This document shows, piece by piece, positions 1 to 64,000 of a stretch of 64,000 nucleotides of DNA. A program made the translations under genes and the position numbers. The notes beneath the pieces were generated by a model. The model had not been told where the DNA came from, made no database searches, and saw only the letters and a list, made by a program, of their open reading frames with translations. The number at the start of each line of letters is the position of its first letter. Positions within the stretch are counted from its first letter, which is position 1. The DNA is from an uncultured Chloroflexia bacterium (GTDB lineage Bacteria > Chloroflexota > Limnocylindria > Limnocylindrales > CSP1-4). The DNA is taken from the NCBI GenBank assembly GCA_963746845.1, contig CAVVCZ010000006.1, forward strand, positions 64,001 through 128,000, written 5' to 3'.

Positions 1-12
1 TAGCCTCGCCGG

Positions 13-2031
13 GTGCCACGACTCGACCCTGACCGCCTGCTCGACGACCTCGACCCGGAGCAGCGCGAGGCGGTCCTCGCGACCAGCGGACCCGTCGCGA
101 TCCTCGCCGGCGCAGGGACCGGCAAGACCCGGGTCATCAGCCGGCGCACGGCCTACGCGATCGCAACGGATGTCGTCCCGCCGGACCAGGCCCTCGTCGT
201 CACGTTCACCGACAAGGCCGCCGGCGAGATGGTCGAGCGGCTCCGGGGGCTTGGGTTGCCGGGCGTCACCGCCCGGACCTTCCACGCCCACGCGCTCAGC
301 CAGCTCCGCCACTTCTGGCCGTCGCGCCACGACGGCGCGCCCCTCCCCGCGCTCCTCGACTCGAAGATCCCGATCCTCGGCCGGCTCGCGCGGCAGCTCC
401 CGGGCCACTTCCGGTTCACGCCCGCCAAGGACCTCGCCGACGAGATCGAGTGGGCGAAGTCGCGGCGGATCGACCCGCGGGCATACGAGCGCGAGGTCGC
501 GCGCCTCGCGCCCGGGCGTGAGCCGCCGATCCCGATCGACCTCTTCGTCCGGACGTTCGACAACTACGAGCGCGCGAAGACGCGGGCGGGCCGGATCGAC
601 TTCGATGACCTGCTCGTCGAGACCGTCCGGCTGCTCGAGGACGATGCCGAGGCCGCCGACACGGTCCGCGCGCGGAAGCGCTGGTTCAGCGTCGACGAGT
701 ACCAGGACACGAGCCCGCTCCAGGAGCGGCTGCTCGAGCTGTGGCTCGCCGACCGGCCGGACTTGTGCGTCGTCGGCGACGTGGACCAGACGATCTACAC
801 GTTCACCGGGGCGACGTCCGGATTCCTGACGTCCTTCGCCGAGCGGCATCCCGGCGCGCGGGTCCTCGACCTGACCCACAACTACCGCTCGACCCCACAG
901 GTGCTCGAGCTGGCGAACCGGTTGATCGCTGCCGACGGACGCTCGAAGCGACTGACCGCGAGCCGGAACGACGGCCCGGAGCCGACCGTGACTCGTCACG
1001 CGTCCGCCGAGGCCGAGTTGGTGGGCGTCGTCGCAGCGATCGGCGGCCTGATCCGCGACGGCGTCGCACCCGCCGAGATCGCGGTGCTCGTCCGGATGAA
1101 CGCGCAGATCGAGCCGATCGAGGAGGCGCTGACCCGCACCGGGATCGCCTACCAGGTGCGCGGGATCCGGTTCTTCGACCGGCCGGAGGTCAAGGCCGCC
1201 GTCGCGAGCGTCCGACGCCGCGGTCTCGACGCGACGGGTCTCGCGCTCGTCGCCGCCATCCGGCGGCGGTGGGTCGAGGACGTCGGCTTCGAGGAGGACG
1301 GTGCGTCGGCATCGGAGGGTCGCGAGGCGCAGGAGCGCCAGTCGTCGCTGGAGACGTTGCTCGCGATCGTCACCACGGTCGTCCATGCGGACGTCTCGAG
1401 CGACGCCGGCGCGATCGTCGCGGAGCTGGACCGGCGGGCGGCTCACGAGCGAGACAACGCCGGCGAGGGGGTGAACCTCCTCACGTACCATCGGGCGAAG
1501 GGCCTCGAATGGGACGCGGTCTTCCTGCCGATGCTCGAGGACGGCTCGCTCCCGATCCGCCAGGCGCTCGATGACGACGACGCGCTCGCCGAGGAGCGGC
1601 GGCTGCTCTATGTCGGGATCACCCGCGCCCGGATCCACCTCGCGCTGTCGTGGGCGGAGCGGCGCGAGACCCGCGGTCGCGAGGGTCGTCGTCAGCCGAG
1701 CCGGTTCCTGCTGGACCTTCGTCCCCGCTCGGCCGCCCGAACCGGCGAGCGTCGCGTGCGCGACCTCGGCGGGCCGCCGGCCGCCCCGCGCCCGCCGCGC
1801 CCGGGCGACGACGCCGACCCAGTCTTCGCGGCGCTGCGTGAGTGGCGCACGTCAACGGCCCGTTACGAGGGGATGCCGGCGTACGTGATCGCCCACGACT
1901 CGACCCTCGCGGCGATCGCGGAAGCACGGCCCGCGACGCTCGCGGCGCTCCGCCGCGTGAAGGGCATGGGCCCCACGAAGCTCGAGAGATACGGCGACGG
2001 CATCCTCGAGGTCCTCGCCGCCATCGACTGA
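13..2031 (+). CDS. uvrD2: ATP-dependent DNA helicase, UvrD2-like, with C-terminal HRDC domain
   Basis: Walker A AGAGTGKT, VDEYQD, VGDVDQTIY, NYRS, TYHRAKGLEW, EERRLLYVGITRAR; C-terminal LREWR...PAYVIAHDSTL...VKGMGPTKLERYG HRDC. Confidence 0.93.
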   Translation: MPRLDPDRLLDDLDPEQREAVLATSGPVAILAGAGTGKTRVISRRTAYAIATDVVPPDQALVVTFTDKAAGEMVERLRGLGLPGVTARTFHAHALSQLRHFWPSRHDGAPLPALLDSKIPILGRLARQLPGHFRFTPAKDLADEIEWAKSRRIDPRAYEREVARLAPGREPPIPIDLFVRTFDNYERAKTRAGRIDFDDLLVETVRLLEDDAEAADTVRARKRWFSVDEYQDTSPLQERLLELWLADRPDLCVVGDVDQTIYTFTGATSGFLTSFAERHPGARVLDLTHNYRSTPQVLELANRLIAADGRSKRLTASRNDGPEPTVTRHASAEAELVGVVAAIGGLIRDGVAPAEIAVLVRMNAQIEPIEEALTRTGIAYQVRGIRFFDRPEVKAAVASVRRRGLDATGLALVAAIRRRWVEDVGFEEDGASASEGREAQERQSSLETLLAIVTTVVHADVSSDAGAIVAELDRRAAHERDNAGEGVNLLTYHRAKGLEWDAVFLPMLEDGSLPIRQALDDDDALAEERRLLYVGITRARIHLALSWAERRETRGREGRRQPSRFLLDLRPRSAARTGERRVRDLGGPPAAPRPPRPGDDADPVFAALREWRTSTARYEGMPAYVIAHDSTLAAIAEARPATLAALRRVKGMGPTKLERYGDGILEVLAAID

Positions 2032-2046
2032 CGGCGGATCGCCCGA

Positions 2047-3777
2047 TCAGGCGGTCGTGGCGGCCGCGGCGGTCGTGGCGCTTGCCCGCTGCAGGTTCGT
2101 CTGGACCATCCGCTCGGTGATCACGCACGCGGCGGGACCGGCCACCGCGGCAAGGAATGTCCCCGCATCCACGCTGTACCCGGTCACATCGGTGACCGCG
2201 ATCACGGTCGCCGTGCGCGGACTTCGGCGGAGCAGCGCGATCTCCCCGACGCCGGCGCCCGGGCCCAGCCGGTGGATCGGCCGCCCATCGACGATCACCT
2301 CGATCTCGCCGGTCGCGATGACGACGAATTCGTCGCCGGGCTCGCCCTGCGTCATCAGCGCGCTCCCGGCGGGAGCCGTGACCGGCCGAAGCCCCTCGGC
2401 CACCCGCTCGACCGCGGTCATCGGGAGCTCGGAGAACACCGGCACCTTCCCGAGGAGCTGAACCAGACCCTCGTTGACCACCGTCACCCGTTCGACGTGC
2501 CCGATCCGCAGGTAGATCACCGTCGCCAGGACCGGCAGGATGGACCCGGCGACGATGAGGGCGCCGCGCGGGCCGAACCCCCAGATCAGGAGCGGGGCGA
2601 GCAGGCTGCCGGACACCGCACCCAGGCCGATGATGCCCTCGAGCACGCCGAGCGCCGGCGCCCGATCCTCGTTGGCGCTGGCGCGCTGGAAGATCGTGAA
2701 GAGTGCGACGTCGTAGGTGGCGTTCGCGACCCCGATGACGACCATGGCCGCCAGCGCGATCTCGGGGAGCGGGATGACGCCGATGATCGCGATCGGCAGG
2801 CCCCAGAACACGAGGCCCAGCACCTCCTGGGGGACGAGCCGCTCGGACCGTGCCGATGCCATCGCGAAGATCGCGCCGCCCAGGCCGCCCAGGCCCAGCG
2901 CGGCCGCGAGCAGCCCCGGTCCGGATTGGCCCATGTTGAGGAGATCGATCGCCGCGACCACGGCGAGGGCATTGAGCAGGCCGCGGGTCAGCACCTGGCC
3001 GTAGGTTCCGAGCGCGCTCCAGGCGAGCAACGGCTGCCGCCGGATCGCGCGGACGCCGTGCATGAGCCGAAGCCCGCCGCTCTTCCGCCGATCATCGACC
3101 GCGACGTCGGCGGCCTGCTCGAACCGGAGCCCGGCCGCGATCAGGGCCGTCACGAGGAACGTGACCCCGGCGACGGCCGCGACGGCCGCCGGCATCCCGA
3201 GGGCCATCAGGATCCCGGCAATGAACGGTCCGGCAAACGCGCCCACGCCCTCGCCGGTGCTCCAGACCGTGTTCGCGGCGACCAGCTCGCCCGGGCTCCG
3301 GGCGATCGCGGGCATCAGCGTGACCTGCGTCGGGCGAACCGGCGCACCCGCGGCCGCGGCGATCGCCGCCAGCACGAAGAGCTCGATCAGCAGGACCTGG
3401 CGGTCATCGAGCGAGTGACCCGCCGTGAAGATCGCGAGCGCGGTGAGGCCCGCGCTGCCGGCGCGGATCAGCGCGAGGACGACGAGGACCCGATCGCCCC
3501 GGAACCGTTCGAGCATCGGCCCCGAGAGCATCCCGGCGGCGACCGCCGGGATCATGCGGATGGCACCCAGCAGCCCGGCCGCCACGACCCCACCTCGATT
3601 GAAGACTGTCACGAGCATGACGACGACGAGCGCGGCATCGGCCGCGACGCCGAGCATCCAGGTCAGCCCGAGCCGACGGATGCCGTCGTTCGCGAGCGCC
3701 TGGCGCAGGTTCGCGACCGCCGTCTCGACGGCGGACGGGATCCGCCTCGTGGTCAGCTGGTCTTCAGCGTCAGCCAC
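2047..3777 (-). CDS. MFS transporter fused to C-terminal cyclic-nucleotide-binding domain
   Basis: About 12 hydrophobic helices followed by QGEPGDEFVVIATG...GEIALLRRSPRTATV. Start uncertain (GTG 3777 or CTG 3756); the upstream part of the 1208-aa ORF is shadow frame. Confidence 0.85.
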   Translation of the reverse strand: MADAEDQLTTRRIPSAVETAVANLRQALANDGIRRLGLTWMLGVAADAALVVVMLVTVFNRGGVVAAGLLGAIRMIPAVAAGMLSGPMLERFRGDRVLVVLALIRAGSAGLTALAIFTAGHSLDDRQVLLIELFVLAAIAAAAGAPVRPTQVTLMPAIARSPGELVAANTVWSTGEGVGAFAGPFIAGILMALGMPAAVAAVAGVTFLVTALIAAGLRFEQAADVAVDDRRKSGGLRLMHGVRAIRRQPLLAWSALGTYGQVLTRGLLNALAVVAAIDLLNMGQSGPGLLAAALGLGGLGGAIFAMASARSERLVPQEVLGLVFWGLPIAIIGVIPLPEIALAAMVVIGVANATYDVALFTIFQRASANEDRAPALGVLEGIIGLGAVSGSLLAPLLIWGFGPRGALIVAGSILPVLATVIYLRIGHVERVTVVNEGLVQLLGKVPVFSELPMTAVERVAEGLRPVTAPAGSALMTQGEPGDEFVVIATGEIEVIVDGRPIHRLGPGAGVGEIALLRRSPRTATVIAVTDVTGYSVDAGTFLAAVAGPAACVITERMVQTNLQRASATTAAAATTA

Positions 3778-4412
3778 TGATCCGTCGGTTGGTATGGCTC
3801 TCCCTCCGGTGCGACGTCCTCGGCCACCACCACGGCGCCCGACAGCTGGTCCGTGAGCTGGGTCAGGACCGCCAGGCGGATCGTCGATGGGGAATGTAGC
3901 GCCTTGAGCTTGACGGTCATCCGCAGGACATTCTTCGTCAGCTTGAACGAGCCCGGGAACGTCTTGCCGGCGAACGCCTTGTTGACGGTCCAGTCGTCCA
4001 GCTCCGCCTGCCACGAGCCGTTCTTCTGGTTCGTGAGCTGCAGCCAGTAGTCGGAGCGCCCGGTGCCGTTGGGCTCGATCGTGATCGCGTAGCTGGTCTG
4101 GGTCTTGGTGGCCGGGGACTTCGCCGGGATGTTGCCGGCCAGAACGAGATCGACCACGAGGTTCCCGCCGGCCGTCGACGCGGACACCTGCTTGACGTCG
4201 ATGTCCGGTCGTGGCTTGGCGGCCGCGCCGGTGTCGTCCTTGAGGTCGCCCTGGGCGTCCTGGAGCGTGGCGGGGCCGCCTGCCGAGGCCGCCGGCCGCG
4301 CCGCCGACGGATCGGCCGCCCCGGATCCGGACGGACCGGTCGAGCCGCCGCACGCGGCGAGCAGTCCGGCGATTCCGATGAGGATCAGCCATCGCCTGGC
4401 CCTTGAAGCCAT
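3753..4412 (-). CDS. Hypothetical lipoprotein (beta-rich)
   Basis: Basic N-terminus, hydrophobic stretch and lipobox LAAC. Confidence 0.75.
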   Translation of the reverse strand: MASRARRWLILIGIAGLLAACGGSTGPSGSGAADPSAARPAASAGGPATLQDAQGDLKDDTGAAAKPRPDIDVKQVSASTAGGNLVVDLVLAGNIPAKSPATKTQTSYAITIEPNGTGRSDYWLQLTNQKNGSWQAELDDWTVNKAFAGKTFPGSFKLTKNVLRMTVKLKALHSPSTIRLAVLTQLTDQLSGAVVVAEDVAPEGEPYQPTDQWLTLKTS

Positions 4413-4442
4413 CCGCGACTCCCTGCGGACCGAACCCCTGCG

Positions 4443-5726
4443 CTAGTGTGCCCCTCCGGCCGAGCCGTCGAGGCCCGTCCGGACGCGCTCCGTTCGCGGA
4501 CCGAACGCCGTCGCCGACCAGGCGGCCACGGCGAGGACGCCCGTGGCCGTGATCGCGATGACGAATGCCGTCGACGTCCGGTCCGCGAGTGGCCCGGCGA
4601 CGAGGATCGGCAGCAGGCTCGCGGCGCTGACGATCGAGGCGAGGACGCCGAAGACCCGGCCGCGAACGGCCGGGTCCATGTTCTCGAACAGGGCCGTCTG
4701 CGCCGAGACCGTCGTCGTCGCGTAGGCCGATCCCGCGAAGAAGGCGAAGGCCACGGCCAGCGGGATCAGCGGAAGCTCGCTCGACCCGCCGATCGACGCC
4801 AGACCCGCGATCGCGAGGGCGAGCACCCCGAAGACGATCAGACCCGCCTCCCCGGCACGCCGGCGGGTGATCCCCGGGCCCAGCTGACGAAGCGCGAGGA
4901 CGCCGGCAACGACACCGAGCCCGAGCGGCAGCACGACGACGACGAGGTTCTTCGGGTCCAGGCCGAGTGAAAAGGCGAGGCTCGGGCCGAGAACGCCGAC
5001 CACGCCGACGAGCGACGCCGACGCGGCCAGGTGCACCAGCGGCCGGCCGACCTCCCGGTTGCCGCCGATGGACGTCAGCCCCTCGCGGAGCTGATCGACG
5101 GGCTCGTGGAGCGAGCGCGGACCGCGGCCCGCATCGCGCTCGATCGGCGGTGCCGACGGGAGCATCACCGTCGCCACCGTCGCACCGGCGTAGAAGACCA
5201 CGACGGCCCCGAGGACGAACGACGGCCCGGCGATCGACACGAGCAGGGGACCGAGGAACGCGAAGCCCACGGCAAACGACGCCTGGAGCGTCAGGTTGAA
5301 GATCCCCATCGCCGTCTCGAGCTGGGCCCGGGGGACGATCCGCGGGATCATCGACGCCTCCGCGGGCGTGAGGACGACGGTCGTGAGGCTGATCCCGAGG
5401 TTGAGCGCCAGCAGGACCGCGATGTTCGTGCCTGCCAAAGCCAGCCCGAGCGTCAGCACCGTCCGGATCGTGTTCGGGATGATGAGCGCCCAGCGGACAT
5501 CCAGCCGATCGACCAGGACGCCCGCGACGGCGGACAGCAGGATCGTCGGGACCAGGTAGGACATCACGAGCGCGCTGACGGCCGCGTTCGAGCGCGTCGT
5601 CGCGAAGACCAGGATGGTCAACGCGTAGAGCGCCATGTTCCCGCCGACCTGCGTCGACGCCTGGATGAACCACAGCCGCCCGAACCCGGGGTCGCGCAGG
5701 AGCGGCCGGGCGCTGCTCGCGGTCAT
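4443..5726 (-). CDS. MFS transporter (MFS_3/H+ antiporter-like)
   Basis: Start re-assigned to MTASSARPLLRD; motif A AGVLVDRLDVR, VRGRVFG, multiple TM helices. Confidence 0.88.
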   Translation of the reverse strand: MTASSARPLLRDPGFGRLWFIQASTQVGGNMALYALTILVFATTRSNAAVSALVMSYLVPTILLSAVAGVLVDRLDVRWALIIPNTIRTVLTLGLALAGTNIAVLLALNLGISLTTVVLTPAEASMIPRIVPRAQLETAMGIFNLTLQASFAVGFAFLGPLLVSIAGPSFVLGAVVVFYAGATVATVMLPSAPPIERDAGRGPRSLHEPVDQLREGLTSIGGNREVGRPLVHLAASASLVGVVGVLGPSLAFSLGLDPKNLVVVVLPLGLGVVAGVLALRQLGPGITRRRAGEAGLIVFGVLALAIAGLASIGGSSELPLIPLAVAFAFFAGSAYATTTVSAQTALFENMDPAVRGRVFGVLASIVSAASLLPILVAGPLADRTSTAFVIAITATGVLAVAAWSATAFGPRTERVRTGLDGSAGGAH

Positions 5727-5760
5727 GGACGGATGCGGGGCCGGCGACCCCGTCGCGACG

Positions 5761-6012
5761 CTAGTCGCGTGGCCGGCGGTTCCGCTCTTCCTTGGTTGGG
5801 CGCGGCTCGCGCTTGGGCGGGTTCGGGCGGGTGCCCGGGGGCATGTTCGGGTACGGGCCCTGGGGTGGCCGTGCACGGGCGACGGCGACGGCCTCCTCGA
5901 ACGCGGCCGCGGCCGGCTTCGAGAGGCTGCCCATCCAGGCGGCCTCGATCTCCTTCACGCGCGCCGATTCGGCCGCGCGTCGCTCCTTCTCGAGCTTCGA
6001 GTGCTTCGCCAC
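5761..6012 (-). CDS. Small hypothetical protein (helical N-half, Pro/Arg-rich tail)
   Basis: GTG start with AGGAG RBS, protein-like composition, fills the gap between csp and the MFS gene. Confidence 0.65.
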   Translation of the reverse strand: MAKHSKLEKERRAAESARVKEIEAAWMGSLSKPAAAAFEEAVAVARARPPQGPYPNMPPGTRPNPPKREPRPTKEERNRRPRD

Positions 6013-6036
6013 TCACGGTCTCCTGTCGCTGGATGC

Positions 6037-6072
6037 GAAAAGGCCGCCCGCACCGGAAGTGCGAGCGGCCCC
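6037..6072 (-). terminator. Intrinsic terminator after the cold-shock gene
   Basis: Minus strand GGCCGCTCGCAC-TTCCG-GTGCGGGCGGCC followed by TTTT. Confidence 0.75.
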
Positions 6073-6082
6073 TCGAGGCTGA

Positions 6083-6286
6083 TCAGGCGCTCTGGACGTT
6101 CGTCGCGCGCGGGCCCTTCGGGCTCGCTTCGATCTCGAACTGGACCTTCTCACCGCCGGCGAGGCGGTCGAAGTCGAGCGAGGACGTCAGTCCGTTGCGA
6201 TGGAAGAAGTACTCCTTGCCGTCGTCGGCGGCGATGAAGCCGAAGCCGCGGTCGGAGACGACCTTCTTGATGGTGCCGGTGGTCAC
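6083..6286 (-). CDS. Cold-shock domain protein (CspA family)
   Basis: TGTIKKVVSDRGFGFI (RNP1), YFFH (RNP2), GPRATNV; start re-assigned to GTG 6286. Confidence 0.93.
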   Translation of the reverse strand: MTTGTIKKVVSDRGFGFIAADDGKEYFFHRNGLTSSLDFDRLAGGEKVQFEIEASPKGPRATNVQSA

Positions 6287-6470
6287 AGTGACCCTCACTT
6301 TTCTCGAACTCAAGACTGCAGACGCACGGTCAGTTCGAGAGAAGTCGACCACACGGAGCACGGCCCCACAGTGGGACCTGCCCCTAGCCTAGCACGTTCG
6401 TTCGACCATCCGACAGCCCGCGGGCACCTGTCCCGCGTCCCGGCCCGGTCCGATCGACTAGGCTGGCGCC

Positions 6471-6872
6471 GTGGAATCGCTCGATCGGGTCGTCCGCTCG
6501 GCACTCGACGGCGACATCGTGTCGGCCGCGGTCTTCACCGTGGCGCCTGGCTCCGCGACGCTCGAGCTCGCGGCGGCGGCCGGGATCGAGGGTCCGGCGC
6601 TCGACGGTCTCGTGGCCGCGGTCCGGAATCCGGTCCATCCCGTGGCGCGGGCGCTCGCGGACGACGGGCCGACCTTCGACGTCGCACCGATGAACCCGGG
6701 TGGCCCGGCGCTGCGCAGCCATCTTCCGCTGTTCCGCGTCGCGGGCGGTGGCGCCGGCGAGGCGATCGGCGTGCTGGCCGTCTCCCACGACCACCCGCTG
6801 GATCCGGCCGCCCGGACCCGCCTCGAGTCCCTCGCGACCGCCGCGGCAGCCGCCATCGACGGTCCGCGCTAA
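6471..6872 (+). CDS. Stand-alone GAF-domain protein
   Basis: LELAAAAG...HLPL...IGVLAVS...LESLATAAAAAI GAF-like pattern. Confidence 0.65.
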   Translation: MESLDRVVRSALDGDIVSAAVFTVAPGSATLELAAAAGIEGPALDGLVAAVRNPVHPVARALADDGPTFDVAPMNPGGPALRSHLPLFRVAGGGAGEAIGVLAVSHDHPLDPAARTRLESLATAAAAAIDGPR

Positions 6873-6987
6873 GGCGAGCATCGACGCGCAAGACGCGCGC
6901 GAGACGCCGTCGCGACACAGTGGAGCCGATCGCCCTCGACGCCGCCTTCACCCGCCGACCGGCGATCGTGCGATGGGGGATGGACGG

Positions 6988-7926
6988 ATGGGCGGAACGC
7001 TGTTCGGGGTCGACGTGTCACCGTCGCAGGGCGTGGTCGACTGGGCGAAGGTGAAGGCCGGCGGGATCACGTTCGCCGTCGCCCGCTGCCTCCGCGAGAC
7101 CGGCACGATCGACACGACCTACCGCCGCAACGTCGACGGCGCGAAGACGGCAGGCCTGGTGCCGGGCGCCTACGCGTTCCTCGTCGGCGGCAACGCCAAG
7201 CACCAGGCGCAGACGTTCATCAAGGCCGTCGACGACCCGAAGGGCATGCTGATCATGCTCGACGTCGAGCGTCCGAAGATGAAGTCGAGCGCGGTCCCGA
7301 CCGCCGCCGACATCAGCGCGTTCGTCGGCGAGTGGCGCGCGGCCCATCCCGGTCACCCGATCATGATCTACGGGTCGATGGGCTCGGTCCTCGGGTCGAT
7401 CGGCAAGAAGGCCAACCTCCATGCGTTCGGCCCGCTCTGGCTCGCGTTCTATCGTCAGGGCCATACGCACGCGCCCGCCGGCTTCTACGAGTCGCTCGGC
7501 GGGAACCAGGCGAACCAGTGGCGGCTGAAGTTCGGCGGCTGGTCCGGGGCGACGATCTGGCAGTACACGAGCCACAACATCCACGTGCCCGGGATCCAGA
7601 AGCCGGACGGGACGTTCCTCGCCGTGGACACGAACGCGTTCCGTGGCACGAGGGCGGAGCTCCTCGCGCTGACCGGCACCGCGGGTCCGAACCCACTCGT
7701 CGCGTCGCCGCCGAAGCCCACGCCGGCCCCGGTCCCGGTCGCGGGCGGAACCGCCGGCGCAACGAAGGTCTTCCACACGGTCGCGCCCGGCGAGACGCTC
7801 TCGGGCATCGCCGCGAAGTTCGGGTTCAAGGGGTTCAAGGCCCTGATCAACCTGTTTCCGGAGAACCACAAGTTCAAGGCCAACCCGGGCCTGATCCACG
7901 TCGGCGACAAGGTGCGCGTGGGGTAG
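6988..7926 (+). CDS. GH25 muramidase with C-terminal LysM domain
   Basis: GVDVSPSQGVVDW, GAYAF, MLDVE (DxE), LWLAFY, IWQYTS; Pro linker then HTVAPGETLSGIAAKF...LIHVGDKV. Start 6973 or 6988. Confidence 0.88.
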   Translation: MGGTLFGVDVSPSQGVVDWAKVKAGGITFAVARCLRETGTIDTTYRRNVDGAKTAGLVPGAYAFLVGGNAKHQAQTFIKAVDDPKGMLIMLDVERPKMKSSAVPTAADISAFVGEWRAAHPGHPIMIYGSMGSVLGSIGKKANLHAFGPLWLAFYRQGHTHAPAGFYESLGGNQANQWRLKFGGWSGATIWQYTSHNIHVPGIQKPDGTFLAVDTNAFRGTRAELLALTGTAGPNPLVASPPKPTPAPVPVAGGTAGATKVFHTVAPGETLSGIAAKFGFKGFKALINLFPENHKFKANPGLIHVGDKVRVG

Positions 7927-8005
7927 CGACGGGTCGTGTACGAGACGATGGCCCGCGCCCACGAGTCGGCGTACACGGAGGCGGCCGCGGCCGGCTGACC
8001 GAACG

Positions 8006-9079
8006 TCAGGATCGGAGGCGCCGCGCGTTGAGCAGGCCGATCAGGACGATCGCTCCGGCCAGCATCATGCTCAGGGCCACGACCGGCAGCCATGCAGGGA
8101 ACACCATCTGCGCCACCGTGGCGTCCGACAACGGCATGGCGGCGGGGTCGTTCGACGGAGAGACGGCCGGCGCCGCGAGGGCGGCAAGCGGCACGGTCGA
8201 CTGGGAGCCGCTCCCGGCGGGATCAAGCGAGTCGACGCTCGAGGAGGCGGTCGGCGACTCGCTCGGCAGTGGGGTCGGCGTCGGCTTCGGCGTCGGGCGG
8301 GGCGTGGGTCGCGGGGTCGCCGTCGCCACCGGCTTCGGCTCGGCCTTGGCGGCGGGGCCGGATGCGATCGGCTGGACCGACACCCAGCGGCCTTCCCAGG
8401 CCATCCGGACGCCTGCGTAGTGCCACGGAGTGAAGAACCCGCGCAGCTGGCTCGGCGTCAGCTTGCGATCCGGCGTCATGTCATACCCGTAGCTCCGGCT
8501 CTGGAGACCCCAGAGTGGTCCGGTGACCCGGACGCTCGTCACGGTGAAGCGGCTGGTCGTCGCGGGATCCGCGGTGGCGCTGAACCCGGTCAGGACCCAC
8601 GCGTGGTTGCCGTGGGACACGGTGATCGCCACCGGCAGGTTGGTCTTCCGGAGGTTCGTGACCGCCGCGCGGAGCGCCGCGTCGAAGCTGGTGCTGGCGA
8701 CCAGGCGATAGCGCTTGTCGACGAAGTGCTGGAGCCCTGCGGTCCAGCCGGCCGGATCGACCCCGTCGGACACCGGGATCCGGTAGCGGTTGTGCTTGCG
8801 CATGTAGTCGAAGTACCGGCCCTGGCTTGCGCCGTTGTGGTCCGACCGGCGGTCGACGATGTTGCGGATGATCTGGACGTCGGCCGCGGTGCACCAGAGC
8901 CAGGTCGCCTGGGTCGTGAAGACGCCGTTCCGGTACAGATCGATGCCACCCGTCCAGCGCGACAGGGCACTGGCCGACGGCGCCGACGGTGACGCGGCGA
9001 AGATCGCGAACGACAGGGCAGCGAAGGTGGCCGCGAGGCCCCGAAGGGCGTGCCGGCGGCGGCGCGTAGGGCCGGCCAT
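8006..9079 (-). CDS. Secreted protein with papain-fold (C39-like) Cys/His motif, Pro-Thr linker and C-terminal TM anchor
   Basis: Arg-rich signal peptide; QATWLWCTAA; GNHAWVLTGF; PTP repeats; terminal hydrophobic helix plus RRLRS. Confidence 0.65.
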   Translation of the reverse strand: MAGPTRRRRHALRGLAATFAALSFAIFAASPSAPSASALSRWTGGIDLYRNGVFTTQATWLWCTAADVQIIRNIVDRRSDHNGASQGRYFDYMRKHNRYRIPVSDGVDPAGWTAGLQHFVDKRYRLVASTSFDAALRAAVTNLRKTNLPVAITVSHGNHAWVLTGFSATADPATTSRFTVTSVRVTGPLWGLQSRSYGYDMTPDRKLTPSQLRGFFTPWHYAGVRMAWEGRWVSVQPIASGPAAKAEPKPVATATPRPTPRPTPKPTPTPLPSESPTASSSVDSLDPAGSGSQSTVPLAALAAPAVSPSNDPAAMPLSDATVAQMVFPAWLPVVALSMMLAGAIVLIGLLNARRLRS

Positions 9080-9141
9080 GGCGCCATGGTCGCCCGGATC
9101 GGCGAATCCTGCCAGCGCGGACGCGTGCTGCCTGGTGCCGG

Positions 9142-10275
9142 CTACTCGAGCTCGATCGACAGCAACAGCGCCGGAGCCGGCCGGACGTCGACCTCGTAGT
9201 TGCGACGATGAGCGTCCCGGTCGGCCTTGAGGACCGCGTCGATCCGGGCGTCCGGGTTCGTGAAGTGGATCGCGTACTCGGCGGCGCCGCGCGCCGCCAC
9301 GAGACGCTCGATCGTCGCCGGGTCGGGGTTGCCGTCCTTCCCGTTCGCCGAGAAGACGTAGTGATCGGCGGTGATCTGCTCGAGGAGATGCGCGGGCTTC
9401 AGGACGTTCCGGATCGAGCCGTGATGCGGCATCTTCAGGATGTCGACGTGGATCGCGCCGTCCTTCAGCCGTCCCGCGACGTCTAGGTCCGCGAGGATGT
9501 CCGCGCCCAGCCCGTCGCCGGTCAGCAGCATCGTCCGGCCCTTCCGCTCGGCGAGGATGATGATGCTGCTCAGGTTGTAGACGGACCGGTCGACCGCCAG
9601 CGCGGCGGTCGCGACGTCCTTCTTCGGGGCCTTGGCGGCCTGCGCGGCGAGGAACGCATCCCAGGCCGCTCGCAGGTCGTCGATCCGCTTCTGGTGCGGC
9701 CCGATGACGGTCAGCGTGAGGTCGCCGTCAAGGTCGACCACGACCGGCCCGCCGACCGTCGCCATCGCCATGCCCGACGGGAAGTCCGCGTTCTCCGCGA
9801 CCTTCAGGACCTTCGCGACGCCGGACAGGTCGCGGGCCTGCGGGATCGTGGCGATCACGGCCTCCGATTCGGGGCCGACGTCCATGCCGACCGCCTCCCC
9901 GACCGACGCGACCGCGGCCGTCAGCGCGGCCGGCCCGTCGACCCCGAGGGCCGCCAGGTCGAACGCATTGAGCCACAGCCCGCCGACGTCGAACGGGGCG
10001 GCCATCTGCGACGCCGCGTCGTCCTCGAGCTCGGAGAACAAGTCGACGATCCCCGTGATGTGATCGGAGTCCATGTGGCTGACGATCACCCGCTCGAGCC
10101 GGAGCGGCTCCCCGTCGTCCAGCGCGGCGCCGAGCTGGACCAATCGCGGCCGGACGCTGCGCGGGTAGATCCCGGTTGGCCCGGCATCCAGGAGGATCTG
10201 CCGGCCCGGAGTGGCGCCGAACCGGACCAGCAGCGCGTCGCCGAAGTCCGCCTGGAGCGCCTCGAGGGTGAACAT
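9142..10275 (-). CDS. MBL-fold metallo-hydrolase (ComEC/Rec2-like)
   Basis: GDALL, LLDAG, SHMDSDHITG (HxDxDH), LLTGD, KMPHHGS, SANGKDGNPD. Confidence 0.88.
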   Translation of the reverse strand: MFTLEALQADFGDALLVRFGATPGRQILLDAGPTGIYPRSVRPRLVQLGAALDDGEPLRLERVIVSHMDSDHITGIVDLFSELEDDAASQMAAPFDVGGLWLNAFDLAALGVDGPAALTAAVASVGEAVGMDVGPESEAVIATIPQARDLSGVAKVLKVAENADFPSGMAMATVGGPVVVDLDGDLTLTVIGPHQKRIDDLRAAWDAFLAAQAAKAPKKDVATAALAVDRSVYNLSSIIILAERKGRTMLLTGDGLGADILADLDVAGRLKDGAIHVDILKMPHHGSIRNVLKPAHLLEQITADHYVFSANGKDGNPDPATIERLVAARGAAEYAIHFTNPDARIDAVLKADRDAHRRNYEVDVRPAPALLLSIELE

Positions 10276-10284
10276 CGGCCCGCC

Positions 10285-13200
10285 TCAGATCGACTGCATC
10301 GCGCGAAGCACGTCGACGAGACCGTGCCCCTGGAAGTAGCTCTCGCGACCGAGGTCGCTGGCGGTCGAGGTCAGGATCACCTTGATCCGTGACGGGTCAC
10401 CGATCAGCTCGTGGTACCGGGCCATCAGCAGGGCCGCACAGCCGCTGACGTGCGGCGCCGCCATGCTCGTCCCGTCGAGGAACCGGACCCCGCCCTCGGG
10501 GACCGACGACCAGATCTTCTCGCCCGGGGCGACGAGATCGGGCTTCGAGCGTCCGTCGCCCGTCGGCCCCCGACTGGAGAAGTAGCTCACGCCGTAGGCG
10601 TACGGCCGGTAGCCGTGTGTCGCCCCGACGGTGATCGCCGCCTCGGCGTTGCCGGGGTCGGTGATGCTCACCGTCCGGTAGCCGCCGTCGGCGTCGCCGC
10701 CGCCCGTGCCGGCGCGCGCTCGCAGGTACCCGTCGTTGCCCGCGGCCGCGACCACCACGACACCGGAGTTCACGAGCTTCGTGACGTCCTCGCAGACGGG
10801 CGTGCGCCCGCACGCGTAGTTCGCCACGTCGTGGCGGATCGAGAAGCTCATGTTCACGCCCTGGACCGTCAGGTCCTCGCGTTCGCTCGTCAGGCCCTGC
10901 AGGAACTCGATCGCCGCGAGGACGGCGAACTCGGTTCCGCCACCGCTCTCGTCGAAGACGCGGAGGTCGTACAGCTCGAGGGTCGGGCAGACGCCGATGA
11001 GGTCGTAGCTCGGCGGACCGAGCCCGTCCACCTTCTCGTCCGTCCGGCGCCAGTCGCCGGCCAGGATCCCCGCGACGTGCGTTCCGTGCTCGTTGGCGGG
11101 CGCCCGGTAGCCCTGCTTGACGACCTTGCCGGCGGCGTCCAGCTCGTCGGCCGCGTGGCGGATCCGCAGGAGATCGGCGAAGCGGGTCCATCGGATCGGC
11201 TTGCCGGCCCTCAGCGTGGTCAGCATCTCCCCCGCGAGCTCCCCGTTGGCGCGGACGCGCTCCGCGAGCGCCTGGTCGTCCATGAGGTCGAGGTTCTCGA
11301 GCCGTCGCGGATCCGTGAGCTCGCGGACGCCGCTGAAGTCATAGGTCTCGACGATCCGCGTGTTGTTGAGCGGCTTGCCGTCGTTGATCCCGAAGGCCAC
11401 CGCCTCGTGGTCGCCCACTGGCTTGCCCGTGCTCGGCGGCTTGCGCCGCCGAAACGCCGGATGCGTCGCATCGATGCCGCTGTCGACGACCGCCCAGGCG
11501 AGACCCTTGAAGTCGACCGGGAACAGGCCCCGGGCCGCATCGGCCTTCACCGTCGGGACGGACCGGTAGACGCTGACGTCCGCGTCGCGATTGAGGCTGA
11601 CCGTGAAGATCAGCTCCTTCTGGGTGGCGTTCGGGACGATCAGCCGGGCGACCGCGTCGACCAGCCGCCGGGCCCGAGCCATCTGGTCCTTGCCCTCGCG
11701 CAGCTCCGCGACGTCCGCCTTCGACGCGCCTTCGCGGACCAGCTGAATCCGGCCGACGAGGCGGACCCCCCACAGCACCGTTGACGGGACCGCCGGCCCG
11801 GTGTGCGGACCTTCCAGACCCGTCTCGAACTGGATGAGCTGGGCGGCCAGGTCATCGAGGCCCGCCTCGTCGCGGCCCGGGATGTCGAGCCACGTCCGCA
11901 CGACGGACCGCGACTCGATCCGCCACGCGCACAGCGGGAGCAGGTAGGCGACGAGCTCGCCGAAGTCGAGGCAGGCCGCGGTCGTGGACTGTGTGTACGC
12001 GAGTCGTGCCTCCGACGACACGCCTGCGGCGTTCAGGAGCCGGACGATCTCGCCGGGTGGGTTGGTGTCCCGCTCGGCTCGGTTCGGCGTGAGCAGCAGG
12101 TCGATCCGCTCGTTCGGCCGGTTGCCGTAGGCGAACCAGACGTCGGGCAGGATCGGCGAGTCCTGCGTGTAGCGGCGCAGGGACGACGAGTGGAAGATCA
12201 GGTCCTCGATCGCGCGCCGGCCGATCTTCGTGGTCTTCGGTCCGTCGCCGCCGGAGTCGCCGCCGGCGCCACCGACGCCGTCATCGCCCCGATTGCCTCC
12301 CCCGCCGCCACCGCTGGCGCCGCCGGCCCCGCCGCCTCCGCCTCGCCGGGGCGGCGGCCCGGGCGATCGCCTCGGCGCCGAGGCGGCCGCCACGGAGCGG
12401 GTCGGCCCCGCGGGTGCCGGGCCCGCCCCATCCGGGGGCTCGCCGGTCAGCCAGCCGAGCAGGGCGCGGCTCGTCTTCGCCTGGCCGAAGTAGTTGGCGT
12501 GCTCGACGCCGTCGTCCTTGCCGAAGAAGCACGGCTCGAGAACCGGGAACGGCGGCTCGAGGGTCCGCCCCTCGATGCTCTCGATGGCGACCATCCCGTC
12601 GTTCGCCCCGTGGAAGACGACGTCGTCCTTCAGCCCGTCGACGAAGAACGCCTTCAGGTCCGGATCGTCGGGCTCGTAATCCGAGTCGATCACGCGATAC
12701 GTCGTTCCCACCGGGACCCGGACGTTGTCGTTCAGCTTGTGGAGGAACGGCCGCGGCGGCGACATCGCATCGAGGCCGGCGAGGTCATGGGCCGTGTCGA
12801 CCGCGATCGCGCGGATCAGCCCGAAGATCGATTCGAGGACGTCGACCGCCGCCGGCAGCGGCGCGAACGACAGCAGCGTCGAGAGGCGGTCGATCATCTG
12901 GTTCCAGCGGTCGACGTTGGCCAGGTCCGTGCCGTTGGTCGTCGCCCCGACCAGGATCGCGGTGCCGACCGTCAGGTTCGGGCCGAGCGGCGCGAGGTCC
13001 TCCGGCCGCTCGACGATCGAGCGAGAGACGAGGCCGCCGCGCGAGTGGCAGACGAGATCGATCTCCAGCTTGTGAGAGCCGACGGCCTTGAAGAACTCGC
13101 GGGCGTTGTCGATCGGCGAGTCGGCGATCGTCGGATGGTCGAACGCGATCACTCGGCCCTCGTAGCGCTTGTGCAGCTCCTGGAGCGTGACGTCGGGCAG

Positions 13201-13908
13201 GCGCGCGAAGCAGCCCGTGATCGTGTCGAAGGTCCCGTGGATGAACAGCAGGCTCCGCCCGCCCTCGAGCCGCTTCCAGTCCGCGTCCTTGAGCGGCGAC
13301 AGCGACTTGTCCGGACCGTAGGCGCGGAGGACCGTCGGGTGGTGCTCGTGGTCCCACTTCCGGATCTCGAACTCGGCGACCTTGCCGGCGACGGCCGCGA
13401 CCGGGAACGTCACGACCTGGAGGATCTTCGAGATCCCGAAGCCGCGGCGGACCGGGCCCGACGGCACCCGCTCGATCTCGAACAGGTCGCTGCCGGCCGG
13501 CGTGAAGGTATCGTCCCGCTTCGGCGTCAGCGGGAAGTGCCAGGTCGTGATCCCGTGCTCGTCGCGCGAGAGGATCACCTGCGCCCGGTTCTTCGGCGGC
13601 TTCCTGACGGCGATGCGGATCCGCTCCGGTCGCCCCGCCGGCGCCGCGCCGCCCCGCCGGACCTCCCGGCTGACGGGGGTCACGTCGCTCGGCGAGTCGA
13701 TCCGGATCGTCGTCCGTGCCCGCATCGACTGTCGGCCCATCGCCCGCTGGAACGCGTCCGGAACCGGCGCCGCGAGATCGCGCGCCCCGCGCTTCGGCGC
13801 CGCGCCACGGCCCGGCTCGACCACGAGGTCGCCGGCAAGACCCGGCGCCGAGATCAGGATCCCGTCGACCTCGACGGGAGCGTCGCCCGTCAGCGACCGT
13901 CCGGCCAT
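10285..13908 (-). CDS. Fusion: N-terminal domain + alpha/beta-hydrolase (lipase-like) + Gly-rich linker + S8 subtilisin-like serine peptidase
   Basis: FIHGTF, CHSRGG, NDGMV, EHANYF; then VVDSGID, HGTHVAG, AAAGND, GTSMAAPHVSG. GGAGGAG RBS before ATG 13908. Confidence 0.9.
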   Translation of the reverse strand: MAGRSLTGDAPVEVDGILISAPGLAGDLVVEPGRGAAPKRGARDLAAPVPDAFQRAMGRQSMRARTTIRIDSPSDVTPVSREVRRGGAAPAGRPERIRIAVRKPPKNRAQVILSRDEHGITTWHFPLTPKRDDTFTPAGSDLFEIERVPSGPVRRGFGISKILQVVTFPVAAVAGKVAEFEIRKWDHEHHPTVLRAYGPDKSLSPLKDADWKRLEGGRSLLFIHGTFDTITGCFARLPDVTLQELHKRYEGRVIAFDHPTIADSPIDNAREFFKAVGSHKLEIDLVCHSRGGLVSRSIVERPEDLAPLGPNLTVGTAILVGATTNGTDLANVDRWNQMIDRLSTLLSFAPLPAAVDVLESIFGLIRAIAVDTAHDLAGLDAMSPPRPFLHKLNDNVRVPVGTTYRVIDSDYEPDDPDLKAFFVDGLKDDVVFHGANDGMVAIESIEGRTLEPPFPVLEPCFFGKDDGVEHANYFGQAKTSRALLGWLTGEPPDGAGPAPAGPTRSVAAASAPRRSPGPPPRRGGGGGAGGASGGGGGGNRGDDGVGGAGGDSGGDGPKTTKIGRRAIEDLIFHSSSLRRYTQDSPILPDVWFAYGNRPNERIDLLLTPNRAERDTNPPGEIVRLLNAAGVSSEARLAYTQSTTAACLDFGELVAYLLPLCAWRIESRSVVRTWLDIPGRDEAGLDDLAAQLIQFETGLEGPHTGPAVPSTVLWGVRLVGRIQLVREGASKADVAELREGKDQMARARRLVDAVARLIVPNATQKELIFTVSLNRDADVSVYRSVPTVKADAARGLFPVDFKGLAWAVVDSGIDATHPAFRRRKPPSTGKPVGDHEAVAFGINDGKPLNNTRIVETYDFSGVRELTDPRRLENLDLMDDQALAERVRANGELAGEMLTTLRAGKPIRWTRFADLLRIRHAADELDAAGKVVKQGYRAPANEHGTHVAGILAGDWRRTDEKVDGLGPPSYDLIGVCPTLELYDLRVFDESGGGTEFAVLAAIEFLQGLTSEREDLTVQGVNMSFSIRHDVANYACGRTPVCEDVTKLVNSGVVVVAAAGNDGYLRARAGTGGGDADGGYRTVSITDPGNAEAAITVGATHGYRPYAYGVSYFSSRGPTGDGRSKPDLVAPGEKIWSSVPEGGVRFLDGTSMAAPHVSGCAALLMARYHELIGDPSRIKVILTSTASDLGRESYFQGHGLVDVLRAMQSI

Positions 13909-13972
13909 CGTCTCCTCCGTTCCGACCATCGGCGGTCGCGCTGATGCTGGATCACGCGGGCGTCCGGTCCCG

Positions 13973-15202
13973 CTACGACAGGAAGGTCGACAGGTAGTCG
14001 GCCCAGTGCGTGTTCAGGTCGAAGTCGAGCTTCCGGTAGGTCTCCTCCGTGTCGGCATAGGCCCCCTTGTCCGACGGGAACCAGAACGCGAGACCGGTCG
14101 CGTCCCGGACCTTCGGTCCGAGGGCCGCACTCCGGATCCGGGCCTTGTCGAGCGACGCGACCAGGGCCGTGGCCGCAGGCGCCGCCTCCGGGAGCTCCTT
14201 CACGATCCGTCCGGCGAAGTCCTTCAGGTCGTACGTGTCGCGCTGGGCGAAGCCCTGCGTCTCCATCCGGATGAAGCTCAGGTTCCGGAAGCCGTCGTCG
14301 CCGAGGGGCTTCACCGCGTCCAGGAGCTCCGCGAAGCGGGCCGCGATCGTGTTCTTCGATCGGTAGGCGGCGAGGGTGCACGGGAACTGGTCCGGGCGGC
14401 TCGCGTACGACGCGTCGAACGCGTCGACCGCCATCCGGCCCCACGCGGCCGCGGTGCTCGGCGGCTTCTTCGTCATCGCCCCGAACAGGCGCTGGTAGTC
14501 CCAGCCGTCGCCCGGCTCGAGGTCCTCGGACCCGACGACGACCTGGGCGAACGGCTCGAGCTCGTCGAGGACCTCGACCATGCCGTTCAGGCACGTGTCC
14601 GAGAAGATCATGTCGAGCTTCCGTGTCTGGCCCGCCCGCTTGAACCCGGCCCGCAGGACGCCCGCGGCCTCGACGTTCGTCAGGACGCCCCCGCTCGTGT
14701 TGTCGTGGAGCATCGCCCGGACCTCGGCCTGGGCCGCCCTGTGGCGCGGGATGAACAGGCGCCGCGCGGGGATGGACCGGTTGCCGGCCTGCGGCGCGGC
14801 CTTCTGGAGCGCGGCCTCGAGGACCACCTGCTTCGGGTCGTCCTCGTCGAAGACCCCGGTGCCGTGATCCCAGAACCCCAGGGCGCGATGGGGAACCTTG
14901 TCATAGGTGATGAGCGCCCGGGCGAGGAAGGTGGCGAGCGTGTCCGGATCGCCCGTGTCGATCTCCCCGACCTTCTCGATGACCCGCTTGCCTTTGGTCG
15001 GCGAGATCTCGACGACCTGACCGCCGGCGCCCGCGAAGTCCGCGAGGCCGATGACGGCGAACCGGCCCTTGTTCCCCGCAGCCATCTCCTTGAGGTCCAG
15101 ATCGACGAAGTCGCTGAGGTTGTTGTCGCCACCGAAGAGCTCGATCACGACATGGCTGACGTCAATCGTCGAGACGGCGAACGGCTTGAGATCGGCGGCC
15201 AT
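13973..15202 (-). CDS. Clostripain-related cysteine peptidase (C11, clan CD)
   Basis: GDNNL...DLKEM, EIDTGDPDTL, FWDHGTG (His), FSDTCLNG (Cys), GSEDLEPGDGWDY; start re-assigned to MAADLKPF; no signal peptide. Confidence 0.88.
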   Translation of the reverse strand: MAADLKPFAVSTIDVSHVVIELFGGDNNLSDFVDLDLKEMAAGNKGRFAVIGLADFAGAGGQVVEISPTKGKRVIEKVGEIDTGDPDTLATFLARALITYDKVPHRALGFWDHGTGVFDEDDPKQVVLEAALQKAAPQAGNRSIPARRLFIPRHRAAQAEVRAMLHDNTSGGVLTNVEAAGVLRAGFKRAGQTRKLDMIFSDTCLNGMVEVLDELEPFAQVVVGSEDLEPGDGWDYQRLFGAMTKKPPSTAAAWGRMAVDAFDASYASRPDQFPCTLAAYRSKNTIAARFAELLDAVKPLGDDGFRNLSFIRMETQGFAQRDTYDLKDFAGRIVKELPEAAPAATALVASLDKARIRSAALGPKVRDATGLAFWFPSDKGAYADTEETYRKLDFDLNTHWADYLSTFLS

Positions 15203-15420
15203 CTGATCCCCCGCAGGTGGTTCGGCGACCCGTCCGGCCGTCCGTTGGCATGACCCTACGATCTCCGCGTCATCCCGACATCTCGCGATCAGAGCCCGGC
15301 CCGATCGCTCCGTGCACGGGTGTGGGCCGGGTGGTGAGCCTCGTGGACATGGCCCACGATGCGGCGGCGTCGATCCGCTGTCGCGGGTCGCCCGCGTGGG
15401 TGGCGCGAGGGAGGACATCG

Positions 15421-15534
15421 ATGAAGCGCCCGTTCGGGGTCACGCTGCTCGCGATCATCGGGGTCCTCGAGGCGATTCTGTGGTACCTGAACCGCGCCAA
15501 CGTCAAGAAGGCATTCGGCCTGGTCGACGAGTGA
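15421..15534 (+). CDS. 37-aa single-TM peptide, possibly an internally deleted membrane-protein gene
   Basis: GGAGG RBS; MKRPFGVTLLAIIGVLEAILWYLNRANVKKAFGLVDE. Confidence 0.5.
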   Translation: MKRPFGVTLLAIIGVLEAILWYLNRANVKKAFGLVDE

Positions 15535-15599
15535 TCGACTGACGGCATCGGCACGCCGCGGGCATCGCGGCGTGCGATCATCCCGAGGGAGGTGGTTCC

Positions 15600-15890
15600 A
15601 TGGGCTGTGTCACGGTTGTCCTCGGCGTCCTGGCTCCGAGGTTCGCACTCCTCGTCGGCTGGTACAACGATCCGAACTACTGGAATGCCCTGCTGGGGTC
15701 CCAGCTCCTGCTCGGGCTCGGGTTCCTCCTCCTGCCGTGGACGACGTTGATCTACGGGTTCACGGCGGCCAACGGCATGACCTTCTTCAACTGGATCTTC
15801 GTCGGCCTGGCCGTCCTGCTCGACATCGGCACCTGGGGCGGCGGGCTCTTCGGCGGCCGGAAGGAAGTCTCGAACTTCCGCCAGACCTAA
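15600..15890 (+). CDS. Small integral membrane protein
   Basis: GGAGGT RBS; three hydrophobic segments, PR...LPWTTLIY motif. Confidence 0.75.
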   Translation: MGCVTVVLGVLAPRFALLVGWYNDPNYWNALLGSQLLLGLGFLLLPWTTLIYGFTAANGMTFFNWIFVGLAVLLDIGTWGGGLFGGRKEVSNFRQT

Positions 15891-16432
15891 CCCCGGGTCG
15901 CGGCGAGCTCGACCAGCTTCGTCACGGTGTTCCAGTTCCGGGCGGTCGCGGTCACGCCCAGTCCGCGATCGGTGAGCTGGCCGGCCAGCTTCGAGGTCTG
16001 CAGCCCGTTCCGGTACCAGGCGTAGATCACGCGATCGCCGGCCGCGTACCGGTCCGGCGCGACGGCGTCCGGATCGATCGCGGCCAGCCGGCCCGGTTCG
16101 GGATCGGCCGACAGGAACACGGCGTAGAAGTGCGTGGGATCGGCGGTGCCATCCGGGATCGCGTTCGCCGCGATCACCGCCTGGAGCTCACCCAGGCGCC
16201 TGAGGAGGACCGCCACCGCGAAGCCGAACCTGGCCTCGAGCGCGTCCTCGATCTCGGCGGCGATCGCGTCGCCGTCGTCTCGGTCGCTCGTGAACCAGGC
16301 GTTGCCGCTGACGATCCACGTCCGGGCGTCGGCGTGGCCGAGCCCGACGAGCAGGTCGCGCAGCTCGGCCATCGGGACCCGCCGATTCGACCGGATGTTG
16401 ATCCCGCGCAGAAGCGCGATCCACGTCGTCAC
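15887..16432 (-). CDS. DUF1697 family protein
   Basis: IALLRGIN...VPMAELR, SGN, TARNWNTV; start GTG 16432. Confidence 0.88.
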   Translation of the reverse strand: MTTWIALLRGINIRSNRRVPMAELRDLLVGLGHADARTWIVSGNAWFTSDRDDGDAIAAEIEDALEARFGFAVAVLLRRLGELQAVIAANAIPDGTADPTHFYAVFLSADPEPGRLAAIDPDAVAPDRYAAGDRVIYAWYRNGLQTSKLAGQLTDRGLGVTATARNWNTVTKLVELAATRG

Positions 16433-16501
16433 GCGTCGATGATCGCCGAACCCCGCCGACGGCGACCGGACCGGTCCCACGCACGAAATTTGGCATGGGG
16501 G

Positions 16502-16530
16502 TTGTCAAATCCCCCGCAAACTGGTACAGT
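16502..16530 (+). promoter_or_regulatory. Sigma70-type promoter of the sigma-factor gene
   Basis: TTGTCA-N17-TACAGT with extended -10 TG. Confidence 0.7.
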
Positions 16531-16709
16531 ATTGACATCGCTGGCGTGTCAGAACTTGACACGCCGGTACGTGTGTCCGGCTCCTGGCGGAAGCGGATGC
16601 ACCACCGGTTCGCCTCGGCGGATGCGTGAATCGGTCGCAATCCAGCATCCCGGCGCGTCTCTTCGCGAGACCACGCGCGCAAGCGCGGCAGCAGCACCAC
16701 GGAGAACCC

Positions 16710-18308
16710 TTGACCACGTTCCTGGACCAGACCACCGACCTTGCCCCGCTGCGCCCCGATCTCGACATCGAGGCGCCGTCGGCCGATCTTGCCTCGCTCG
16801 AGCTCGAGACGGCCGCCGACCCGGCCGAGCTCCTCGGCGCCACCGCGCTCGACGGTCTCGCGATCGCCGACGGTGAGCCCGTCGTGGTGCCGGTCGCGAA
16901 GCCGGCCCGCAAGACCGCAACCCCCGATCCCGACGGCGACGAGCCGGCCGAGGTCGCCGAGCACGACGACCTCCTCGACATCGAGGACTCGACCCGGCTG
17001 TACCTCCGCGAGATCGCCCGCGTCCCCCTCCTCACGGCCGAGGAGGAGGTCATGCTCGCCAAGACGATGGAGCTCGGCAAGCGGATCAACACCGATCCCG
17101 CGTCGGCCGTCCTCGACCTCCACGTCTGGGGCATCAACGAGAGCGAGCCCAAGGCCCGCACGACCCATCCCCGCTATCGCCACGTCTTTGGTTCCGAGTC
17201 CGAGCGGATCGTCCGCGCGGCCCTGTCCTCCGACGAGGCGATGGACCTCCTGGTCACCGCCCCGCGGTTCGGTCTGACCGACGAGATCGAGGCCGCGACC
17301 GGCGACACCGAGGTCATCCTCGAGCGGGCGCGGAACCTCCGCGCCGTCTACAACGAGCGGCTGGACGCCGACGCGTTCGTCGCCATCCTCGACTTCGTCC
17401 ACGGGGCACTGCTCCGGCCGACGCTGCGCGAGAGCGCGGCGCTGATCGCGATGCGGACCTGGACCCGCAACGACGTCGCCCTGCCGGCGCTCCGTCGCTG
17501 GCTCGACACGGGCCACGACCTCGAGGTGATCGAGGACCTGGCGCCGGCCCTCGAGGCGTCGGGCGCATCGGCCCGAGAGCACCTGACGTCGGCGAACCTC
17601 CGGCTCGTCGTCGCCAACGCCAAGAAGTACGTCAACCGCGGCATGAGCCTGCTGGACCTCATCCAGGAGGGCAATGCCGGGCTGATGCGCGGCGTCGACA
17701 AGTTCGAGTGGGAGCGCGGCTTCAAGTTCTCGACCTACGCGACGTGGTGGATCCGCCAGGCGATCCAGCGCGGTCTCGCGGACCAGAGCCGGACGATCCG
17801 GATCCCGGTCCACATGGTCGAGACGATGAACCGGGTCACCCGCGTGACCCGCGAGCTCACCGTCACCCTCGGCCGCGAGCCGACGGTCGCCGAGATCTCG
17901 GAGGTCCTGTCACTCGACCCGAAGACGGCGATCACGCCGGAGCGGGTCGAGGAGGTCCGCGCCTACGGCCGGCTGCCGGTCTCGCTCGAGACCCCGGTCG
18001 GCGACGAGAGCGACACCGAGCTCGGCTCGCTCATCGAGGACAAGGATGCGGTCTCGCCGCTCGAGGCGGTCACGGACCAGATGCTCCGCGAGCAGGTCGA
18101 GAAGGTGCTCGACAGCCTCGACGGCCGCGAGCAGCGTGTGATCCGGCTGCGGTTCGGCCTCGATGATGGTCGGCCGCGGACGCTCGAGGAGGTCGGGCAC
18201 GAGTTCGGGCTGACCCGCGAGCGGATCCGCCAGATCGAGTCGCACGCGCTGCGCAAGCTGCGCCACCCGTCCCGGAGCCGCAAGCTCCGCGAGTTCGCGA
18301 TGGACTGA
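16710..18308 (+). CDS. RNA polymerase sigma-70 factor, RpoD/SigA-like
   Basis: Region 1.2 [10 protein letters not shown]; region 2 [28 protein letters not shown]; region 4 RTLEEVG...TRERIRQIE; start TTG 16710 after GGAG. Confidence 0.93.
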
Positions 18309-18332
18309 CGACCGACCCGGTCGTCTGAACGA

Positions 18333-18368
18333 ACGCCGCCCCGCTCTCCGGAGCCGGGCGGCGTCTTC
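18333..18368 (+). terminator. Hairpin terminator after the sigma gene
   Basis: ACGCCGCCC...GGGCGGCGT followed by CTTC. Confidence 0.6.
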
Positions 18369-18430
18369 GTGTCCGGCGCGAGGCGGGCGCAGCCGGCGGC
18401 GAGAGTGCGGCACGTCCGGCCCCCCGGACG

Positions 18431-18845
18431 TCAGGACCGGGACGCGGCGTAGTCCTCGAGCCGGCGGAGCTCGTCCGCGTAGATCCCGGACAGCATCCGT
18501 GGCGCGAACAGCCGCTCGAGCACACCCTGAACCCGCCCTGTGAGGTCCACCTCGTGGCGACGCGGACGGTCGTGCCGCCGTTCGTCGGCGCGAACTTCGA
18601 AGGTCGTCGTCATCGGCCGGTCGAGGACGACCTCCTCGATCAGGCGACCCTCGTCGACGCGGGTCACCCGGGTCCGGACGGCCTCGGTTCGACCGCCCAT
18701 CGTGAACGTCGACGAGGTGATCGTCCCGACGCCGGTCCCCCTGCCTCGACGGTGAAGTCCTGGAACGCCGGCGGCAGGATTGAGCCGAAATCGATGGCCT
18801 GAGCGTCGTCGGCAACCGCCGCCACGTCGATGGACGAACGTCGAT
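18431..18845 (-). pseudogene. Frameshifted SRPBCC/polyketide-cyclase-like gene
   Basis: Switching frames reconstructs ILPPAFQDFTVEAGG|TGVGTITSSTFTMGGR...TTFEV|APTNGGTTVRVATRWTSQGG|QGVLERLFAPRMLSGIYADELRRL (three indels); no clean start. Confidence 0.65.
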
Positions 18846-18863
18846 CCCCGTCGGCGGAACGCC

Positions 18864-19382
18864 CTAGGCCTCGGGACGCGACGGCGCGGGCGCCGCGAGA
18901 CCGTCCACGACCTCGACGTTGGGCAGGGTCAGCAGGATCGACGGCGGCGCGAGCACCTTCCACGACCGGCTGCCACCGCCGACGACGATCCGCTCGCGAG
19001 CCAGGACGGCGGCATCGACCCACAGCGGCAGATCGGCCGGCAGACCGAACACGGTCACGCCTCCGATCTCGTGCCCGGTCAGCTCCCTCGTCTCGTCGGG
19101 CGAGGCGAACGACGACTTGCGCCCGAACCGGCCCTTGACCACGCGGTTGACGTCGAGCCGATGGCTCGCCAGGACGACGCACGCGGCATGCATGGGCGGG
19201 TTGCCCTTGCCGACGACGATGATCGTGTTGGCCGAGTCCTCCAGCGCGAATCCGTAGGCGGCGCAGAATGCTGCCGTATCGGCGAGCGCCGGGTCGCACG
19301 CGAAGAGCTCGTACTCGCCGCGGCCGGCGAGCCAGCCCTCGAGCGCGCGCCGGTCCGCTTCCGCCGAGGGATCGATCACCAT
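18864..19382 (-). CDS. YbaK/EbsC family aminoacyl-tRNA editing protein
   Basis: CDPALADTAAFC, ELTGHEIGGVTVFG, VVGGGSRSWK. Confidence 0.88.
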   Translation of the reverse strand: MVIDPSAEADRRALEGWLAGRGEYELFACDPALADTAAFCAAYGFALEDSANTIIVVGKGNPPMHAACVVLASHRLDVNRVVKGRFGRKSSFASPDETRELTGHEIGGVTVFGLPADLPLWVDAAVLARERIVVGGGSRSWKVLAPPSILLTLPNVEVVDGLAAPAPSRPEA

Positions 19383-19410
19383 GCGGACACGGTAGCGGAG
19401 ACCGGATCCG

Positions 19411-20376
19411 TCAGGGCGTCCCCACGACCGTGACCGAGCCGACCCCGCCGGACAGGTCGATGTCCGCGCGGTTCGAGGCCGTGCCGTAGTCGGGTGATTC
19501 GAAGCCCGCGGCGGAGCGCGGGAACCGGGTCTCGTCGATCTGGCTGCTGCCGATCGTCATCCGGCTCTTGATCCGCGCCGCGACGCCCGTCGGGACCTCG
19601 ATCGTCAGCGACGCCGCGCCGGCCGATGCCCGGACGGTCGTCATGCCGGCCGCGCGCGGCAGCCGGATCCGCGTCTCGCTGGCGCCGCTCTGGATCTTGA
19701 CGCTGCGGACGGGCAGGTCCGCGAGATCGAGCATCGCGCGTGCCGCACCGGTCTGGAAGTCGAGATCCAGCGGGACCTCGCCGGTCAGCCCGATGGTCCA
19801 GTCCGAGCGCCGGTCCAGCCAGGGCATCCCGTACGAGGTGTCCTGGTGCAGCTCGACCTTGCCGGGACCCCGGTCCTTCGGGATGACCCCGCCCTCGAAC
19901 GTCCCGTCGACGAGGTTGCCCGGGGCGGCTCGGCCGGACGTGAGCGTGCCCGCCCCGAACTGGATCCGCACCGACGCCTCGCTCGCGTTCCCGAGCGGGA
20001 CGACGAGGTGCTCGTTCGGGCCGCTCCGGGGGATCAGGGCGCCGACCAGGAACCACACGCCGAGCGCGACGAGGAGCACCGGCCACCACTCGGTGAACAG
20101 GTCGAGCGGCGTCCGGCCGAGGTAGCCCGTCGTGCCGCCGAGGAACAGCAGCCCGACGACGATCGTGACGACCGGCCAGGTGAAGGCCCACAGACCGGAC
20201 ACGCTGTGCTCGCCGTTGACGATCACGGAGATGAAGCCCGCGATCCCCGCGAGGACCACGAACATCGGCCAGGCGACGCTCCAGTCCAGGTCGAGCAGCT
20301 GCCGGATGAGGAACAGCAGCCCGAGGCCGACGAGCCAGGTCCCGGCGATGATCGGCCCGCGGCGGTCGCCGCTCAC
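19411..20376 (-). CDS. LiaF-like TM repeats + toast-rack (DUF2154-like) domain
   Basis: WP-containing TM repeats followed by beta repeats (GAGTL, GAARAMLDL, GASETRIRLP, GGVGSVTV). Confidence 0.75.
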   Translation of the reverse strand: MSGDRRGPIIAGTWLVGLGLLFLIRQLLDLDWSVAWPMFVVLAGIAGFISVIVNGEHSVSGLWAFTWPVVTIVVGLLFLGGTTGYLGRTPLDLFTEWWPVLLVALGVWFLVGALIPRSGPNEHLVVPLGNASEASVRIQFGAGTLTSGRAAPGNLVDGTFEGGVIPKDRGPGKVELHQDTSYGMPWLDRRSDWTIGLTGEVPLDLDFQTGAARAMLDLADLPVRSVKIQSGASETRIRLPRAAGMTTVRASAGAASLTIEVPTGVAARIKSRMTIGSSQIDETRFPRSAAGFESPDYGTASNRADIDLSGGVGSVTVVGTP

Positions 20377-21005
20377 GTGCCCGCCCCGGGCCCGCCTGGC
20401 TCGGTGGGGCCACTGGGTCCGGTCGGGCCGCTCGGGCCGGTCGGGCCACTCGGGCCGCTCGGGCGGAAGGCCATCGCCAGGACGAGGATCCCGAGCGCGA
20501 CCAGCACCAGCGGCCAGAAGAAGTCGAAGTTGATCTGGGGGATGTACTCGCGGACGAGGAAGCCGACGCCGAGGAGGACGAGGAGTCCCCCGATGACGAT
20601 CGAGGCGGTTCGTCCGTCACCGTTGCGCGCTCGCCGCGCGGCGCGGCGTGCGTCGCGCTCGGCCGCCCGCTGGCTGCGCCAGTCCACCGTACCGGGTGGC
20701 TGGGTCGCGGCGGCGCCGGTCGTGCCGCCGGCCGCCGTGCGGCCCGCGGCACCCGGGGCGGCCGCGCCGGCCGGGACCGGACCCGTCGAGGGCGCCCACG
20801 GGGCGGCTCCGAGGTCGGGCTCCTCCGGCACGACGATCGCCATCACGATGTAGATGACGATCCCGATGCCGCCCGCGAGGACGAGCACCGCCCAGCCGAT
20901 CCGGACGAGCGAAGGGTCGAGGCCGAGATAGTCGGCGAGTCCGCCCGCGACGCCGGCGATCATCCGGTCGTCGCGCGATCGATAGAGACGCGCGCCCGTG
21001 CCCAT
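20373..21005 (-). CDS. PspC domain protein with LiaF-like TM tail
   Basis: RLYRSRDDRMIAGVAGGLADYLGLDPSLVR...YIVMAIVVPEE. Confidence 0.9.
   Translation of the reverse strand: MGTGARLYRSRDDRMIAGVAGGLADYLGLDPSLVRIGWAVLVLAGGIGIVIYIVMAIVVPEEPDLGAAPWAPSTGPVPAGAAAPGAAGRTAAGGTTGAAATQPPGTVDWRSQRAAERDARRAARRARNGDGRTASIVIGGLLVLLGVGFLVREYIPQINFDFFWPLVLVALGILVLAMAFRPSGPSGPTGPSGPTGPSGPTEPGGPGAGT
20395..20465 (-). repeat. 9-nt tandem repeat encoding (GPS/GPT)n at the PspC C-terminus
   Basis: PSGPSGPTGPSGPTGPSGPTE. Confidence 0.7.
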
Positions 21006-21964
21006 CAGCAGCCTCCGTTCGGGTCCAGGTTGAAGGCGGCGGCGTTGCCTTCGACATGGAGCGAGATCGTGCCGGCGTCACCCTGTGCCGGTCGCGTCCA
21101 GATCGTGCCGTCGCGGGACAGGTTCCGCGACGACAGGTTCGTCGCGAACGTCAGCTGCTCCTCGACATCGAGGCGGAGCCCGGACGTCGGCGGGACGCAG
21201 ATGTCCAGTGCGCCGGCGTTGACCGAGACGCTGCCGGTCGTGTTGCCTCCACCGAGGGTGAGCCGCATCCGGCCGGCGTTCATCGTCATCTCGACCGACT
21301 TCACGGTCGCCGAGCCCGCGTTGAGCCGCAGGTCTCCGGCGTTCAGGTCGGTCTGGAGGCGGTCGAGGGCCGCCGACCCGAGATCGACGTTCGAGCTCGC
21401 GGCGTTGGCCTCGATCTCGAACGCGGTGAGCGATGCCGCCGGGACACGGATCGTCCAGTCCTGGCGACGATCCGTCCCCGTCGGGGCACGGACGTCGAGG
21501 CTGGCGGCGGCAGCGTCGATCGTCGGTGGCTCGCCGCGATACGCGGCGTGGACGGTCCAGGTCGGGTCATCGCCCGCACGGAAGTCGATCGATCCGCAGT
21601 CCAGGTTCAGGTTGACCTGGGTGGGACCGCTGAACGTGCCCGACTTGTCGACCTGGGCGTTGGTGTCGTTGCCGAAGCCGCAGGCCCCGACCGCGCCCAG
21701 CCAGAAGCTGCCGCTCGCGAGGGCGGCCCCGCCCATCGTGCCGAGGGTCAGGGCCATGACGATCAGGCCGACGAGCGCCAGTCGGGTCCGGCTGCCGAGG
21801 ATCAGGATCCCGACGCCGATAACGACCAGCGGCCACAGGCGCCAGGCGTCAGCGAGGCGGCTGGCGTCGATCTGGCCGCCCCGGGTGAGGAGCGGGATCG
21901 CGCCGAGCGGGATCAGGAAGAGCCCCCAGAAGAGGAGGCCGCGCCGAATGCGCATGGCATCCAC
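21005..21964 (-). CDS. LiaF-like TM + DUF4097/toast-rack beta-repeat protein
   Basis: WRLWPL TM motif; NAGDL/NAGRM/NAGAL beta repeats; start 21964 or 21955. Confidence 0.72.
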   Translation of the reverse strand: MDAMRIRRGLLFWGLFLIPLGAIPLLTRGGQIDASRLADAWRLWPLVVIGVGILILGSRTRLALVGLIVMALTLGTMGGAALASGSFWLGAVGACGFGNDTNAQVDKSGTFSGPTQVNLNLDCGSIDFRAGDDPTWTVHAAYRGEPPTIDAAAASLDVRAPTGTDRRQDWTIRVPAASLTAFEIEANAASSNVDLGSAALDRLQTDLNAGDLRLNAGSATVKSVEMTMNAGRMRLTLGGGNTTGSVSVNAGALDICVPPTSGLRLDVEEQLTFATNLSSRNLSRDGTIWTRPAQGDAGTISLHVEGNAAAFNLDPNGGC

Positions 21965-22104
21965 CGTTCGAGCAGGTTCGGGGGTGCGCCGCGGGCATTG
22001 GCGCAGCCACGCGTTCGAGTGGCGACCCCATCGTCGCCGACCGCGTCAACGGTCGCGTGTGCCGAATGTCACGGCCGTCGCGGCCGAATGTCGTGTTGTC
22101 GCGG

Positions 22105-22455
22105 TCAGCCGGATCCGCCGGTCGTGGCATGGCTCCGACCGGAGCCGCCCTGGCTCGGCCGGATCCGCGTCGTGCCGGTGCCGGACGAGCCCGAGGAGCC
22201 CGAACCGCTGCCGCCGACCCGGTTGGGGTCGGTCACGGTGGTCCGCGGCGCGGGGGTTGCCGTCGTCCCCGACCCGCCGCCGTCCACGTCGCTCGCCCTC
22301 GTCGCGCCCGGGACACCGGACCACGACGCGGCGGCGAGCAGGCTGAACCCGGCCGTCCCCGCGACGCCGGCGACGGCCGCGACCCGGGTGAGCGACCGAT
22401 GCCGGTCGATCGCCCGGCGCCGGCGGTGGATGTGGATCCCGGAGTCGCCGGTCAT
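22105..22455 (-). CDS. Membrane-anchored/exported low-complexity protein ending ATTGGSG (putative ApbE substrate)
   Basis: Arg-rich N-terminus, one hydrophobic helix, Gly/Ser/Thr tail; start overlaps the ferredoxin stop. Confidence 0.72.
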   Translation of the reverse strand: MTGDSGIHIHRRRRAIDRHRSLTRVAAVAGVAGTAGFSLLAAASWSGVPGATRASDVDGGGSGTTATPAPRTTVTDPNRVGGSGSGSSGSSGTGTTRIRPSQGGSGRSHATTGGSG

Positions 22456-22721
22456 CGGCGGTTCCCCGGTCCCGCCGGACGCCGCACGAGGCGGAGCGCC
22501 AGGACGGGGCAGACCGCCGCGGCGCGGCGAGCGTGGTCCATCAGCTCGTCCGGGATCCCGCCCGGGCGGATGATCGGATAGCCCCAGTCGTCGAGGTCGA
22601 CGACCTCCGGGAGCAGCTCCGCGCACATCCCGAAGCCGTCACACGCGATCCGATCGACGACCAGCTCGACGGATCCGGGCGTGTCCCGGGCGGACGGGGT
22701 CCGCGTCGTCGCGAAGGCCAT
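22452..22721 (-). CDS. Ferredoxin
   Basis: VDRIACDGFGMCAELLPE...LDDWGYP...AAAVCPVLAL. Confidence 0.88.
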   Translation of the reverse strand: MAFATTRTPSARDTPGSVELVVDRIACDGFGMCAELLPEVVDLDDWGYPIIRPGGIPDELMDHARRAAAVCPVLALRLVRRPAGPGNRR

Positions 22722-22722
22722 C

Positions 22723-23970
22723 TCAGGCCACCTGCCGTCCCGTGCCCTGCCACGAGCCGATCTCGCGCGAGCACGTGCGACGGACCTGGTGGAGGTCCCA
22801 TTCGGCGCCGAAGACCCGGAGCGAGCTCAGGACGTGGCCGACCGCGCCGTCCGGATGCCGGCACGCGCCGCGGCCCGACAGCTGGCGCGACCAGCGCTCG
22901 ATCCGCTCCAGGTCGTCGCGCTCCGCCGTGCCTCCGGCCAGCCGGGCGGTCGCGTCCGCGATTGCCCGCAGCCCGAACACGCACGGTCCGCACTGGGCCG
23001 CGCTCTGGCCGGCCATGTAGCCCATGATCGTGGCGGTCGCCCGGACGCCGCAGCGGTCGTTGCCGAGGAACGCCACGACGCCCGCGCCGAACGCCGAGCC
23101 CGCCTCGCGCAGGGCGACCGGGTCCAGCGGGAGGTCCCAGCCGCGTTCGGCCGACATCCAGCCGCCGAAGTAGCCGCCGACGAGCACGGCCTGGCGATCG
23201 GTCGCGCGCTTGCCCGCGCCGGCCTCCGCTGCGAGCTCCCCGACGGTCGTCCCGATCTCGATCTCGCGGACGCCGTGATGGTCGGCCCCGCTGATCGTGA
23301 CGAGGGCCGTTCCTGGGGTGGCTGCGCGGCCGCGCTCGCGGTACCACCCGTCGCCGTGCCGGGCGATCAGCGCCGCGTGAGCGAGGCTCTCCACGTTCTG
23401 GACGAGCGTCGGTCGACCGTCGATCCCGCGCTCGAAGGGCCGCGGTGGCTTCGTCGTGGGCCGTGCGTCGGCGGTGTTGACGAAATGGACGGCGGCGGAT
23501 TCCTCGCCGGCGACGTAGGTGTCGGGCGCGTCGAACAGCTGGATGGGGACGCGGAGGTCCGGCCGCTCGCGGATCGCCCGGTCGACCGACGCCCGGGCGG
23601 CCCGATGGACCGCCCCGACGTAGAGGGCGATGCGGTCGGCACCGACGGCGTCCGCGGCGATCAGCGCCCCGTCCAGGACGAGGTGCGGCCGGAGCTCGAG
23701 CAGGACCCGGTCCTTGGCACTGAGCGGCTCGCCCTCGGCGCCGTTGACGAGCACCGCCGGGGCGCCGGCGTCCTGGCCGGCGACCGAGCGCCACTTCCGT
23801 CCGACGGGGAAGCCCGCGCCGCCCCGGCCGAGCAGGCCGCTCGCCTCGAGCACGGGGATCGCCTCGGCCGCCTCACGGCCGCGCGGGATGCCGCCCATCC
23901 GGGCCACGTGGTTGGCAAGGGACTCCGGTCCGTGGTCGGCCGGCGGCCCGGCGACGAGTCGGGCCTCCAT
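22723..23970 (-). CDS. Stand-alone NuoF-like FMN/4Fe-4S NADH-oxidising protein
   Basis: GLLGRGGAGFP, NGAEGEP, YVAGEE, QNVESL, CGPCVFG, GRGACRHPDG; start MEARL. Confidence 0.88.
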   Translation of the reverse strand: MEARLVAGPPADHGPESLANHVARMGGIPRGREAAEAIPVLEASGLLGRGGAGFPVGRKWRSVAGQDAGAPAVLVNGAEGEPLSAKDRVLLELRPHLVLDGALIAADAVGADRIALYVGAVHRAARASVDRAIRERPDLRVPIQLFDAPDTYVAGEESAAVHFVNTADARPTTKPPRPFERGIDGRPTLVQNVESLAHAALIARHGDGWYRERGRAATPGTALVTISGADHHGVREIEIGTTVGELAAEAGAGKRATDRQAVLVGGYFGGWMSAERGWDLPLDPVALREAGSAFGAGVVAFLGNDRCGVRATATIMGYMAGQSAAQCGPCVFGLRAIADATARLAGGTAERDDLERIERWSRQLSGRGACRHPDGAVGHVLSSLRVFGAEWDLHQVRRTCSREIGSWQGTGRQVA

Positions 23971-24572
23971 CAGTCGTTCCTCCACGCCGTCTCGACCGCG
24001 ACGGGATCGGCCGTTCCCGCGGTCACGGCGCCGAGTCGCTCGCGGTTCGTCTCGCCGGCGGTGAGACGCCAGAGAAGGCACGCCCCGACCGCGACGATGC
24101 ACGACGCGGTGACGAGCAGCATCCAGGGATCGAGCGTGTCGCTCCCGGACGTGATCGAGTGGGCGACCGCGAGCGGCCACGCACCGTAGGCGGCCCAGTG
24201 GACCGTCCGCCAGATCCGGCTCCCGATCCGCTCGCGGAGGAGGCTCGTGACGATGACCGCCAGGGCGAGGTCCATCGAGATCACACCGAGCCCCACGGCG
24301 ATCGGCCGGTAGGACGACGCGAGCGGGATGATCGCGGCGGCGATCCCGAGGGACGTGAACGGGTCAAGGATCGCGGTGACGATGTGGAGGGCCAGGAACG
24401 CGACGGACAGCAGCGCGAGGCTCCGATGCAGCTCGACGGTGAGGAACCGCGGCCAGGCGGCGGACTGGGTGCGGGCGACCGCGAGCAGGCCGAGGCAGGC
24501 CACGGCGCTGAACAGGATCAGCGACACGACGCCGGAGCCGCGGGTCGCGAACCACAGGATCTGGGTGCTCAT
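23970..24572 (-). CDS. Ferric-reductase-like transmembrane heme protein (MsrQ-like)
   Basis: WFATRGSG, ELHRSL, ALH, WRTVHWAAY, VAH: four heme-ligand His. Confidence 0.87.
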   Translation of the reverse strand: MSTQILWFATRGSGVVSLILFSAVACLGLLAVARTQSAAWPRFLTVELHRSLALLSVAFLALHIVTAILDPFTSLGIAAAIIPLASSYRPIAVGLGVISMDLALAVIVTSLLRERIGSRIWRTVHWAAYGAWPLAVAHSITSGSDTLDPWMLLVTASCIVAVGACLLWRLTAGETNRERLGAVTAGTADPVAVETAWRND

Positions 24573-25546
24573 GGTCGAGATCTCTCGTCGGTGGCGATCG
24601 GTGACGGCCAGCCGTTGATCCGTACGATCTCACCATCGACGGAAACCAGTCGGGCGGGGTGGTCGACGGTGTTGAGCCAGGCGAGGCCGTCGACCCCGAG
24701 GACGATCGCCGCGGTCGCGGCGGTGTTCGCGTCGATGCACGTCGGGGCGGCGACGGTCACGGTCCGCCAGGGGGAGTCGGCGGGCCCACCGGTCCGGGGA
24801 TCGACGAGGTGGTGCAACGACACCGTCCCGCGACGCCAGCGCCGGACGGTCGTGCTCGAGGTGGCGAGCGCTCCCCCGTCCAGGGCGATCGTCTCGCCCT
24901 CACCGTCGGGCGGGGTCTCGCTGTTCTCCGCGATGAGGATCCGCCAGCCGCCGTCCGGAGCCGCGCCCACCATCGCGATGTCGCCGCCGAGCGAGACGAG
25001 GACCCCGGGCCTCGTGGCCGGATCCCCGTCGGCGGTCGCCAGGGCCGCGGCGGCGGCGAGGTCCGCCGCGAGGGCCTTGCCGGTCGATCCGAGATCCAGC
25101 TCCACACCGGGCCGGAGACGGACCTCTCGGCGGGGACGTGACACGTCGACCGTCTCCCAGCCGGGGATCGGCTCGAGCCGAAGGTCGATCGGGCCGGTCC
25201 GGTCGGCGAGCGCCGCGAAGTCCCGGTCGTAGCCGATCGCCCGCATCGCCCGCCCGACGGTCGGGTCGACGGCGCCGTCGGTCTCCCGGGCCGCCCGCAT
25301 GGCGACGTCGATCGCCTCGGCGAGGAGCGGGCTCACCGAGACGGATGCACCCGCGCGGTCATTGAGCCGGACGAGCTCGCTGTCGGGCCGGAACCGGCTG
25401 TACGTCCGGTCGATGTCGTCGAGGAGCGCCTCGACGGCGTGCCGGGCCGGAGCCAGGTCCAGACCGTGGACGACGAGCCGGACGCCCGTCCCGAGAGAGC
25501 GCCAGGTCGCCGAGCGGACGTCCGTATCGGACGCGGGGGCCGTCAT
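24569..25546 (-). CDS. apbE: FAD:protein FMN transferase
   Basis: LGT, SRFRPDSEL, GAVDPTVG, LDLGSTGKA, SLGGDI, ATSS, HHLVDPRTG, DANTAATA; no signal peptide. Confidence 0.93.
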   Translation of the reverse strand: MTAPASDTDVRSATWRSLGTGVRLVVHGLDLAPARHAVEALLDDIDRTYSRFRPDSELVRLNDRAGASVSVSPLLAEAIDVAMRAARETDGAVDPTVGRAMRAIGYDRDFAALADRTGPIDLRLEPIPGWETVDVSRPRREVRLRPGVELDLGSTGKALAADLAAAAALATADGDPATRPGVLVSLGGDIAMVGAAPDGGWRILIAENSETPPDGEGETIALDGGALATSSTTVRRWRRGTVSLHHLVDPRTGGPADSPWRTVTVAAPTCIDANTAATAAIVLGVDGLAWLNTVDHPARLVSVDGEIVRINGWPSPIATDERSRP

Positions 25547-25917
25547 GAGCCGCCGGTTGTCGCCTGGGCGGCGCCGCCCGTCGAGGTGACGGTCGGGCTC
25601 GTGGCGGTCGTCGTCGGCGTCGTGGTCGCCGCGCTCGTGTCGGTGGTGGTCGTGTCGCTCGCGCTCGTGTCGCTCGTGCCCGTGTCGTCGTCCGACGCCG
25701 CATCCGTCGTCCCGGCGTCGATCGTGATCGCCGCGGTGGTGACGCCGTCGACGATCGTGCCACGATCCGTGAGGGCGGCCAACCCACCGAACGCCCCCGC
25801 GGCCGCGATGCTCGCGATCGTCGAGCCGATCGTCAGGCGGCGAAGGCGAGCGACGGCTCGATCCCGATCGGCGGAGCTGCGCTGGGTGGCGGGGCGGCGG
25901 TGGGCAGCGGGCTTCAT
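25543..25917 (-). CDS. Membrane-anchored/exported Thr/Ser-rich protein ending ATTGGS (putative ApbE substrate)
   Basis: RLRRLT + hydrophobic helix + disordered T/S/D tail; stop overlaps the apbE start. Confidence 0.72.
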   Translation of the reverse strand: MKPAAHRRPATQRSSADRDRAVARLRRLTIGSTIASIAAAGAFGGLAALTDRGTIVDGVTTAAITIDAGTTDAASDDDTGTSDTSASDTTTTDTSAATTTPTTTATSPTVTSTGGAAQATTGGS

Positions 25918-26044
25918 GGCGTCAGGGTGGCCGATGTTTCTGCGGGTTCTCTGACAACGATCCACGGCGTTTCGACAGGATCGGCGGCAACCCCGCGACG
26001 AGGGTGACCGGGGCATCCCCGCCTGAACGACCGGGTGAGGCTCG

Positions 26045-27028
26045 TCAGAGGTCGGCGAAGGCCCGGCGAGTGACGAGGGCCCCGACGACGACCAGCGCGA
26101 GGGCAGCCGCGATCGGCAGGAGCGGGAGACCGTCACCCGCCGGGGCCGCTCCCGGCGCTGTCGCCGGACCCGGCGTCGCGCGGGCCCCCCCGCCGCCCGG
26201 AAGCGACACCCGGGTCGTCAGGCTCGGCACGAATTCGTCGACGCCGCCCTCGCCGGGGATCGCCACCCGGAGCGCGACGTCTCCGCCGGTCGGGATCGTG
26301 ATGGAGCCGGTGTAGAGACCCGGGACCGACTCGTTCGCCCGGAGCGGCGCCCGGGCGATGTCGGTACCTCGGGGCGGCGACGCCACGACGACCAGCTCGT
26401 GCGGCAGCCCCAGGCTGGCCGGGTCCCAATCGGCGAGGGGGGCGAGGATGACCGTCACGATGAGCGGGCGGCCGGGCTGGGCCGCGTCCAGCGGCTGCAT
26501 CGTCGCGCTGACGAGCGCGGAGCGGGGCGCGTCCGGCGGGGGCCCGATCCCCATCATCGTGAACGGGGCTTCCTCCACGCCGCAGACGCCGCTGGCGTCG
26601 CAGACCCTCCCCTGGAGCCCGACCTCGATCCGCCCGAGGCCGCCGTCCGGGATCTTGACCGTCGCCGTCAGGTGCCCGGGCCAGTCGGCCTGCATGGCGG
26701 CCACCGACGGTTCGTCATCGCCCTTCGCCGGATGGACCTTCAGGTAGGCGCCGTTCTGTGGTGCAAGCCGCGCAATCGTCGGGTCCCACAGCGTCACCCC
26801 GATGGTTACGGACTGGCCGTCGGGGACGTCGGGCGGCAGGGCGGTGTCGATCCAGGCCTGGATGCGCAGCTGGCCGGGAACCTCCACCGAGGGTTGGGGA
26901 CCGCCCGGAGGCGCGCTGGGTGAGGCCCCGGAGGCGAAGGAGCCCGGACCGGCCGCGACGAGGGTGACGGCGGCGATCCCGGAGACGGCGAGGAGGCGCC
27001 GGATCGACGACCGGGACGGGTGGGCCAT
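26045..27028 (-). CDS. Secreted hypothetical protein with C-terminal TM anchor
   Basis: Signal peptide, beta-rich body, terminal hydrophobic helix plus RR. Confidence 0.68.
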   Translation of the reverse strand: MAHPSRSSIRRLLAVSGIAAVTLVAAGPGSFASGASPSAPPGGPQPSVEVPGQLRIQAWIDTALPPDVPDGQSVTIGVTLWDPTIARLAPQNGAYLKVHPAKGDDEPSVAAMQADWPGHLTATVKIPDGGLGRIEVGLQGRVCDASGVCGVEEAPFTMMGIGPPPDAPRSALVSATMQPLDAAQPGRPLIVTVILAPLADWDPASLGLPHELVVVASPPRGTDIARAPLRANESVPGLYTGSITIPTGGDVALRVAIPGEGGVDEFVPSLTTRVSLPGGGGARATPGPATAPGAAPAGDGLPLLPIAAALALVVVGALVTRRAFADL

Positions 27029-27064
27029 GCCTTCTTGTACACGCCCGACCGACCCGGGGTTCGC

Positions 27065-27889
27065 TCACCCTGTCGGCGCGGCGATCCCCGGCCGACGACG
27101 CTCGTGGAGCAGGAAGAACCCGGCCATCGTGCCCGTCATGACCAGCAGCGCGACGACGTACCCGATCGTCGTGCCGCGAGCGAGCAGGTCGTTCCGGAAC
27201 ACCGCCGCGGTCACGAGCAGCGCGACACCATTGAGCACGAACAATGCCGATGCCGTCCGGATCTCGTCCCAGTCGGTCGCGAACGCCATCGTCCCGCACC
27301 AGATGGACCAGCCGAGGAACCACGCGGCGACGATCCGGGCGTCGAGCCCGTTCAGCTCCCACGCCCAGCGCGTATTCGCGAACTCCGGCTGGGCGACGAG
27401 GAACAGGCCCTGCATCAGGAGGAGACCCGTCACCAGGACGAGGAACTTCCGGAACAGCGAGTGGATCGGGCCGCCCGACACCGGGGCCGGCGCGAACAGG
27501 ATCCCGCGCGGGATCAGGTAGACCATCGTCACCGGCTCGAAGATGTAGAGGATGATCCAGATGTGGGCCAGCGGCGTCTGGGACGGGGGCCAGTGGAACT
27601 CGGTCAGGTGCCAGTACGTGGCGAACAGGAGCGTCCCGGTGAACGCGATGTTCCCCCACACGATCCAGCGCAGGCGGTACCAGTTGCCCTCGCGGGCGGC
27701 GTTCAGGAAGAAGAACGTCCGGAAGACATAGCCGGCGCCGATGAAGGCCTGGGCGTAGCGGGGATGGACGTCCCAGGCGAAGTAGTCGGCGACCTGGTCG
27801 GGGAAGAACAGCATCCAGATCGCGAACCAGGCCGCGGCGGCCGCGCCGAGATAGCCCCAGATCGCCTGGTTCCGTCGCGACGCGAGCAT
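27065..27889 (-). CDS. Multi-pass membrane protein (internally duplicated halves)
   Basis: About 8 TM; FAWDV..A.FIGA versus WAWEL..ARIVAAW repeat. Confidence 0.75.
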   Translation of the reverse strand: MLASRRNQAIWGYLGAAAAAWFAIWMLFFPDQVADYFAWDVHPRYAQAFIGAGYVFRTFFFLNAAREGNWYRLRWIVWGNIAFTGTLLFATYWHLTEFHWPPSQTPLAHIWIILYIFEPVTMVYLIPRGILFAPAPVSGGPIHSLFRKFLVLVTGLLLMQGLFLVAQPEFANTRWAWELNGLDARIVAAWFLGWSIWCGTMAFATDWDEIRTASALFVLNGVALLVTAAVFRNDLLARGTTIGYVVALLVMTGTMAGFFLLHERRRPGIAAPTG

Positions 27890-27998
27890 TCGATCCCTCC
27901 TCGGCCGGGCTCCGGATGGCCCGACGGAACGTAGGGGACGGCCGTCTCGTCGCTGTCGCGGCGCGGCGTCGTCGCCGGGGGTCGCGGGCCGGGCCGGA

Positions 27999-29771
27999 TC
28001 AGACCCCGACGGCGACCCGCGACGGTCGGTGGGTCCCGCTCCGCGCCCGATCCTTGAGGATCTGGCCGGCCGCGAGCTTGCCCGGCGCGCCCATCACGCA
28101 GCCGCCCGGATGCGTCCCCGAGCCGCACTGGTAGTAGCCGTCGATCGGCGTCCGGTACTGCGACCAGCCCGGCGCCGGCCGGAAGAGCCACATCTGGGGC
28201 GACAGGAACTCGCCCGCGAAGATGTTGCCCTCGCTCAGGCCGACCGTCCGCTCGATGTCGAGCGGGGTCCGGATCTCGCGCTGGAGGACGAGGTCGCCGA
28301 AGCCCGGAAAGAACGACTCGAGCGTCGCCTGGACCGTGTCGCCGAAGCGCTCCTTCTCGGTGTCCCAGTCGGAACCCTTGAGGTGGTACGGCGCGTACTG
28401 GACGAAGCAGCTCATCACGTGCTTGCCGGGGGGCGCCATGTCCGGATCGATCGTCGACTGGATCGCGCAATCGAGGTACGGCCGCTTCGAGTACCAGCCG
28501 TACTTCGCGTCGTCGTAGGCCCGCTCCAGGTACTCCATCGACGGACCGATGTTCGTGAAGCCCCGGTACTGGTCTGTCCGGTCCCCGAGCGCCGGGTAGC
28601 GGGGCGCCCCGTCCAGGGCGAAGTTGACCTTCGCGGACGTGCCCTGGAACCGGAACCGCTCAATGGTCTCGACGAGGTCGGTCGGGAGCTCGCGTGGGTC
28701 GACGAGCTCGAGGAACGTCCGCCGCGGGTCGACGGCGGACACGACCACCGGGGCGCTGAGCTCGGTCCCGTCGGCGAGGGCGACCCCGGTCGCGCGGCCG
28801 TTCTTCGTGATCACCCGCTCGACGGGCGACTCCAGCGCGATCTCCGCACCGAACGACTCCGCCGCGCGGGCGAGGACCTTCGTGAACCCGCCGTTGCCCC
28901 CCTTGTGGAATGCCCACGCACCGAACTCGCCATCGTGCTCGCCGAGGATGTGGTACAGGAGGACGAGCCCCGAGCCCTGCGAGTACGGCCCGACCTTCGT
29001 CCCGATGATCGACGACGAGGCGAGGTAGCCCTTGATGATCTCGGACTCGAAGTAGTCGTCGAGGAAGTCGGCGGCGCTGCCGGTGAGGAGCCGGACGGCG
29101 TCGTGCAGGACCTTCTTGTCGAGCTTCTTGAACCGCGAGCCGATGGCGGCGAGCGCGATCAGCTCCTCCGGGTCGTTGCTGAAGATGTCCGGCGGGACCT
29201 GGTCGAGGAGCGGCTTGATCGCCCGGCAGACCCGGAGCACGTCGTGGTTGAACGCCTCGTACGCGTCCGCATCGTGAACCGAGTGCCGCTCGATCTCGCG
29301 CAGGTTCTCGCCGTGATCCTGGCCGAGGATCAGGTAGTCGCCGTTCTCCATCGGCGCGAACGTCGACGGCATCAGCAGTGGCATGAACCCGTGCTTCGTC
29401 AGCTCGAGGTCGTGGATGATGTCCGGCCGAAGCAGGCTCAGCGCGTACGAGAACGTCGTGAACCAGAAGCCGGGCCGGAGCTCCTCGGTGATCGCCGCGC
29501 CCCCGACGAGATGGCGACGCTCGAGGATCAGCGTCTTCAACCCCGCCTTCGCCAGATAGGCGCCGTTCACCAGGCCGTTATGCCCCGCCCCGATGACGAT
29601 TGCGTCATAGGACCGGTCGCGGGCGGACCGGTCCGGCGCGGGGCGTTTGGCCGGCGCCTTCGCGGGTGCCTTCGCGGTCGTCTTGGGCGAGGTCGCTGAC
29701 GCCTTCGATGTCGCCGCCGGCCGGCGGCCGTTGCCGCCCGTTCGGGCCGGCGCGGGCGTCGACTTCGGCAT
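27999..29771 (-). CDS. Phytoene-dehydrogenase-like NAD(P)/FAD oxidoreductase
   Basis: IGAGHNGL, ERRHLVGGAA, TPLDIE...GNIF, YQCGSGTHPGGCVMGAPG. Confidence 0.9.
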   Translation of the reverse strand: MPKSTPAPARTGGNGRRPAATSKASATSPKTTAKAPAKAPAKRPAPDRSARDRSYDAIVIGAGHNGLVNGAYLAKAGLKTLILERRHLVGGAAITEELRPGFWFTTFSYALSLLRPDIIHDLELTKHGFMPLLMPSTFAPMENGDYLILGQDHGENLREIERHSVHDADAYEAFNHDVLRVCRAIKPLLDQVPPDIFSNDPEELIALAAIGSRFKKLDKKVLHDAVRLLTGSAADFLDDYFESEIIKGYLASSSIIGTKVGPYSQGSGLVLLYHILGEHDGEFGAWAFHKGGNGGFTKVLARAAESFGAEIALESPVERVITKNGRATGVALADGTELSAPVVVSAVDPRRTFLELVDPRELPTDLVETIERFRFQGTSAKVNFALDGAPRYPALGDRTDQYRGFTNIGPSMEYLERAYDDAKYGWYSKRPYLDCAIQSTIDPDMAPPGKHVMSCFVQYAPYHLKGSDWDTEKERFGDTVQATLESFFPGFGDLVLQREIRTPLDIERTVGLSEGNIFAGEFLSPQMWLFRPAPGWSQYRTPIDGYYQCGSGTHPGGCVMGAPGKLAAGQILKDRARSGTHRPSRVAVGV

Positions 29772-30970
29772 CAGGCGGTCCTCCGTTCGGGGTTGTAGAG
29801 CGGCAGCCGGGTCACGGCCGCTTCGAAGTACTCGTAGCGGTGGTTGACGGGCAGCTCGAGCTTGACCGTGGAGCCGGGCTTCGTCCGGTCGAGCGGGATC
29901 CGGGCCAGGGCGATGTGGCGCTGGAGCATCGGCGAGTACATCAGGCTCGTCGCGTAGCCGAGCTGCGTGCCGGTGTCGTCGTAGACGTAGTACTCGTCCT
30001 GGATCGGCGTGTGGTCCTTCGGCGGGATGAGGCCGGCCTCATCGTAGTGGCGGTCGTAGTCCTGCCAGTCGAGGACGAGCCCGGTGAGCTTCCAGCGCGA
30101 GGACTTGTGGCGCAGCTCGCGCTCGAGCGCGGCCCGGCCGATGAACGCGCGGTCGTCGTTGGCGAGGTCGCGGAGCATCCAGCCCAGCCCGACCTCGATG
30201 AGCGTCGAGCGGGTCGCGTTCGTCCACGCGTAGCGGCTCGAGCTGAAGTCGACGTCGAGGAGGAGCAGGCCGGCCTCGATCCGGGCCATGTACAGGGCGA
30301 TCATCCCGAACGGGATCACCCCGCGGCCGGCCGACGCCTCCGTGACGGCATCCCAGACCCGGATCGCCTTGTCGGCCGGGATCCAGAGCTCGTAGCCGAG
30401 ATCGCCCGTGTAGCCGGTCCGGGAGATGCGGACCGGCGTGCCGGCGATCTTCGCGTCGAGGAGCCCGAAATAGGGCAGCCCCTCGATCCCGGGCGCCAGC
30501 GCGGCGAGGATCTCGCGCGACTTCGGGCCCTGGATCGCGAGGACCGCCGAGTCCTCGCTGACGTCCTCGAACGAGACGCGGTGGCGGCCGACGAGCCCCT
30601 CGAACCAGGCGAGGTTCGGCTCGGCGCAGGTCAGCAGGTAGTCGTTCGCGCCGGTTCGGAAGATCACGCCGTCCTCGACGACGAAGCCGCCGTCGTCCAA
30701 CCACGCGGTGTACTGGCCGTGGCCGACCGGACAGGTCCGGATGTCGCGGGCGAGGACGCCGGCGAGGAACGCCTCCGCGTCGGGGCCGTGGATCCGGTAC
30801 TTGAACAGTGGCGAGCTGTCGAAGAGCCCGGCGCTGTTGCGGATCGCGAAGTACTCGAACTTCTCGGAGAGCTGGTATTTCTGGGCGACGAGGTAGCCCG
30901 ACCAGTGCTCCCAGAGGCCCGTCTCGTTGGCGGCGTTCGTCCGCTCATGGAATGGGGTCGTGCGGATCAT
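29771..30970 (-). CDS. GcvT-like folate-dependent aminomethyltransferase
   Basis: RTTPFH, EYFAIRNSAGLFDSSPL, AIQGPKS, SRTGYTGDLGYEL, ARIEAG; start MIRTT. Confidence 0.9.
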   Translation of the reverse strand: MIRTTPFHERTNAANETGLWEHWSGYLVAQKYQLSEKFEYFAIRNSAGLFDSSPLFKYRIHGPDAEAFLAGVLARDIRTCPVGHGQYTAWLDDGGFVVEDGVIFRTGANDYLLTCAEPNLAWFEGLVGRHRVSFEDVSEDSAVLAIQGPKSREILAALAPGIEGLPYFGLLDAKIAGTPVRISRTGYTGDLGYELWIPADKAIRVWDAVTEASAGRGVIPFGMIALYMARIEAGLLLLDVDFSSSRYAWTNATRSTLIEVGLGWMLRDLANDDRAFIGRAALERELRHKSSRWKLTGLVLDWQDYDRHYDEAGLIPPKDHTPIQDEYYVYDDTGTQLGYATSLMYSPMLQRHIALARIPLDRTKPGSTVKLELPVNHRYEYFEAAVTRLPLYNPERRTA

Positions 30971-31156
30971 CGAGCCCTCGTGGATGGATGCCGGACGGTC
31001 GGCTGACGGTCGCGCATCCGCGTTCGCGGGAGCGCGCGCGTCCCGCGTGATGGGCCGCGTGTCGCGCGTGATGGGCCGTACGTCGGCGGCCGACGCGCGG
31101 GGCGCTGGACCTGACGAGACGCTTCCGCGATCCGACGCCGCGCCTATCCTGTCGCC

Positions 31157-31999
31157 GTGGCGCTCTACCAGCTCGACGATCCCGGGCCGCTCGTCTCGCC
31201 GTCGCTGATCGTCGCGCTCGACGGCTGGGTCGATGCGGGGAGCGCGGCGACGACCGCGGCCGCGCTGATCGCCGGCGACGGCCGGGTCGTCGTGCGGTTC
31301 GACGCCGACCGCGTGTTCGACTATCGCGCTCGGCGACCGACCCTCGAGATCGTCGACGGCAAGCTGTCGGAGCTCGAGTGGCCCGAGTTCCGCATCCGCT
31401 ACGTCCGCGTGGGCGAGCGCGACCTCCTCGTCCTCGTCGGCCCGGAGCCGGACTACCGCTGGCCGAGCCTGGCTGCCGCGGTCAGCGAGGCGGCGCGGAC
31501 CCTCGGCGTCGCGGAGTGGATCAGCCTCGGCGCGATCCCGGCGGCCGTGCCGCACACCCGGCCCGTGCCGATCCTCGGGACATCGTCCCAGCCCGGGTTG
31601 CTGAAGGGCGACATCCGGCCGGGACCGGCTGGCGTGCTGCGGGTCCCGGCCGCGCTGATCAGCGTCCTCGAGAAGCAGGCGGCGGAGGACGGCATCGCGG
31701 CCGTCGGCTACTTCGCCCAGGTCCCCCACTACGTGAGCGGCCCGTATGCGCCGGCCGCGCTGGCCCTCCTCGTGGCGGTCGAGCGCCACCTCGGGATCGA
31801 GCTGGACCACGGCCCGTTGCAGGTCGAGTCCGACCAGCTCCGGATCCGGCTCGACGCGGCCACGACTGCGGACGACAACACGCGCTCCTACGTGGAGCGC
31901 CTCGAGTCGATGGTGGACGAGGAGCGGCTCCCGGCGGGGGACGACCTGATCACCGAGATCGAGCAGTTTCTCCGGGACCAGGGACCGCAGCGGTCGTAG
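31157..31999 (+). CDS. PAC2 family protein
   Basis: GWVDAGSAA, FDYRARRP, GPEPDYRW, PHTRP, AQVPHY, YVERLE. Confidence 0.9.
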   Translation: MALYQLDDPGPLVSPSLIVALDGWVDAGSAATTAAALIAGDGRVVVRFDADRVFDYRARRPTLEIVDGKLSELEWPEFRIRYVRVGERDLLVLVGPEPDYRWPSLAAAVSEAARTLGVAEWISLGAIPAAVPHTRPVPILGTSSQPGLLKGDIRPGPAGVLRVPAALISVLEKQAAEDGIAAVGYFAQVPHYVSGPYAPAALALLVAVERHLGIELDHGPLQVESDQLRIRLDAATTADDNTRSYVERLESMVDEERLPAGDDLITEIEQFLRDQGPQRS

Positions 32000-32202
32000 A
32001 CAAGGGTTCGCGAGGCCCTTTCAGGATCGCGTCCGATGAGGTTGCCGAATTTCGACTCCCTGTCTGCCGCCGCTCGCCAGCCGGTCGGTTGACCGCGCGG
32101 TAATGTTCGTCCAGGCGGACATCGGCCGCGAACGCTGCAGGCCACCGCCTTCCAGCGCCTGTTGCGCGCGATCCCGCGATCGACGACCGAGGGGGAGCTC
32201 AC

Positions 32203-33993
32203 GTGGCTGCGACAGCGACAACCACAAAGCGACCGAGTCGCGCCCTGCCGGTCCTCGACGGGATCCTGCCGATCGACCGGGCGCGGATCCCGGGCGACCT
32301 CATCGCCGGCGCGACCCTGGCCGCGCTCGCGATCCCCGAGGTCATGGGCTACACGAAGATCGCGGGCATGCCGGTCGTCACGGGCCTGTACACGATCCTG
32401 TTGCCTGTTGCCGTGTTCGCCCTGTTGGGCTCGTCACGGCACCTCGTCGTGGGAGCCGACTCGGCGACGGCGGCGATCATGGCCACCGGCATCGTCGCGA
32501 CCGGCGCCGTGGCCGGTTCTCCGCAATACGTGGCCCTGGCCTCGCTGACTGCCCTCATGTGCGCCGCGCTCCTCATCGGCGCCCGGCTCCTGAACCTCGG
32601 CTTCATCGCCAACTTCCTGTCGCGCAGCGTGCTGATCGGCTTCCTCACGGGCGTCGGCATCCAGGTGGCGATGGGCCAGGTGGCCGGCATGTTCGGCGTC
32701 GACGCCGGTAGCGGCGGAACAATCGAGAAGTTCGTCAACACCCTCAAGGCCATCCCGACCTCGACCCAGGGTGCGACCCTGGCCGTCTCGGTCAGCGTCC
32801 TCGTGGTGATCATCGGCCTCGAGCGGGTCAACAAGAGGATCCCGGGCGCCCTCATCGCGGTGGTCGGGGCAATCGCCGTCAGCTACTTCCTGGACCTGGC
32901 CGCGCGTGGTGTCACGACCCTCGGGACGGTCCAGGGGGGGCTCCCGACGTTCGGCCTCCCGCCGGACGTGATCACGACCGAAAACGTCCAGGCGCTGCTG
33001 CCGACGGTCTTCGCCATGTTCGTCGTCATCCTCGCCCAGAGCGCCGCTACGTCACGCGCCTACGCGATGAAGTACGGCGATCGCTTCGACGAGAACGTCG
33101 ACCTGGTCGGACTCGGCCTCGCGAATGCCGCCGCCGGCCTGTCCGCGACATTCGTCGTGAACGGCAGCCCGACGAAGACCTCGATGGTCGACAGCGCGGG
33201 CGGCCGGAGCCAGATCGCCCAGCTGACGACCGGCGCGATCGTCCTCGTCGTCCTTCTCTTCCTCACCGGCCCGCTCGCCTACATGCCCAACGCCGTCCTT
33301 GCGTCGGTCGTCTTCCTCATCGGGATCCGCCTCGTCGACGCGCGGGGAATGCGGGACATCGCGGCCGTCCGGCCCGGCGAGTTCGGCGTCGCCCTCCTGA
33401 CGGCTGCGACGGTCGTCGTCGTCGGCGTCGAGCAGGGCATCGTCCTCGCCATCATCCTGTCGATCGTCGTCCACCTCTATCACAGCTACCGACCGTACGA
33501 CACGCTCCTCCACATGACCCCGGACGGTCACATCCACGCGTCGTCGCCGTCCGACGGAGCGCAGCTCGCGCCCGGCCTGGCCGCCTATCGGTTCGGGGCC
33601 AGCCTGTACTACGCCAACGCGACTCGGTTCACCGCCGAGATCATGGACATCGTCGAGAACGCCGATCCTCCGATCCGCTGGTTCGCGGTCGTGGCCTCGG
33701 CCATCGGCGACATCGACTACTCGGGGGCCAATTCACTGCGGAGCGTGCACGAGGAGCTCGCCGCGCGCGACATCACGTTGATCCTCCTCGACGTCGATCC
33801 CCGAGTCCGCACGCTCCTCGACCGCTACGGGCTTACCGAACGGATCGGCGCGGCGCGCATCTTCGAGACGATCGGAGACGCGGCCGACGCGTACGTCGCG
33901 GCGACCGGCGATCATGCCACGGCGAACGCGGTCGAACCGGCCGGCACAGACGCGCCGCCGCCCGATCCATCCGGCGCGGCCGAGTCCGGATAG
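32203..33993 (+). CDS. SulP family anion transporter with STAS domain
   Basis: GDLIAG...IPEVMGY..IAG.P...GLY, GSSRHL, NGSPTKT, SLYYANA, IDYSG. Confidence 0.92.
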   Translation: MAATATTTKRPSRALPVLDGILPIDRARIPGDLIAGATLAALAIPEVMGYTKIAGMPVVTGLYTILLPVAVFALLGSSRHLVVGADSATAAIMATGIVATGAVAGSPQYVALASLTALMCAALLIGARLLNLGFIANFLSRSVLIGFLTGVGIQVAMGQVAGMFGVDAGSGGTIEKFVNTLKAIPTSTQGATLAVSVSVLVVIIGLERVNKRIPGALIAVVGAIAVSYFLDLAARGVTTLGTVQGGLPTFGLPPDVITTENVQALLPTVFAMFVVILAQSAATSRAYAMKYGDRFDENVDLVGLGLANAAAGLSATFVVNGSPTKTSMVDSAGGRSQIAQLTTGAIVLVVLLFLTGPLAYMPNAVLASVVFLIGIRLVDARGMRDIAAVRPGEFGVALLTAATVVVVGVEQGIVLAIILSIVVHLYHSYRPYDTLLHMTPDGHIHASSPSDGAQLAPGLAAYRFGASLYYANATRFTAEIMDIVENADPPIRWFAVVASAIGDIDYSGANSLRSVHEELAARDITLILLDVDPRVRTLLDRYGLTERIGAARIFETIGDAADAYVAATGDHATANAVEPAGTDAPPPDPSGAAESG

Positions 33994-34001
33994 GAGGGGA
34001 C

Positions 34002-35348
34002 ATGGCATCGCTCGCGACGCCGGCCGAGCGACGCGCGGCCGGCGAGAAGGCCCGCTCGGCGGTACCGCTCGAGGTGCATGCGACATGGAAGCCGCCGGCC
34101 AAGCGAGCGGATCCCGTCGCCCTGCTCGAGAGCCAGGCCGCGAGCCGCATCCCGAGTCTCGTGCCGGTCCGCTACGGCCGGATGATGGCCTCGGCGTTCT
34201 CCTTCTACCGGGGGGCCGCCCTGCCGATGGCCGCAGACCTCGCGTCGGGGCCGTCGAGCGGCATCATCGTCCAGCTCTGCGGCGACGCCCATCTCTCGAA
34301 TTTCGGGCTGTTCGCCTCCCCCGAGCGTGACCTCGTGTTCGACATCAACGACTTCGACGAGACGTTGCCGGGCCCGTTCGAGTACGACGTGAAACGGCTT
34401 GCCACGAGCCTTGTCGTCGCCGGCCGATCCCGGGGCTTCTCGGCCCACGAGACCGCCCGCGTCGCCCGCGCTGCGGTCAAGGCATATCGCGTGCGGATGG
34501 CCGAGTACGCAGGCATGCGGGCGATCGACGTCTTCTACGCGCGCGTCGACGCCGCCGGGATCCTCGCCTACGTCGATCGGCGGGCCCGACCGTTCCTCCA
34601 CTCGACGGTGAAGTCGGCCGCCCATCACGACGCCCTCCACGAGCTGCCGAAGCTCTCGGAGATCGGGCCCGATGGGCAACGCCGCATCGTCGACCACCCG
34701 CCGATCATCCGCCACGTCAACGTCACGATGCCGGTCGAGCAGGCCACGCTCGATGCCTACCTCGAAACGCTCCAGGAGGACCGCCGTTTGCTCGTCGAGC
34801 GGTACCGGCTCGTGGACGCGGCACTGAAGGTTGTCGGGGTAGGCAGTGTCGGACTCGGAGCCTATGCCTGCCTCCTCGATGGCGGCGGCGGCGAGGATCC
34901 GCTCTTCCTCCAGGTGAAGCAGGCCGAGGCTTCGGTCTACGAACAGTTCCTCGGCCCAGGCGGGTATCCCCACCACGGTCAGCGCGTCGTGACCGGCCAG
35001 CGCCGACTCCAGGCCGCCAGCGACATCCTCCTCGGCTGGGTGACGGGGCCGCGCGGCCGCAGCCTGTACGTCCGCCAGCTCCAGGATCAGAAGGGCAGCG
35101 CGGTGGTGGAGGCGATGACGATCGCCGACCTCCGGAGCTGGGGAGAGCTGTGCGGCTGGGCCCTCGCGCGAGGCCACGCCAGCAGCGGCGAGCCGGCGAC
35201 GATCGCCGGGTACCTCGGGACCGGCACCGAGTTCGACCACGCGATCGGCGACTTCGCCACCGCCTACGCCGACCAGACCGAGCACGATCACGCCGCGCTC
35301 GTGGCGGCGGTCGAGGCCGGTCGCATCGCCGCCGTGACCGGCGTCTGA
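34002..35348 (+). CDS. DUF2252 family protein (kinase-like)
   Basis: RYGRM.ASAFSFYRGAA, CGDAHLSNFG, FDINDFDE, KVVGVGSVG, LARGHA. Confidence 0.92.
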   Translation: MASLATPAERRAAGEKARSAVPLEVHATWKPPAKRADPVALLESQAASRIPSLVPVRYGRMMASAFSFYRGAALPMAADLASGPSSGIIVQLCGDAHLSNFGLFASPERDLVFDINDFDETLPGPFEYDVKRLATSLVVAGRSRGFSAHETARVARAAVKAYRVRMAEYAGMRAIDVFYARVDAAGILAYVDRRARPFLHSTVKSAAHHDALHELPKLSEIGPDGQRRIVDHPPIIRHVNVTMPVEQATLDAYLETLQEDRRLLVERYRLVDAALKVVGVGSVGLGAYACLLDGGGGEDPLFLQVKQAEASVYEQFLGPGGYPHHGQRVVTGQRRLQAASDILLGWVTGPRGRSLYVRQLQDQKGSAVVEAMTIADLRSWGELCGWALARGHASSGEPATIAGYLGTGTEFDHAIGDFATAYADQTEHDHAALVAAVEAGRIAAVTGV

Positions 35349-35457
35349 TCGATCCGCTCTGGGGCTGGCGGTCCACACGGGCCGCGGCCGGTGGGATCGC
35401 CGCGGTCGGGTCCTTCGGGCCAGGATGTGTCATGGGCGAAACCGGTGTCCCGGATAG

Positions 35458-35475
35458 TCGACACATTCTGTCAGC
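35458..35475 (+). promoter_or_regulatory. Putative WYL-regulator operator
   Basis: GACA-CATTC-TGTC inverted repeat about 25 nt upstream of the WYL gene. Confidence 0.45.
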
Positions 35476-35496
35476 AATCGGCTATGCTGGCGGGCG

Positions 35497-36525
35497 ATGC
35501 GCGCCTCGCGGTTGGTTTCGCTTCTCCTGCTCCTGCAGTCGCGCGGCGGCCAGACCGCTGCCGAGCTGGCCGAGGAGCTCGAGGTCTCGGTCCGGACGAT
35601 CCATCGCGACGTCGACGCGCTGAGCGCATCCGGCGTCCCGATCTACGCCGACCGCGGACCGCACGGCGGGATCCGCCTCGTCGACGGCTACCGCACCCGG
35701 CTCACCGGCATGACCGCGGACGAAGCCGAGGCGCTGTTCCTCGCCGGTCTGCCGGGCCCAGCCGCGGAGCTCGGGCTCGGGACGGTCGTGGCCGCCGCAC
35801 GGCTCAAGGTCCTTGCCTCCCTCCCGACCGAGCTGCGCGGCCGTGCGTCACGCCTCGTGGAGCGGTTCCATCTCGATGCGGCCGCCTGGTATCACGCGGA
35901 CGAGGCCGTGCCGCATCTCGGTGAGCTGTCCGAGGCGGTCTGGGAAGCTCGCCGGGTGAAGATCGGCTACAACCGCGGCGACAAGACCGTCGATCGGATC
36001 CTCGAGCCACTCGGCCTCGTCCTCAAGGCGGGCGTCTGGTACCTCGTGGCGCAGGCCGACGGCCAGCCGCGGACCTACCGCGTCTCGCGCGTCAGCCGCG
36101 TGGAGACGCTCGATGAGAGCTTCGAGCGGCCCGACCGGTTCGACCTCGCGGCGTTCTGGACCGAATCGAGCGCGGCCTACGAACGGGACACGCCGCGGGT
36201 CGAGGTTGTCCTCCGGATCGCCCGCGACCGGATCGACCGCCTCCGCGACGTGATCGGCGAACGGCCGTACGACACGATCGAACGGCTCGGCGACGACGAC
36301 GAGGGCTGGGTGCGTCTCCGGGTCAGGCTCGACTGGCCCAACGAGGTGACGACCCAGATCCTCGCGGTCGGGCCGGGCTGCGAGCTGCTGGAGCCGGAGC
36401 CGTTGCGCCGGCGGATCGCCGAGGAGGCGCGCCGGCTGGCCGCCCGGTACGACGACGAGGCGGCCGTCACGTCCGCCTCGTCGATCGCCCCGGCGCCGCC
36501 CGCGCCGGCCGTGGCCGCAGGCTAG
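35497..36525 (+). CDS. YafY/PafC-like HTH-WYL-WCX transcriptional regulator
   Basis: MRASRL...TAAELAEELEVSVRTIHRD, EPLGLV.KAGVWYLVA, RTYRVSRV. Confidence 0.93.
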   Translation: MRASRLVSLLLLLQSRGGQTAAELAEELEVSVRTIHRDVDALSASGVPIYADRGPHGGIRLVDGYRTRLTGMTADEAEALFLAGLPGPAAELGLGTVVAAARLKVLASLPTELRGRASRLVERFHLDAAAWYHADEAVPHLGELSEAVWEARRVKIGYNRGDKTVDRILEPLGLVLKAGVWYLVAQADGQPRTYRVSRVSRVETLDESFERPDRFDLAAFWTESSAAYERDTPRVEVVLRIARDRIDRLRDVIGERPYDTIERLGDDDEGWVRLRVRLDWPNEVTTQILAVGPGCELLEPEPLRRRIAEEARRLAARYDDEAAVTSASSIAPAPPAPAVAAG

Positions 36526-36728
36526 GCGACCTCGCACGCCGGTCCGCCCGACCGCTCGGCCCGGCTCGCCGGTCGCGCTCCCACGACCGTCGCCGGACGC
36601 GTGATCCGCGGCGAATCGACCGTCTCCGCCCATGGCCCGGACAGGAGCCGCCGCTCGCGACTCGCCCGCTCGAGCTGACGCTCGCGATCCGCCTGGATCG
36701 CGCTCATCAGCGGATGGGAAGGAAACAT
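36522..36728 (-). CDS. Small hypothetical protein
   Basis: GAGGT RBS; MFPSHPLMSAIQADRERQLERASRERRLL. Confidence 0.55.
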   Translation of the reverse strand: MFPSHPLMSAIQADRERQLERASRERRLLSGPWAETVDSPRITRPATVVGARPASRAERSGGPACEVA

Positions 36729-36882
36729 CTCGCACCTCGTCTGACCGTCATCCGACTGTCGACTGTCGTCCACTCCGTCATCCTGACGGATGTACCTGTC
36801 AGAACCTGTCAACAGTGTCGGGCGCGGCGCGAAACCGGACGGCAGACGCGCGATCGAGCGGCTGTGCGATACCCTCCCCCCG

Positions 36883-37752
36883 ATGACGTTCGACCCGAAC
36901 GCACAGCTCGATCCCACCCAGGTCACGGACGTCCGCGGACGGTCCGTGGGCCGCGGCGGCGGCCTGGCCGTGGGTGGCGGCGGGCTCGGCCTGATCATCG
37001 TGCTCATCTACACGCTGCTCGGCGGCAACCCGGGCGACCTCCTGAGCTCGGGCGGTGGCGGCGGCACGATCGACACGAACGGCCCGAACAGCTCCGCGCT
37101 CGCTGCATGCACAAGCGGCGCGCAGGCGAACGCGCGCGAGGATTGCCAGATCGTCGGCTACGTCAACAGCATCCAGGCGTTCTGGGCGACCCAGGTGCAG
37201 GGCTACGAGAAGGCCGAGACGATCATCTTCACCGGAGCGGTCTCGACGGGCTGCGGCGACGCCTCATCGGCCACGGGCCCGTTCTACTGCCCGGTCGACA
37301 AGAACGTCTATCTCGATCTCGGCTTCTTCCAGGAGCTCCAGGATCGGTTCGGCGCGAAGGACGCGCCGTTCGCCCGCGCCTACGTGGTCGCCCACGAGTA
37401 CGGGCATCACGTGCAGGACCTGGTCGGCGACCTCGGCTCGGGCAGTGGCGAGACCGGCGCGTCCGGACGATCCGTCCGCACGGAGCTCCAGGCGGACTGC
37501 TACGCGGGCGTGTGGGCCCACAGCGCGAGCTCGACCGGCTTCATCCAGCCCCTGACGCAGGACCAGATCGGGGCGGCCGATGACGCGGCGACGGCCGTCG
37601 GCGACGATCGGATCCAGGCGTCCGTCGGTGGCGGGGTCGACCCCGACAGCTTCACCCACGGGACGTCGGCCCAGCGGGTCCGCTGGTTCACGGCCGGGTA
37701 CGACTCGGGTAACCCGCGCGACTGCGACACGTTCAACGCACAGCAGCTGTAG
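36883..37752 (+). CDS. YpfJ-like neutral zinc metallopeptidase
   Basis: GPFYCP.D..VYLD, AHEYGHHVQ, ELQADCYAG, VGDDRIQ, FTHGTS. Confidence 0.92.
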   Translation: MTFDPNAQLDPTQVTDVRGRSVGRGGGLAVGGGGLGLIIVLIYTLLGGNPGDLLSSGGGGGTIDTNGPNSSALAACTSGAQANAREDCQIVGYVNSIQAFWATQVQGYEKAETIIFTGAVSTGCGDASSATGPFYCPVDKNVYLDLGFFQELQDRFGAKDAPFARAYVVAHEYGHHVQDLVGDLGSGSGETGASGRSVRTELQADCYAGVWAHSASSTGFIQPLTQDQIGAADDAATAVGDDRIQASVGGGVDPDSFTHGTSAQRVRWFTAGYDSGNPRDCDTFNAQQL

Positions 37753-37782
37753 ACGGGCTCGCGCCCCCCGGCGTCCGCCGGG

Positions 37783-38289
37783 CTAGGCGACGGCGCCGGC
37801 GAAGGCGAAGGCGAGGGTTGGTGCCGTGCCGGTCTCGGGCGCCTCGACCGCCTCGGTCGCGCGAGCTGTCGACTCGTCGGTCCGGCGGGTCTCGCCGAAG
37901 GCCGACAGGGCGAGGGCGATCAGGCTGACCTGGAGGGCCCAGACGAGCGCCGAGGCGATGTCGATCGTGCCGAACAGGATCGCCTGCTGCTGAGCGGGCT
38001 CGGCGATCCCGGCGAGCGAGATCGCGACCGCGAGGACGACCAGCCAGAGCGCCGCGCGCCGGCCGCCACGGGTCGGGCGCGCCGCGATCGTGGCGAGGAG
38101 GCCGACGAAGACCAGGGCGATGAGCGATGGGGAGATCGCGGTGCCATGGGCCCAGACGTCGGCCGAGATGGAGGACACGTCGCCGTGGCCACCGAACGTG
38201 TACGGCAGGTGCTGGGCGACGCCGATCTTCGTCAGGGCGAGGCCGATGGCGATGACGATCGTGGCGATCGCGGCGGGTCGGGTGCGCAT
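37783..38289 (-). CDS. Hypothetical membrane protein
   Basis: GGAGG RBS before MRTRPAAI; four hydrophobic helices. Confidence 0.65.
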   Translation of the reverse strand: MRTRPAAIATIVIAIGLALTKIGVAQHLPYTFGGHGDVSSISADVWAHGTAISPSLIALVFVGLLATIAARPTRGGRRAALWLVVLAVAISLAGIAEPAQQQAILFGTIDIASALVWALQVSLIALALSAFGETRRTDESTARATEAVEAPETGTAPTLAFAFAGAVA

Positions 38290-38618
38290 GATGCCTCCGG
38301 GAGTGATCGAGGATCGAACTGCCGGGATCGTGGCGACCGGCACGCCGCGCGACGACCGCCTCTCGTCGCCGCCGATGATGGACATCCGTCGCATCGCCCG
38401 CGACCGGCGGGCACCTCGGCCCTTCTCGTTCGTGTGCCTGAGCCTCACGTCGACGCGCGGCCTTGGCATGCGTGTGCCATGCACATGCGCCGTGACGTCA
38501 CGCGGCCCCGCCAAGCACGAGCTCCGAGGCGATGTGCCTGCGGCAACGTTCTCGGGTGTGTCACGCCCACGCGCGCGAACCCGAGACCGGATCGGAGCGC
38601 GCAGGGCGGCGGCGGCGC

Positions 38619-39020
38619 TCACGACGTCGGGTCGATCACCACCTCGATCAGGGGGCTCTCGGCGACCATCCGGTCCACGTCGGTCCGGCCCCACGCTCGG
38701 GCGACCCGTTCGAGGATCGGCCGGCGCTCTGCCTCGTCCCTCACGATCCGGGCGGTTGCGGGCAGGTCGGCGACCGCAATCGGGCCCTTCAGATGGACCG
38801 TGAGGCGCGGGTCTGCCTCGAGGTTCGCGATCCACGATCGCTTGCGCGGCGACGGCCTGCCGGAGATCCACATCCGGCCGTCGATCCGGTGGAACACGAT
38901 CTCGATCCGGCGAGGCTCCCCGGAGCGACGACCGGTCGTCGTGATGTCGATCGTGCCGCCCAGCGACAGCGCGGCGCGGTTCTGGTCGTCGGCGGCCGGT
39001 CCCACGGTGGCCTCAGCCAC
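38619..39020 (-). CDS. Deazaflavin-dependent nitroreductase/split-barrel family protein
   Basis: ITTTGRRSGEPRR, WIANLEADP, ATAR. Confidence 0.82.
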   Translation of the reverse strand: MAEATVGPAADDQNRAALSLGGTIDITTTGRRSGEPRRIEIVFHRIDGRMWISGRPSPRKRSWIANLEADPRLTVHLKGPIAVADLPATARIVRDEAERRPILERVARAWGRTDVDRMVAESPLIEVVIDPTS

Positions 39021-39579
39021 CTGCGGCGGCCCGCTGCTCGGCCTTCCGGGCGCCCTTCCACGTCTGGTATTCACGGAGGGACTCCGGCGAGTCCACGTCC
39101 CCGAGCGTCATGTGGTCCGGGACGTAGGCCTCCCATCCGGCCGGAGCGACGCCGAGCCGCTTGCCGAGGATCGCGACGAGCGTCCCGGCCTTCATCGGGC
39201 CGAAGCCCGGGATGTCGAGCAGGCGGGCGTGGAGGTCGGCGCCGTCCTTCGCCTCGCGCCAGATCCGTGATGCGTCGCCGTCGTAGCGCTCGACGAGGTA
39301 GGCGCACATCTCCTGGGTCCGCTTCGCCATGTTGCCGGGGAAGCGATGGAGGGCCGGCGGCGTCCGGAACACGGTGTCGAGCTCGGCGGGGTCCATCGCC
39401 GCGATCGCCCGGGCGTCGAGGCCGCCGATCCGCTTGCTGAGCTCGAGCGGCCCGGAGAACGCCTTCTGGAGGGTCACCTGCTGATCGAGCGCGAAACCGA
39501 TCAGGAGCGCGAGCGGGTCGTCGACCAGGAGCTGGTCGGCATCGGGATTGCCGGTGAAGGGCAGGTGGGCAGTCGTCAT
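39013..39579 (-). CDS. HhH-GPD-type DNA repair protein
   Basis: DPLALLIGFALDQQ, ALHRFPGNMA, IPGFGPMKA, GDVDS. Confidence 0.88.
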   Translation of the reverse strand: MTTAHLPFTGNPDADQLLVDDPLALLIGFALDQQVTLQKAFSGPLELSKRIGGLDARAIAAMDPAELDTVFRTPPALHRFPGNMAKRTQEMCAYLVERYDGDASRIWREAKDGADLHARLLDIPGFGPMKAGTLVAILGKRLGVAPAGWEAYVPDHMTLGDVDSPESLREYQTWKGARKAEQRAAAGG

Positions 39580-39631
39580 CGCCAGATGGTAGGTCGTCCG
39601 GCCGAAGGGCGACCGGCGCGGCCGATCCCGG

Positions 39632-39841
39632 TCAGGCGCGGCGCGTCCCGAAGGTCTGCCCCTCGGCTCCGGCGAGGCTCCGGCCGGCCGAGATCAGGGC
39701 GTGGCCGGTCCACCGGCGTGCCCGCTCGACGATGCCGGGGTGGGCCGAATCGGCCGCGAGCAGTCGTTCGGTCCGGAGCCCCTCGATCTCGCGATCGAGG
39801 TCGGCGCGATGGATTCGGCTGGCTTCATGGTCGTAGGTCAT
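39632..39841 (-). CDS. Small hypothetical protein, last gene of the DUF2089 operon
   Basis: AAGGAG RBS; HRADLDRE...RRWTGHALISAGRSLAG. Confidence 0.68.
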   Translation of the reverse strand: MTYDHEASRIHRADLDREIEGLRTERLLAADSAHPGIVERARRWTGHALISAGRSLAGAEGQTFGTRRA

Positions 39842-39875
39842 GAGAGTGGTCTCCTTCCGTGGTGGGGTCGTCGGG

Positions 39876-40259
39876 TCACTCGAGGGCGATCCGGACGCGG
39901 TCTCCGTCGTCGTCGTCGACGACGAGCAGGGTTCCGATCCGGCCATCGGCCAGGGCGCGCCGGACGAGGTCGGCGCTGTCGTCCGAGAGTCCGGGGATCC
40001 GGTTGAGGGCGAGACGGCTGAGCGGCACGGGGATCCGGAGGTTGACGACCTTCCGGCCGGCCTCCGTCACCTCGATCCGGAGCGACGAGGCGCTGCCGGA
40101 GGCGGTCGGGCGTTCGGCGTCGTCCGCGGGCGGGATCGAGCTCTCGCCGGCGTCGTCGAGGCCCTCGGCCCCGAGCGCATCGAGGATCGGGCCGGCCTCC
40201 GCGGCCGTCAGGCGACCTTCGGACACGAGCCGGAGAACCTGCTCGAGCGCGTCAGACAT
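39876..40259 (-). CDS. SHOCT-like domain protein
   Basis: VLRLVSEGRLTAAEA..ILDAL; LRIEVT...VNLRIP. Confidence 0.8.
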   Translation of the reverse strand: MSDALEQVLRLVSEGRLTAAEAGPILDALGAEGLDDAGESSIPPADDAERPTASGSASSLRIEVTEAGRKVVNLRIPVPLSRLALNRIPGLSDDSADLVRRALADGRIGTLLVVDDDDGDRVRIALE

Positions 40260-41361
40260 GACCGCCGTCCTCGACCTCGGCCTCGCGCGCGTCGAGCTCG
40301 GCCAGGCGGTCCAGCGCGGTCCGGACGTCCAGCTCGCCGCTCTCGAGGGCCCGGAGGATCGCGAGGCGCCCGTCGTCCGCGACCGACGGGCCCGGCTCCC
40401 CGCTCGCCGCCTGGCCGTCGGAGATCGCGTCGACGCGGGAGAGTGCCGACCGATCCTCCGACAAGCCCGGCAGCGGCGGGAGTGGCGGAAGCTGGGGGAT
40501 AGACGGGGCCGGCGGCAGTTCTGGTGCGCCCGGCGCTGGTGGAGCGGACGGAGCCGACGGTTCGACGGGTCGGGAGCGAACCCCGGAGCCGTCGTGGATC
40601 CGCAGGTCACCGGACACGGAGCGGAAGGCCAGCTCCACGTCGCCGTCGCCGATCACGGCCATCCGCTGGCCGGGCCGGCCCTCGCTCCGGTGCGGCAGGG
40701 TGCTCGACAGGTCGCCGGACACCGTTCGGGCATGGACACGGAGACCGCCGCTCGCGACCAGGGAGACGTCGCCGCTCAGGGTCTCGATCGTGTTGCCGGT
40801 CTTCGCCGTGAGGGGCGTGTCGAGGCGGACATCGCCGCTCGTCGTCTGGACGCGAACGACGTCGAGCGTCCCGCCGGCGACCCGGACGTCCCCGGACACC
40901 GTCCGGATCGCCAGCTCGACGGTTCCGGACAGCTCCATCTCGACGTCGCCCGAGACGGCGTTCACATCGATCCGGCCGGCCGCTTCGACGAGGCGCAGCT
41001 CGCCCGACGCCGTCCGGTAGTGCTGTGGGCCGTGGAGCCCGCGGCCACTGACCGAGCCGCTGGCCGTGTCGACGGTGACGTCGGTCTCGGGCGGGACCCC
41101 GACCTCGAGCTCGACCGACTGCCGGCCGTGTCCGAAGGTCAGGCCCAGGGCGTCCTTCTCACGGATCGTCAGACCGCCGTCGACGGCCTCGATCACGACC
41201 CGATCCGGGAGCGGGCGACCGCCCGGCGACCGCACGGTCGCGCGTTCGCCGTCCTCTCCGTTGATCCGGATGTCGGCCGAGGCAAGACGGATCGCGAGGC
41301 GACCATGGCGGCCGATCGGATGGTCGAGCAGGAGCGTGGCCTCGTCGTGGACGGCGGTCAT
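40252..41361 (-). CDS. DUF4097 beta-repeat protein with C-terminal SHOCT-like helix
   Basis: Repeated TVSGD/TASG/TTSGD motifs; RLAILRALESGELDV. Confidence 0.85.
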   Translation of the reverse strand: MTAVHDEATLLLDHPIGRHGRLAIRLASADIRINGEDGERATVRSPGGRPLPDRVVIEAVDGGLTIREKDALGLTFGHGRQSVELEVGVPPETDVTVDTASGSVSGRGLHGPQHYRTASGELRLVEAAGRIDVNAVSGDVEMELSGTVELAIRTVSGDVRVAGGTLDVVRVQTTSGDVRLDTPLTAKTGNTIETLSGDVSLVASGGLRVHARTVSGDLSSTLPHRSEGRPGQRMAVIGDGDVELAFRSVSGDLRIHDGSGVRSRPVEPSAPSAPPAPGAPELPPAPSIPQLPPLPPLPGLSEDRSALSRVDAISDGQAASGEPGPSVADDGRLAILRALESGELDVRTALDRLAELDAREAEVEDGGHV

Positions 41362-41774
41362 GAGCGGGTCCTCCCGAGCGCCCTGATCGCCACGGCGGCG
41401 TCGTCGGCGCTGATCTCGCGTCGGGCCAGCCGCTCGAGGATCTCCTCGCGGCTGGTGGGTTCGGTGGGGGTCTCGCCGTCGGTCGCCGGGGCGTCGTCGT
41501 CGGGTCGCGGGCCGAAGCCCAGGGCCCGCACCAGCGCCTCGACCCGGGCGCGGACGGTCGGATAGGAGATGCCGAGCTCGCGCTCGACGTCGCGGAGGTT
41601 GCCGCGGGACCGGAGGAAGCTCTCGAGGAGGGCCATCTGGTCGCGGCTCAGCCGGGCGAACCGGCCGACCGAGAACTCGCCCTCGAGCGTCGTTCCGCAC
41701 GAGGTGCAGCGCAGCCGGGTGACGGCGAGCTCGCCGGAGCAGACGGGACAGGTGGAGATGACGTCGTGCGGCAT
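41358..41774 (-). CDS. DUF2089 family Zn-ribbon/HTH protein
   Basis: CPVC...CTSC, GNLRDVERELGISYPTVRAR. Confidence 0.9.
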   Translation of the reverse strand: MPHDVISTCPVCSGELAVTRLRCTSCGTTLEGEFSVGRFARLSRDQMALLESFLRSRGNLRDVERELGISYPTVRARVEALVRALGFGPRPDDDAPATDGETPTEPTSREEILERLARREISADDAAVAIRALGRTRS

Positions 41775-41934
41775 GGGTTCCTCGATGGAGGTGGCGTTGA
41801 CCGCATCGTCGTACGCTGACATCACATTGTCAAGGGCCGGTTGCACTTTTCGTAATCAACGAGGCTCGAATGAGCGGCACAACACCACGACGGCCGCACC
41901 CGAGCCCGGGCCGAGCACGATCAGCCGAAGGGTC

Positions 41935-41997
41935 TTGACAGGCATGATTTGATATGCGCACAACGTTCATCCATTGGTGAATGATTGTCAATCACCG
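41935..41997 (+). promoter_or_regulatory. Promoter (-35 TTGACA) and palindromic operator upstream of the ArsR-like gene
   Basis: TTGACA 41935-41940; GGTGAATGA-TTG-TCAATCACC 41976-41996 in an AT-rich patch. Confidence 0.6.
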
Positions 41998-42000
41998 AAC

Positions 42001-42636
42001 ATGGCGGAGACGATGACAAACGACGATCCGATCCCGGAGCGGGTCATCTCCGACGTCGAGACCCTCAAGGCGCTGTCCGATCCCGTCCGCCTCCGGATCC
42101 TCGAGACGATGGTCCAGGCCCCGGACGACGCGTGGACGGTCAAGCGCCTCGCGGCGGCCCTCGAGGTCGGCCCCACCAAGCTCTACCACCACATCGCGAT
42201 CCTGGAGGAGCGCGAGCTCATCCGCGTCGCCGGAACGCGCGTCGTGTCCGGGATCATCGAGACGAGCTACCGGATCGCCCAGCTCAGCGTCCGCCTGGAC
42301 CGGTCCCTCCTCTCGGCCGGCCCGGACGGGGCCGGGGCGAACGCCATGGAGGACGTTCTGCGGACGCTCTTCGACACCGCCCGCGACGACGTCGGGCGCG
42401 CGCTCCAGCGCGGCGCGATCGGCATGAACGCCGACCCGGCGAGCGGCCGCGGGATCCTCCGCCAGGACCTCCGCCGGCTGACCGCCGCCCAGGCCGTCGA
42501 GTTCCGGACCCGGCTCACGGCCCTCCTCGACGAGTTCGACACGGATCCCCTCGGCCCTGCCGAGGGTGAGCCGTTCGGGCTGCTGATCGCCTTCTACCCC
42601 GTCGCCGACACGAGCAAGGAACCGACCGATGACTGA
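42001..42636 (+). CDS. ArsR-like winged-helix regulator
   Basis: LKALSDPVRLRIL, TVKRLAAAL....KLYHHI..LE; start 42001 or 42013. Confidence 0.87.
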   Translation: MAETMTNDDPIPERVISDVETLKALSDPVRLRILETMVQAPDDAWTVKRLAAALEVGPTKLYHHIAILEERELIRVAGTRVVSGIIETSYRIAQLSVRLDRSLLSAGPDGAGANAMEDVLRTLFDTARDDVGRALQRGAIGMNADPASGRGILRQDLRRLTAAQAVEFRTRLTALLDEFDTDPLGPAEGEPFGLLIAFYPVADTSKEPTDD

Positions 42637-43909
42637 CCTGCCCGCGACCGCGCCCGCCCCGCTCGGGGTGCGCGACATCCTCCGGATCCGCAACTACCGC
42701 CTGCTCTGGACGGGCCAGCTGATCTCGGAGGCCGGTGACGGCCTGACGAACCTCGCCCTGCTGCTCCTCGTCAACGCTCTCACCGGCTCGACAGCCGCCC
42801 TCGCCGGCATGGCGATCGTCCTCGCGATCCCGCCCCTGACGATCGGCCTCGTCGCCGGGACGTACGTCGACCGGTTCGACCGCCGCCGGATCATGCTGGC
42901 CTCGGACGCCATCCGCGCGATCGTCGTCCTCGGCTTCATCTTCGTTGGCAGCGCGGACACCCTGTGGCTCCTCTACATCCTCGCCTTCGTCCAGTCGGCC
43001 GTCGGCACGTTCTTCACCCCGGCCCGCGGCGCCATCCTGCCGCGCGTCGTCCCGGGCAACGGCCTCCTCGCCGCCAACTCGCTGTCCCAGGCGACCCGTG
43101 TCGTCTCCGGGATCGTCGGCTCGGCGCTCGCGGGGCTGATCGTCGGCGTGCTGGGCACGTTCTGGCCGGCGTTCGTCCTCGACTCCGCGTCGTTCCTCCT
43201 GTCGTTCATCCTGATCAGCCGGCTGCCCTCGGAGATCGGGCACGTCCGCGCCGCCGCGAAGCGCGCCGCAACGGGGGTCGGTGCCGCGCTCGGTCAGGGC
43301 ATCCGGACGATCGCCGGGTCGCGCGTCCTCCTGACGACGATCCTCGCCCTGGCCATCTCGATGCTGGGCCTCGGCGCGGTCAACGTCCTGTTCGTCCCGT
43401 TCGTCGTGACCGACCTGGGGGTCGGTCCGGTCTGGCTCGGACCCGTCGAGCTCGCCCAGAGCGCCTCGATGATCCTCGCATCCGGGCTGATCACGGTCCT
43501 CGCCCGCCGATTCGCCCCGAGTGCGATCGTGTCGATCGGCATGGCCGGCATCGCCACGATCATCGCGCTGGCCGGGTTCGTCACCGGGATCTGGCAGCTC
43601 CTCGCCCTGATGTTCGCGATCGGCTGGTTCCTGACGCCGCTGCAGGCGTCGGTCATCACGATCCTCCAGACGTCCACGGCGGACGAGGAGCGCGGCCGGG
43701 TGATGTCCGTCCTCCAGGCGGCGATGTCCGCGTCGAGCATCCTGTCGATGGGCTTCGCGGGGATCGCCGGTGACGCCTTCGGGGTCCGCGAGGTGTTCTT
43801 CGCCGCGGGCGCGATCACGGCCGCCGGCTGCCTCGTGTCGATCGTCGGCTACCGGCGCCGCTCGATCGCGGCGACCGCTCCGGCGGCCTCGGTCCCGACC
43901 GTGAGCTGA
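42629..43909 (+). CDS. MFS transporter (MFS_3/EntS-like efflux)
   Basis: LWTGQLIS..GD, AGTYVDRFDRRRIM, ERGRVMS. Confidence 0.92.
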   Translation: MTDLPATAPAPLGVRDILRIRNYRLLWTGQLISEAGDGLTNLALLLLVNALTGSTAALAGMAIVLAIPPLTIGLVAGTYVDRFDRRRIMLASDAIRAIVVLGFIFVGSADTLWLLYILAFVQSAVGTFFTPARGAILPRVVPGNGLLAANSLSQATRVVSGIVGSALAGLIVGVLGTFWPAFVLDSASFLLSFILISRLPSEIGHVRAAAKRAATGVGAALGQGIRTIAGSRVLLTTILALAISMLGLGAVNVLFVPFVVTDLGVGPVWLGPVELAQSASMILASGLITVLARRFAPSAIVSIGMAGIATIIALAGFVTGIWQLLALMFAIGWFLTPLQASVITILQTSTADEERGRVMSVLQAAMSASSILSMGFAGIAGDAFGVREVFFAAGAITAAGCLVSIVGYRRRSIAATAPAASVPTVS

Positions 43910-44098
43910 CCGGGCGATCGGGCGGGACGCCGGGGTCGCGAACCCGCGAGGGTCGTCATCCGTCCACGTCGGCCTCGGCGGATCGTTCGGCCGGATTGAC
44001 GACGGCCGACCGCTGGCCGGTGCACGTGCGAGGCCTACCGTTCGGATCACGAGCGGTCGCCAGATCGCCATCACAGGCCCGAAAGGAGACTCGATCCG

Positions 44099-44218
44099 AT
44101 GTTCGCGCAGTCGCATGTCGTCGAGAACGACCTGCTCGGCGCCTTCCCGGCGCTCCTGCTCCTGCTCGTTCTCGTCCTCACCGCACTCGGCGTCGTCGCT
44201 CACGCGTCATTCGCCTAG
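44099..44218 (+). CDS. 39-aa single-TM small protein (absent from the ORF track)
   Basis: GAAAGGAG RBS; MFAQSHVVENDLLGAFPALLLLLVLVLTALGVVAHASFA; downstream hairpin 44265-44305. Confidence 0.6.
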   Translation: MFAQSHVVENDLLGAFPALLLLLVLVLTALGVVAHASFA

Positions 44219-44454
44219 CGTCCGCGGGCCGGCCCTGACGGCCGCGCCTCTCACGAGATCCCATGGCCCCGGCGGCTTCACGATGCGGTGGAGCCGGCCG
44301 GGGCCTCCGCGTGTCTACGTCCTTTGCCCCATCGGGCCGTCGAGCGAACGTCGCCCGCGACTGACGCCCGGCGACGATCCTCCGAGCGGGCGGGCAGGGC
44401 CAACATCGGGGCATGCCCGACAGCGAGCCGGGCCACCCACCAGGAGTCACCGCC

Positions 44455-44601
44455 GTGCGCACGATCAAGCTCTGCGCAGCCCAGACCCGCCGGCCGACGA
44501 CCCTGCTCGAGGCGATCGCCCGATCCGTCGCCGAGCTCGAGAAGAGCGGACGCCCGGTCCGCACGGTCCGCCTGCCGATCGCGCGGAGCGCGTTCGCCTG
44601 A
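44455..44601 (+). CDS. 48-aa small protein
   Basis: CAGGAG RBS, GTG start, followed by a terminator hairpin. Confidence 0.55.
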   Translation: MRTIKLCAAQTRRPTTLLEAIARSVAELEKSGRPVRTVRLPIARSAFA

Positions 44602-44610
44602 CCCCGAACA

Positions 44611-44656
44611 GAAACGACGAGGGCGCCCGCCGGAGCGGACGCCCTCGCTCGATTTC
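44611..44656. terminator. Hairpin terminator between convergent genes
   Basis: GAAACGACGAGGGCGCCCGC-CGGA-GCGGACGCCCTCGCTCGATTTC. Confidence 0.65.
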
Positions 44657-44671
44657 CGTGACCGTCAGGTC

Positions 44672-45514
44672 TCAGCCGCCGCGCCAGGTAGTGGCGGACA
44701 TGTTGAGGTCACCGACCACGGACCGGTAGTAGTGGTTCGAGTGAGCGATCGGGTCGAGGATCCCGGTCCGGCCCGGCGTCCGGACCGAGTGGAACGTGAA
44801 GTCCCAGCGCATGTCCCGGGCCGGATCGGTGTAGAAGATCTGCTTGATCGTCCCGGTCGACGTGAACAGCCCGGTGAGGACGAACCCGACCCCGTTGACG
44901 CCCTCGGCGAAGACGGCCCGCGCTCCCGTTCGGAGGAACCCGGCGCCGAAGTTGTCGACCCGCTTGGTCGCGGTCGACTTCGCGGGGTAGCCGGTCCCCC
45001 ACTCGGAGTTGCCCGAGGCGTAGCACAGCCGGTTCAGGATCACGACGCTGTTCGGGGCGAAGGTCAGGTAGCGGTCGACGTAGTAGGCCCCGTAGTACTT
45101 GAGCGTCGAGCTGCCGTCGGAGGCGTTGAGCCCGAGTCCGTCCTTGGTCTTCTCCTGGAACGGCCCGTACGGGCTGGGCCAGCCGTTGCCGTGCCCGAGG
45201 TAGATGAACAGGTTGGCGCCCTTCGAGACGCTCCGCACCCGCGACCACGTCGCGTGGGGGCTGTAGACCTCGTAGACCGCGGCGCCGTAGGAGCGGGCCT
45301 GCGCGGCGATCTTCCTGGCGCTCGCGATGTAGCTGGCGGTCTGCGACCCGACCGGGCCGACGACGATGACGACCTTCTTGCCGGCGGCGAGCGCGGTCCC
45401 CGGCTGCGTGGACAGTCCCCCGACCGCGAGGACGGTGGCGAGCATCGCCAGCCCGATCAGCCGGAAGGGGTGGTGGCGAGACGCCCGCTGGGCGCCGCTC
45501 TGGGCAACTGGCAA
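44672..45514 (-). CDS. Secreted hypothetical protein with caspase/gingipain-like His-Gly...Cys motif
   Basis: GGAGAGGAGG RBS before TTG 45514; signal peptide ending ALA; FIYLGHGNG and VILNRLCYASG. Confidence 0.7.
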   Translation of the reverse strand: MPVAQSGAQRASRHHPFRLIGLAMLATVLAVGGLSTQPGTALAAGKKVVIVVGPVGSQTASYIASARKIAAQARSYGAAVYEVYSPHATWSRVRSVSKGANLFIYLGHGNGWPSPYGPFQEKTKDGLGLNASDGSSTLKYYGAYYVDRYLTFAPNSVVILNRLCYASGNSEWGTGYPAKSTATKRVDNFGAGFLRTGARAVFAEGVNGVGFVLTGLFTSTGTIKQIFYTDPARDMRWDFTFHSVRTPGRTGILDPIAHSNHYYRSVVGDLNMSATTWRGG

Positions 45515-46054
45515 CGCTCGTGCCTCCTCTCCGCCGGAACGCCGGGCATGGGGCTCGGCGACGGTGGTGTGGGCCGCCGACGGCAGGAGGTGCGCGCGGT
45601 CGAACGCGAGCGCGGTCGCGTGGACGCGTGTGCTGGAGGCGGCCGGGTGAGCACCGACCGGAGGCGGGGCAGACAAGGCGGGCTCGACGGGTGAGCATGC
45701 TCGTCAGCCGGTGACGACAGGATCCTGCCGTGGGAGGCGGCGGTCTTCGGTTGTGCCTGTCTGTCGGGGGTGGATGCAGCCTGGGGGCCTGTCGGCAGTA
45801 TGCCAGCCGGGTCAAATCAGCGCGTCCCCCGAAGGCACCATGCCCGACCCGCCGAAGGGACGGGTTCCCACGCTCAGCCGGTGACCCGGTGCGCCGGAGG
45901 CCGGTGCCTGGACGCTCCACGGCGGCCGATCGGCTATGCTCCGCGCGATCCACGCTCGCACCGCGTCGTTTGCACGACGTCAAGGGAGGCGAGCGGGAGA
46001 CGACCCAGATCCGCCGACCGCGCAACCCCCCGTGCGCGGCGGCCCAGGAGCCAG

Positions 46055-47323
46055 ATGACCTTCGATACGCTCGGCCTGTCGGCCGATCTCATCCGGACCG
46101 TGGCCGAAGAGGGCTACCTCGAGCCCACCCCGGTCCAGGCCAAGGCGATCCCCCTCGTCCTCGAGGGACGCGACGTCCTCGCAGCCGCCCAGACCGGCAC
46201 CGGCAAGACGGCGGCCTTCACGCTGCCGATCCTCGACCGCCTCCGGCCCCACGCCAACACATCGTTCTCGCCGGCCCGCCATCCGGTCCGCGCGCTGATC
46301 CTCGTGCCGACGCGCGAGTTGGCGATGCAGGTCGACGAGAGCGTCCGGACGTACGGCCGGACGGTGCCGCTCCGCTCGACGGTCGTCTATGGCGGGATGC
46401 CGATGGATCCCCAGATCAAGGCCCTCCGCGACGGCGTCGAGATCCTCGTCGCGACGCCCGGCCGGCTGCTCGATCTCGTCGGCCAGCGGGTCGCGAACCT
46501 CGGCCAGGTCGAGGTCCTCGTCCTCGACGAGGCGGACCGGATGCTCGACATGGGCTTCCTGCCGGACATCCAGCGGATCATCGCCCTCCTCCCCGCCCGT
46601 CGCCAGAACCTGATGTTCTCGGCGACCTTCTCGGACGAGATCCGGCGGCTGTCGCGGACGATCCTCAACAACCCCGACGAGGTCGAGGTGGCTCCCCGCA
46701 ACACGACGGTCGAGGCGATCCGCCAGATCGTCTATCCGGTCGATCGCGACCGGAAGGAGGAGCTGCTCGCGCACCTGATCCGGAAGCACGATCTCCGGCA
46801 GGTCCTCGTCTTCACCCGGACGAAGATCGGGGCGACCCGGCTCGCGACCTGGCTCGACCGCCAGGGGCTGAACGCGGTGGCGATCCACAGCGATCGCTCG
46901 CAGCCGGAGCGGACCCGGGCGCTGGAGGAGTTCAAGACCGGCGAGATCCGGGTCCTCGTCGCGACCGACGTCGCCGCGCGCGGTCTCGACATCGAGGACC
47001 TGCCGCACGTCGTGAACTTCGAGCTGCCGTGGAACCCGCAGGACTACATCCACCGGATCGGGCGGACGGGCCGGGCGGGCGCGACGGGCGAGGCGATCAG
47101 CCTCGTCTGCATCGACGAGGCAGACCTGCTCCGGGGCGTCCAGCGCCTCCTCCGCCAGGCGATCCCCTGGACCGTCGAGGACGGCTTCGTCCCGGACCGG
47201 AACGTCGAGCCGCGACCGCTCCGCGGCGGGATGGACGGCGGGCCTCGCGGCGCTCCGCGCGGCGCCAGCCGGCCCGCGCATCACCCGCACCGGAAGCCGG
47301 TCCAGTACCGGGCGGGCGCCTAG
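46055..47323 (+). CDS. DEAD-box RNA helicase (RhlE-like)
   Basis: [45 protein letters not shown]. Confidence 0.95.
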
Positions 47324-47369
47324 CCCCGTCTGCGCGTCGGCGTCGGCGCCGGGTCCGGCGCCAGGCTGA

Positions 47370-47996
47370 TCAGACCGGCGGACCGGTGGCCGGGAGGACC
47401 GGACGCTCCTCCGGTTCCTCGTCCGCCTCGGCTGCCGCCGGATCGACGGGCGGGGCCTCGGGCCTCGCGGGGATGAACATCAGGAGCGGCTCCTCGACCT
47501 TGGCCGAGATCATCTCGGCACCGGGGAAGAAGAACCCGAGCATCAGGTCCGCCTCGACCCGATCGACGACGTAGCGGTTGACGAGGGCCATCGGCCGCGG
47601 CAGGCCGGTCCCCTCCTCCGCGATCAGGCTGATCGTCACGTCGCGCAGCTGGACGAACTCACCGGTCGGACGGGCAAGGGCCCGGCCGGGGTCGAAGCCG
47701 GGCATCGTCGCCAGCTGGCCGAGGACGCGATACGGACCGACGTCCAGCACGATGTCGTGCCACTGGGCGTGGACGGGCAGATCCTCGGCTTCCTCGGCGG
47801 TCGCGACATGGATGTCGTCGGGCGGGAGGATCAGCTCCGCGCTCTGGCCGGCCGGCGACTCGTCGATCGGGTGCCAGGTCGCGTCCTCGATGCGCACGCT
47901 TCCGCCCGCCTCGAGCGCGTCGCGCAAGTGCGTGGCGCGCGCGACGACGCCAACGGCGATCCCCCCGGCGGTATAGATCTCGACCCGGATCGGCAT
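47370..47996 (-). CDS. Hypothetical protein with two similar small beta domains
   Basis: RVEIYT.GG..VG... and IVLDVGPYRVLG...ALVNRYVV; start MPIRVEI. Confidence 0.68.
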   Translation of the reverse strand: MPIRVEIYTAGGIAVGVVARATHLRDALEAGGSVRIEDATWHPIDESPAGQSAELILPPDDIHVATAEEAEDLPVHAQWHDIVLDVGPYRVLGQLATMPGFDPGRALARPTGEFVQLRDVTISLIAEEGTGLPRPMALVNRYVVDRVEADLMLGFFFPGAEMISAKVEEPLLMFIPARPEAPPVDPAAAEADEEPEERPVLPATGPPV

Positions 47997-48156
47997 GCCT
48001 GCTCCCGAGCAGGACCCGAGTCTGCGCCACGGGCGCAAGGGGGTCGCATGACCCGTCGGTACCGACGGTGCGACCCCCGTTGGTCCTGTGGTCAGCCGAT
48101 CGCGGGCTGGGCCCGGCCGGCCCCGATGGCGCCCTCGGTCCGGCGGTGACGAGCCG

Positions 48157-49599
48157 TCAGCCGCCGGCTGACGGCGACGGCGACGGCGACGGCGCGGCCG
48201 AGCCCGCGGGCTTGACCGGCGGCGGCGCGACGACCTTCAGCATCGAGCGGACGATCGCGGCCGGGTCCGCGCGGCTCTGGTTCGTGAGCACGGCGATCGT
48301 GAACCCGTCGGTCGGGAAGTGCCGGACCGCACCCCGGAACCCCAGCAGCTTGCCGCTGTGGCCGAGGCTCGGGTGGCCGTCGATCGTCAGCGCCTGGACG
48401 CCGAAGCTGTACGAGACACCCGGCAGGTAGCCCGTCGTCCGGGTGAAGTCGCTGAGCAACAGGGCCGTCCCGACCGGCCCGAGGACGTCGCCGCCGTACA
48501 GGGCCCGGGCCCAGCGGGCGATGTCCGCGCTCGTGCCCGCCAGCGAGCCGGCACCGCCGGCCGCCGTCACGACCGAGCGGAACGGCGCGACGCCGCTGCC
48601 ATCGGCAAGGTCCGCGGGGCGGGCCGTCGGCTTCGTGCTCGTGACGCGGTAGCCGTCCGCGAGCGGCGCGCGGTTCTTCTCGACCGCCTGGAACCAGGTC
48701 GCCCCCAGGCCGAGCTTGTCGAGGAACCGGGTCCGGATCGAGGTCGCGAGGGGCTGGCCGGTGGCGCGTTCCGCGATGAGCCCGAGGAGGAGGTAGTTCG
48801 TGTTCGAGTAGTGCCACGCCTTGCCGGGCGGCGAGAGCGGCTTGCCGACAAAGCGGAGGGCGTCGGCCGGGGTCCAGGTCCGGGTCGGGTTGCGCTGGAG
48901 GGCGCGATCGATCTTCGGGTTCAGGAAGTAGTCCGCGAGACCGCTCGTGTGGTCGAGCAGCATTCCGACGGTGATCCGTTTGTCGACGGTGATCGGGAGA
49001 CCGGCCGGCAGGAGCGTCGCCGCCGAATCGCCAAGCCGCAACTTGCCTTCCGCCACCAGCTCCAGGACGAGCGCCGACGTGAACGTCTTGCTCATGCTCG
49101 CGAACGCGAAGCCGGTGTCGGGAGCGACGGGGGTCTTCGCGGCGACGTCGGCGAAGCCCGACGCACCCGTCCAGATCGAGCCGTCGGGGAAGATCACCGC
49201 GACGGAGGCGCCGGGGATGGCGAGCTTGACGCGGACGCGGTCGAGGGTCGACTGGAGCCGTCGCTCGAGGGCCGTCCGCGCATCGACCGGGGCCGCGCTT
49301 GAAGACGGTGTCGGGCCGCTGGTCGCGGGGGCCGGCGATTGGGGGCCCGCGACGATCGGCGACGGGCCGGTCGACGCGACGCTGGCCGCCGGTGAGCCGC
49401 CCGCCGGTCTGCCGGTGGGCGGCGATGACGCGGCCGCGAGGACGGGCGGGCTCGACGAGCCCGGGCCCCCGAAGGCGCCGGCGAGCCCGACCCCGAGGAC
49501 GGCCAGGCCGGTGACCAGCACGGCCCCGACGGCGACGCGTCGCGGCGTCGACGCCGCGCGGCGGGGCGTGGGGCGGCTCGGCGTGACGGGTCGGGCCAT
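48157..49599 (-). CDS. Membrane-anchored serine hydrolase (S12 beta-lactamase/DD-peptidase family)
   Basis: ASMSK (SxxK), LLDHTSG, YSNTNY, GHSG; N-terminal TM and Pro/Ser linker. Confidence 0.9.
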   Translation of the reverse strand: MARPVTPSRPTPRRAASTPRRVAVGAVLVTGLAVLGVGLAGAFGGPGSSSPPVLAAASSPPTGRPAGGSPAASVASTGPSPIVAGPQSPAPATSGPTPSSSAAPVDARTALERRLQSTLDRVRVKLAIPGASVAVIFPDGSIWTGASGFADVAAKTPVAPDTGFAFASMSKTFTSALVLELVAEGKLRLGDSAATLLPAGLPITVDKRITVGMLLDHTSGLADYFLNPKIDRALQRNPTRTWTPADALRFVGKPLSPPGKAWHYSNTNYLLLGLIAERATGQPLATSIRTRFLDKLGLGATWFQAVEKNRAPLADGYRVTSTKPTARPADLADGSGVAPFRSVVTAAGGAGSLAGTSADIARWARALYGGDVLGPVGTALLLSDFTRTTGYLPGVSYSFGVQALTIDGHPSLGHSGKLLGFRGAVRHFPTDGFTIAVLTNQSRADPAAIVRSMLKVVAPPPVKPAGSAAPSPSPSPSAGG

Positions 49600-49676
49600 G
49601 TCGGTGCGACGATACCGTGGCCGTCGTCCGGACCGCGTCCGACCGGCCCGTCCGCTCTCAGACCTCGAGGTGTCGA

Positions 49677-50042
49677 TTGATCCGCTCCCTCCGCTTCCTC
49701 GGTGTCCGCACCGGCGCGTTCGATGCGACCGTGGCCCTGTATCGGGACGCGCTCGCCCTCCAGCCCGTGCTGGAGCGGCGCGGCGCGGCGTGGTTCCGCG
49801 CCGCGGACGGCGCCTCGATCCACGTCTACGACACCTCGGACGAGGACCACGACTTCTTCGACCACGGCCCGGTGGTCGGCTTCGAGGTCGACGACTTCGA
49901 AGCCGCCCGTGCGGCGCTCCTGGTGGCCGGGGTCTCATTCATCGGGGAGCCGCAGCGGGACGGCGGCGTCGCGTGGAACCACTACCGCGGCCCCGACGGC
50001 AACGTCTACGAGATCATCGGGCCGGATCGGAGCGGGACGTGA
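49677..50042 (+). CDS. VOC/glyoxalase family protein
   Basis: LYRDALAL, GFEVDDFEAA, YRGPDGNVYEI; start TTG 49677. Confidence 0.85.
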   Translation: MIRSLRFLGVRTGAFDATVALYRDALALQPVLERRGAAWFRAADGASIHVYDTSDEDHDFFDHGPVVGFEVDDFEAARAALLVAGVSFIGEPQRDGGVAWNHYRGPDGNVYEIIGPDRSGT

Positions 50043-51280
50043 CGAGCGTGCCGGGCGCCGCGGACCTCCTTCGGGACGTCGGGCTGCTCGCGGACGGTCC
50101 CGTCGTGTGGGGGCGGCCGGTGGGTGCCCGGCGGGGCGGGATCTTCCTCGTCGAGCTGCCCGAGCCGCGGCCGACCGCGCCGATCGGGCTGACGCTCGTC
50201 GGCAAGTGGCTCGAGCGGGTGCCGGACCTCCGCCTGGACGGATCCCGCCCGAGCTCGCGCGCGCTGGCCGCGCGTCTGGCGGCGTTCTGGCTGCCGTCAG
50301 CGCGGGTGCTGTACGTCGGCGCGACGGACGGCTCGATCGGCGGGCGGGTGGAGGCGATCCGGGCGACCGTCCTCGGCGATCAACGGCCACACAGTGGCGG
50401 GCACTGGCTCCACACGCTGAACGGGCTCGACAAGGCTCGGGTCTGGTGGGCACCGACCGACGCGGCCGAGGAGTACGAGGACGCGGTCCTCGATGCGTTC
50501 GCGGCGACGGTCCCGGCCGCGGAGCGGGCCGCGCTGCCGGACCCGGTGACGGTGCTGCCGTTCGCGAACCTCCGGACCGCGATGGGTGTCCGGAAGGCGA
50601 CCGGGCTGTCGAACAGCCTGCTGGCGGCCGAGACGGAGCGTCCGACGGTGATCCGACGGGTCGTCGAGCTGCCACCGGGCGCCGCCGAGGGAGCGAGCGG
50701 GATCCCGCCGACCCGGGCCGCCGGCGGGACGGTGCGCCGGGCGCCGCGACCGACGACTCGGGTCGCCACCGGGGCGACCGCGACGGGCACGACCGTCGCG
50801 GCCCGCCCCGCCGCCGAGACGACCTGGATCTCGGCGGACGGTCTCGAACGCCTGCGAGCCGAGCACGCAGAGCTCGTCGGCGTCCGCCGCCCGGAGGTCA
50901 TCGCCCGGATCAAGGCCGCCAAGGAGCTCGGCGACCTGAAGGAGAACGCCGACTACGCCGCGGCGCGCGAGGAGCAGTCGTTCCTGGAGGGCCGCATCGC
51001 GACGATTGAAGGGCTGCTGCGGGCCGCGGTCGTGATCGAGGAACCGGGCGCCGACGGGCGCATCCGCGTCGGATCGAGCGCGTCGGTCGAGGAGATCGGC
51101 GGCGACGGGGAGACCGTCGTGTACCGGATCGTCGGGTCGACCGAGGCGAATCCGGCGGCCGGCCGGATCTCGAACGCGTCACCGGTGGGACGAGCGCTCA
51201 TCGGACGGAGCGTCGGCGACGTCGTCACGGTGACGACGCCCCGCGGGGCGGTCGAGTACCGGATCGTCGCGGTCGAATAG
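50039..51280 (+). CDS. greA: Transcription elongation factor GreA with N-terminal GIY-YIG-like domain
   Basis: C-terminal GDLKENADY.AAREEQ, YRIVG, ISNASPVGRALIG; N-terminal GIFLV...LYVGAT...GRV...EEYE...PFAN; GTGA overlap with the VOC gene. Confidence 0.85.
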   Translation: MTSVPGAADLLRDVGLLADGPVVWGRPVGARRGGIFLVELPEPRPTAPIGLTLVGKWLERVPDLRLDGSRPSSRALAARLAAFWLPSARVLYVGATDGSIGGRVEAIRATVLGDQRPHSGGHWLHTLNGLDKARVWWAPTDAAEEYEDAVLDAFAATVPAAERAALPDPVTVLPFANLRTAMGVRKATGLSNSLLAAETERPTVIRRVVELPPGAAEGASGIPPTRAAGGTVRRAPRPTTRVATGATATGTTVAARPAAETTWISADGLERLRAEHAELVGVRRPEVIARIKAAKELGDLKENADYAAAREEQSFLEGRIATIEGLLRAAVVIEEPGADGRIRVGSSASVEEIGGDGETVVYRIVGSTEANPAAGRISNASPVGRALIGRSVGDVVTVTTPRGAVEYRIVAVE

Positions 51281-51492
51281 GCAGACGGCCGGAGCTGCCG
51301 CCAAAGGAGGCGAAGGGAACACGGCCGCGCGGCGCGGTCCCGCGCGGGTCGGCGGGACTGGAATCGGCGGCCGGGATGGGGGGACTCCCGGCCGCGGAGC
51401 TCAGGGTCGCCGCCGGACGGGTCCGGCGGCCACGGGCGATCGTCCGGTCCCGGCCCCGACGTCCGTCGAGGCCCGCGCCCGGCCGATTGTCG

Positions 51493-52158
51493 TCAGTCCC
51501 TGGCCGGTTCGACCAGCTTGTGCTCGACCGCCCAGAGGGCGGCCTGGGTCCGCGACGCGAGCCCGAGCTTGCCGAGGATGTTCGAGACGTAGGTCCGGGC
51601 GGTCCGCTCGGTGATGAACAGCGCGGAGCCGATCTCCTTGTTGCTCATCCCCTGGCCGAGCAGGCTCATGACGTCCTTCTCGCGGTCGGTCAGCGGCTCG
51701 ACGGGCTCGTCCTCGCCGGTCTTCTTCGCGCGCATCCGCTGGGCGAGGAGCCGGGCGACAGCGGGGTCGAGGTGGACCTCGCCCGCATAGGCAGCCCGGA
51801 CGGCGGCGGCGACCTCTTCGGCCTCGGCGTCCTTCAGGACGTAGCCGGAGGCGCCGGCCTCGAGGGCGGCGGTGACCTTCTCTTCCTCGATGAACGAGGT
51901 CATCGTGACGATCTCGATCTCGGGCCGCTCGGCCTTGATCCGGCCGATCGCGGTGACGCCGTCCATGTTCGGCATCAGGAGGTCCATCAGGACGACGTCC
52001 GGCTCGAGCCGGCGGGCCATCGCCACGCCCTCGCTGCCGTCCGCGGCCTCGCCGACGACGGTGATGTCGTCCTGCAGGTCGAAGAACACCCGCAGCCCCA
52101 TCCGGACGACGGAATGGTCGTCGACGATGAGCACGCGGATGCTGGTGTCGTCGGACAC
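51493..52158 (-). CDS. NarL/LuxR family response regulator
   Basis: IVDDH, VLMDLLMP, GYVLKD, LTDREKDV...GMSNKEI; start GTG 52158. Confidence 0.93.
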   Translation of the reverse strand: MSDDTSIRVLIVDDHSVVRMGLRVFFDLQDDITVVGEAADGSEGVAMARRLEPDVVLMDLLMPNMDGVTAIGRIKAERPEIEIVTMTSFIEEEKVTAALEAGASGYVLKDAEAEEVAAAVRAAYAGEVHLDPAVARLLAQRMRAKKTGEDEPVEPLTDREKDVMSLLGQGMSNKEIGSALFITERTARTYVSNILGKLGLASRTQAALWAVEHKLVEPARD

Positions 52159-52247
52159 GGTTCCTCCGAGGGCAGCCGGCCGGGAGTGACGGGACGCGGT
52201 GGCGGTCGGCACGGTCGAGTCTAGCAAGGTACGGATCTCCTCTCGGC

Positions 52248-52637
52248 TCACGCGACCGACCGACCCGAGGTCGAGACCACGGCGTCGATCAGCTCGTGCG
52301 GCCGGAATGTCTTTCGAGCGTAGGCATCGGCGCCGCTGGCCAGGTCCGCGGTATCGGACCAGTTGAGGACGAGGACACGGGCGGTCGGAGCGACCACCCG
52401 GATCTTCGCGATCAAGGCGGCACCGGCGTCGACACCCGGCAGGCGGGGATCGACGACGACGACATCGGGTTCGGAGTCCTTGGCGAGGCGAAGGGCGGCG
52501 TCGGCGGTGCCGGCACTGCCCACGACGAGACAGCGTTGACCGATCCGGAGCAAGCCGGCGAGGCTTTCGCGTACGCGATCGTCGGGATCGACGAGAAGCA
52601 CGCGGAGCGGAGCCGGCGCTGCAGCAGAGTCGGTCAT
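52248..52637 (-). CDS. Single-domain response regulator (receiver only)
   Basis: VLLVDPD, DVVVVDPRLP, AYARK. Confidence 0.8.
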   Translation of the reverse strand: MTDSAAAPAPLRVLLVDPDDRVRESLAGLLRIGQRCLVVGSAGTADAALRLAKDSEPDVVVVDPRLPGVDAGAALIAKIRVVAPTARVLVLNWSDTADLASGADAYARKTFRPHELIDAVVSTSGRSVA

Positions 52638-52701
52638 GAGCCGAAGTGTCGGCTCGTTGACACGGCAACCGACAGCGACCGACGTCGAGTCTCGGCCTAC
52701 G

Positions 52702-55700
52702 TCATTCCGCCGATGCGCGGATCGAGGCGACCGTCTCGCCCGACGGGGCGGACTCGTCGGCGGCGCGCGCGATCGCCTCCGGTGGGACGGTCACGACGAT
52801 CGTCGTCCCGTCGCCGATCCGGGAGTCGACGTCGAACCGGGCTCCGATCTTCTCGGCCCGGGCGCGCATCCCCGCGAGCCCCAGGTGGCCGTCCGGCACG
52901 GACGCGGCGTCGAAGCCCTTGCCGTCGTCGCGGATCCGGAGGACGACCGCGCCGCCCTTGCGCCCCACGGTCAGCTCGACCTGCCGGGCGCCGGCGTGCT
53001 TGACGACGTTGTGGAGCGCCTCCTGGGAGATCCGGTACAGGACCTCCTCGAGCGCGAGCGGCAACCGGTCGCCGAGGTCGCTCGTCACGACGATCGGCAG
53101 CCCGATCCGGCCCTGGAGGGCCGACGCGTGGGTCCGGAGGGCCAGCAGCAGGCCGTCGTTCTCGAGGTTGCCGGGGCGCAGCTCGAAGATCAGCGCCCGC
53201 ATCTCGGCGAGGGCCTCACGCTGGAGATCGCGGAGGGAGCCCAGCTTCTCCTTGGCGGCGGCCGGATCGCGGTCCACGAGCAGCTCCGTGCTCCGCGTGA
53301 TCAGGGTCATGCTGAACAGGGCCTGGGTGACCGAGTCGTGGAGCTCTCGGGCGAGGTGGGCGCGCTCCTGGCTCGACGCGAGCTCGCCCGCCTGGCGCAT
53401 CAGGTCGCGCTCGAGACGCTCGCGCTCGGTGATGTCGCGGGTCGCGCCGTGGATGCCGGTGAAGACACCGTCGACGGTCGCGCCGATCGAGCTGACCTCG
53501 ACCGCGACGGTCCCGCCGTCCTTGCGCAACAGCTCGAGCTTCACGACCTGGCGGGCCGACGGCTCGGCGACCAGCTGGGTCCAGCGGTCCACGGCAACCT
53601 CGAGCGACGCGGGATCGATGATCCGCGAGAAGTGCTGGCCGACCAGCTCGGTCTGGAGGTAGCCGGTCATCGTCTCGATCGTCTCGGACAGGAACGTGAA
53701 CACGCCCTGGTCGTCCGTGGAGAAGACGACGTCCGGGGCGTTCTCGACGAGGAACCGGTAGCGCTCCTCGGATTCGCGCAGCTCGCGCTCGAGGCGCGTC
53801 TGCTCGCTCATGTCGCGGACGCTCCCGTTCGCGCCCCCGAAGTGGCCGGTCTCGTCGCGGGTCGCGAACGCGATGAACTCGGTCGGGATCGGGTGACCGT
53901 CCTTGTGGAGCAGGTTCACCCGGCCACGGAGCTCCCGCCCGCCGCTGCCGTCGTCGGCGGCCAGCCCGACCGTCCAGTCGATCTCCGCGACCTCGCGCGA
54001 GGACTCGTGGACGAGGGCCCCGAAGTGCTTGCCGAGGAGCTCGTCGGCACCCCAGCCGGTCAGGCGCCGGCTCGTCGAGTCGGAGACGAACGTGAACCGG
54101 GCGTCGGCGTCGATCGACCAGACGAGGTCCGGCGAGTTCTGGACGAGGTTGCGGTAGCGCGCCTCGGACTCGCCGAGGAGCTCGTACAGGTTGGCGTTGG
54201 TCAGGGCGATCGCGGCCTGGTCGGCCAGGCCCTGGAGGAGGTCCAGCTCGTCGGGCAGGATCTCCCGCGGCCGGGCGTACGAGACCGCGAGCGTGCCGAT
54301 CACCTCGCCCGCGGGTGCCCGGAGTGGCGCCGCGGCGAGGGCCCGGAGCTGAAGCCGCTCGGCCGCGAGCTCGTCGTCGGGCTCGTGCGGGATCCGGGGG
54401 TCGTTCGCGTAGTCGTACGTCCAGACCGGCTGGACCTCGAGGGCAGCCAGGCCGTTGATCCCACCGCCGAGCGGGAACTGCATGCCCTTCAGCCAGTCCT
54501 CGGTGTCGCTGTCCATGCCGCCCGCGACGATGACCGGCACGAGGAAGGTGCCGTCGTCGGACATCCGGGTGAGGTGGGCGCCGTCGGACCCCAGCAGCCG
54601 GCGCGACTCCTCGACGACCCGGGCCAGGAGCTCGCCTGGATCGCCGAGCGAGGTGATCCGCGAGGCGATGTCCCGGAGCGATCGCTCGGTTTCCGCGCGC
54701 GCCGCGAGCTCGCGCTGCGAGCGCTCCAGCTCGTCGATCAGCCGGGCATTGAGCATCGCGATCGCCGCCTGGTCTGCCAGGGCGCCAAGGAGGTTCGCCT
54801 CGTCCGCCCCGAACGTGCCGGGCGTCGACGAGAAGACCGCGAGCGTGCCGAGCGCACCGCGCTCGGACACGAGCGGCGCGATCGCGATCGCCCGAAGCCC
54901 GATCTCCTTCGCGACCGCCGCGCCGTCGGCATCGGGCGCGAAGCGCGGGTCGCCGAGGTAGTCGATCGTGAAGAGGGGCGCTCGCCCGGCGATCGTCCGG
55001 CGGACGATGTCCTCGCCGACGCGCGTCGTCTCCCAGCGCCGGCTGCGCTCCTCGTCGAGGCCGCCGACGTAGCCCATCGCGATCGTTCCACTGATCGGGT
55101 CGAGCAGGTCGATGATCGCCCCGTCCGAGCCGAGCAGGCGGGCGGCCTCGTCGGCGACGTGCTGGAGCAGCTCGGGCGTGTCACGGATCGCGGTGATCCG
55201 GGCCGCGATCTCACGCAGGGAGCGTTCGGCCTCGGCGCGCCGGCTGATGTCCCGGCGCGACTGGTTCAGCTCCTCGATGAGGCGCGTGTTCGTGATCGCG
55301 ATCGCGGCCTGGGCGGCGAGCGAACGGATGACGCCGGCATCATCCGCGTCGAACGCCCCGGAGGCGCGGGAGTAGACCTCGAGCGCTCCGAGCGGACCGG
55401 CTTCCCCGCTGATCGGGGCGATGATCATCGAGCGGAAGCCGGTCACCCCGAAGAACCGGTCGTTGACCGCGGACGGCGGGAAGTGCAGCCCGAGATCGTC
55501 GCTGGCGGTCACCAGCCGGTTCTCGGCCACCGCGACGCCGGTCGCCCCGACGCCGACCGGGATCGTCAGCTCGGCGATCTCCTCCGGCGTGAACAGCGCG
55601 CCGATGCCCGAGTCGTAGGTCCAGCGCAGCACTCCGGCGCCCGGGTCGAGGAGGTCGAGCACGGACCCGTCCGCGCCCACGAGCCGCTGCGCGGCGTCGA

Positions 55701-58686
55701 CGACCTGCTGGAGAAGCGATCGCGGGTCGCGGGTCGCGGTGATCTCGGCGGCGATCTCACGGAGCGACTGCTCCGCGTCCGCGCGCCGCGCGAGCTCCGT
55801 CGACGACCGGTCGAGCTCCTCGATCAGGCGGGCGTTCTGGATCGCGATCGCCGCCTGGTCGGCGAGTCCCTGGAGCAGGTCCGCCTGGGCCTCCGTGTAC
55901 TGGTCGGGCTGCACGCTGCTGACCGAGATCGACCCGAGCGACCCGGATTCGCCGCGGAGGGGCGCCGCGAGGACGGACCGGAAGCCGGTCGCCCGGACGA
56001 GCGCATCGGACCGTGCGACGTGCTCGAACCGGGTGTCGACGAGGTAGTCGCCCGACCGGAAGGCCTCGCCCGTGGCAACGGTGCGGCCGGCGATCCCCTC
56101 CCCCAACCGGAACTCGCGGTCGAACCCCTCCTCGCGGGTCCGGATCGCGTCCTCGCCGGAGGCGTAGGCCCAGCGCAGCGTCACCCCGTCGTCGTCGAGC
56201 ATGTCGATCCGGGCCGACGTCGAGTCGAGGAGCCGCCGCGCCTCGTCGACGGTCTGCTGGAGGATCGCATCGGTGTCACGGAGGGCAGAGATGTTCGCCG
56301 CGATCTCGCGGACGGCACGCTCGGCGTCGGCGCGACGGGAGATCTCGACCTTCGAGCGGCCGAGCTCGTCGATCAGGCGGGCGTTCTGGATCGCGACGAC
56401 GACCTGGTCCGCGAAGGCCGCCATCAGCTTGGCGTCCTCGTCGTCGAAGGCGTCGCGCCGGGTGGTGGCGACCTTCAGGACGCCGAGGAGCGTGGACTCC
56501 GACAGGAGCGGCGTCGCGACGACGGACTTGATCCCGACCTTCCTGACGTAGGCATCCGACTCGGGGACGTGCAGGATCCGGGCGTCATCGAGGTAGTCGC
56601 CGGTCACGACGACGCCACGCTCGACGATCGCCGCCGCGTTGATCCCCATCTCGGCCGCGGCCCCCTCGTGCGCGCCCGGGAGATCCAGCCCGAACTCCCC
56701 CTCGCCGGAGGCGGTCGTCCAGCGGATCAGGCCGGTCGCCGGGTCGACGATGTCGAGCTGGGAGCGCTCGGCCGACAGGAGCCGCCGGGCCGCGTCCGTG
56801 ACCTGCTGCAGGAGCTCCGACGGGTCGCGGATCGCCGTGATCGTCGTGGCGATCTCGCGCAGCTCCTGCTCCGCGCGGGCGCGCCGGCGGATCTCCTCCC
56901 CCGAGCGCTCGAGAGCCTCGATCAGGCGCGAGTTGCGGATCGCGATCGCGGCCTGGTGGGCGAGCGCCTCGACGAGCGCGACCTGCTCGGGCTCGAACGC
57001 GGCGATCTCGCTCGCGCCGACCTGGAGCACGCCGAGCATGGCGTCCTCGACGATCAGCGGGGTGATGACCAGGGACCGGACGCCGTCCTGCCCGACGGCC
57101 GCGTCCAGCTCGGGGTCGTGGGTGAACGACAGGTCCGCGAAGTAGTCGTCGACGACCACCGTCCTCCGCTGGTCGATGGCCTGGCCCGACGCCCCGTAGT
57201 GGTACGGCTCGCCGACCTCGTCGACGGCGGCCCCGCCGATGTGGCGCCCGGCCCCGAGGAACGTGTAGCCGACGCGGCCCGCGCCGCGGCCGATCAGGTC
57301 GATCCGGACACGTTCGGCGTGGAGCAGCCGGGCGGTCTCGTCGACAACGTCCTGGAGGAGGTCCGACGGGTCGCGGATCGCGGTGATCCGGGCCGCGATC
57401 TCGCGGAGGGCGCGCTCCTCGTCGGCCCGCTGCCGCTCGGCGGCCCGCGAAGCCGCCAGCGCCTCGATCAGGCGGGCGTTGGTCATCGCGATCGCGGCCT
57501 GTCCGGCCAGCGCCTCGAGCAGGCCGGCATCGGCCTCGTTGAACGCGTCGACCTCGCCGGTGTAGACGGTCAGCGTCCCGAGCGGACCGCGGTCGCCGAC
57601 GAGCGGCACCGCCACCACGGAGCGGATCTGGTACCGACGGACATGCTCGTCCGGCGCGGAGGCGTGCTCGAAGCGGTCGTCGGCCAGATAGTCGCCGGTG
57701 ACGACGGGCCGGAGCTCGCGCACCGCCCGGCCGGAGAGCCCCTCGCCGGCCTTCGCTTCGCCCGTCCCGCCGATCGGGCCCATCCCGGGCCGCCGGCCCG
57801 TCGTGGCGTCGTAGGCCCAGTACAGGGCGCCATCGCGCTCGCTCAACAGGTCGATCCGGGCGCCGTCGGCGCCCAGCAGGGCGGCCGCCTCGTCGACGGC
57901 GAGCTGGAGGACCTCCGCGGGGTCGCGCAGGGCGGTGATCCGGGCGGCGATCTCGCGCAGCGCCCGCTCCGTCTCGGCGCGCCGCTCGACCTCGGCCCGC
58001 GAGCGGTCCAGCTGGTCGATCAGCTCGGCGTTGGCGATGGCAAGCGTCGCGTGGTCCGCGAGGGCCTTGACCAGGGCGATCTCGGCTTCGCCGTAGGCGC
58101 CGACCCGCGGCGTGTAGGTGCCCATCGCCCCGAAGACACGGTCGCCGGCGATCATCGGCGCGACGATGAACGAGCGGATCCCGAGCGTCCGGACGAGACG
58201 GTCCGCGCCCTCGAAGTGGACGAAGGACGGGTCGTTCGGGTAGTCGTCGCTGATGACGGTCCGGCGTTCGGCGACGGCTCGCCCGAACATCCCGGCGCCC
58301 GGCTCGACACGCAGCTGGCGGACCCACCGGCGCCGCCGGTCGTCGGTGATCCCCGCGTCGTCGGCGAACTGGAGGATGCCCGTCGCGGGGTCGAGGAGAT
58401 ACGCGAGCGCGCCGGCAGAGTGCAGGAGCCGGGCGGCCTCCTCCAGGGCGTGGTGGAGGATCGCCTGGTTCTCGGGAGTGACCAGCCCGGCCGCGTCGGA
58501 CGAGAGGTCGAGCCCGTCGCCGCCGTGCCCGTCGAGGTCGGCGACGGTCGGATCGGCCTCGATCGGGGTCGTCGTCGAGGGTTTCTTCGCCTTCGGCTTC
58601 GTCGGCTCGGGCTTCGCCGGCTTCGGAGGCTGAGTCGGCTTCGCATCCCGGCGCCCTGGCGCGCGACGCGGACGGGTGGTGGCCAC
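52702..58686 (-). CDS. Giant cytoplasmic sensor kinase: 8 GAF + 2 PAS + HisKA_3 + HATPase
   Basis: Eight LQ..VDEA.RLL...LADQAAIA repeats; two PAS (NSPD/NAPD...RD); ARELHDSVTQ, EALHNVVKHA, DDGKGF, HLGL. Start uncertain (58686-58920). Confidence 0.92.
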   Translation of the reverse strand: MATTRPRRAPGRRDAKPTQPPKPAKPEPTKPKAKKPSTTTPIEADPTVADLDGHGGDGLDLSSDAAGLVTPENQAILHHALEEAARLLHSAGALAYLLDPATGILQFADDAGITDDRRRRWVRQLRVEPGAGMFGRAVAERRTVISDDYPNDPSFVHFEGADRLVRTLGIRSFIVAPMIAGDRVFGAMGTYTPRVGAYGEAEIALVKALADHATLAIANAELIDQLDRSRAEVERRAETERALREIAARITALRDPAEVLQLAVDEAAALLGADGARIDLLSERDGALYWAYDATTGRRPGMGPIGGTGEAKAGEGLSGRAVRELRPVVTGDYLADDRFEHASAPDEHVRRYQIRSVVAVPLVGDRGPLGTLTVYTGEVDAFNEADAGLLEALAGQAAIAMTNARLIEALAASRAAERQRADEERALREIAARITAIRDPSDLLQDVVDETARLLHAERVRIDLIGRGAGRVGYTFLGAGRHIGGAAVDEVGEPYHYGASGQAIDQRRTVVVDDYFADLSFTHDPELDAAVGQDGVRSLVITPLIVEDAMLGVLQVGASEIAAFEPEQVALVEALAHQAAIAIRNSRLIEALERSGEEIRRRARAEQELREIATTITAIRDPSELLQQVTDAARRLLSAERSQLDIVDPATGLIRWTTASGEGEFGLDLPGAHEGAAAEMGINAAAIVERGVVVTGDYLDDARILHVPESDAYVRKVGIKSVVATPLLSESTLLGVLKVATTRRDAFDDEDAKLMAAFADQVVVAIQNARLIDELGRSKVEISRRADAERAVREIAANISALRDTDAILQQTVDEARRLLDSTSARIDMLDDDGVTLRWAYASGEDAIRTREEGFDREFRLGEGIAGRTVATGEAFRSGDYLVDTRFEHVARSDALVRATGFRSVLAAPLRGESGSLGSISVSSVQPDQYTEAQADLLQGLADQAAIAIQNARLIEELDRSSTELARRADAEQSLREIAAEITATRDPRSLLQQVVDAAQRLVGADGSVLDLLDPGAGVLRWTYDSGIGALFTPEEIAELTIPVGVGATGVAVAENRLVTASDDLGLHFPPSAVNDRFFGVTGFRSMIIAPISGEAGPLGALEVYSRASGAFDADDAGVIRSLAAQAAIAITNTRLIEELNQSRRDISRRAEAERSLREIAARITAIRDTPELLQHVADEAARLLGSDGAIIDLLDPISGTIAMGYVGGLDEERSRRWETTRVGEDIVRRTIAGRAPLFTIDYLGDPRFAPDADGAAVAKEIGLRAIAIAPLVSERGALGTLAVFSSTPGTFGADEANLLGALADQAAIAMLNARLIDELERSQRELAARAETERSLRDIASRITSLGDPGELLARVVEESRRLLGSDGAHLTRMSDDGTFLVPVIVAGGMDSDTEDWLKGMQFPLGGGINGLAALEVQPVWTYDYANDPRIPHEPDDELAAERLQLRALAAAPLRAPAGEVIGTLAVSYARPREILPDELDLLQGLADQAAIALTNANLYELLGESEARYRNLVQNSPDLVWSIDADARFTFVSDSTSRRLTGWGADELLGKHFGALVHESSREVAEIDWTVGLAADDGSGGRELRGRVNLLHKDGHPIPTEFIAFATRDETGHFGGANGSVRDMSEQTRLERELRESEERYRFLVENAPDVVFSTDDQGVFTFLSETIETMTGYLQTELVGQHFSRIIDPASLEVAVDRWTQLVAEPSARQVVKLELLRKDGGTVAVEVSSIGATVDGVFTGIHGATRDITERERLERDLMRQAGELASSQERAHLARELHDSVTQALFSMTLITRSTELLVDRDPAAAKEKLGSLRDLQREALAEMRALIFELRPGNLENDGLLLALRTHASALQGRIGLPIVVTSDLGDRLPLALEEVLYRISQEALHNVVKHAGARQVELTVGRKGGAVVLRIRDDGKGFDAASVPDGHLGLAGMRARAEKIGARFDVDSRIGDGTTIVVTVPPEAIARAADESAPSGETVASIRASAE

Positions 58687-58937
58687 GACCTGAGGATATC
58701 CGACCGTTTTCGCTTCCCGCGATCGACCGTGGGCGGGCCCGTCTACGTCATTCGTCGCGTTCCGAGGTCGTCTGGTCGCCGAGCGGAGACGGCCCATCGA
58801 CGGTCGGCGGCCGCGGCCAACGTCACGCCGCCTTGTCGACGGCAGCCGACGGCCGGTGCCACGACCCGGGATCGACGATGCGACCCGACGCCGACGAACC
58901 GGCGACACCCCCTCCACCACAGAGGTACCGCTCCGCC

Positions 58938-59363
58938 ATGAACCCCCGCAGCAGCCTGCGCCCGCTCGACGTGGTCATCCGGATCGCGATCGTCGGTCTC
59001 GTCCTCGGCACCGCCTACATCCACTCGACGCTCGGCGGTCTCCTGTTCACGCTCAACGCCACCGGCTATCTTGTCGCCGCAGTCGCGATCGTCATCCCGC
59101 TCGGGCTCGCGATCCGCTTCCGCTGGTTCATCCGCCTGGGCCTCATGGGCTACGCGGCGACCGCGATCGTCGCCTGGGCCATCCAGGGTCCGTACTACAC
59201 CACCGCCTACATCGCGAAGGCGATCGAGGTCACGCTGATCCTCCTGCTGGCGGTCGACTTCGCCCGCATGGACGGCAACCCGATCAACGTCGTCAAGAGC
59301 GAGCTCGGCCTGCTGGCCTCGAAGATGGGTCGCCGCCCGGCCACGAGCCAGGCCGGCGCCTGA
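58938..59363 (+). CDS. Four-TM membrane protein
   Basis: TAYIH, FTLNATGY, KAIEV; start MNPRSS. Confidence 0.75.
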   Translation: MNPRSSLRPLDVVIRIAIVGLVLGTAYIHSTLGGLLFTLNATGYLVAAVAIVIPLGLAIRFRWFIRLGLMGYAATAIVAWAIQGPYYTTAYIAKAIEVTLILLLAVDFARMDGNPINVVKSELGLLASKMGRRPATSQAGA

Positions 59364-59440
59364 TCCCACAGCCCACGGGACCCGATCCGCTCGGGTCGGG
59401 TCCCGACCTCCAACCCCGTCGCATCACGGAGCTGCCAGAC

Positions 59441-59821
59441 ATGAAGCGCCTCGTCCTCACGCTCGGGCTCGTCGCCATCGCCGCGATCAGCGCGGCCTGC
59501 TCGACCGCCGCCGCCCAGCCCGCCCCGTCCGGCCCGATCGACCCGAACGGCCCGACCATCGTCGCCAAGGACATGAAGTTCCAGACGCCGTCGGTCGAGG
59601 TCAAGGCCGGCGAGAACGTCACGATCCACTTCGACAACCAGGACTCCGCGCCGCACAACGTCGGGATCTACGCCGACAGCAGCGCGTCCAAGTCGATCTC
59701 GGTGGGCGAAGTCGTGAGCTCCGCCAAGGCCGACCAGGTCGTGCCGGCGCTCCAGCCCGGGACGTACTTCTTCCGGTGCGACGTCCACCACGACATGACG
59801 GGGACGATCGTCGCCAAGTAA
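59441..59821 (+). CDS. Cupredoxin-domain lipoprotein
   Basis: Lipobox SAAC; PHN and FRCDVHHDMTG type-1 copper ligands. Confidence 0.9.
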   Translation: MKRLVLTLGLVAIAAISAACSTAAAQPAPSGPIDPNGPTIVAKDMKFQTPSVEVKAGENVTIHFDNQDSAPHNVGIYADSSASKSISVGEVVSSAKADQVVPALQPGTYFFRCDVHHDMTGTIVAK

Positions 59822-59850
59822 GGCGCACCGGCGGCTCCCGCACCCGTTGG

Positions 59851-59878
59851 CGACCCCGGGCCTTCTGGCCCGGGGTCG
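59851..59878 (+). terminator. Hairpin after the cupredoxin gene
   Basis: CGACCCCGGGCC-TTCT-GGCCCGGGGTCG perfect stem. Confidence 0.6.
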
Positions 59879-59941
59879 TCGGATTCCCCGGGACAATGGG
59901 GCCGGTTACCCGCGGTCTCGAGATCTTGCCGACCTGACCTC

Positions 59942-59979
59942 TTGACAGGCGTTCGCGACGATGTATTGTATTAATACAA
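59942..59979 (+). promoter_or_regulatory. Promoter overlapped by a perfect 14-bp palindromic operator
   Basis: TTGACA-N16-TATTGT; TTGTATTAATACAA 59966-59979. Confidence 0.72.
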
Positions 59980-60019
59980 CGTATCCTTGCTAGACCACGC
60001 TGACTCGAGGGACAGATCG

Positions 60020-60547
60020 ATGCCACATCCGTTCGCCCGCCTCTGGCGGGCCATGCCGGACGCGACCCGCCGGACCCGCAGGTTCTGGGTGATCCTCGCC
60101 TTCGTCGGCTACCCGCTGATGAACGTCGGGTACGCGACGCTCGTCGCGTCCGGCCGGATCTCCACGACGGTCTGGGCGCCGATCGCGATCCTCCTGTTCT
60201 CGGCGACTCTCGCCGGGGTCGTGGCCATCTACGGCTATGCCCGCGACCGGGCATCCATGGATGCCGATCTCGACGAACGCCAGCAGCGGGTCCGCGACCA
60301 GGCCTGGATCGCGGCATACGGTGTGCTGACGACCGTGGTCGTCGTGGTCACGCTGTGGCTCGTCGTCCTCGTCTCGTTCAACGGACCGGTCTCGATCGGG
60401 ATGGACGTCCTGACCCCGGTCGGGATCGCGCTCGGGCTGTACCTTCCGATCCTGCCCGCAGCGACGCTCGCATGGAGCGAGCCCGAGACCCTCCGCGACG
60501 AGCCGGACGTCGCCCGCCCGGCGGCCGACGGTTCGGCCGGCCGATGA
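60020..60547 (+). CDS. Membrane protein with LDERQ..RD motif (XRE-associated sensor-like)
   Basis: Four TM; DLDERQQRVRDQAW..AY; terminal AWSEPE. Confidence 0.72.
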   Translation: MPHPFARLWRAMPDATRRTRRFWVILAFVGYPLMNVGYATLVASGRISTTVWAPIAILLFSATLAGVVAIYGYARDRASMDADLDERQQRVRDQAWIAAYGVLTTVVVVVTLWLVVLVSFNGPVSIGMDVLTPVGIALGLYLPILPAATLAWSEPETLRDEPDVARPAADGSAGR

Positions 60548-60825
60548 CCCGCCGGCCCGCGACGCCGATCCACAACCGGATCGCCGTGCTGCGCGCTGAA
60601 CGCGGCCTCTCCCGCCAGGACGTCGCCGACGCGCTCGGGATCAACTACCAGACCGTGGGCTACATCGAACGAGGGGAGTACAACCCGAGCCTCGACCTCG
60701 CCTTCGCGATCGCGGCGTTGTTCGGGCTCCCGCTCGAGGCGGTGTTCTCTGCGACGCCGTTCGAGCCGATGTCGGCCAGACTGTACCCACGCGTCGACCC
60801 CGCGGAGTCCGCCCGAAATGCTTGA
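60544..60825 (+). CDS. XRE family HTH regulator
   Basis: NRIAVLRAERGLSRQDVADALGINYQTVGYIERGEYNPSLDLA. Confidence 0.92.
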   Translation: MTRRPATPIHNRIAVLRAERGLSRQDVADALGINYQTVGYIERGEYNPSLDLAFAIAALFGLPLEAVFSATPFEPMSARLYPRVDPAESARNA

Positions 60826-61708
60826 GATCGCTGACCTGTCCAAGGCCTACGGCCCCGTCGTCGCCCTCGATCGGGCGACCTTCTCGGTGCGCCCCGGGCG
60901 GCTCGTCGGATTCCTGGGCCCGAACGGAGCCGGCAAGACGACGACGATGCGGTGCATCTTCGGGCTCGCGCAGCCGGATCGAGGGACGATCACCTGGCAG
61001 GGCCAGCCGATCGAACGAGCCGAGCGGCTGCGGTTCGGGTACATGCCCGAGCAGCGCGGTCTCTATCCGCGCATGAAGGTCGTCGACCAGCTCGCCTACT
61101 TCGCGGAGCTCCACGGCATGCCGGCACCCGGCGCCCGGGCCGCCGCAAGGCGCTGGCTCGACGGGCTCGAGCTCACCGACCGCGCCAGCTCCAAGCTCGA
61201 GACGCTGTCGCACGGCAACCAGCAGCGGGTCCAGCTTGGCGCGGCGCTCGTCCACGACCCGGAGCTGCTCGTCCTCGACGAGCCTTTCAGCGGCCTCGAT
61301 CCACTGGGGATCGAAACGATGTCGAACATCCTCCGGGCCCGCGCTGCCCAGGGCGTGGCGGTCGTCTTCTCGAGCCATCAGCTCGACCTCGTCGAGGACC
61401 TGTGCGAGGACGTCGTGATCATCAACCGCGGCCGAATCGCCGCCGCGGGCGCGATCGACGAGCTGCGGGCGGCGTCGACGCGGCGGCACCTCGAGGTCGA
61501 GGTCGAGGGCAACGCCAACCGCTGGCTCGAGCAGTGCCCGGAGCTGACGGTCGAGGAGACGCGAGCCGACTTCGCTCGGCTGGTCGTGCCGTCGGGGATC
61601 GACCTGGCCGGCGTCCTGGCGACCGCGTCGGCGGCTGGGCCGATCCGGCGGTTCGCCTATCAGCCGCCGACCCTGTCCGAGCTGTTCCTGGAGGTCGTGC
61701 GGGCATGA
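60818..61708 (+). CDS. ABC-2 transporter ATP-binding protein (YhaQ/NatA-like)
   Basis: GPNGAGKTT, LSHGNQQR, LDEPFSGLDP, SSH. Confidence 0.93.
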   Translation: MLEIADLSKAYGPVVALDRATFSVRPGRLVGFLGPNGAGKTTTMRCIFGLAQPDRGTITWQGQPIERAERLRFGYMPEQRGLYPRMKVVDQLAYFAELHGMPAPGARAAARRWLDGLELTDRASSKLETLSHGNQQRVQLGAALVHDPELLVLDEPFSGLDPLGIETMSNILRARAAQGVAVVFSSHQLDLVEDLCEDVVIINRGRIAAAGAIDELRAASTRRHLEVEVEGNANRWLEQCPELTVEETRADFARLVVPSGIDLAGVLATASAAGPIRRFAYQPPTLSELFLEVVRA

Positions 61709-62838
61709 GCCGGTGGCGCACCATCTGGCTGGTCGGCAAGCGCGAGCTGATCGAGCGTGGGCGGAGCCGCGGCTTCGTGTTCGGGCTCGCGCTGTCCGTG
61801 GCGATCATCGTCGCGGGCGTGATCCTGCCGTCGCTGATCGGCGACAAGTCGACCCAGCATCTCGGGATCGTCGGGTCCCCGCCGGCCGGCTTGACGGACA
61901 CGCTCCAGCAGACCGCCGGGGTCGTCTCGCTCGACGTGCGGATCGAGCCGGTCCCGGACGTCGCCGTCGGAGAGGGCAAGCTCCGCGACGGCTCGCTCGA
62001 CGCGGTCCTCGTCATCCCGCCCGACGGCTCGACGCCGTCGTATGTCGTCAAGACCCGCGGCGACCCGTTGCTCCAGCAAGTGGTGGCGGCCGCGTTCACG
62101 ACGCCGCCGCAGGTCGCGTTCCGCGAGCTGGAGCCGAGCGACCCGAACCACGACACGTCGTTCGTGTTCGCCAACATCGGCGTCATCCTGCTGTTCATCT
62201 CGATCTTCACGTTCGGGACCTGGGTCCTGACCGGGGTCGTCGAGGAGAAGCAGAGCCGCGTCGTCGAGGTCGTGCTGTCCACGGTCCCACCGCGCGACCT
62301 GCTGATCGGGAAGGTCGGCGGGATCGGGCTGCTCGGGATCCTCCAGCTGATCGTGATGGTCGGGGTCGGGGTCGGGGTCGGCGTTGCGCTGCACCGGTTC
62401 ACCCTGCCCACGACGACCCCGTCGGCGATCGCGATGCTCCTGCTCTGGTTCGTCCTGGGCTACGCCTTCTACGCGACCGCCCTCGCGGTCCTCGGGGCGC
62501 TCGCCTCACGCATGGAGGAGGCATCGAACGCCTCGAGCCCGGTGTCGTTCCTCGCGGTGGCCGCCTACCTGTTCGCGCTGTTCGTCGCGCTGAACAACCC
62601 GTCAGGCGCGGCCGCGACGATCGCGACGTTCCTGCCACCGGTCGCGCCGATGGTGGTGCCGCTTCGGGCGGCGCTCGGGGCGATCGAGCCGTGGGAGGTC
62701 GTCTTGTCGGTGATCATCATGCTGATCGCGATCTGGGCGCTGTTCGTCGCCGGCGGCCGGATCTACTCGGGCGCGGTGCTGCAGACAGGCGCCCGGATGC
62801 GTCTGCGCGACGCCTGGCGCGCGTCCGGCCGCGGCTGA
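61705..62838 (+). CDS. ABC-2 transporter permease (YhaP/NatB-like)
   Basis: GVVEEKQSRVVEVVLS, GKV.G, multiple TM. Confidence 0.9.
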   Translation: MSRWRTIWLVGKRELIERGRSRGFVFGLALSVAIIVAGVILPSLIGDKSTQHLGIVGSPPAGLTDTLQQTAGVVSLDVRIEPVPDVAVGEGKLRDGSLDAVLVIPPDGSTPSYVVKTRGDPLLQQVVAAAFTTPPQVAFRELEPSDPNHDTSFVFANIGVILLFISIFTFGTWVLTGVVEEKQSRVVEVVLSTVPPRDLLIGKVGGIGLLGILQLIVMVGVGVGVGVALHRFTLPTTTPSAIAMLLLWFVLGYAFYATALAVLGALASRMEEASNASSPVSFLAVAAYLFALFVALNNPSGAAATIATFLPPVAPMVVPLRAALGAIEPWEVVLSVIIMLIAIWALFVAGGRIYSGAVLQTGARMRLRDAWRASGRG

Positions 62839-62862
62839 CGGGGCGCCCCGCGCCGCGGCGGG

Positions 62863-63852
62863 CTAGGTCATCCGCTCGAACAGGCCGGGCCCGCCCCCGG
62901 CATGCCAGAACACCACGGGGCCCTCGAGGCGTCCGTCGCGGACCCGCGCGACGAGACCCGCCAGGGCCTTCGCCGTGTAGATCGGGTCGACGAAGATCCC
63001 CTCGGTCCGTGCGAGGAGCCGGGTGGCCTCGTCGGCCGCCTCGGTCGGTCGGCCGTAGCCCTCGCCGAGCTGGTCGTCTTCGAGGATGACGGCGTCCGGC
63101 GCGACGGTCGCGCCGGCGAGCGGTGCGAGCCCGTCCAGGAGCGCCAGGATCGTTGGCCTGAGCTCGGCGGACGGCGCCGCGACGGCGATCCCGAGCACCG
63201 TCCGCGCCGGGGGCGCCGCGAGGGCCAGACCGGTGGCCACGCCGGCGTGGGTCCCGCCGGTGGCCGACGGCAGGACGACCGTCGCCGCGGCGATCCCGGC
63301 GGCCGCCAGCTGGTCCGCGAGCTCGAGACCGGCGAGGACCTGACCCGCCGCGCCCATCGGACCCGTCCCGCCGACGCCGATCACGAACGGCCGCCGTCCG
63401 TCGGCCCGCAGCGCCGCCGCGAGCCGATCCACGGTCGCGGCACGGTCGGCGCGATCGTCGGTCGCGGTGACGTGGATCGTCGCACCGAGGAGCTCGTCGA
63501 GCCGCTGGTTCGGGCCCTCCGTGCCGGGCGCGGGCGGCGGGCCGGTGAGGACGAGATGGACGTCGAGCCCGGCCCGGGCGCCGGCCGCGGTCGTGAGCCG
63601 GCAGTGGTTCGACCAGCGGCGCCCGGACGTGATCAGCGTGTCCGCCCCCTCCGCCAGCGCGGCGCCGACGAGGAACTCGAGGTTCCGGAGCTTGTTCCCG
63701 CCGAACGCGAGCGGCAGGAGGTCCTCCCGCTTGATCCAGACCTCGGCCCCGCCGCCGAGGGCGGACGAGAGCCGGCGCAGCGGCGTCAGGGGCGACGGCC
63801 CGTCGAGCAGGGCGAACCGCGGCAGGGCGGCGATCGCGGGCGGGATGACCAT
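62863..63852 (-). CDS. D-cysteine desulfhydrase/ACC deaminase family PLP enzyme
   Basis: WIKRED...GGNKLRNLEF, SNHCR, SATGGTHAG, DPIYTAKA, FWHAGG. Confidence 0.9.
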   Translation of the reverse strand: MVIPPAIAALPRFALLDGPSPLTPLRRLSSALGGGAEVWIKREDLLPLAFGGNKLRNLEFLVGAALAEGADTLITSGRRWSNHCRLTTAAGARAGLDVHLVLTGPPPAPGTEGPNQRLDELLGATIHVTATDDRADRAATVDRLAAALRADGRRPFVIGVGGTGPMGAAGQVLAGLELADQLAAAGIAAATVVLPSATGGTHAGVATGLALAAPPARTVLGIAVAAPSAELRPTILALLDGLAPLAGATVAPDAVILEDDQLGEGYGRPTEAADEATRLLARTEGIFVDPIYTAKALAGLVARVRDGRLEGPVVFWHAGGGPGLFERMT

Positions 63853-63887
63853 CCGCCGATCGTAGCCGGTGCTAGGCTCGCGGGACC

Positions 63888-64000
63888 GTGAGCGATCCCA
63901 TCCACCGGGTCCTGTACCGCGACGCCGCGCTCGCCGACGGACGGAGCGACCGGCTGCAGGTCGGCGTCAGCATCCTCGTCGAGGGTGACCGGATCGCGTG
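63888..64000 (+). CDS. 5' end of a probable amidohydrolase family gene (truncated by the window)
   Basis: VLYRDAALADG...SILVEGDRIA N-terminal beta pattern. Confidence 0.6.
   Translation, partial: MSDPIHRVLYRDAALADGRSDRLQVGVSILVEGDRIA

What the first reader, a model, noticed from the sequence alone, without database searches (positions are those of the whole stretch)
9142..15202. Candidate cytoplasmic protease-cascade defence/cell-death operon: clostripain + lipase::subtilase fusion + MBL hydrolase
Seen: three co-oriented, tightly spaced genes (gaps about 64 and 9 nt), all with intact catalytic motifs and none with a signal peptide. They encode a C11 clan-CD protease (HG...DTC), an alpha/beta hydrolase fused to an S8 peptidase, and a ComEC-type MBL (HxDxDH, HHGS). 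Known: clostripains and subtilases are usually exported, whereas cytoplasmic caspase-like proteases paired with lipase or MBL effectors occur in bacterial immune systems (gasdermin loci, the Avs1 MBL+protease, CHAT/PCaspase cascades). Inference: C11 cleaves the fusion, releasing lipase and subtilase, which then activate the MBL effector. I do not recognise this four-enzyme combination as a named system.
Basis: partly seen in the sequence, partly recalled or inferred. Interest (0 to 1): 0.88.

Follow-up and report, generated by a model that had tools for sequence, protein, structure and literature searches.

The report
Protease-gated nuclease and lipase suicide operon
Three cytoplasmic genes of a soil Chloroflexia bacterium join a widespread but untested subtilase-plus-latent-DNase gene pair to a clostripain-like protease and a lipase-like hydrolase, which looks like a rare two-protease, two-effector version of the protease-triggered cell-suicide modules recently shown to protect bacteria from phages.

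Summary
Three co-oriented minus-strand genes have intact catalytic residues and no signal-peptide-like N-termini: a C11 peptidase, a DUF7379 alpha/beta-hydrolase::S8 subtilase fusion, and a ComEC-like MBL hydrolase.

The core is not new. A standalone ~650-aa S8 directly followed by this MBL occurs in 74 of 79 related loci from many phyla. A 2025 preprint lists S8-linked MBLs as "Clade 3" of protease-activated MBL pro-nucleases. Only the trypsin clade (that preprint, and a 2025 Science paper) and the caspase clade (the Science paper) were tested.

The MBL model has two low-confidence insertions on a ComEC-like core, as in the characterised gated nucleases.

The unusual part is the hydrolase fused in front of the S8, plus the C11 gene. 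I found this only in the window, one near-identical MAG contig and one congener. In that congener C11, hydrolase and S8 form one open frame.

DUF7379 hydrolases are otherwise fused to caspase, CHAT or C11 proteases. C11-hydrolase-S8 fusions without an MBL occur in Sphingomonas.

Best reading: a composite proteolysis-gated suicide or defence system in which S8 gates the DNase and C11 gates the hydrolase. The trigger, the order of cleavage and any anti-phage phenotype are untested. It is a new variant of a known kind.

The parts
13973..15202 (-). C11 (clostripain-family, clan CD) cysteine peptidase, 409 aa. The catalytic residues are H113 and C204. An Arg-rich segment lies between them.
   Evidence: Pfam Peptidase_C11, E 7.6e-28. 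H113 and C204 are invariant in 19 aligned sequences. A profile matches solved C11 zymogens and split chains: 6n9j, 6mzo, 3uws/4yec. The gene is fused in frame to the next gene in congener G016.
12442..13908 (-). Alpha/beta-hydrolase effector module, fusion residues 8-496. It has a weak DUF7362-like N-terminal part and a DUF7379 core (residues 227-400, nt 12730-13251). The triad is S296, D444, H477. R162-G163 is conserved.
   Evidence: Pfam and alignments. Homologues end where this module ends. The same module is fused to C14, CHAT or C11 proteases elsewhere.
12232..12441 (-). Gly/Pro/Arg-rich low-complexity linker, fusion residues 497-566. It contains an RRG motif.
   Evidence: Translation. 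An RRG is kept in the otherwise variable linkers of G016 and L001. Standalone S8 homologues start at about residue 567-569.
10285..12231 (-). S8 subtilase module, fusion residues 567-1214 plus the stop codon. The N-terminal ~240 aa are partly propeptide-like. The catalytic domain spans residues 812-1203 (nt 10321-11496), with D816, H951 and S1155.
   Evidence: Pfam Peptidase_S8, E 2.6e-41. PADLOC 'subtilase', E 2.2e-42. Alignment of 52 sequences. AF2 model with pLDDT 80.6. The Foldseek top hits are unautoprocessed pro-subtilisins. The atlas lead is the CspB prodomain at score 0.90.
9142..10275 (-). ComEC-like MBL-fold hydrolase, 377 aa, a putative gated pro-nuclease. The metal-binding motifs are H67xD69xD71H72 and H284H285.
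   Evidence: PADLOC LmuA, E 4.9e-41; Avs1a, E 2.8e-26; RTasMBL, E 4.2e-24. Alignment of 64 sequences. AF2 model with pLDDT 90. Best solved match is the ComEC beta-lactamase-like domain 9ic4. A family profile matches ComEC chains.
9862..9963 (-). MBL insertion 1 (about residues 105-138), a candidate gating loop.
   Evidence: Ten-residue pLDDT blocks are 57-77 over residues 101-140. The columns are variable and Ala/Ser/Gly/Pro-rich, followed by a conserved AVxASVxQGR segment.
9580..9663 (-). MBL insertion 2 (about residues 205-232), a candidate gating loop.
   Evidence: Ten-residue pLDDT blocks are 53-81 over residues 201-240. The columns are variable and Lys/Ala/Glu-rich, followed by a conserved AAx[YF]xDxSVxNLSS segment.

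Best explanation
The locus is a composite, cytoplasmic, proteolysis-gated suicide or defence operon made of two protease-effector pairs that have become physically joined.

Pair 1 is the widespread S8 subtilase + MBL module. The MBL is a latent ComEC-like DNase whose active site is masked by two inserted loops. The adjacent subtilase cuts the loops and releases DNA degradation. This step is inferred by analogy with the trypsin-linked and caspase-linked MBLs that have been tested.

Pair 2 is a clan-CD C11 peptidase + a DUF7379 alpha/beta-hydrolase, a lipase-like second effector. The C11 peptidase is probably Arg-specific and self-processing. It is inferred to cut at conserved Arg-Gly sites (R162-G163 in the hydrolase, RRG in the linker), activating or freeing the hydrolase and separating it from the subtilase.

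What is shown: gene order, intact active sites, conservation of the pairs, the fusions, and the two MBL insertions.

What is inferred: every cleavage event, the DNase and lipase activities, and the defence role.

What is unknown: the trigger, and which protease fires first. No recognisable sensor domain is present. The ~240-aa region ahead of the S8 catalytic domain is the only candidate.
For: 1. S8-MBL pairing. MBL follows S8 on the same strand in 74 of 79 loci that hold the S8. Four of the other five end at a contig or locus edge. The median gap is 21.5 nt. The loci come from more than ten phyla.

2. Standalone S8. In the other loci the S8 is a standalone protein that starts at fusion residue ~567.

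3. MBL family. It matches defence MBL models over its full length: PADLOC LmuA E 4.9e-41, Avs1a, RTasMBL.

4. MBL structure. The model has a ComEC-like core: 9ic4, E 1.7e-10, 266 aa against 377 aa here. It has exactly two low-confidence insertions.

5. Literature. MBLs next to trypsin-like or caspase proteases are zymogen DNases cut at two loop sites and confer phage defence (Tuck et al., PMC12799240, sections 3 part 1 and 8). The same is shown for the trypsin clade by Evans et al., bioRxiv 10.1101/2025.11.14.688446 (sections 3 part 1, 7 and 10). Evans et al. name an S8-associated MBL clade, 'Clade 3'.

6. C11 and the hydrolase belong to the system.
- In congener G016, C11, hydrolase and S8 are one 1693-codon open frame followed by the MBL.
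- DUF7379 modules are fused to C14 (9 proteins), to CHAT (most of the rest), to C11+CHAT (6) and once also to an MBL, among the 120 proteins listed.
- Six C11+S8 fusion proteins 40-45% identical in the C11 part exist. One of them, from Sphingomonas quercus, has an alpha/beta-hydrolase-like middle and an S8 41% identical to this one.

7. Candidate cleavage sites. R162 is nearly invariant before G163. An RRG is kept in three otherwise divergent linkers.

8. Distribution. It is patchy: the MBL was found in 3 of 24 same-genus genomes besides G000 and in 0 of 16 of the sister family. Many of these genomes are incomplete.

9. Lipid hydrolases are recruited repeatedly. Patatin genes sit next to S8-MBL in 13 loci by clustering, and 10 of 54 neighbours scanned match Pfam Patatin.

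10. Complex prediction, C11 with the hydrolase module: weak support only. Score 0.37, best of 3 controls 0.00. The mark was reached by 58 of 80 solved complexes and 2 of 110 mismatched pairs. At 0.60 or under it was reached by only 7 of those 80 solved complexes and by both mismatches that passed. The runs agree in at least 12% of contacts, and the partner's pLDDT is at least 74.
Against: - No member of the S8-linked MBL clade has been tested. No phage phenotype, cleavage or nuclease activity is known for it.
- No sensor domain (STAND, TPR, WD40, helicase) is present in or beside the operon.
- The window's surroundings are housekeeping genes, not a defence island.
- Among 54 neighbours of related loci, only 8 PADLOC families matched at E <= 1e-10, each in a single protein.
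- NCBIfam Avs1a scores 127 bits against a cut-off of 420. PADLOC has no model that matches the C11.
- C11 is absent from the other S8-MBL loci (found in 1 of 80), so it is dispensable for the core.
- S8 specificity is unknown. The proposed cleavage sites are read from conservation only.
- Homology of DUF7379 to the tested LcHydrolase could not be checked.
- The close relatives of this C11 also occur in large proteins with GH19, PG_binding_1 and Ig-like repeats (20 of 56 proteins). That hints at other, possibly cell-wall-related, uses of this C11 clade.
Confidence: 0.55

Rival explanations
1. C11 is the initiator that cleaves the fusion, releasing lipase and subtilase. These then activate the MBL, giving an initiator-executioner protease cascade.
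For: - C11 lies upstream of, or is fused to, the hydrolase-S8 protein.
- An RRG motif is conserved in the linker, at the point where cutting would free the S8 module at its natural N-terminus.
- Close C11 relatives sit next to second proteases: C14 in L094 and L097, CHAT in L087, S8 in L103 and L104.
- Complex prediction gave weak support: score 0.37, best of 3 controls 0.00; 58 of 80 solved complexes and 2 of 110 mismatches reach the mark; at 0.60 or under, only 7 of the 80 and both mismatches that passed; runs agree in at least 12% of contacts; partner pLDDT at least 74.
Against: - S8-MBL functions as a pair without any C11 in 73 of the 74 paired loci, so S8 needs no C11 in general.
- Nothing suggests that a lipase acts on the MBL.
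- The order of events is untestable here. The reverse order, with S8 processing the C11 inter-domain linker, is equally compatible.
Confidence: 0.2
2. The same biochemistry, but the role is not anti-phage. It could be regulated self-destruction or kin conflict in a multicellular or filamentous lineage, or a stress-triggered death module.
For: - DUF7379 partners carry Pfam domains named for 'ternary complex' conflict systems and TPR-S sensors.
- The locus has a stable syntenic chromosomal position in three assemblies next to a sigma-70 gene, with no mobile genes seen.
- Evans et al. raise stress responses beyond phage defence for protease-effector modules.
Against: - All tested MBL-protease modules are phage-triggered.
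- Patchy presence within the genus and spread over many phyla fit accessory immune genes.
Confidence: 0.15
3. C11 is only a chance neighbour. The real unit is the fusion protein plus the MBL.
For: C11 is absent from 79 of the 80 loci fetched with the fusion protein as query. PADLOC has no matching model for it.
Against: - It is fused in frame with the hydrolase-S8 in G016.
- It is conserved with the operon in all three assemblies that have the hydrolase fusion.
- Analogous C11-hydrolase-S8 and C11-CHAT-DUF7379 single proteins exist elsewhere.
Confidence: 0.05
4. The genes encode secreted nutritional or degradative enzymes: protease, lipase and hydrolase.
For: Clostripains and subtilases are classically exported. 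More distant C11 hits carry dockerin or pre-peptidase domains.
Against: - No signal-like N-termini were found.
- The MBL belongs to a ComEC-like, defence-associated family.
- Tight S8-MBL pairing across phyla is not expected for nutritional enzymes.
Confidence: 0.03

Closest known systems
Protease-associated MBL zymogen nucleases, 'Clade 3' (S8 subtilisin-linked), in Evans et al. 2025, bioRxiv 10.1101/2025.11.14.688446
   Same: An MBL-fold hydrolase is encoded next to an S8 subtilisin-like protease. The MBL is ComEC-like and has two inserted loops. The proteins are cytoplasmic.
   Different: In the text I read, the clade is only listed from a tree and no member was tested. Here the S8 carries an N-terminal DUF7379 hydrolase and a C11 gene precedes it. 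I could not see their supplementary figures, so I cannot say whether this architecture is drawn there.
HamMAB and Avs nuclease-protease pairs, and VcMBL/VcAvs2 (Tuck et al. 2025, PMC12799240; Evans et al. 2025)
   Same: A gated ComEC-like MBL pro-nuclease with two insertions about 90-100 residues apart, paired with a dedicated protease. The PADLOC and NCBIfam models of these MBLs match the window MBL.
   Different: There the protease is trypsin-like, is fused to a sensor (HamA-HamB, STAND), lies downstream of the MBL and cuts after conserved Ile residues. Here the protease is an S8, lies upstream, has no recognisable sensor, and its cleavage sites are unknown.
Canu (CanABC caspase-nuclease) system (Tuck et al. 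2025)
   Same: A non-trypsin protease gates an MBL nuclease that lies downstream. A clan-CD protease is present in the locus.
   Different: CanA is a MALT1-like caspase with an Ig-like fold and is itself the protease of the nuclease. Here the clan-CD enzyme is a C11 and is not the MBL's conserved partner. No CanB-like gene was identified.
LcCaspase-LcHydrolase alpha/beta-hydrolase zymogen module (Evans et al. 2025)
   Same: A lipase-like alpha/beta-hydrolase is associated with a clan-CD cysteine protease. A conserved Arg-Gly motif lies N-terminal to the hydrolase core.
   Different: LcHydrolase is a separate, smaller protein (about 33 kDa from the fragment sizes given in the paper). Here the module is about 490 aa and is fused to an S8. 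Homology between the two was not tested, because no LcHydrolase sequence was available.
DUF7379 hydrolase fusions with CHAT, caspase or C11 (Pfam DUF7362, DUF7363, TCAD7, TPR-S architectures). Their origin in the 'NTP-dependent conflict systems' work of the Aravind group is recalled, not read.
   Same: The same hydrolase module (30-34% identity over about 92% of it) is fused to a protease. One protein (P0017) also carries an MBL domain. Six proteins carry C11+CHAT.
   Different: The fused protease there is clan CD, often with TPR-S sensors. An S8 partner was seen only in the window's own protein among the 120 listed.
Uncharacterised C11-hydrolase-S8 single proteins, e.g. the 'S8 family serine peptidase' of Sphingomonas quercus (P0149)
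   Same: The same C11 clade (44% identity) and the same S8 subfamily (41% identity, with a shared Cys-x5-Cys motif after the catalytic His region). An alpha/beta-hydrolase-like middle region lies between them.
   Different: The hydrolase is from a different family (no DUF7379 match). No MBL was found within 8 kb.

Membership tests
Protease-gated MBL pro-nuclease modules (Evans Clade 3 / Tuck 'gated nuclease') | ComEC-like MBL fold with intact metal-binding motifs | tested here: met
   H67xD69xD71H72 and H284H285 are invariant in 64 sequences. The Foldseek top hit is ComEC domain 9ic4, E 1.7e-10. A family profile matches ComEC chains, best E 7.9e-11.
Protease-gated MBL pro-nuclease modules (Evans Clade 3 / Tuck 'gated nuclease') | Two inserted, flexible loops relative to the ComEC core | tested here: met
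   The protein is 377 aa against 266 aa for 9ic4. Only two low-confidence stretches exist, within residues 101-140 and 201-240 (ten-residue pLDDT blocks of 53-81), and they coincide with variable columns. Whether they cover the active site was not measured.
Protease-gated MBL pro-nuclease modules (Evans Clade 3 / Tuck 'gated nuclease') | Conserved adjacent cognate protease gene | tested here: met
   S8 and MBL are adjacent in 74 of 79 loci. Four of the other five are truncated. The median gap is 21.5 nt.
Protease-gated MBL pro-nuclease modules (Evans Clade 3 / Tuck 'gated nuclease') | Protease cuts the MBL at two sites and so turns on DNase activity; phage defence depends on both active sites | not testable with these tools
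   This needs biochemistry and phage assays. No S8-clade member has been tested according to the text I read.
Protease-gated MBL pro-nuclease modules (Evans Clade 3 / Tuck 'gated nuclease') | Sensor domain coupled to the protease | tested here: inconclusive
   No Pfam domain lies between residues 400 and 812. The ~240-aa region ahead of the S8 domain folds and resembles subtilisin or CspB propeptides. No sensor family was recognised.
AVAST type 1 (Avs1a MBL + protease + STAND) | Equivalog-level Avs1a match and a STAND NTPase partner | tested here: not met
   NCBIfam Avs1a scores 127 bits against a cut-off of 420. No NTPase was found among the neighbours.
Lamassu (LmuA effector with LmuB/LmuC SMC-like partners) | SMC-like LmuB partner next to the effector | tested here: not met
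   The PADLOC LmuA model matches the MBL (E 4.9e-41), but the flanking genes are a secreted protein, GH25, DUF1697 and a sigma-70 gene.
Canu (CanABC) | A caspase-family CanA is the conserved neighbour and activator of the MBL | tested here: not met
   The conserved neighbour is an S8. The clan-CD enzyme here is a C11 and occurs in 1 of 80 related loci.
Alpha/beta-hydrolase zymogen-protease module (LcHydrolase type) | Intact Ser-Asp-His hydrolase associated with a clan-CD protease | tested here: met
   S296 and D444 are invariant and H477 is nearly invariant. C11 is adjacent here and fused in G016. C14, CHAT and C11 fusions occur in homologues.
Alpha/beta-hydrolase zymogen-protease module (LcHydrolase type) | Two conserved Arg-Gly cleavage sites N-terminal to the core, and sequence homology to LcHydrolase | tested here: inconclusive
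   One Arg-Gly (R162-G163) is nearly invariant. A second upstream Arg-Gly is present in many homologues but not in the window. No LcHydrolase sequence was available. The Lysobacter genomes reached had only weak DUF7379-like hits of 28-33 bits.
Peptidase family C11 | His-Cys dyad in the HG...C context, with an inter-domain segment that is processed in solved homologues | tested here: met
   H113 and C204 are invariant. The profile matches both chains of the split PmC11-type structures on either side of query residues ~117-187. Processing itself was not tested.
Peptidase family S8 | Asp-His-Ser triad in subtilase order | tested here: met
   D816, H951 and S1155 are invariant in 52 sequences. Pfam E 2.6e-41.
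Bacterial gasdermin-protease systems | A gasdermin gene next to the protease | tested here: not met
   No gasdermin family appeared among the Pfam matches of the three proteins or of the neighbours scanned.

The most novel reading that the evidence does not exclude
The operon is a genuine two-tier protease cascade in a bacterium. An initiator clan-CD protease (C11) and an executioner subtilase are wired in series, in one congener on a single polypeptide. Together they release two different death effectors at once: a DNase and a lipid or ester hydrolase. This would be a bacterial counterpart of initiator and executioner caspases that drive nuclease activation and membrane damage.
Probability: 0.2. 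Interest if true: 0.8.

Novelty: new variant of a known kind. Interest (0 to 1): 0.58.

Why it matters
Protease-gated effectors were shown in 2025 to be a major logic of bacterial immunity. Only the trypsin- and caspase-linked MBL clades have been tested.

This locus gives a compact, sensor-less-looking example of the untested subtilase clade. It also shows a natural fusion that ties two proteases of different clans to two different latent effectors.

It offers direct experiments:
- what triggers an S8-MBL pair that has no obvious sensor;
- what sequence the S8 cuts in the MBL loops;
- whether bacterial immune proteases can act in series.

If the cascade reading fails, the locus still extends the catalogue of protease-effector combinations and defines a clear module boundary (fusion residue ~567) for constructs.

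Tried and rejected
- Literature searches for subtilase + MBL + defence wording found nothing. A search for DUF7379 found nothing. Searches for clostripain with phage-defence terms found nothing relevant (one search was badly framed and returned only general defence papers).
- The eLife 2021 paper PMC8195603 was checked by term search only and added nothing specific.
- The idea that LcCaspase/LcHydrolase of Lysobacter are the C11/DUF7379 pair: two Lysobacter loci with C11 hits are ordinary clostripain-like genes without DUF7379 neighbours. DUF7379 hits in those genomes are weak. The idea is dropped as untestable here.
- A phmmer search of the hydrolase region against PDB sequences found nothing.
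- The promoter and terminator scan was uninformative: 0 promoter-like sites and 2 terminator-like sites against 2.1 expected.
- Sequencing runs: no RNA holder is listed. Four soil-metagenome DNA runs of one study hold short exact contigs scattered over the locus. None bridges the linker or the gene junctions, so they neither confirm nor question the fusion frame.
- A shared S-V-x-[Q/N] motif after both MBL insertions was considered as the S8 recognition site. The similar segment at the S8 propeptide junction has different spacing, so this is kept only as a lead.
In GC-rich loci that ORF picking also calls antisense frames (cluster c2), which I ignored.
- Defence-island test: PADLOC on 54 neighbours gave only single hits. 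This is a small, noisy sample, not a proper enrichment test.
- Supplementary files of both key papers were not available. They may show S8- or C11-linked loci.

Full report
**What is there**

The window is 72% GC. It lies in a 3.56-Mb, 92%-complete genome. Its nearest public relative for this locus is an uncultured Chloroflexia MAG contig (L001, 91% identity over the fusion protein).

Three genes sit on the minus strand with GC3 of 0.90-0.95.
- A C11 peptidase. The open frame is 13973-15418. The start at 15202 fits the homologue N-termini.
- A 1207/1214-aa fusion protein at 10285-13908/13929.
- A 377-aa MBL-fold protein at 9142-10275.

The gaps are 64 nt and 9 nt.

Pfam finds the following.
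- Peptidase_C11, E 7.6e-28.
- DUF7379 (residues 227-400, E 3.4e-44) plus Peptidase_S8 (residues 812-1203, E 2.6e-41).
- A sub-threshold DUF7362 match at residues 81-147.
- Lactamase_B, E 5.6e-8.

All catalytic residues are present and invariant or nearly invariant in family alignments. A simple hydropathy check shows no signal-like N-terminus in any of the three. SignalP was not available.

**The conserved core is S8 + MBL**

A scan of one genome per species with the fusion protein returned 80 loci (92 candidate stretches encoded a relative). tblastn on these loci gave the following counts.
- The S8 half (residues 561-1214) matched in 79 of 80 loci.
- The MBL matched in 74 of 80.
- The C11 matched in 1 of 80 (L001).
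- The hydrolase half matched in 2 of 80 (L001, L003).

The MBL always follows the S8 on the same strand. The median gap is 21.5 nt, and 66 of 74 gaps are 100 nt or less. Of the five S8 loci without an MBL, four end at a contig or locus edge and one (L054) truly lacks it.

In the other loci the S8 protein is a standalone protein of about 590-760 aa. It begins at the position of fusion residue ~567-569.

By their record titles, the hosts span Acidobacteriota, Actinomycetota, Verrucomicrobiota, Gemmatimonadota, Planctomycetota, Myxococcota, Desulfobacterota-type lineages, Methylomirabilota, Hydrogenedentota, Proteobacteria and Chloroflexota.

**What the MBL is**

PADLOC models of defence MBLs match it over its full length: LmuA PDLC03854 E 4.9e-41, Avs1a E 2.8e-26, RTasMBL E 4.2e-24. 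NCBIfam Avs1a scores 127 bits, far below its 420-bit cut-off. The protein is therefore a relative of Avs1a, not a member.

An AlphaFold2 model built on 64 homologues has pLDDT 90 and pTM 0.91. It has only two weak stretches, within residues 101-140 and 201-240. Both coincide with compositionally biased, variable alignment columns followed by conserved segments.

The best solved match is the ComEC beta-lactamase-like domain (9ic4, 266 aa, E 1.7e-10). A family profile also finds ComEC chains.

**Literature**

I read the abstracts and the named sections of two papers.

Tuck et al. (Science 2025, PMC12799240; section 3 part 1 and section 8) show the following.
- ComEC-like MBLs paired with trypsin-like proteases in Hachiman and AVAST are 'gated' pro-nucleases.
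- They are cut at two conserved Ile residues on two insertions.
- A caspase-nuclease system (canu) works alike.

Evans et al. (bioRxiv 10.1101/2025.11.14.688446; section 3 part 1, sections 7 and 10) show the following.
- They confirm the zymogen DNase mechanism.
- They describe a second zymogen, an alpha/beta-hydrolase cut twice at Arg-Gly by a caspase-like protease.
- They state that protease-associated MBLs fall into three clades, linked to trypsin-like, caspase-like and S8 subtilisin-like proteases ('Clade 3').

Neither text contains the words clostripain or C11. The S8-MBL pair is therefore already catalogued but, as far as I could read, untested.

**The S8 module**

An AF2 model on 52 homologues (pLDDT 80.6, pTM 0.88) shows a folded ~240-aa region ahead of the catalytic domain. 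Foldseek's best hits are unautoprocessed pro-subtilisins (3whi, 3afg, 2z2z). The language-model atlas points to CspB prodomains at a borderline score of 0.90.

This suggests a retained propeptide-like element. No sensor family was recognised.

**The unusual additions belong to the system**

The hydrolase module (about residues 8-496) ends exactly where its homologues end. It is followed by a Gly/Pro/Arg-rich linker.

A search of 5.8 billion proteins with this region gave 165 hits, of which 120 were listed.
- The closest hits (30-34% identity, about 92% coverage) are nine proteins with a C14 caspase domain and DUF7379.
- Most of the rest carry CHAT, often with TPR-S.
- Six carry CHAT + DUF7379 + C11.
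- One carries DUF7379-CHAT-TPR-S-MBL in a single chain.
- Only the window's own protein pairs DUF7379 with an S8.

Within the genus, the MBL was found in 3 of 24 other genomes and in 0 of 16 genomes of the sister family. Many of these genomes are incomplete.
- G016 has the full set: C11 79%, hydrolase 79%, S8 69% and MBL 62% identity. C11, hydrolase and S8 lie in one 1693-codon open frame.
- G022 has only the standalone S8 + MBL.

The window, L001 and G016 share flanking genes: a sigma-70 gene, a 96-aa ORF, a secreted 357-aa protein and a GH25 gene. In L001 the fusion frame is broken once inside the G-rich linker. This is either an assembly error or a real split.

**The C11 clade**

A genome scan with the C11 gave 79 loci, 23 of them with 43-87% identity. 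The partners next to the close homologues are as follows.
- A DUF7379 hydrolase in L086.
- A hydrolase-S8 protein in L104, and a single C11...S8 frame in L103.
- C14 proteins in L094 and L097, and a CHAT protein in L087.
- Large proteins with GH19 and PG_binding_1 in L090 and L096.

A protein search with the C11 part against long proteins gave 56 hits.
- Twenty have PG_binding_1 + C11 with Ig-like, CshA or GH19 parts.
- Six are C11+S8 proteins at 40-45% identity.

One of the six, from Sphingomonas quercus, aligns with G016's polypeptide at 44% in the C11 part and 41% in the S8 part. It has an alpha/beta-hydrolase-like middle region. Its locus has no MBL within 8 kb.

A C11-hydrolase-S8 triad is therefore a recurrent unit in its own right.

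The C11 profile matches both chains of solved, self-processed C11 enzymes. The break falls in the Arg-rich segment between H113 and C204.

**Candidate cleavage sites (inference only)**

R162 is nearly invariant before G163, just ahead of the hydrolase core. An RRG is kept in the otherwise divergent linkers of the window, G016 and L001.

This recalls the Arg-Gly sites of the tested hydrolase zymogen and the Arg preference of clostripain-type enzymes (the latter is recalled, not from a call).

A complex prediction of C11 with the hydrolase module gave only weak support.
- Score 0.37; best of 3 controls 0.00.
- The mark is reached by 58 of 80 solved complexes and 2 of 110 mismatched pairs.
- At 0.60 or under it is reached by only 7 of those 80 solved complexes and by both mismatches that passed.
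- The runs agree in at least 12% of contacts, and the partner's pLDDT is at least 74.

**Other accessory genes and context**

Patatin-like phospholipase genes flank S8-MBL in 13 loci by clustering. Ten of 54 neighbours scanned match Pfam Patatin. Fifty-two of those were immediate same-strand neighbours, and two were opposite-strand TIR/WD40-type examples that I added. Lipid hydrolases therefore seem to be recruited repeatedly.

Evidence for a defence island is thin.
- PADLOC matched only 8 families, each in one of the 54 neighbours.
- The window itself carries housekeeping genes around the operon.

**Verdict**

The best-supported reading is a composite of two protease-effector pairs. S8 gates a latent ComEC-like DNase. 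C11 gates, or frees, a DUF7379 hydrolase. Physical fusion couples the two.

The pairings, fusions, active sites and MBL insertions are shown. Cleavages, activities, trigger, order of events and phage protection are inferred or unknown.

It is a new variant of a known kind. Its specific order of events is unproven, and its novelty is overstated, because the S8-MBL core is already listed in the literature.

Noticed in passing
window 8006-9079 (-): A 357-aa ORF (GC3 0.91) lies 62 nt downstream of the MBL on the same strand. It has a signal-like N-terminus, a Pro/Thr-rich region and a C-terminal hydrophobic anchor. It has no Pfam match. It is conserved at the same place in L001 and G016 (66-78% identity) but is not found beside S8-MBL elsewhere. 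It is probably an unrelated cell-envelope gene.
   Followed up: partly
window 6700-7926 (+): A GH25 lysozyme-like gene with a weak LysM match, conserved next to the locus in L001 and G016.
   Followed up: partly
window 52702-58920 (-): A 2072-aa sensor kinase with eight GAF domains, PAS domains, HisKA_3 and HATPase_c. A long antisense ORF (52636-58941 +) is a GC-content artefact.
   Followed up: no
window 35497-36525 (+): An HTH-WYL-WCX regulator, a class often linked to defence or DNA-damage regulation. It lies 20 kb from the operon.
   Followed up: no
L001 about 11590-11870: In the closest public relative, the hydrolase and S8 parts are in different frames, with one shift inside the G-rich linker. 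This is either an assembly error in a GC-rich repeat or a real split into two genes.
   Followed up: partly
protein P0017: A single 1760-aa protein carries DUF7379, CHAT, TPR-S and an MBL domain in that order. It is an all-in-one analogue of hydrolase + protease + sensor + MBL.
   Followed up: no
protein P0126 / locus L096 4353-9239: Close C11 relatives (about 47% identity) form the C-terminus of ~1600-aa proteins with Ig-like or CshA repeats, a GH19-like part and PG_binding_1. Two hydrophobic segments precede the C11 domain. There is no signal-like N-terminus. The function is unknown.
   Followed up: partly
L022, L024, L027, L035, L045, L054, L068 (actinomycete S8-MBL loci): Large TIR-plus-WD40 or PD40 beta-propeller proteins lie on the opposite strand beside the S8-MBL pair (clusters c3 and c13). 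TIR_2 was confirmed for the two examples scanned.
   Followed up: partly
L164 49-1755 (+): In a Verrucomicrobiia MAG, the standalone DUF7379 hydrolase homologue (60% identity) is preceded by a 568-aa protein with a transglutaminase-like (DUF553) domain. This may be another cysteine-protease partner.
   Followed up: no
S8 family alignment A3, fusion residues about 1033-1046: An invariant HDVANYACGxTPVC segment with two invariant cysteines (C1040, C1046) follows the catalytic His region. It is also present in the Sphingomonas C11-S8 fusions. The cysteines may form a disulfide or a metal site; the role is unknown.
   Followed up: no
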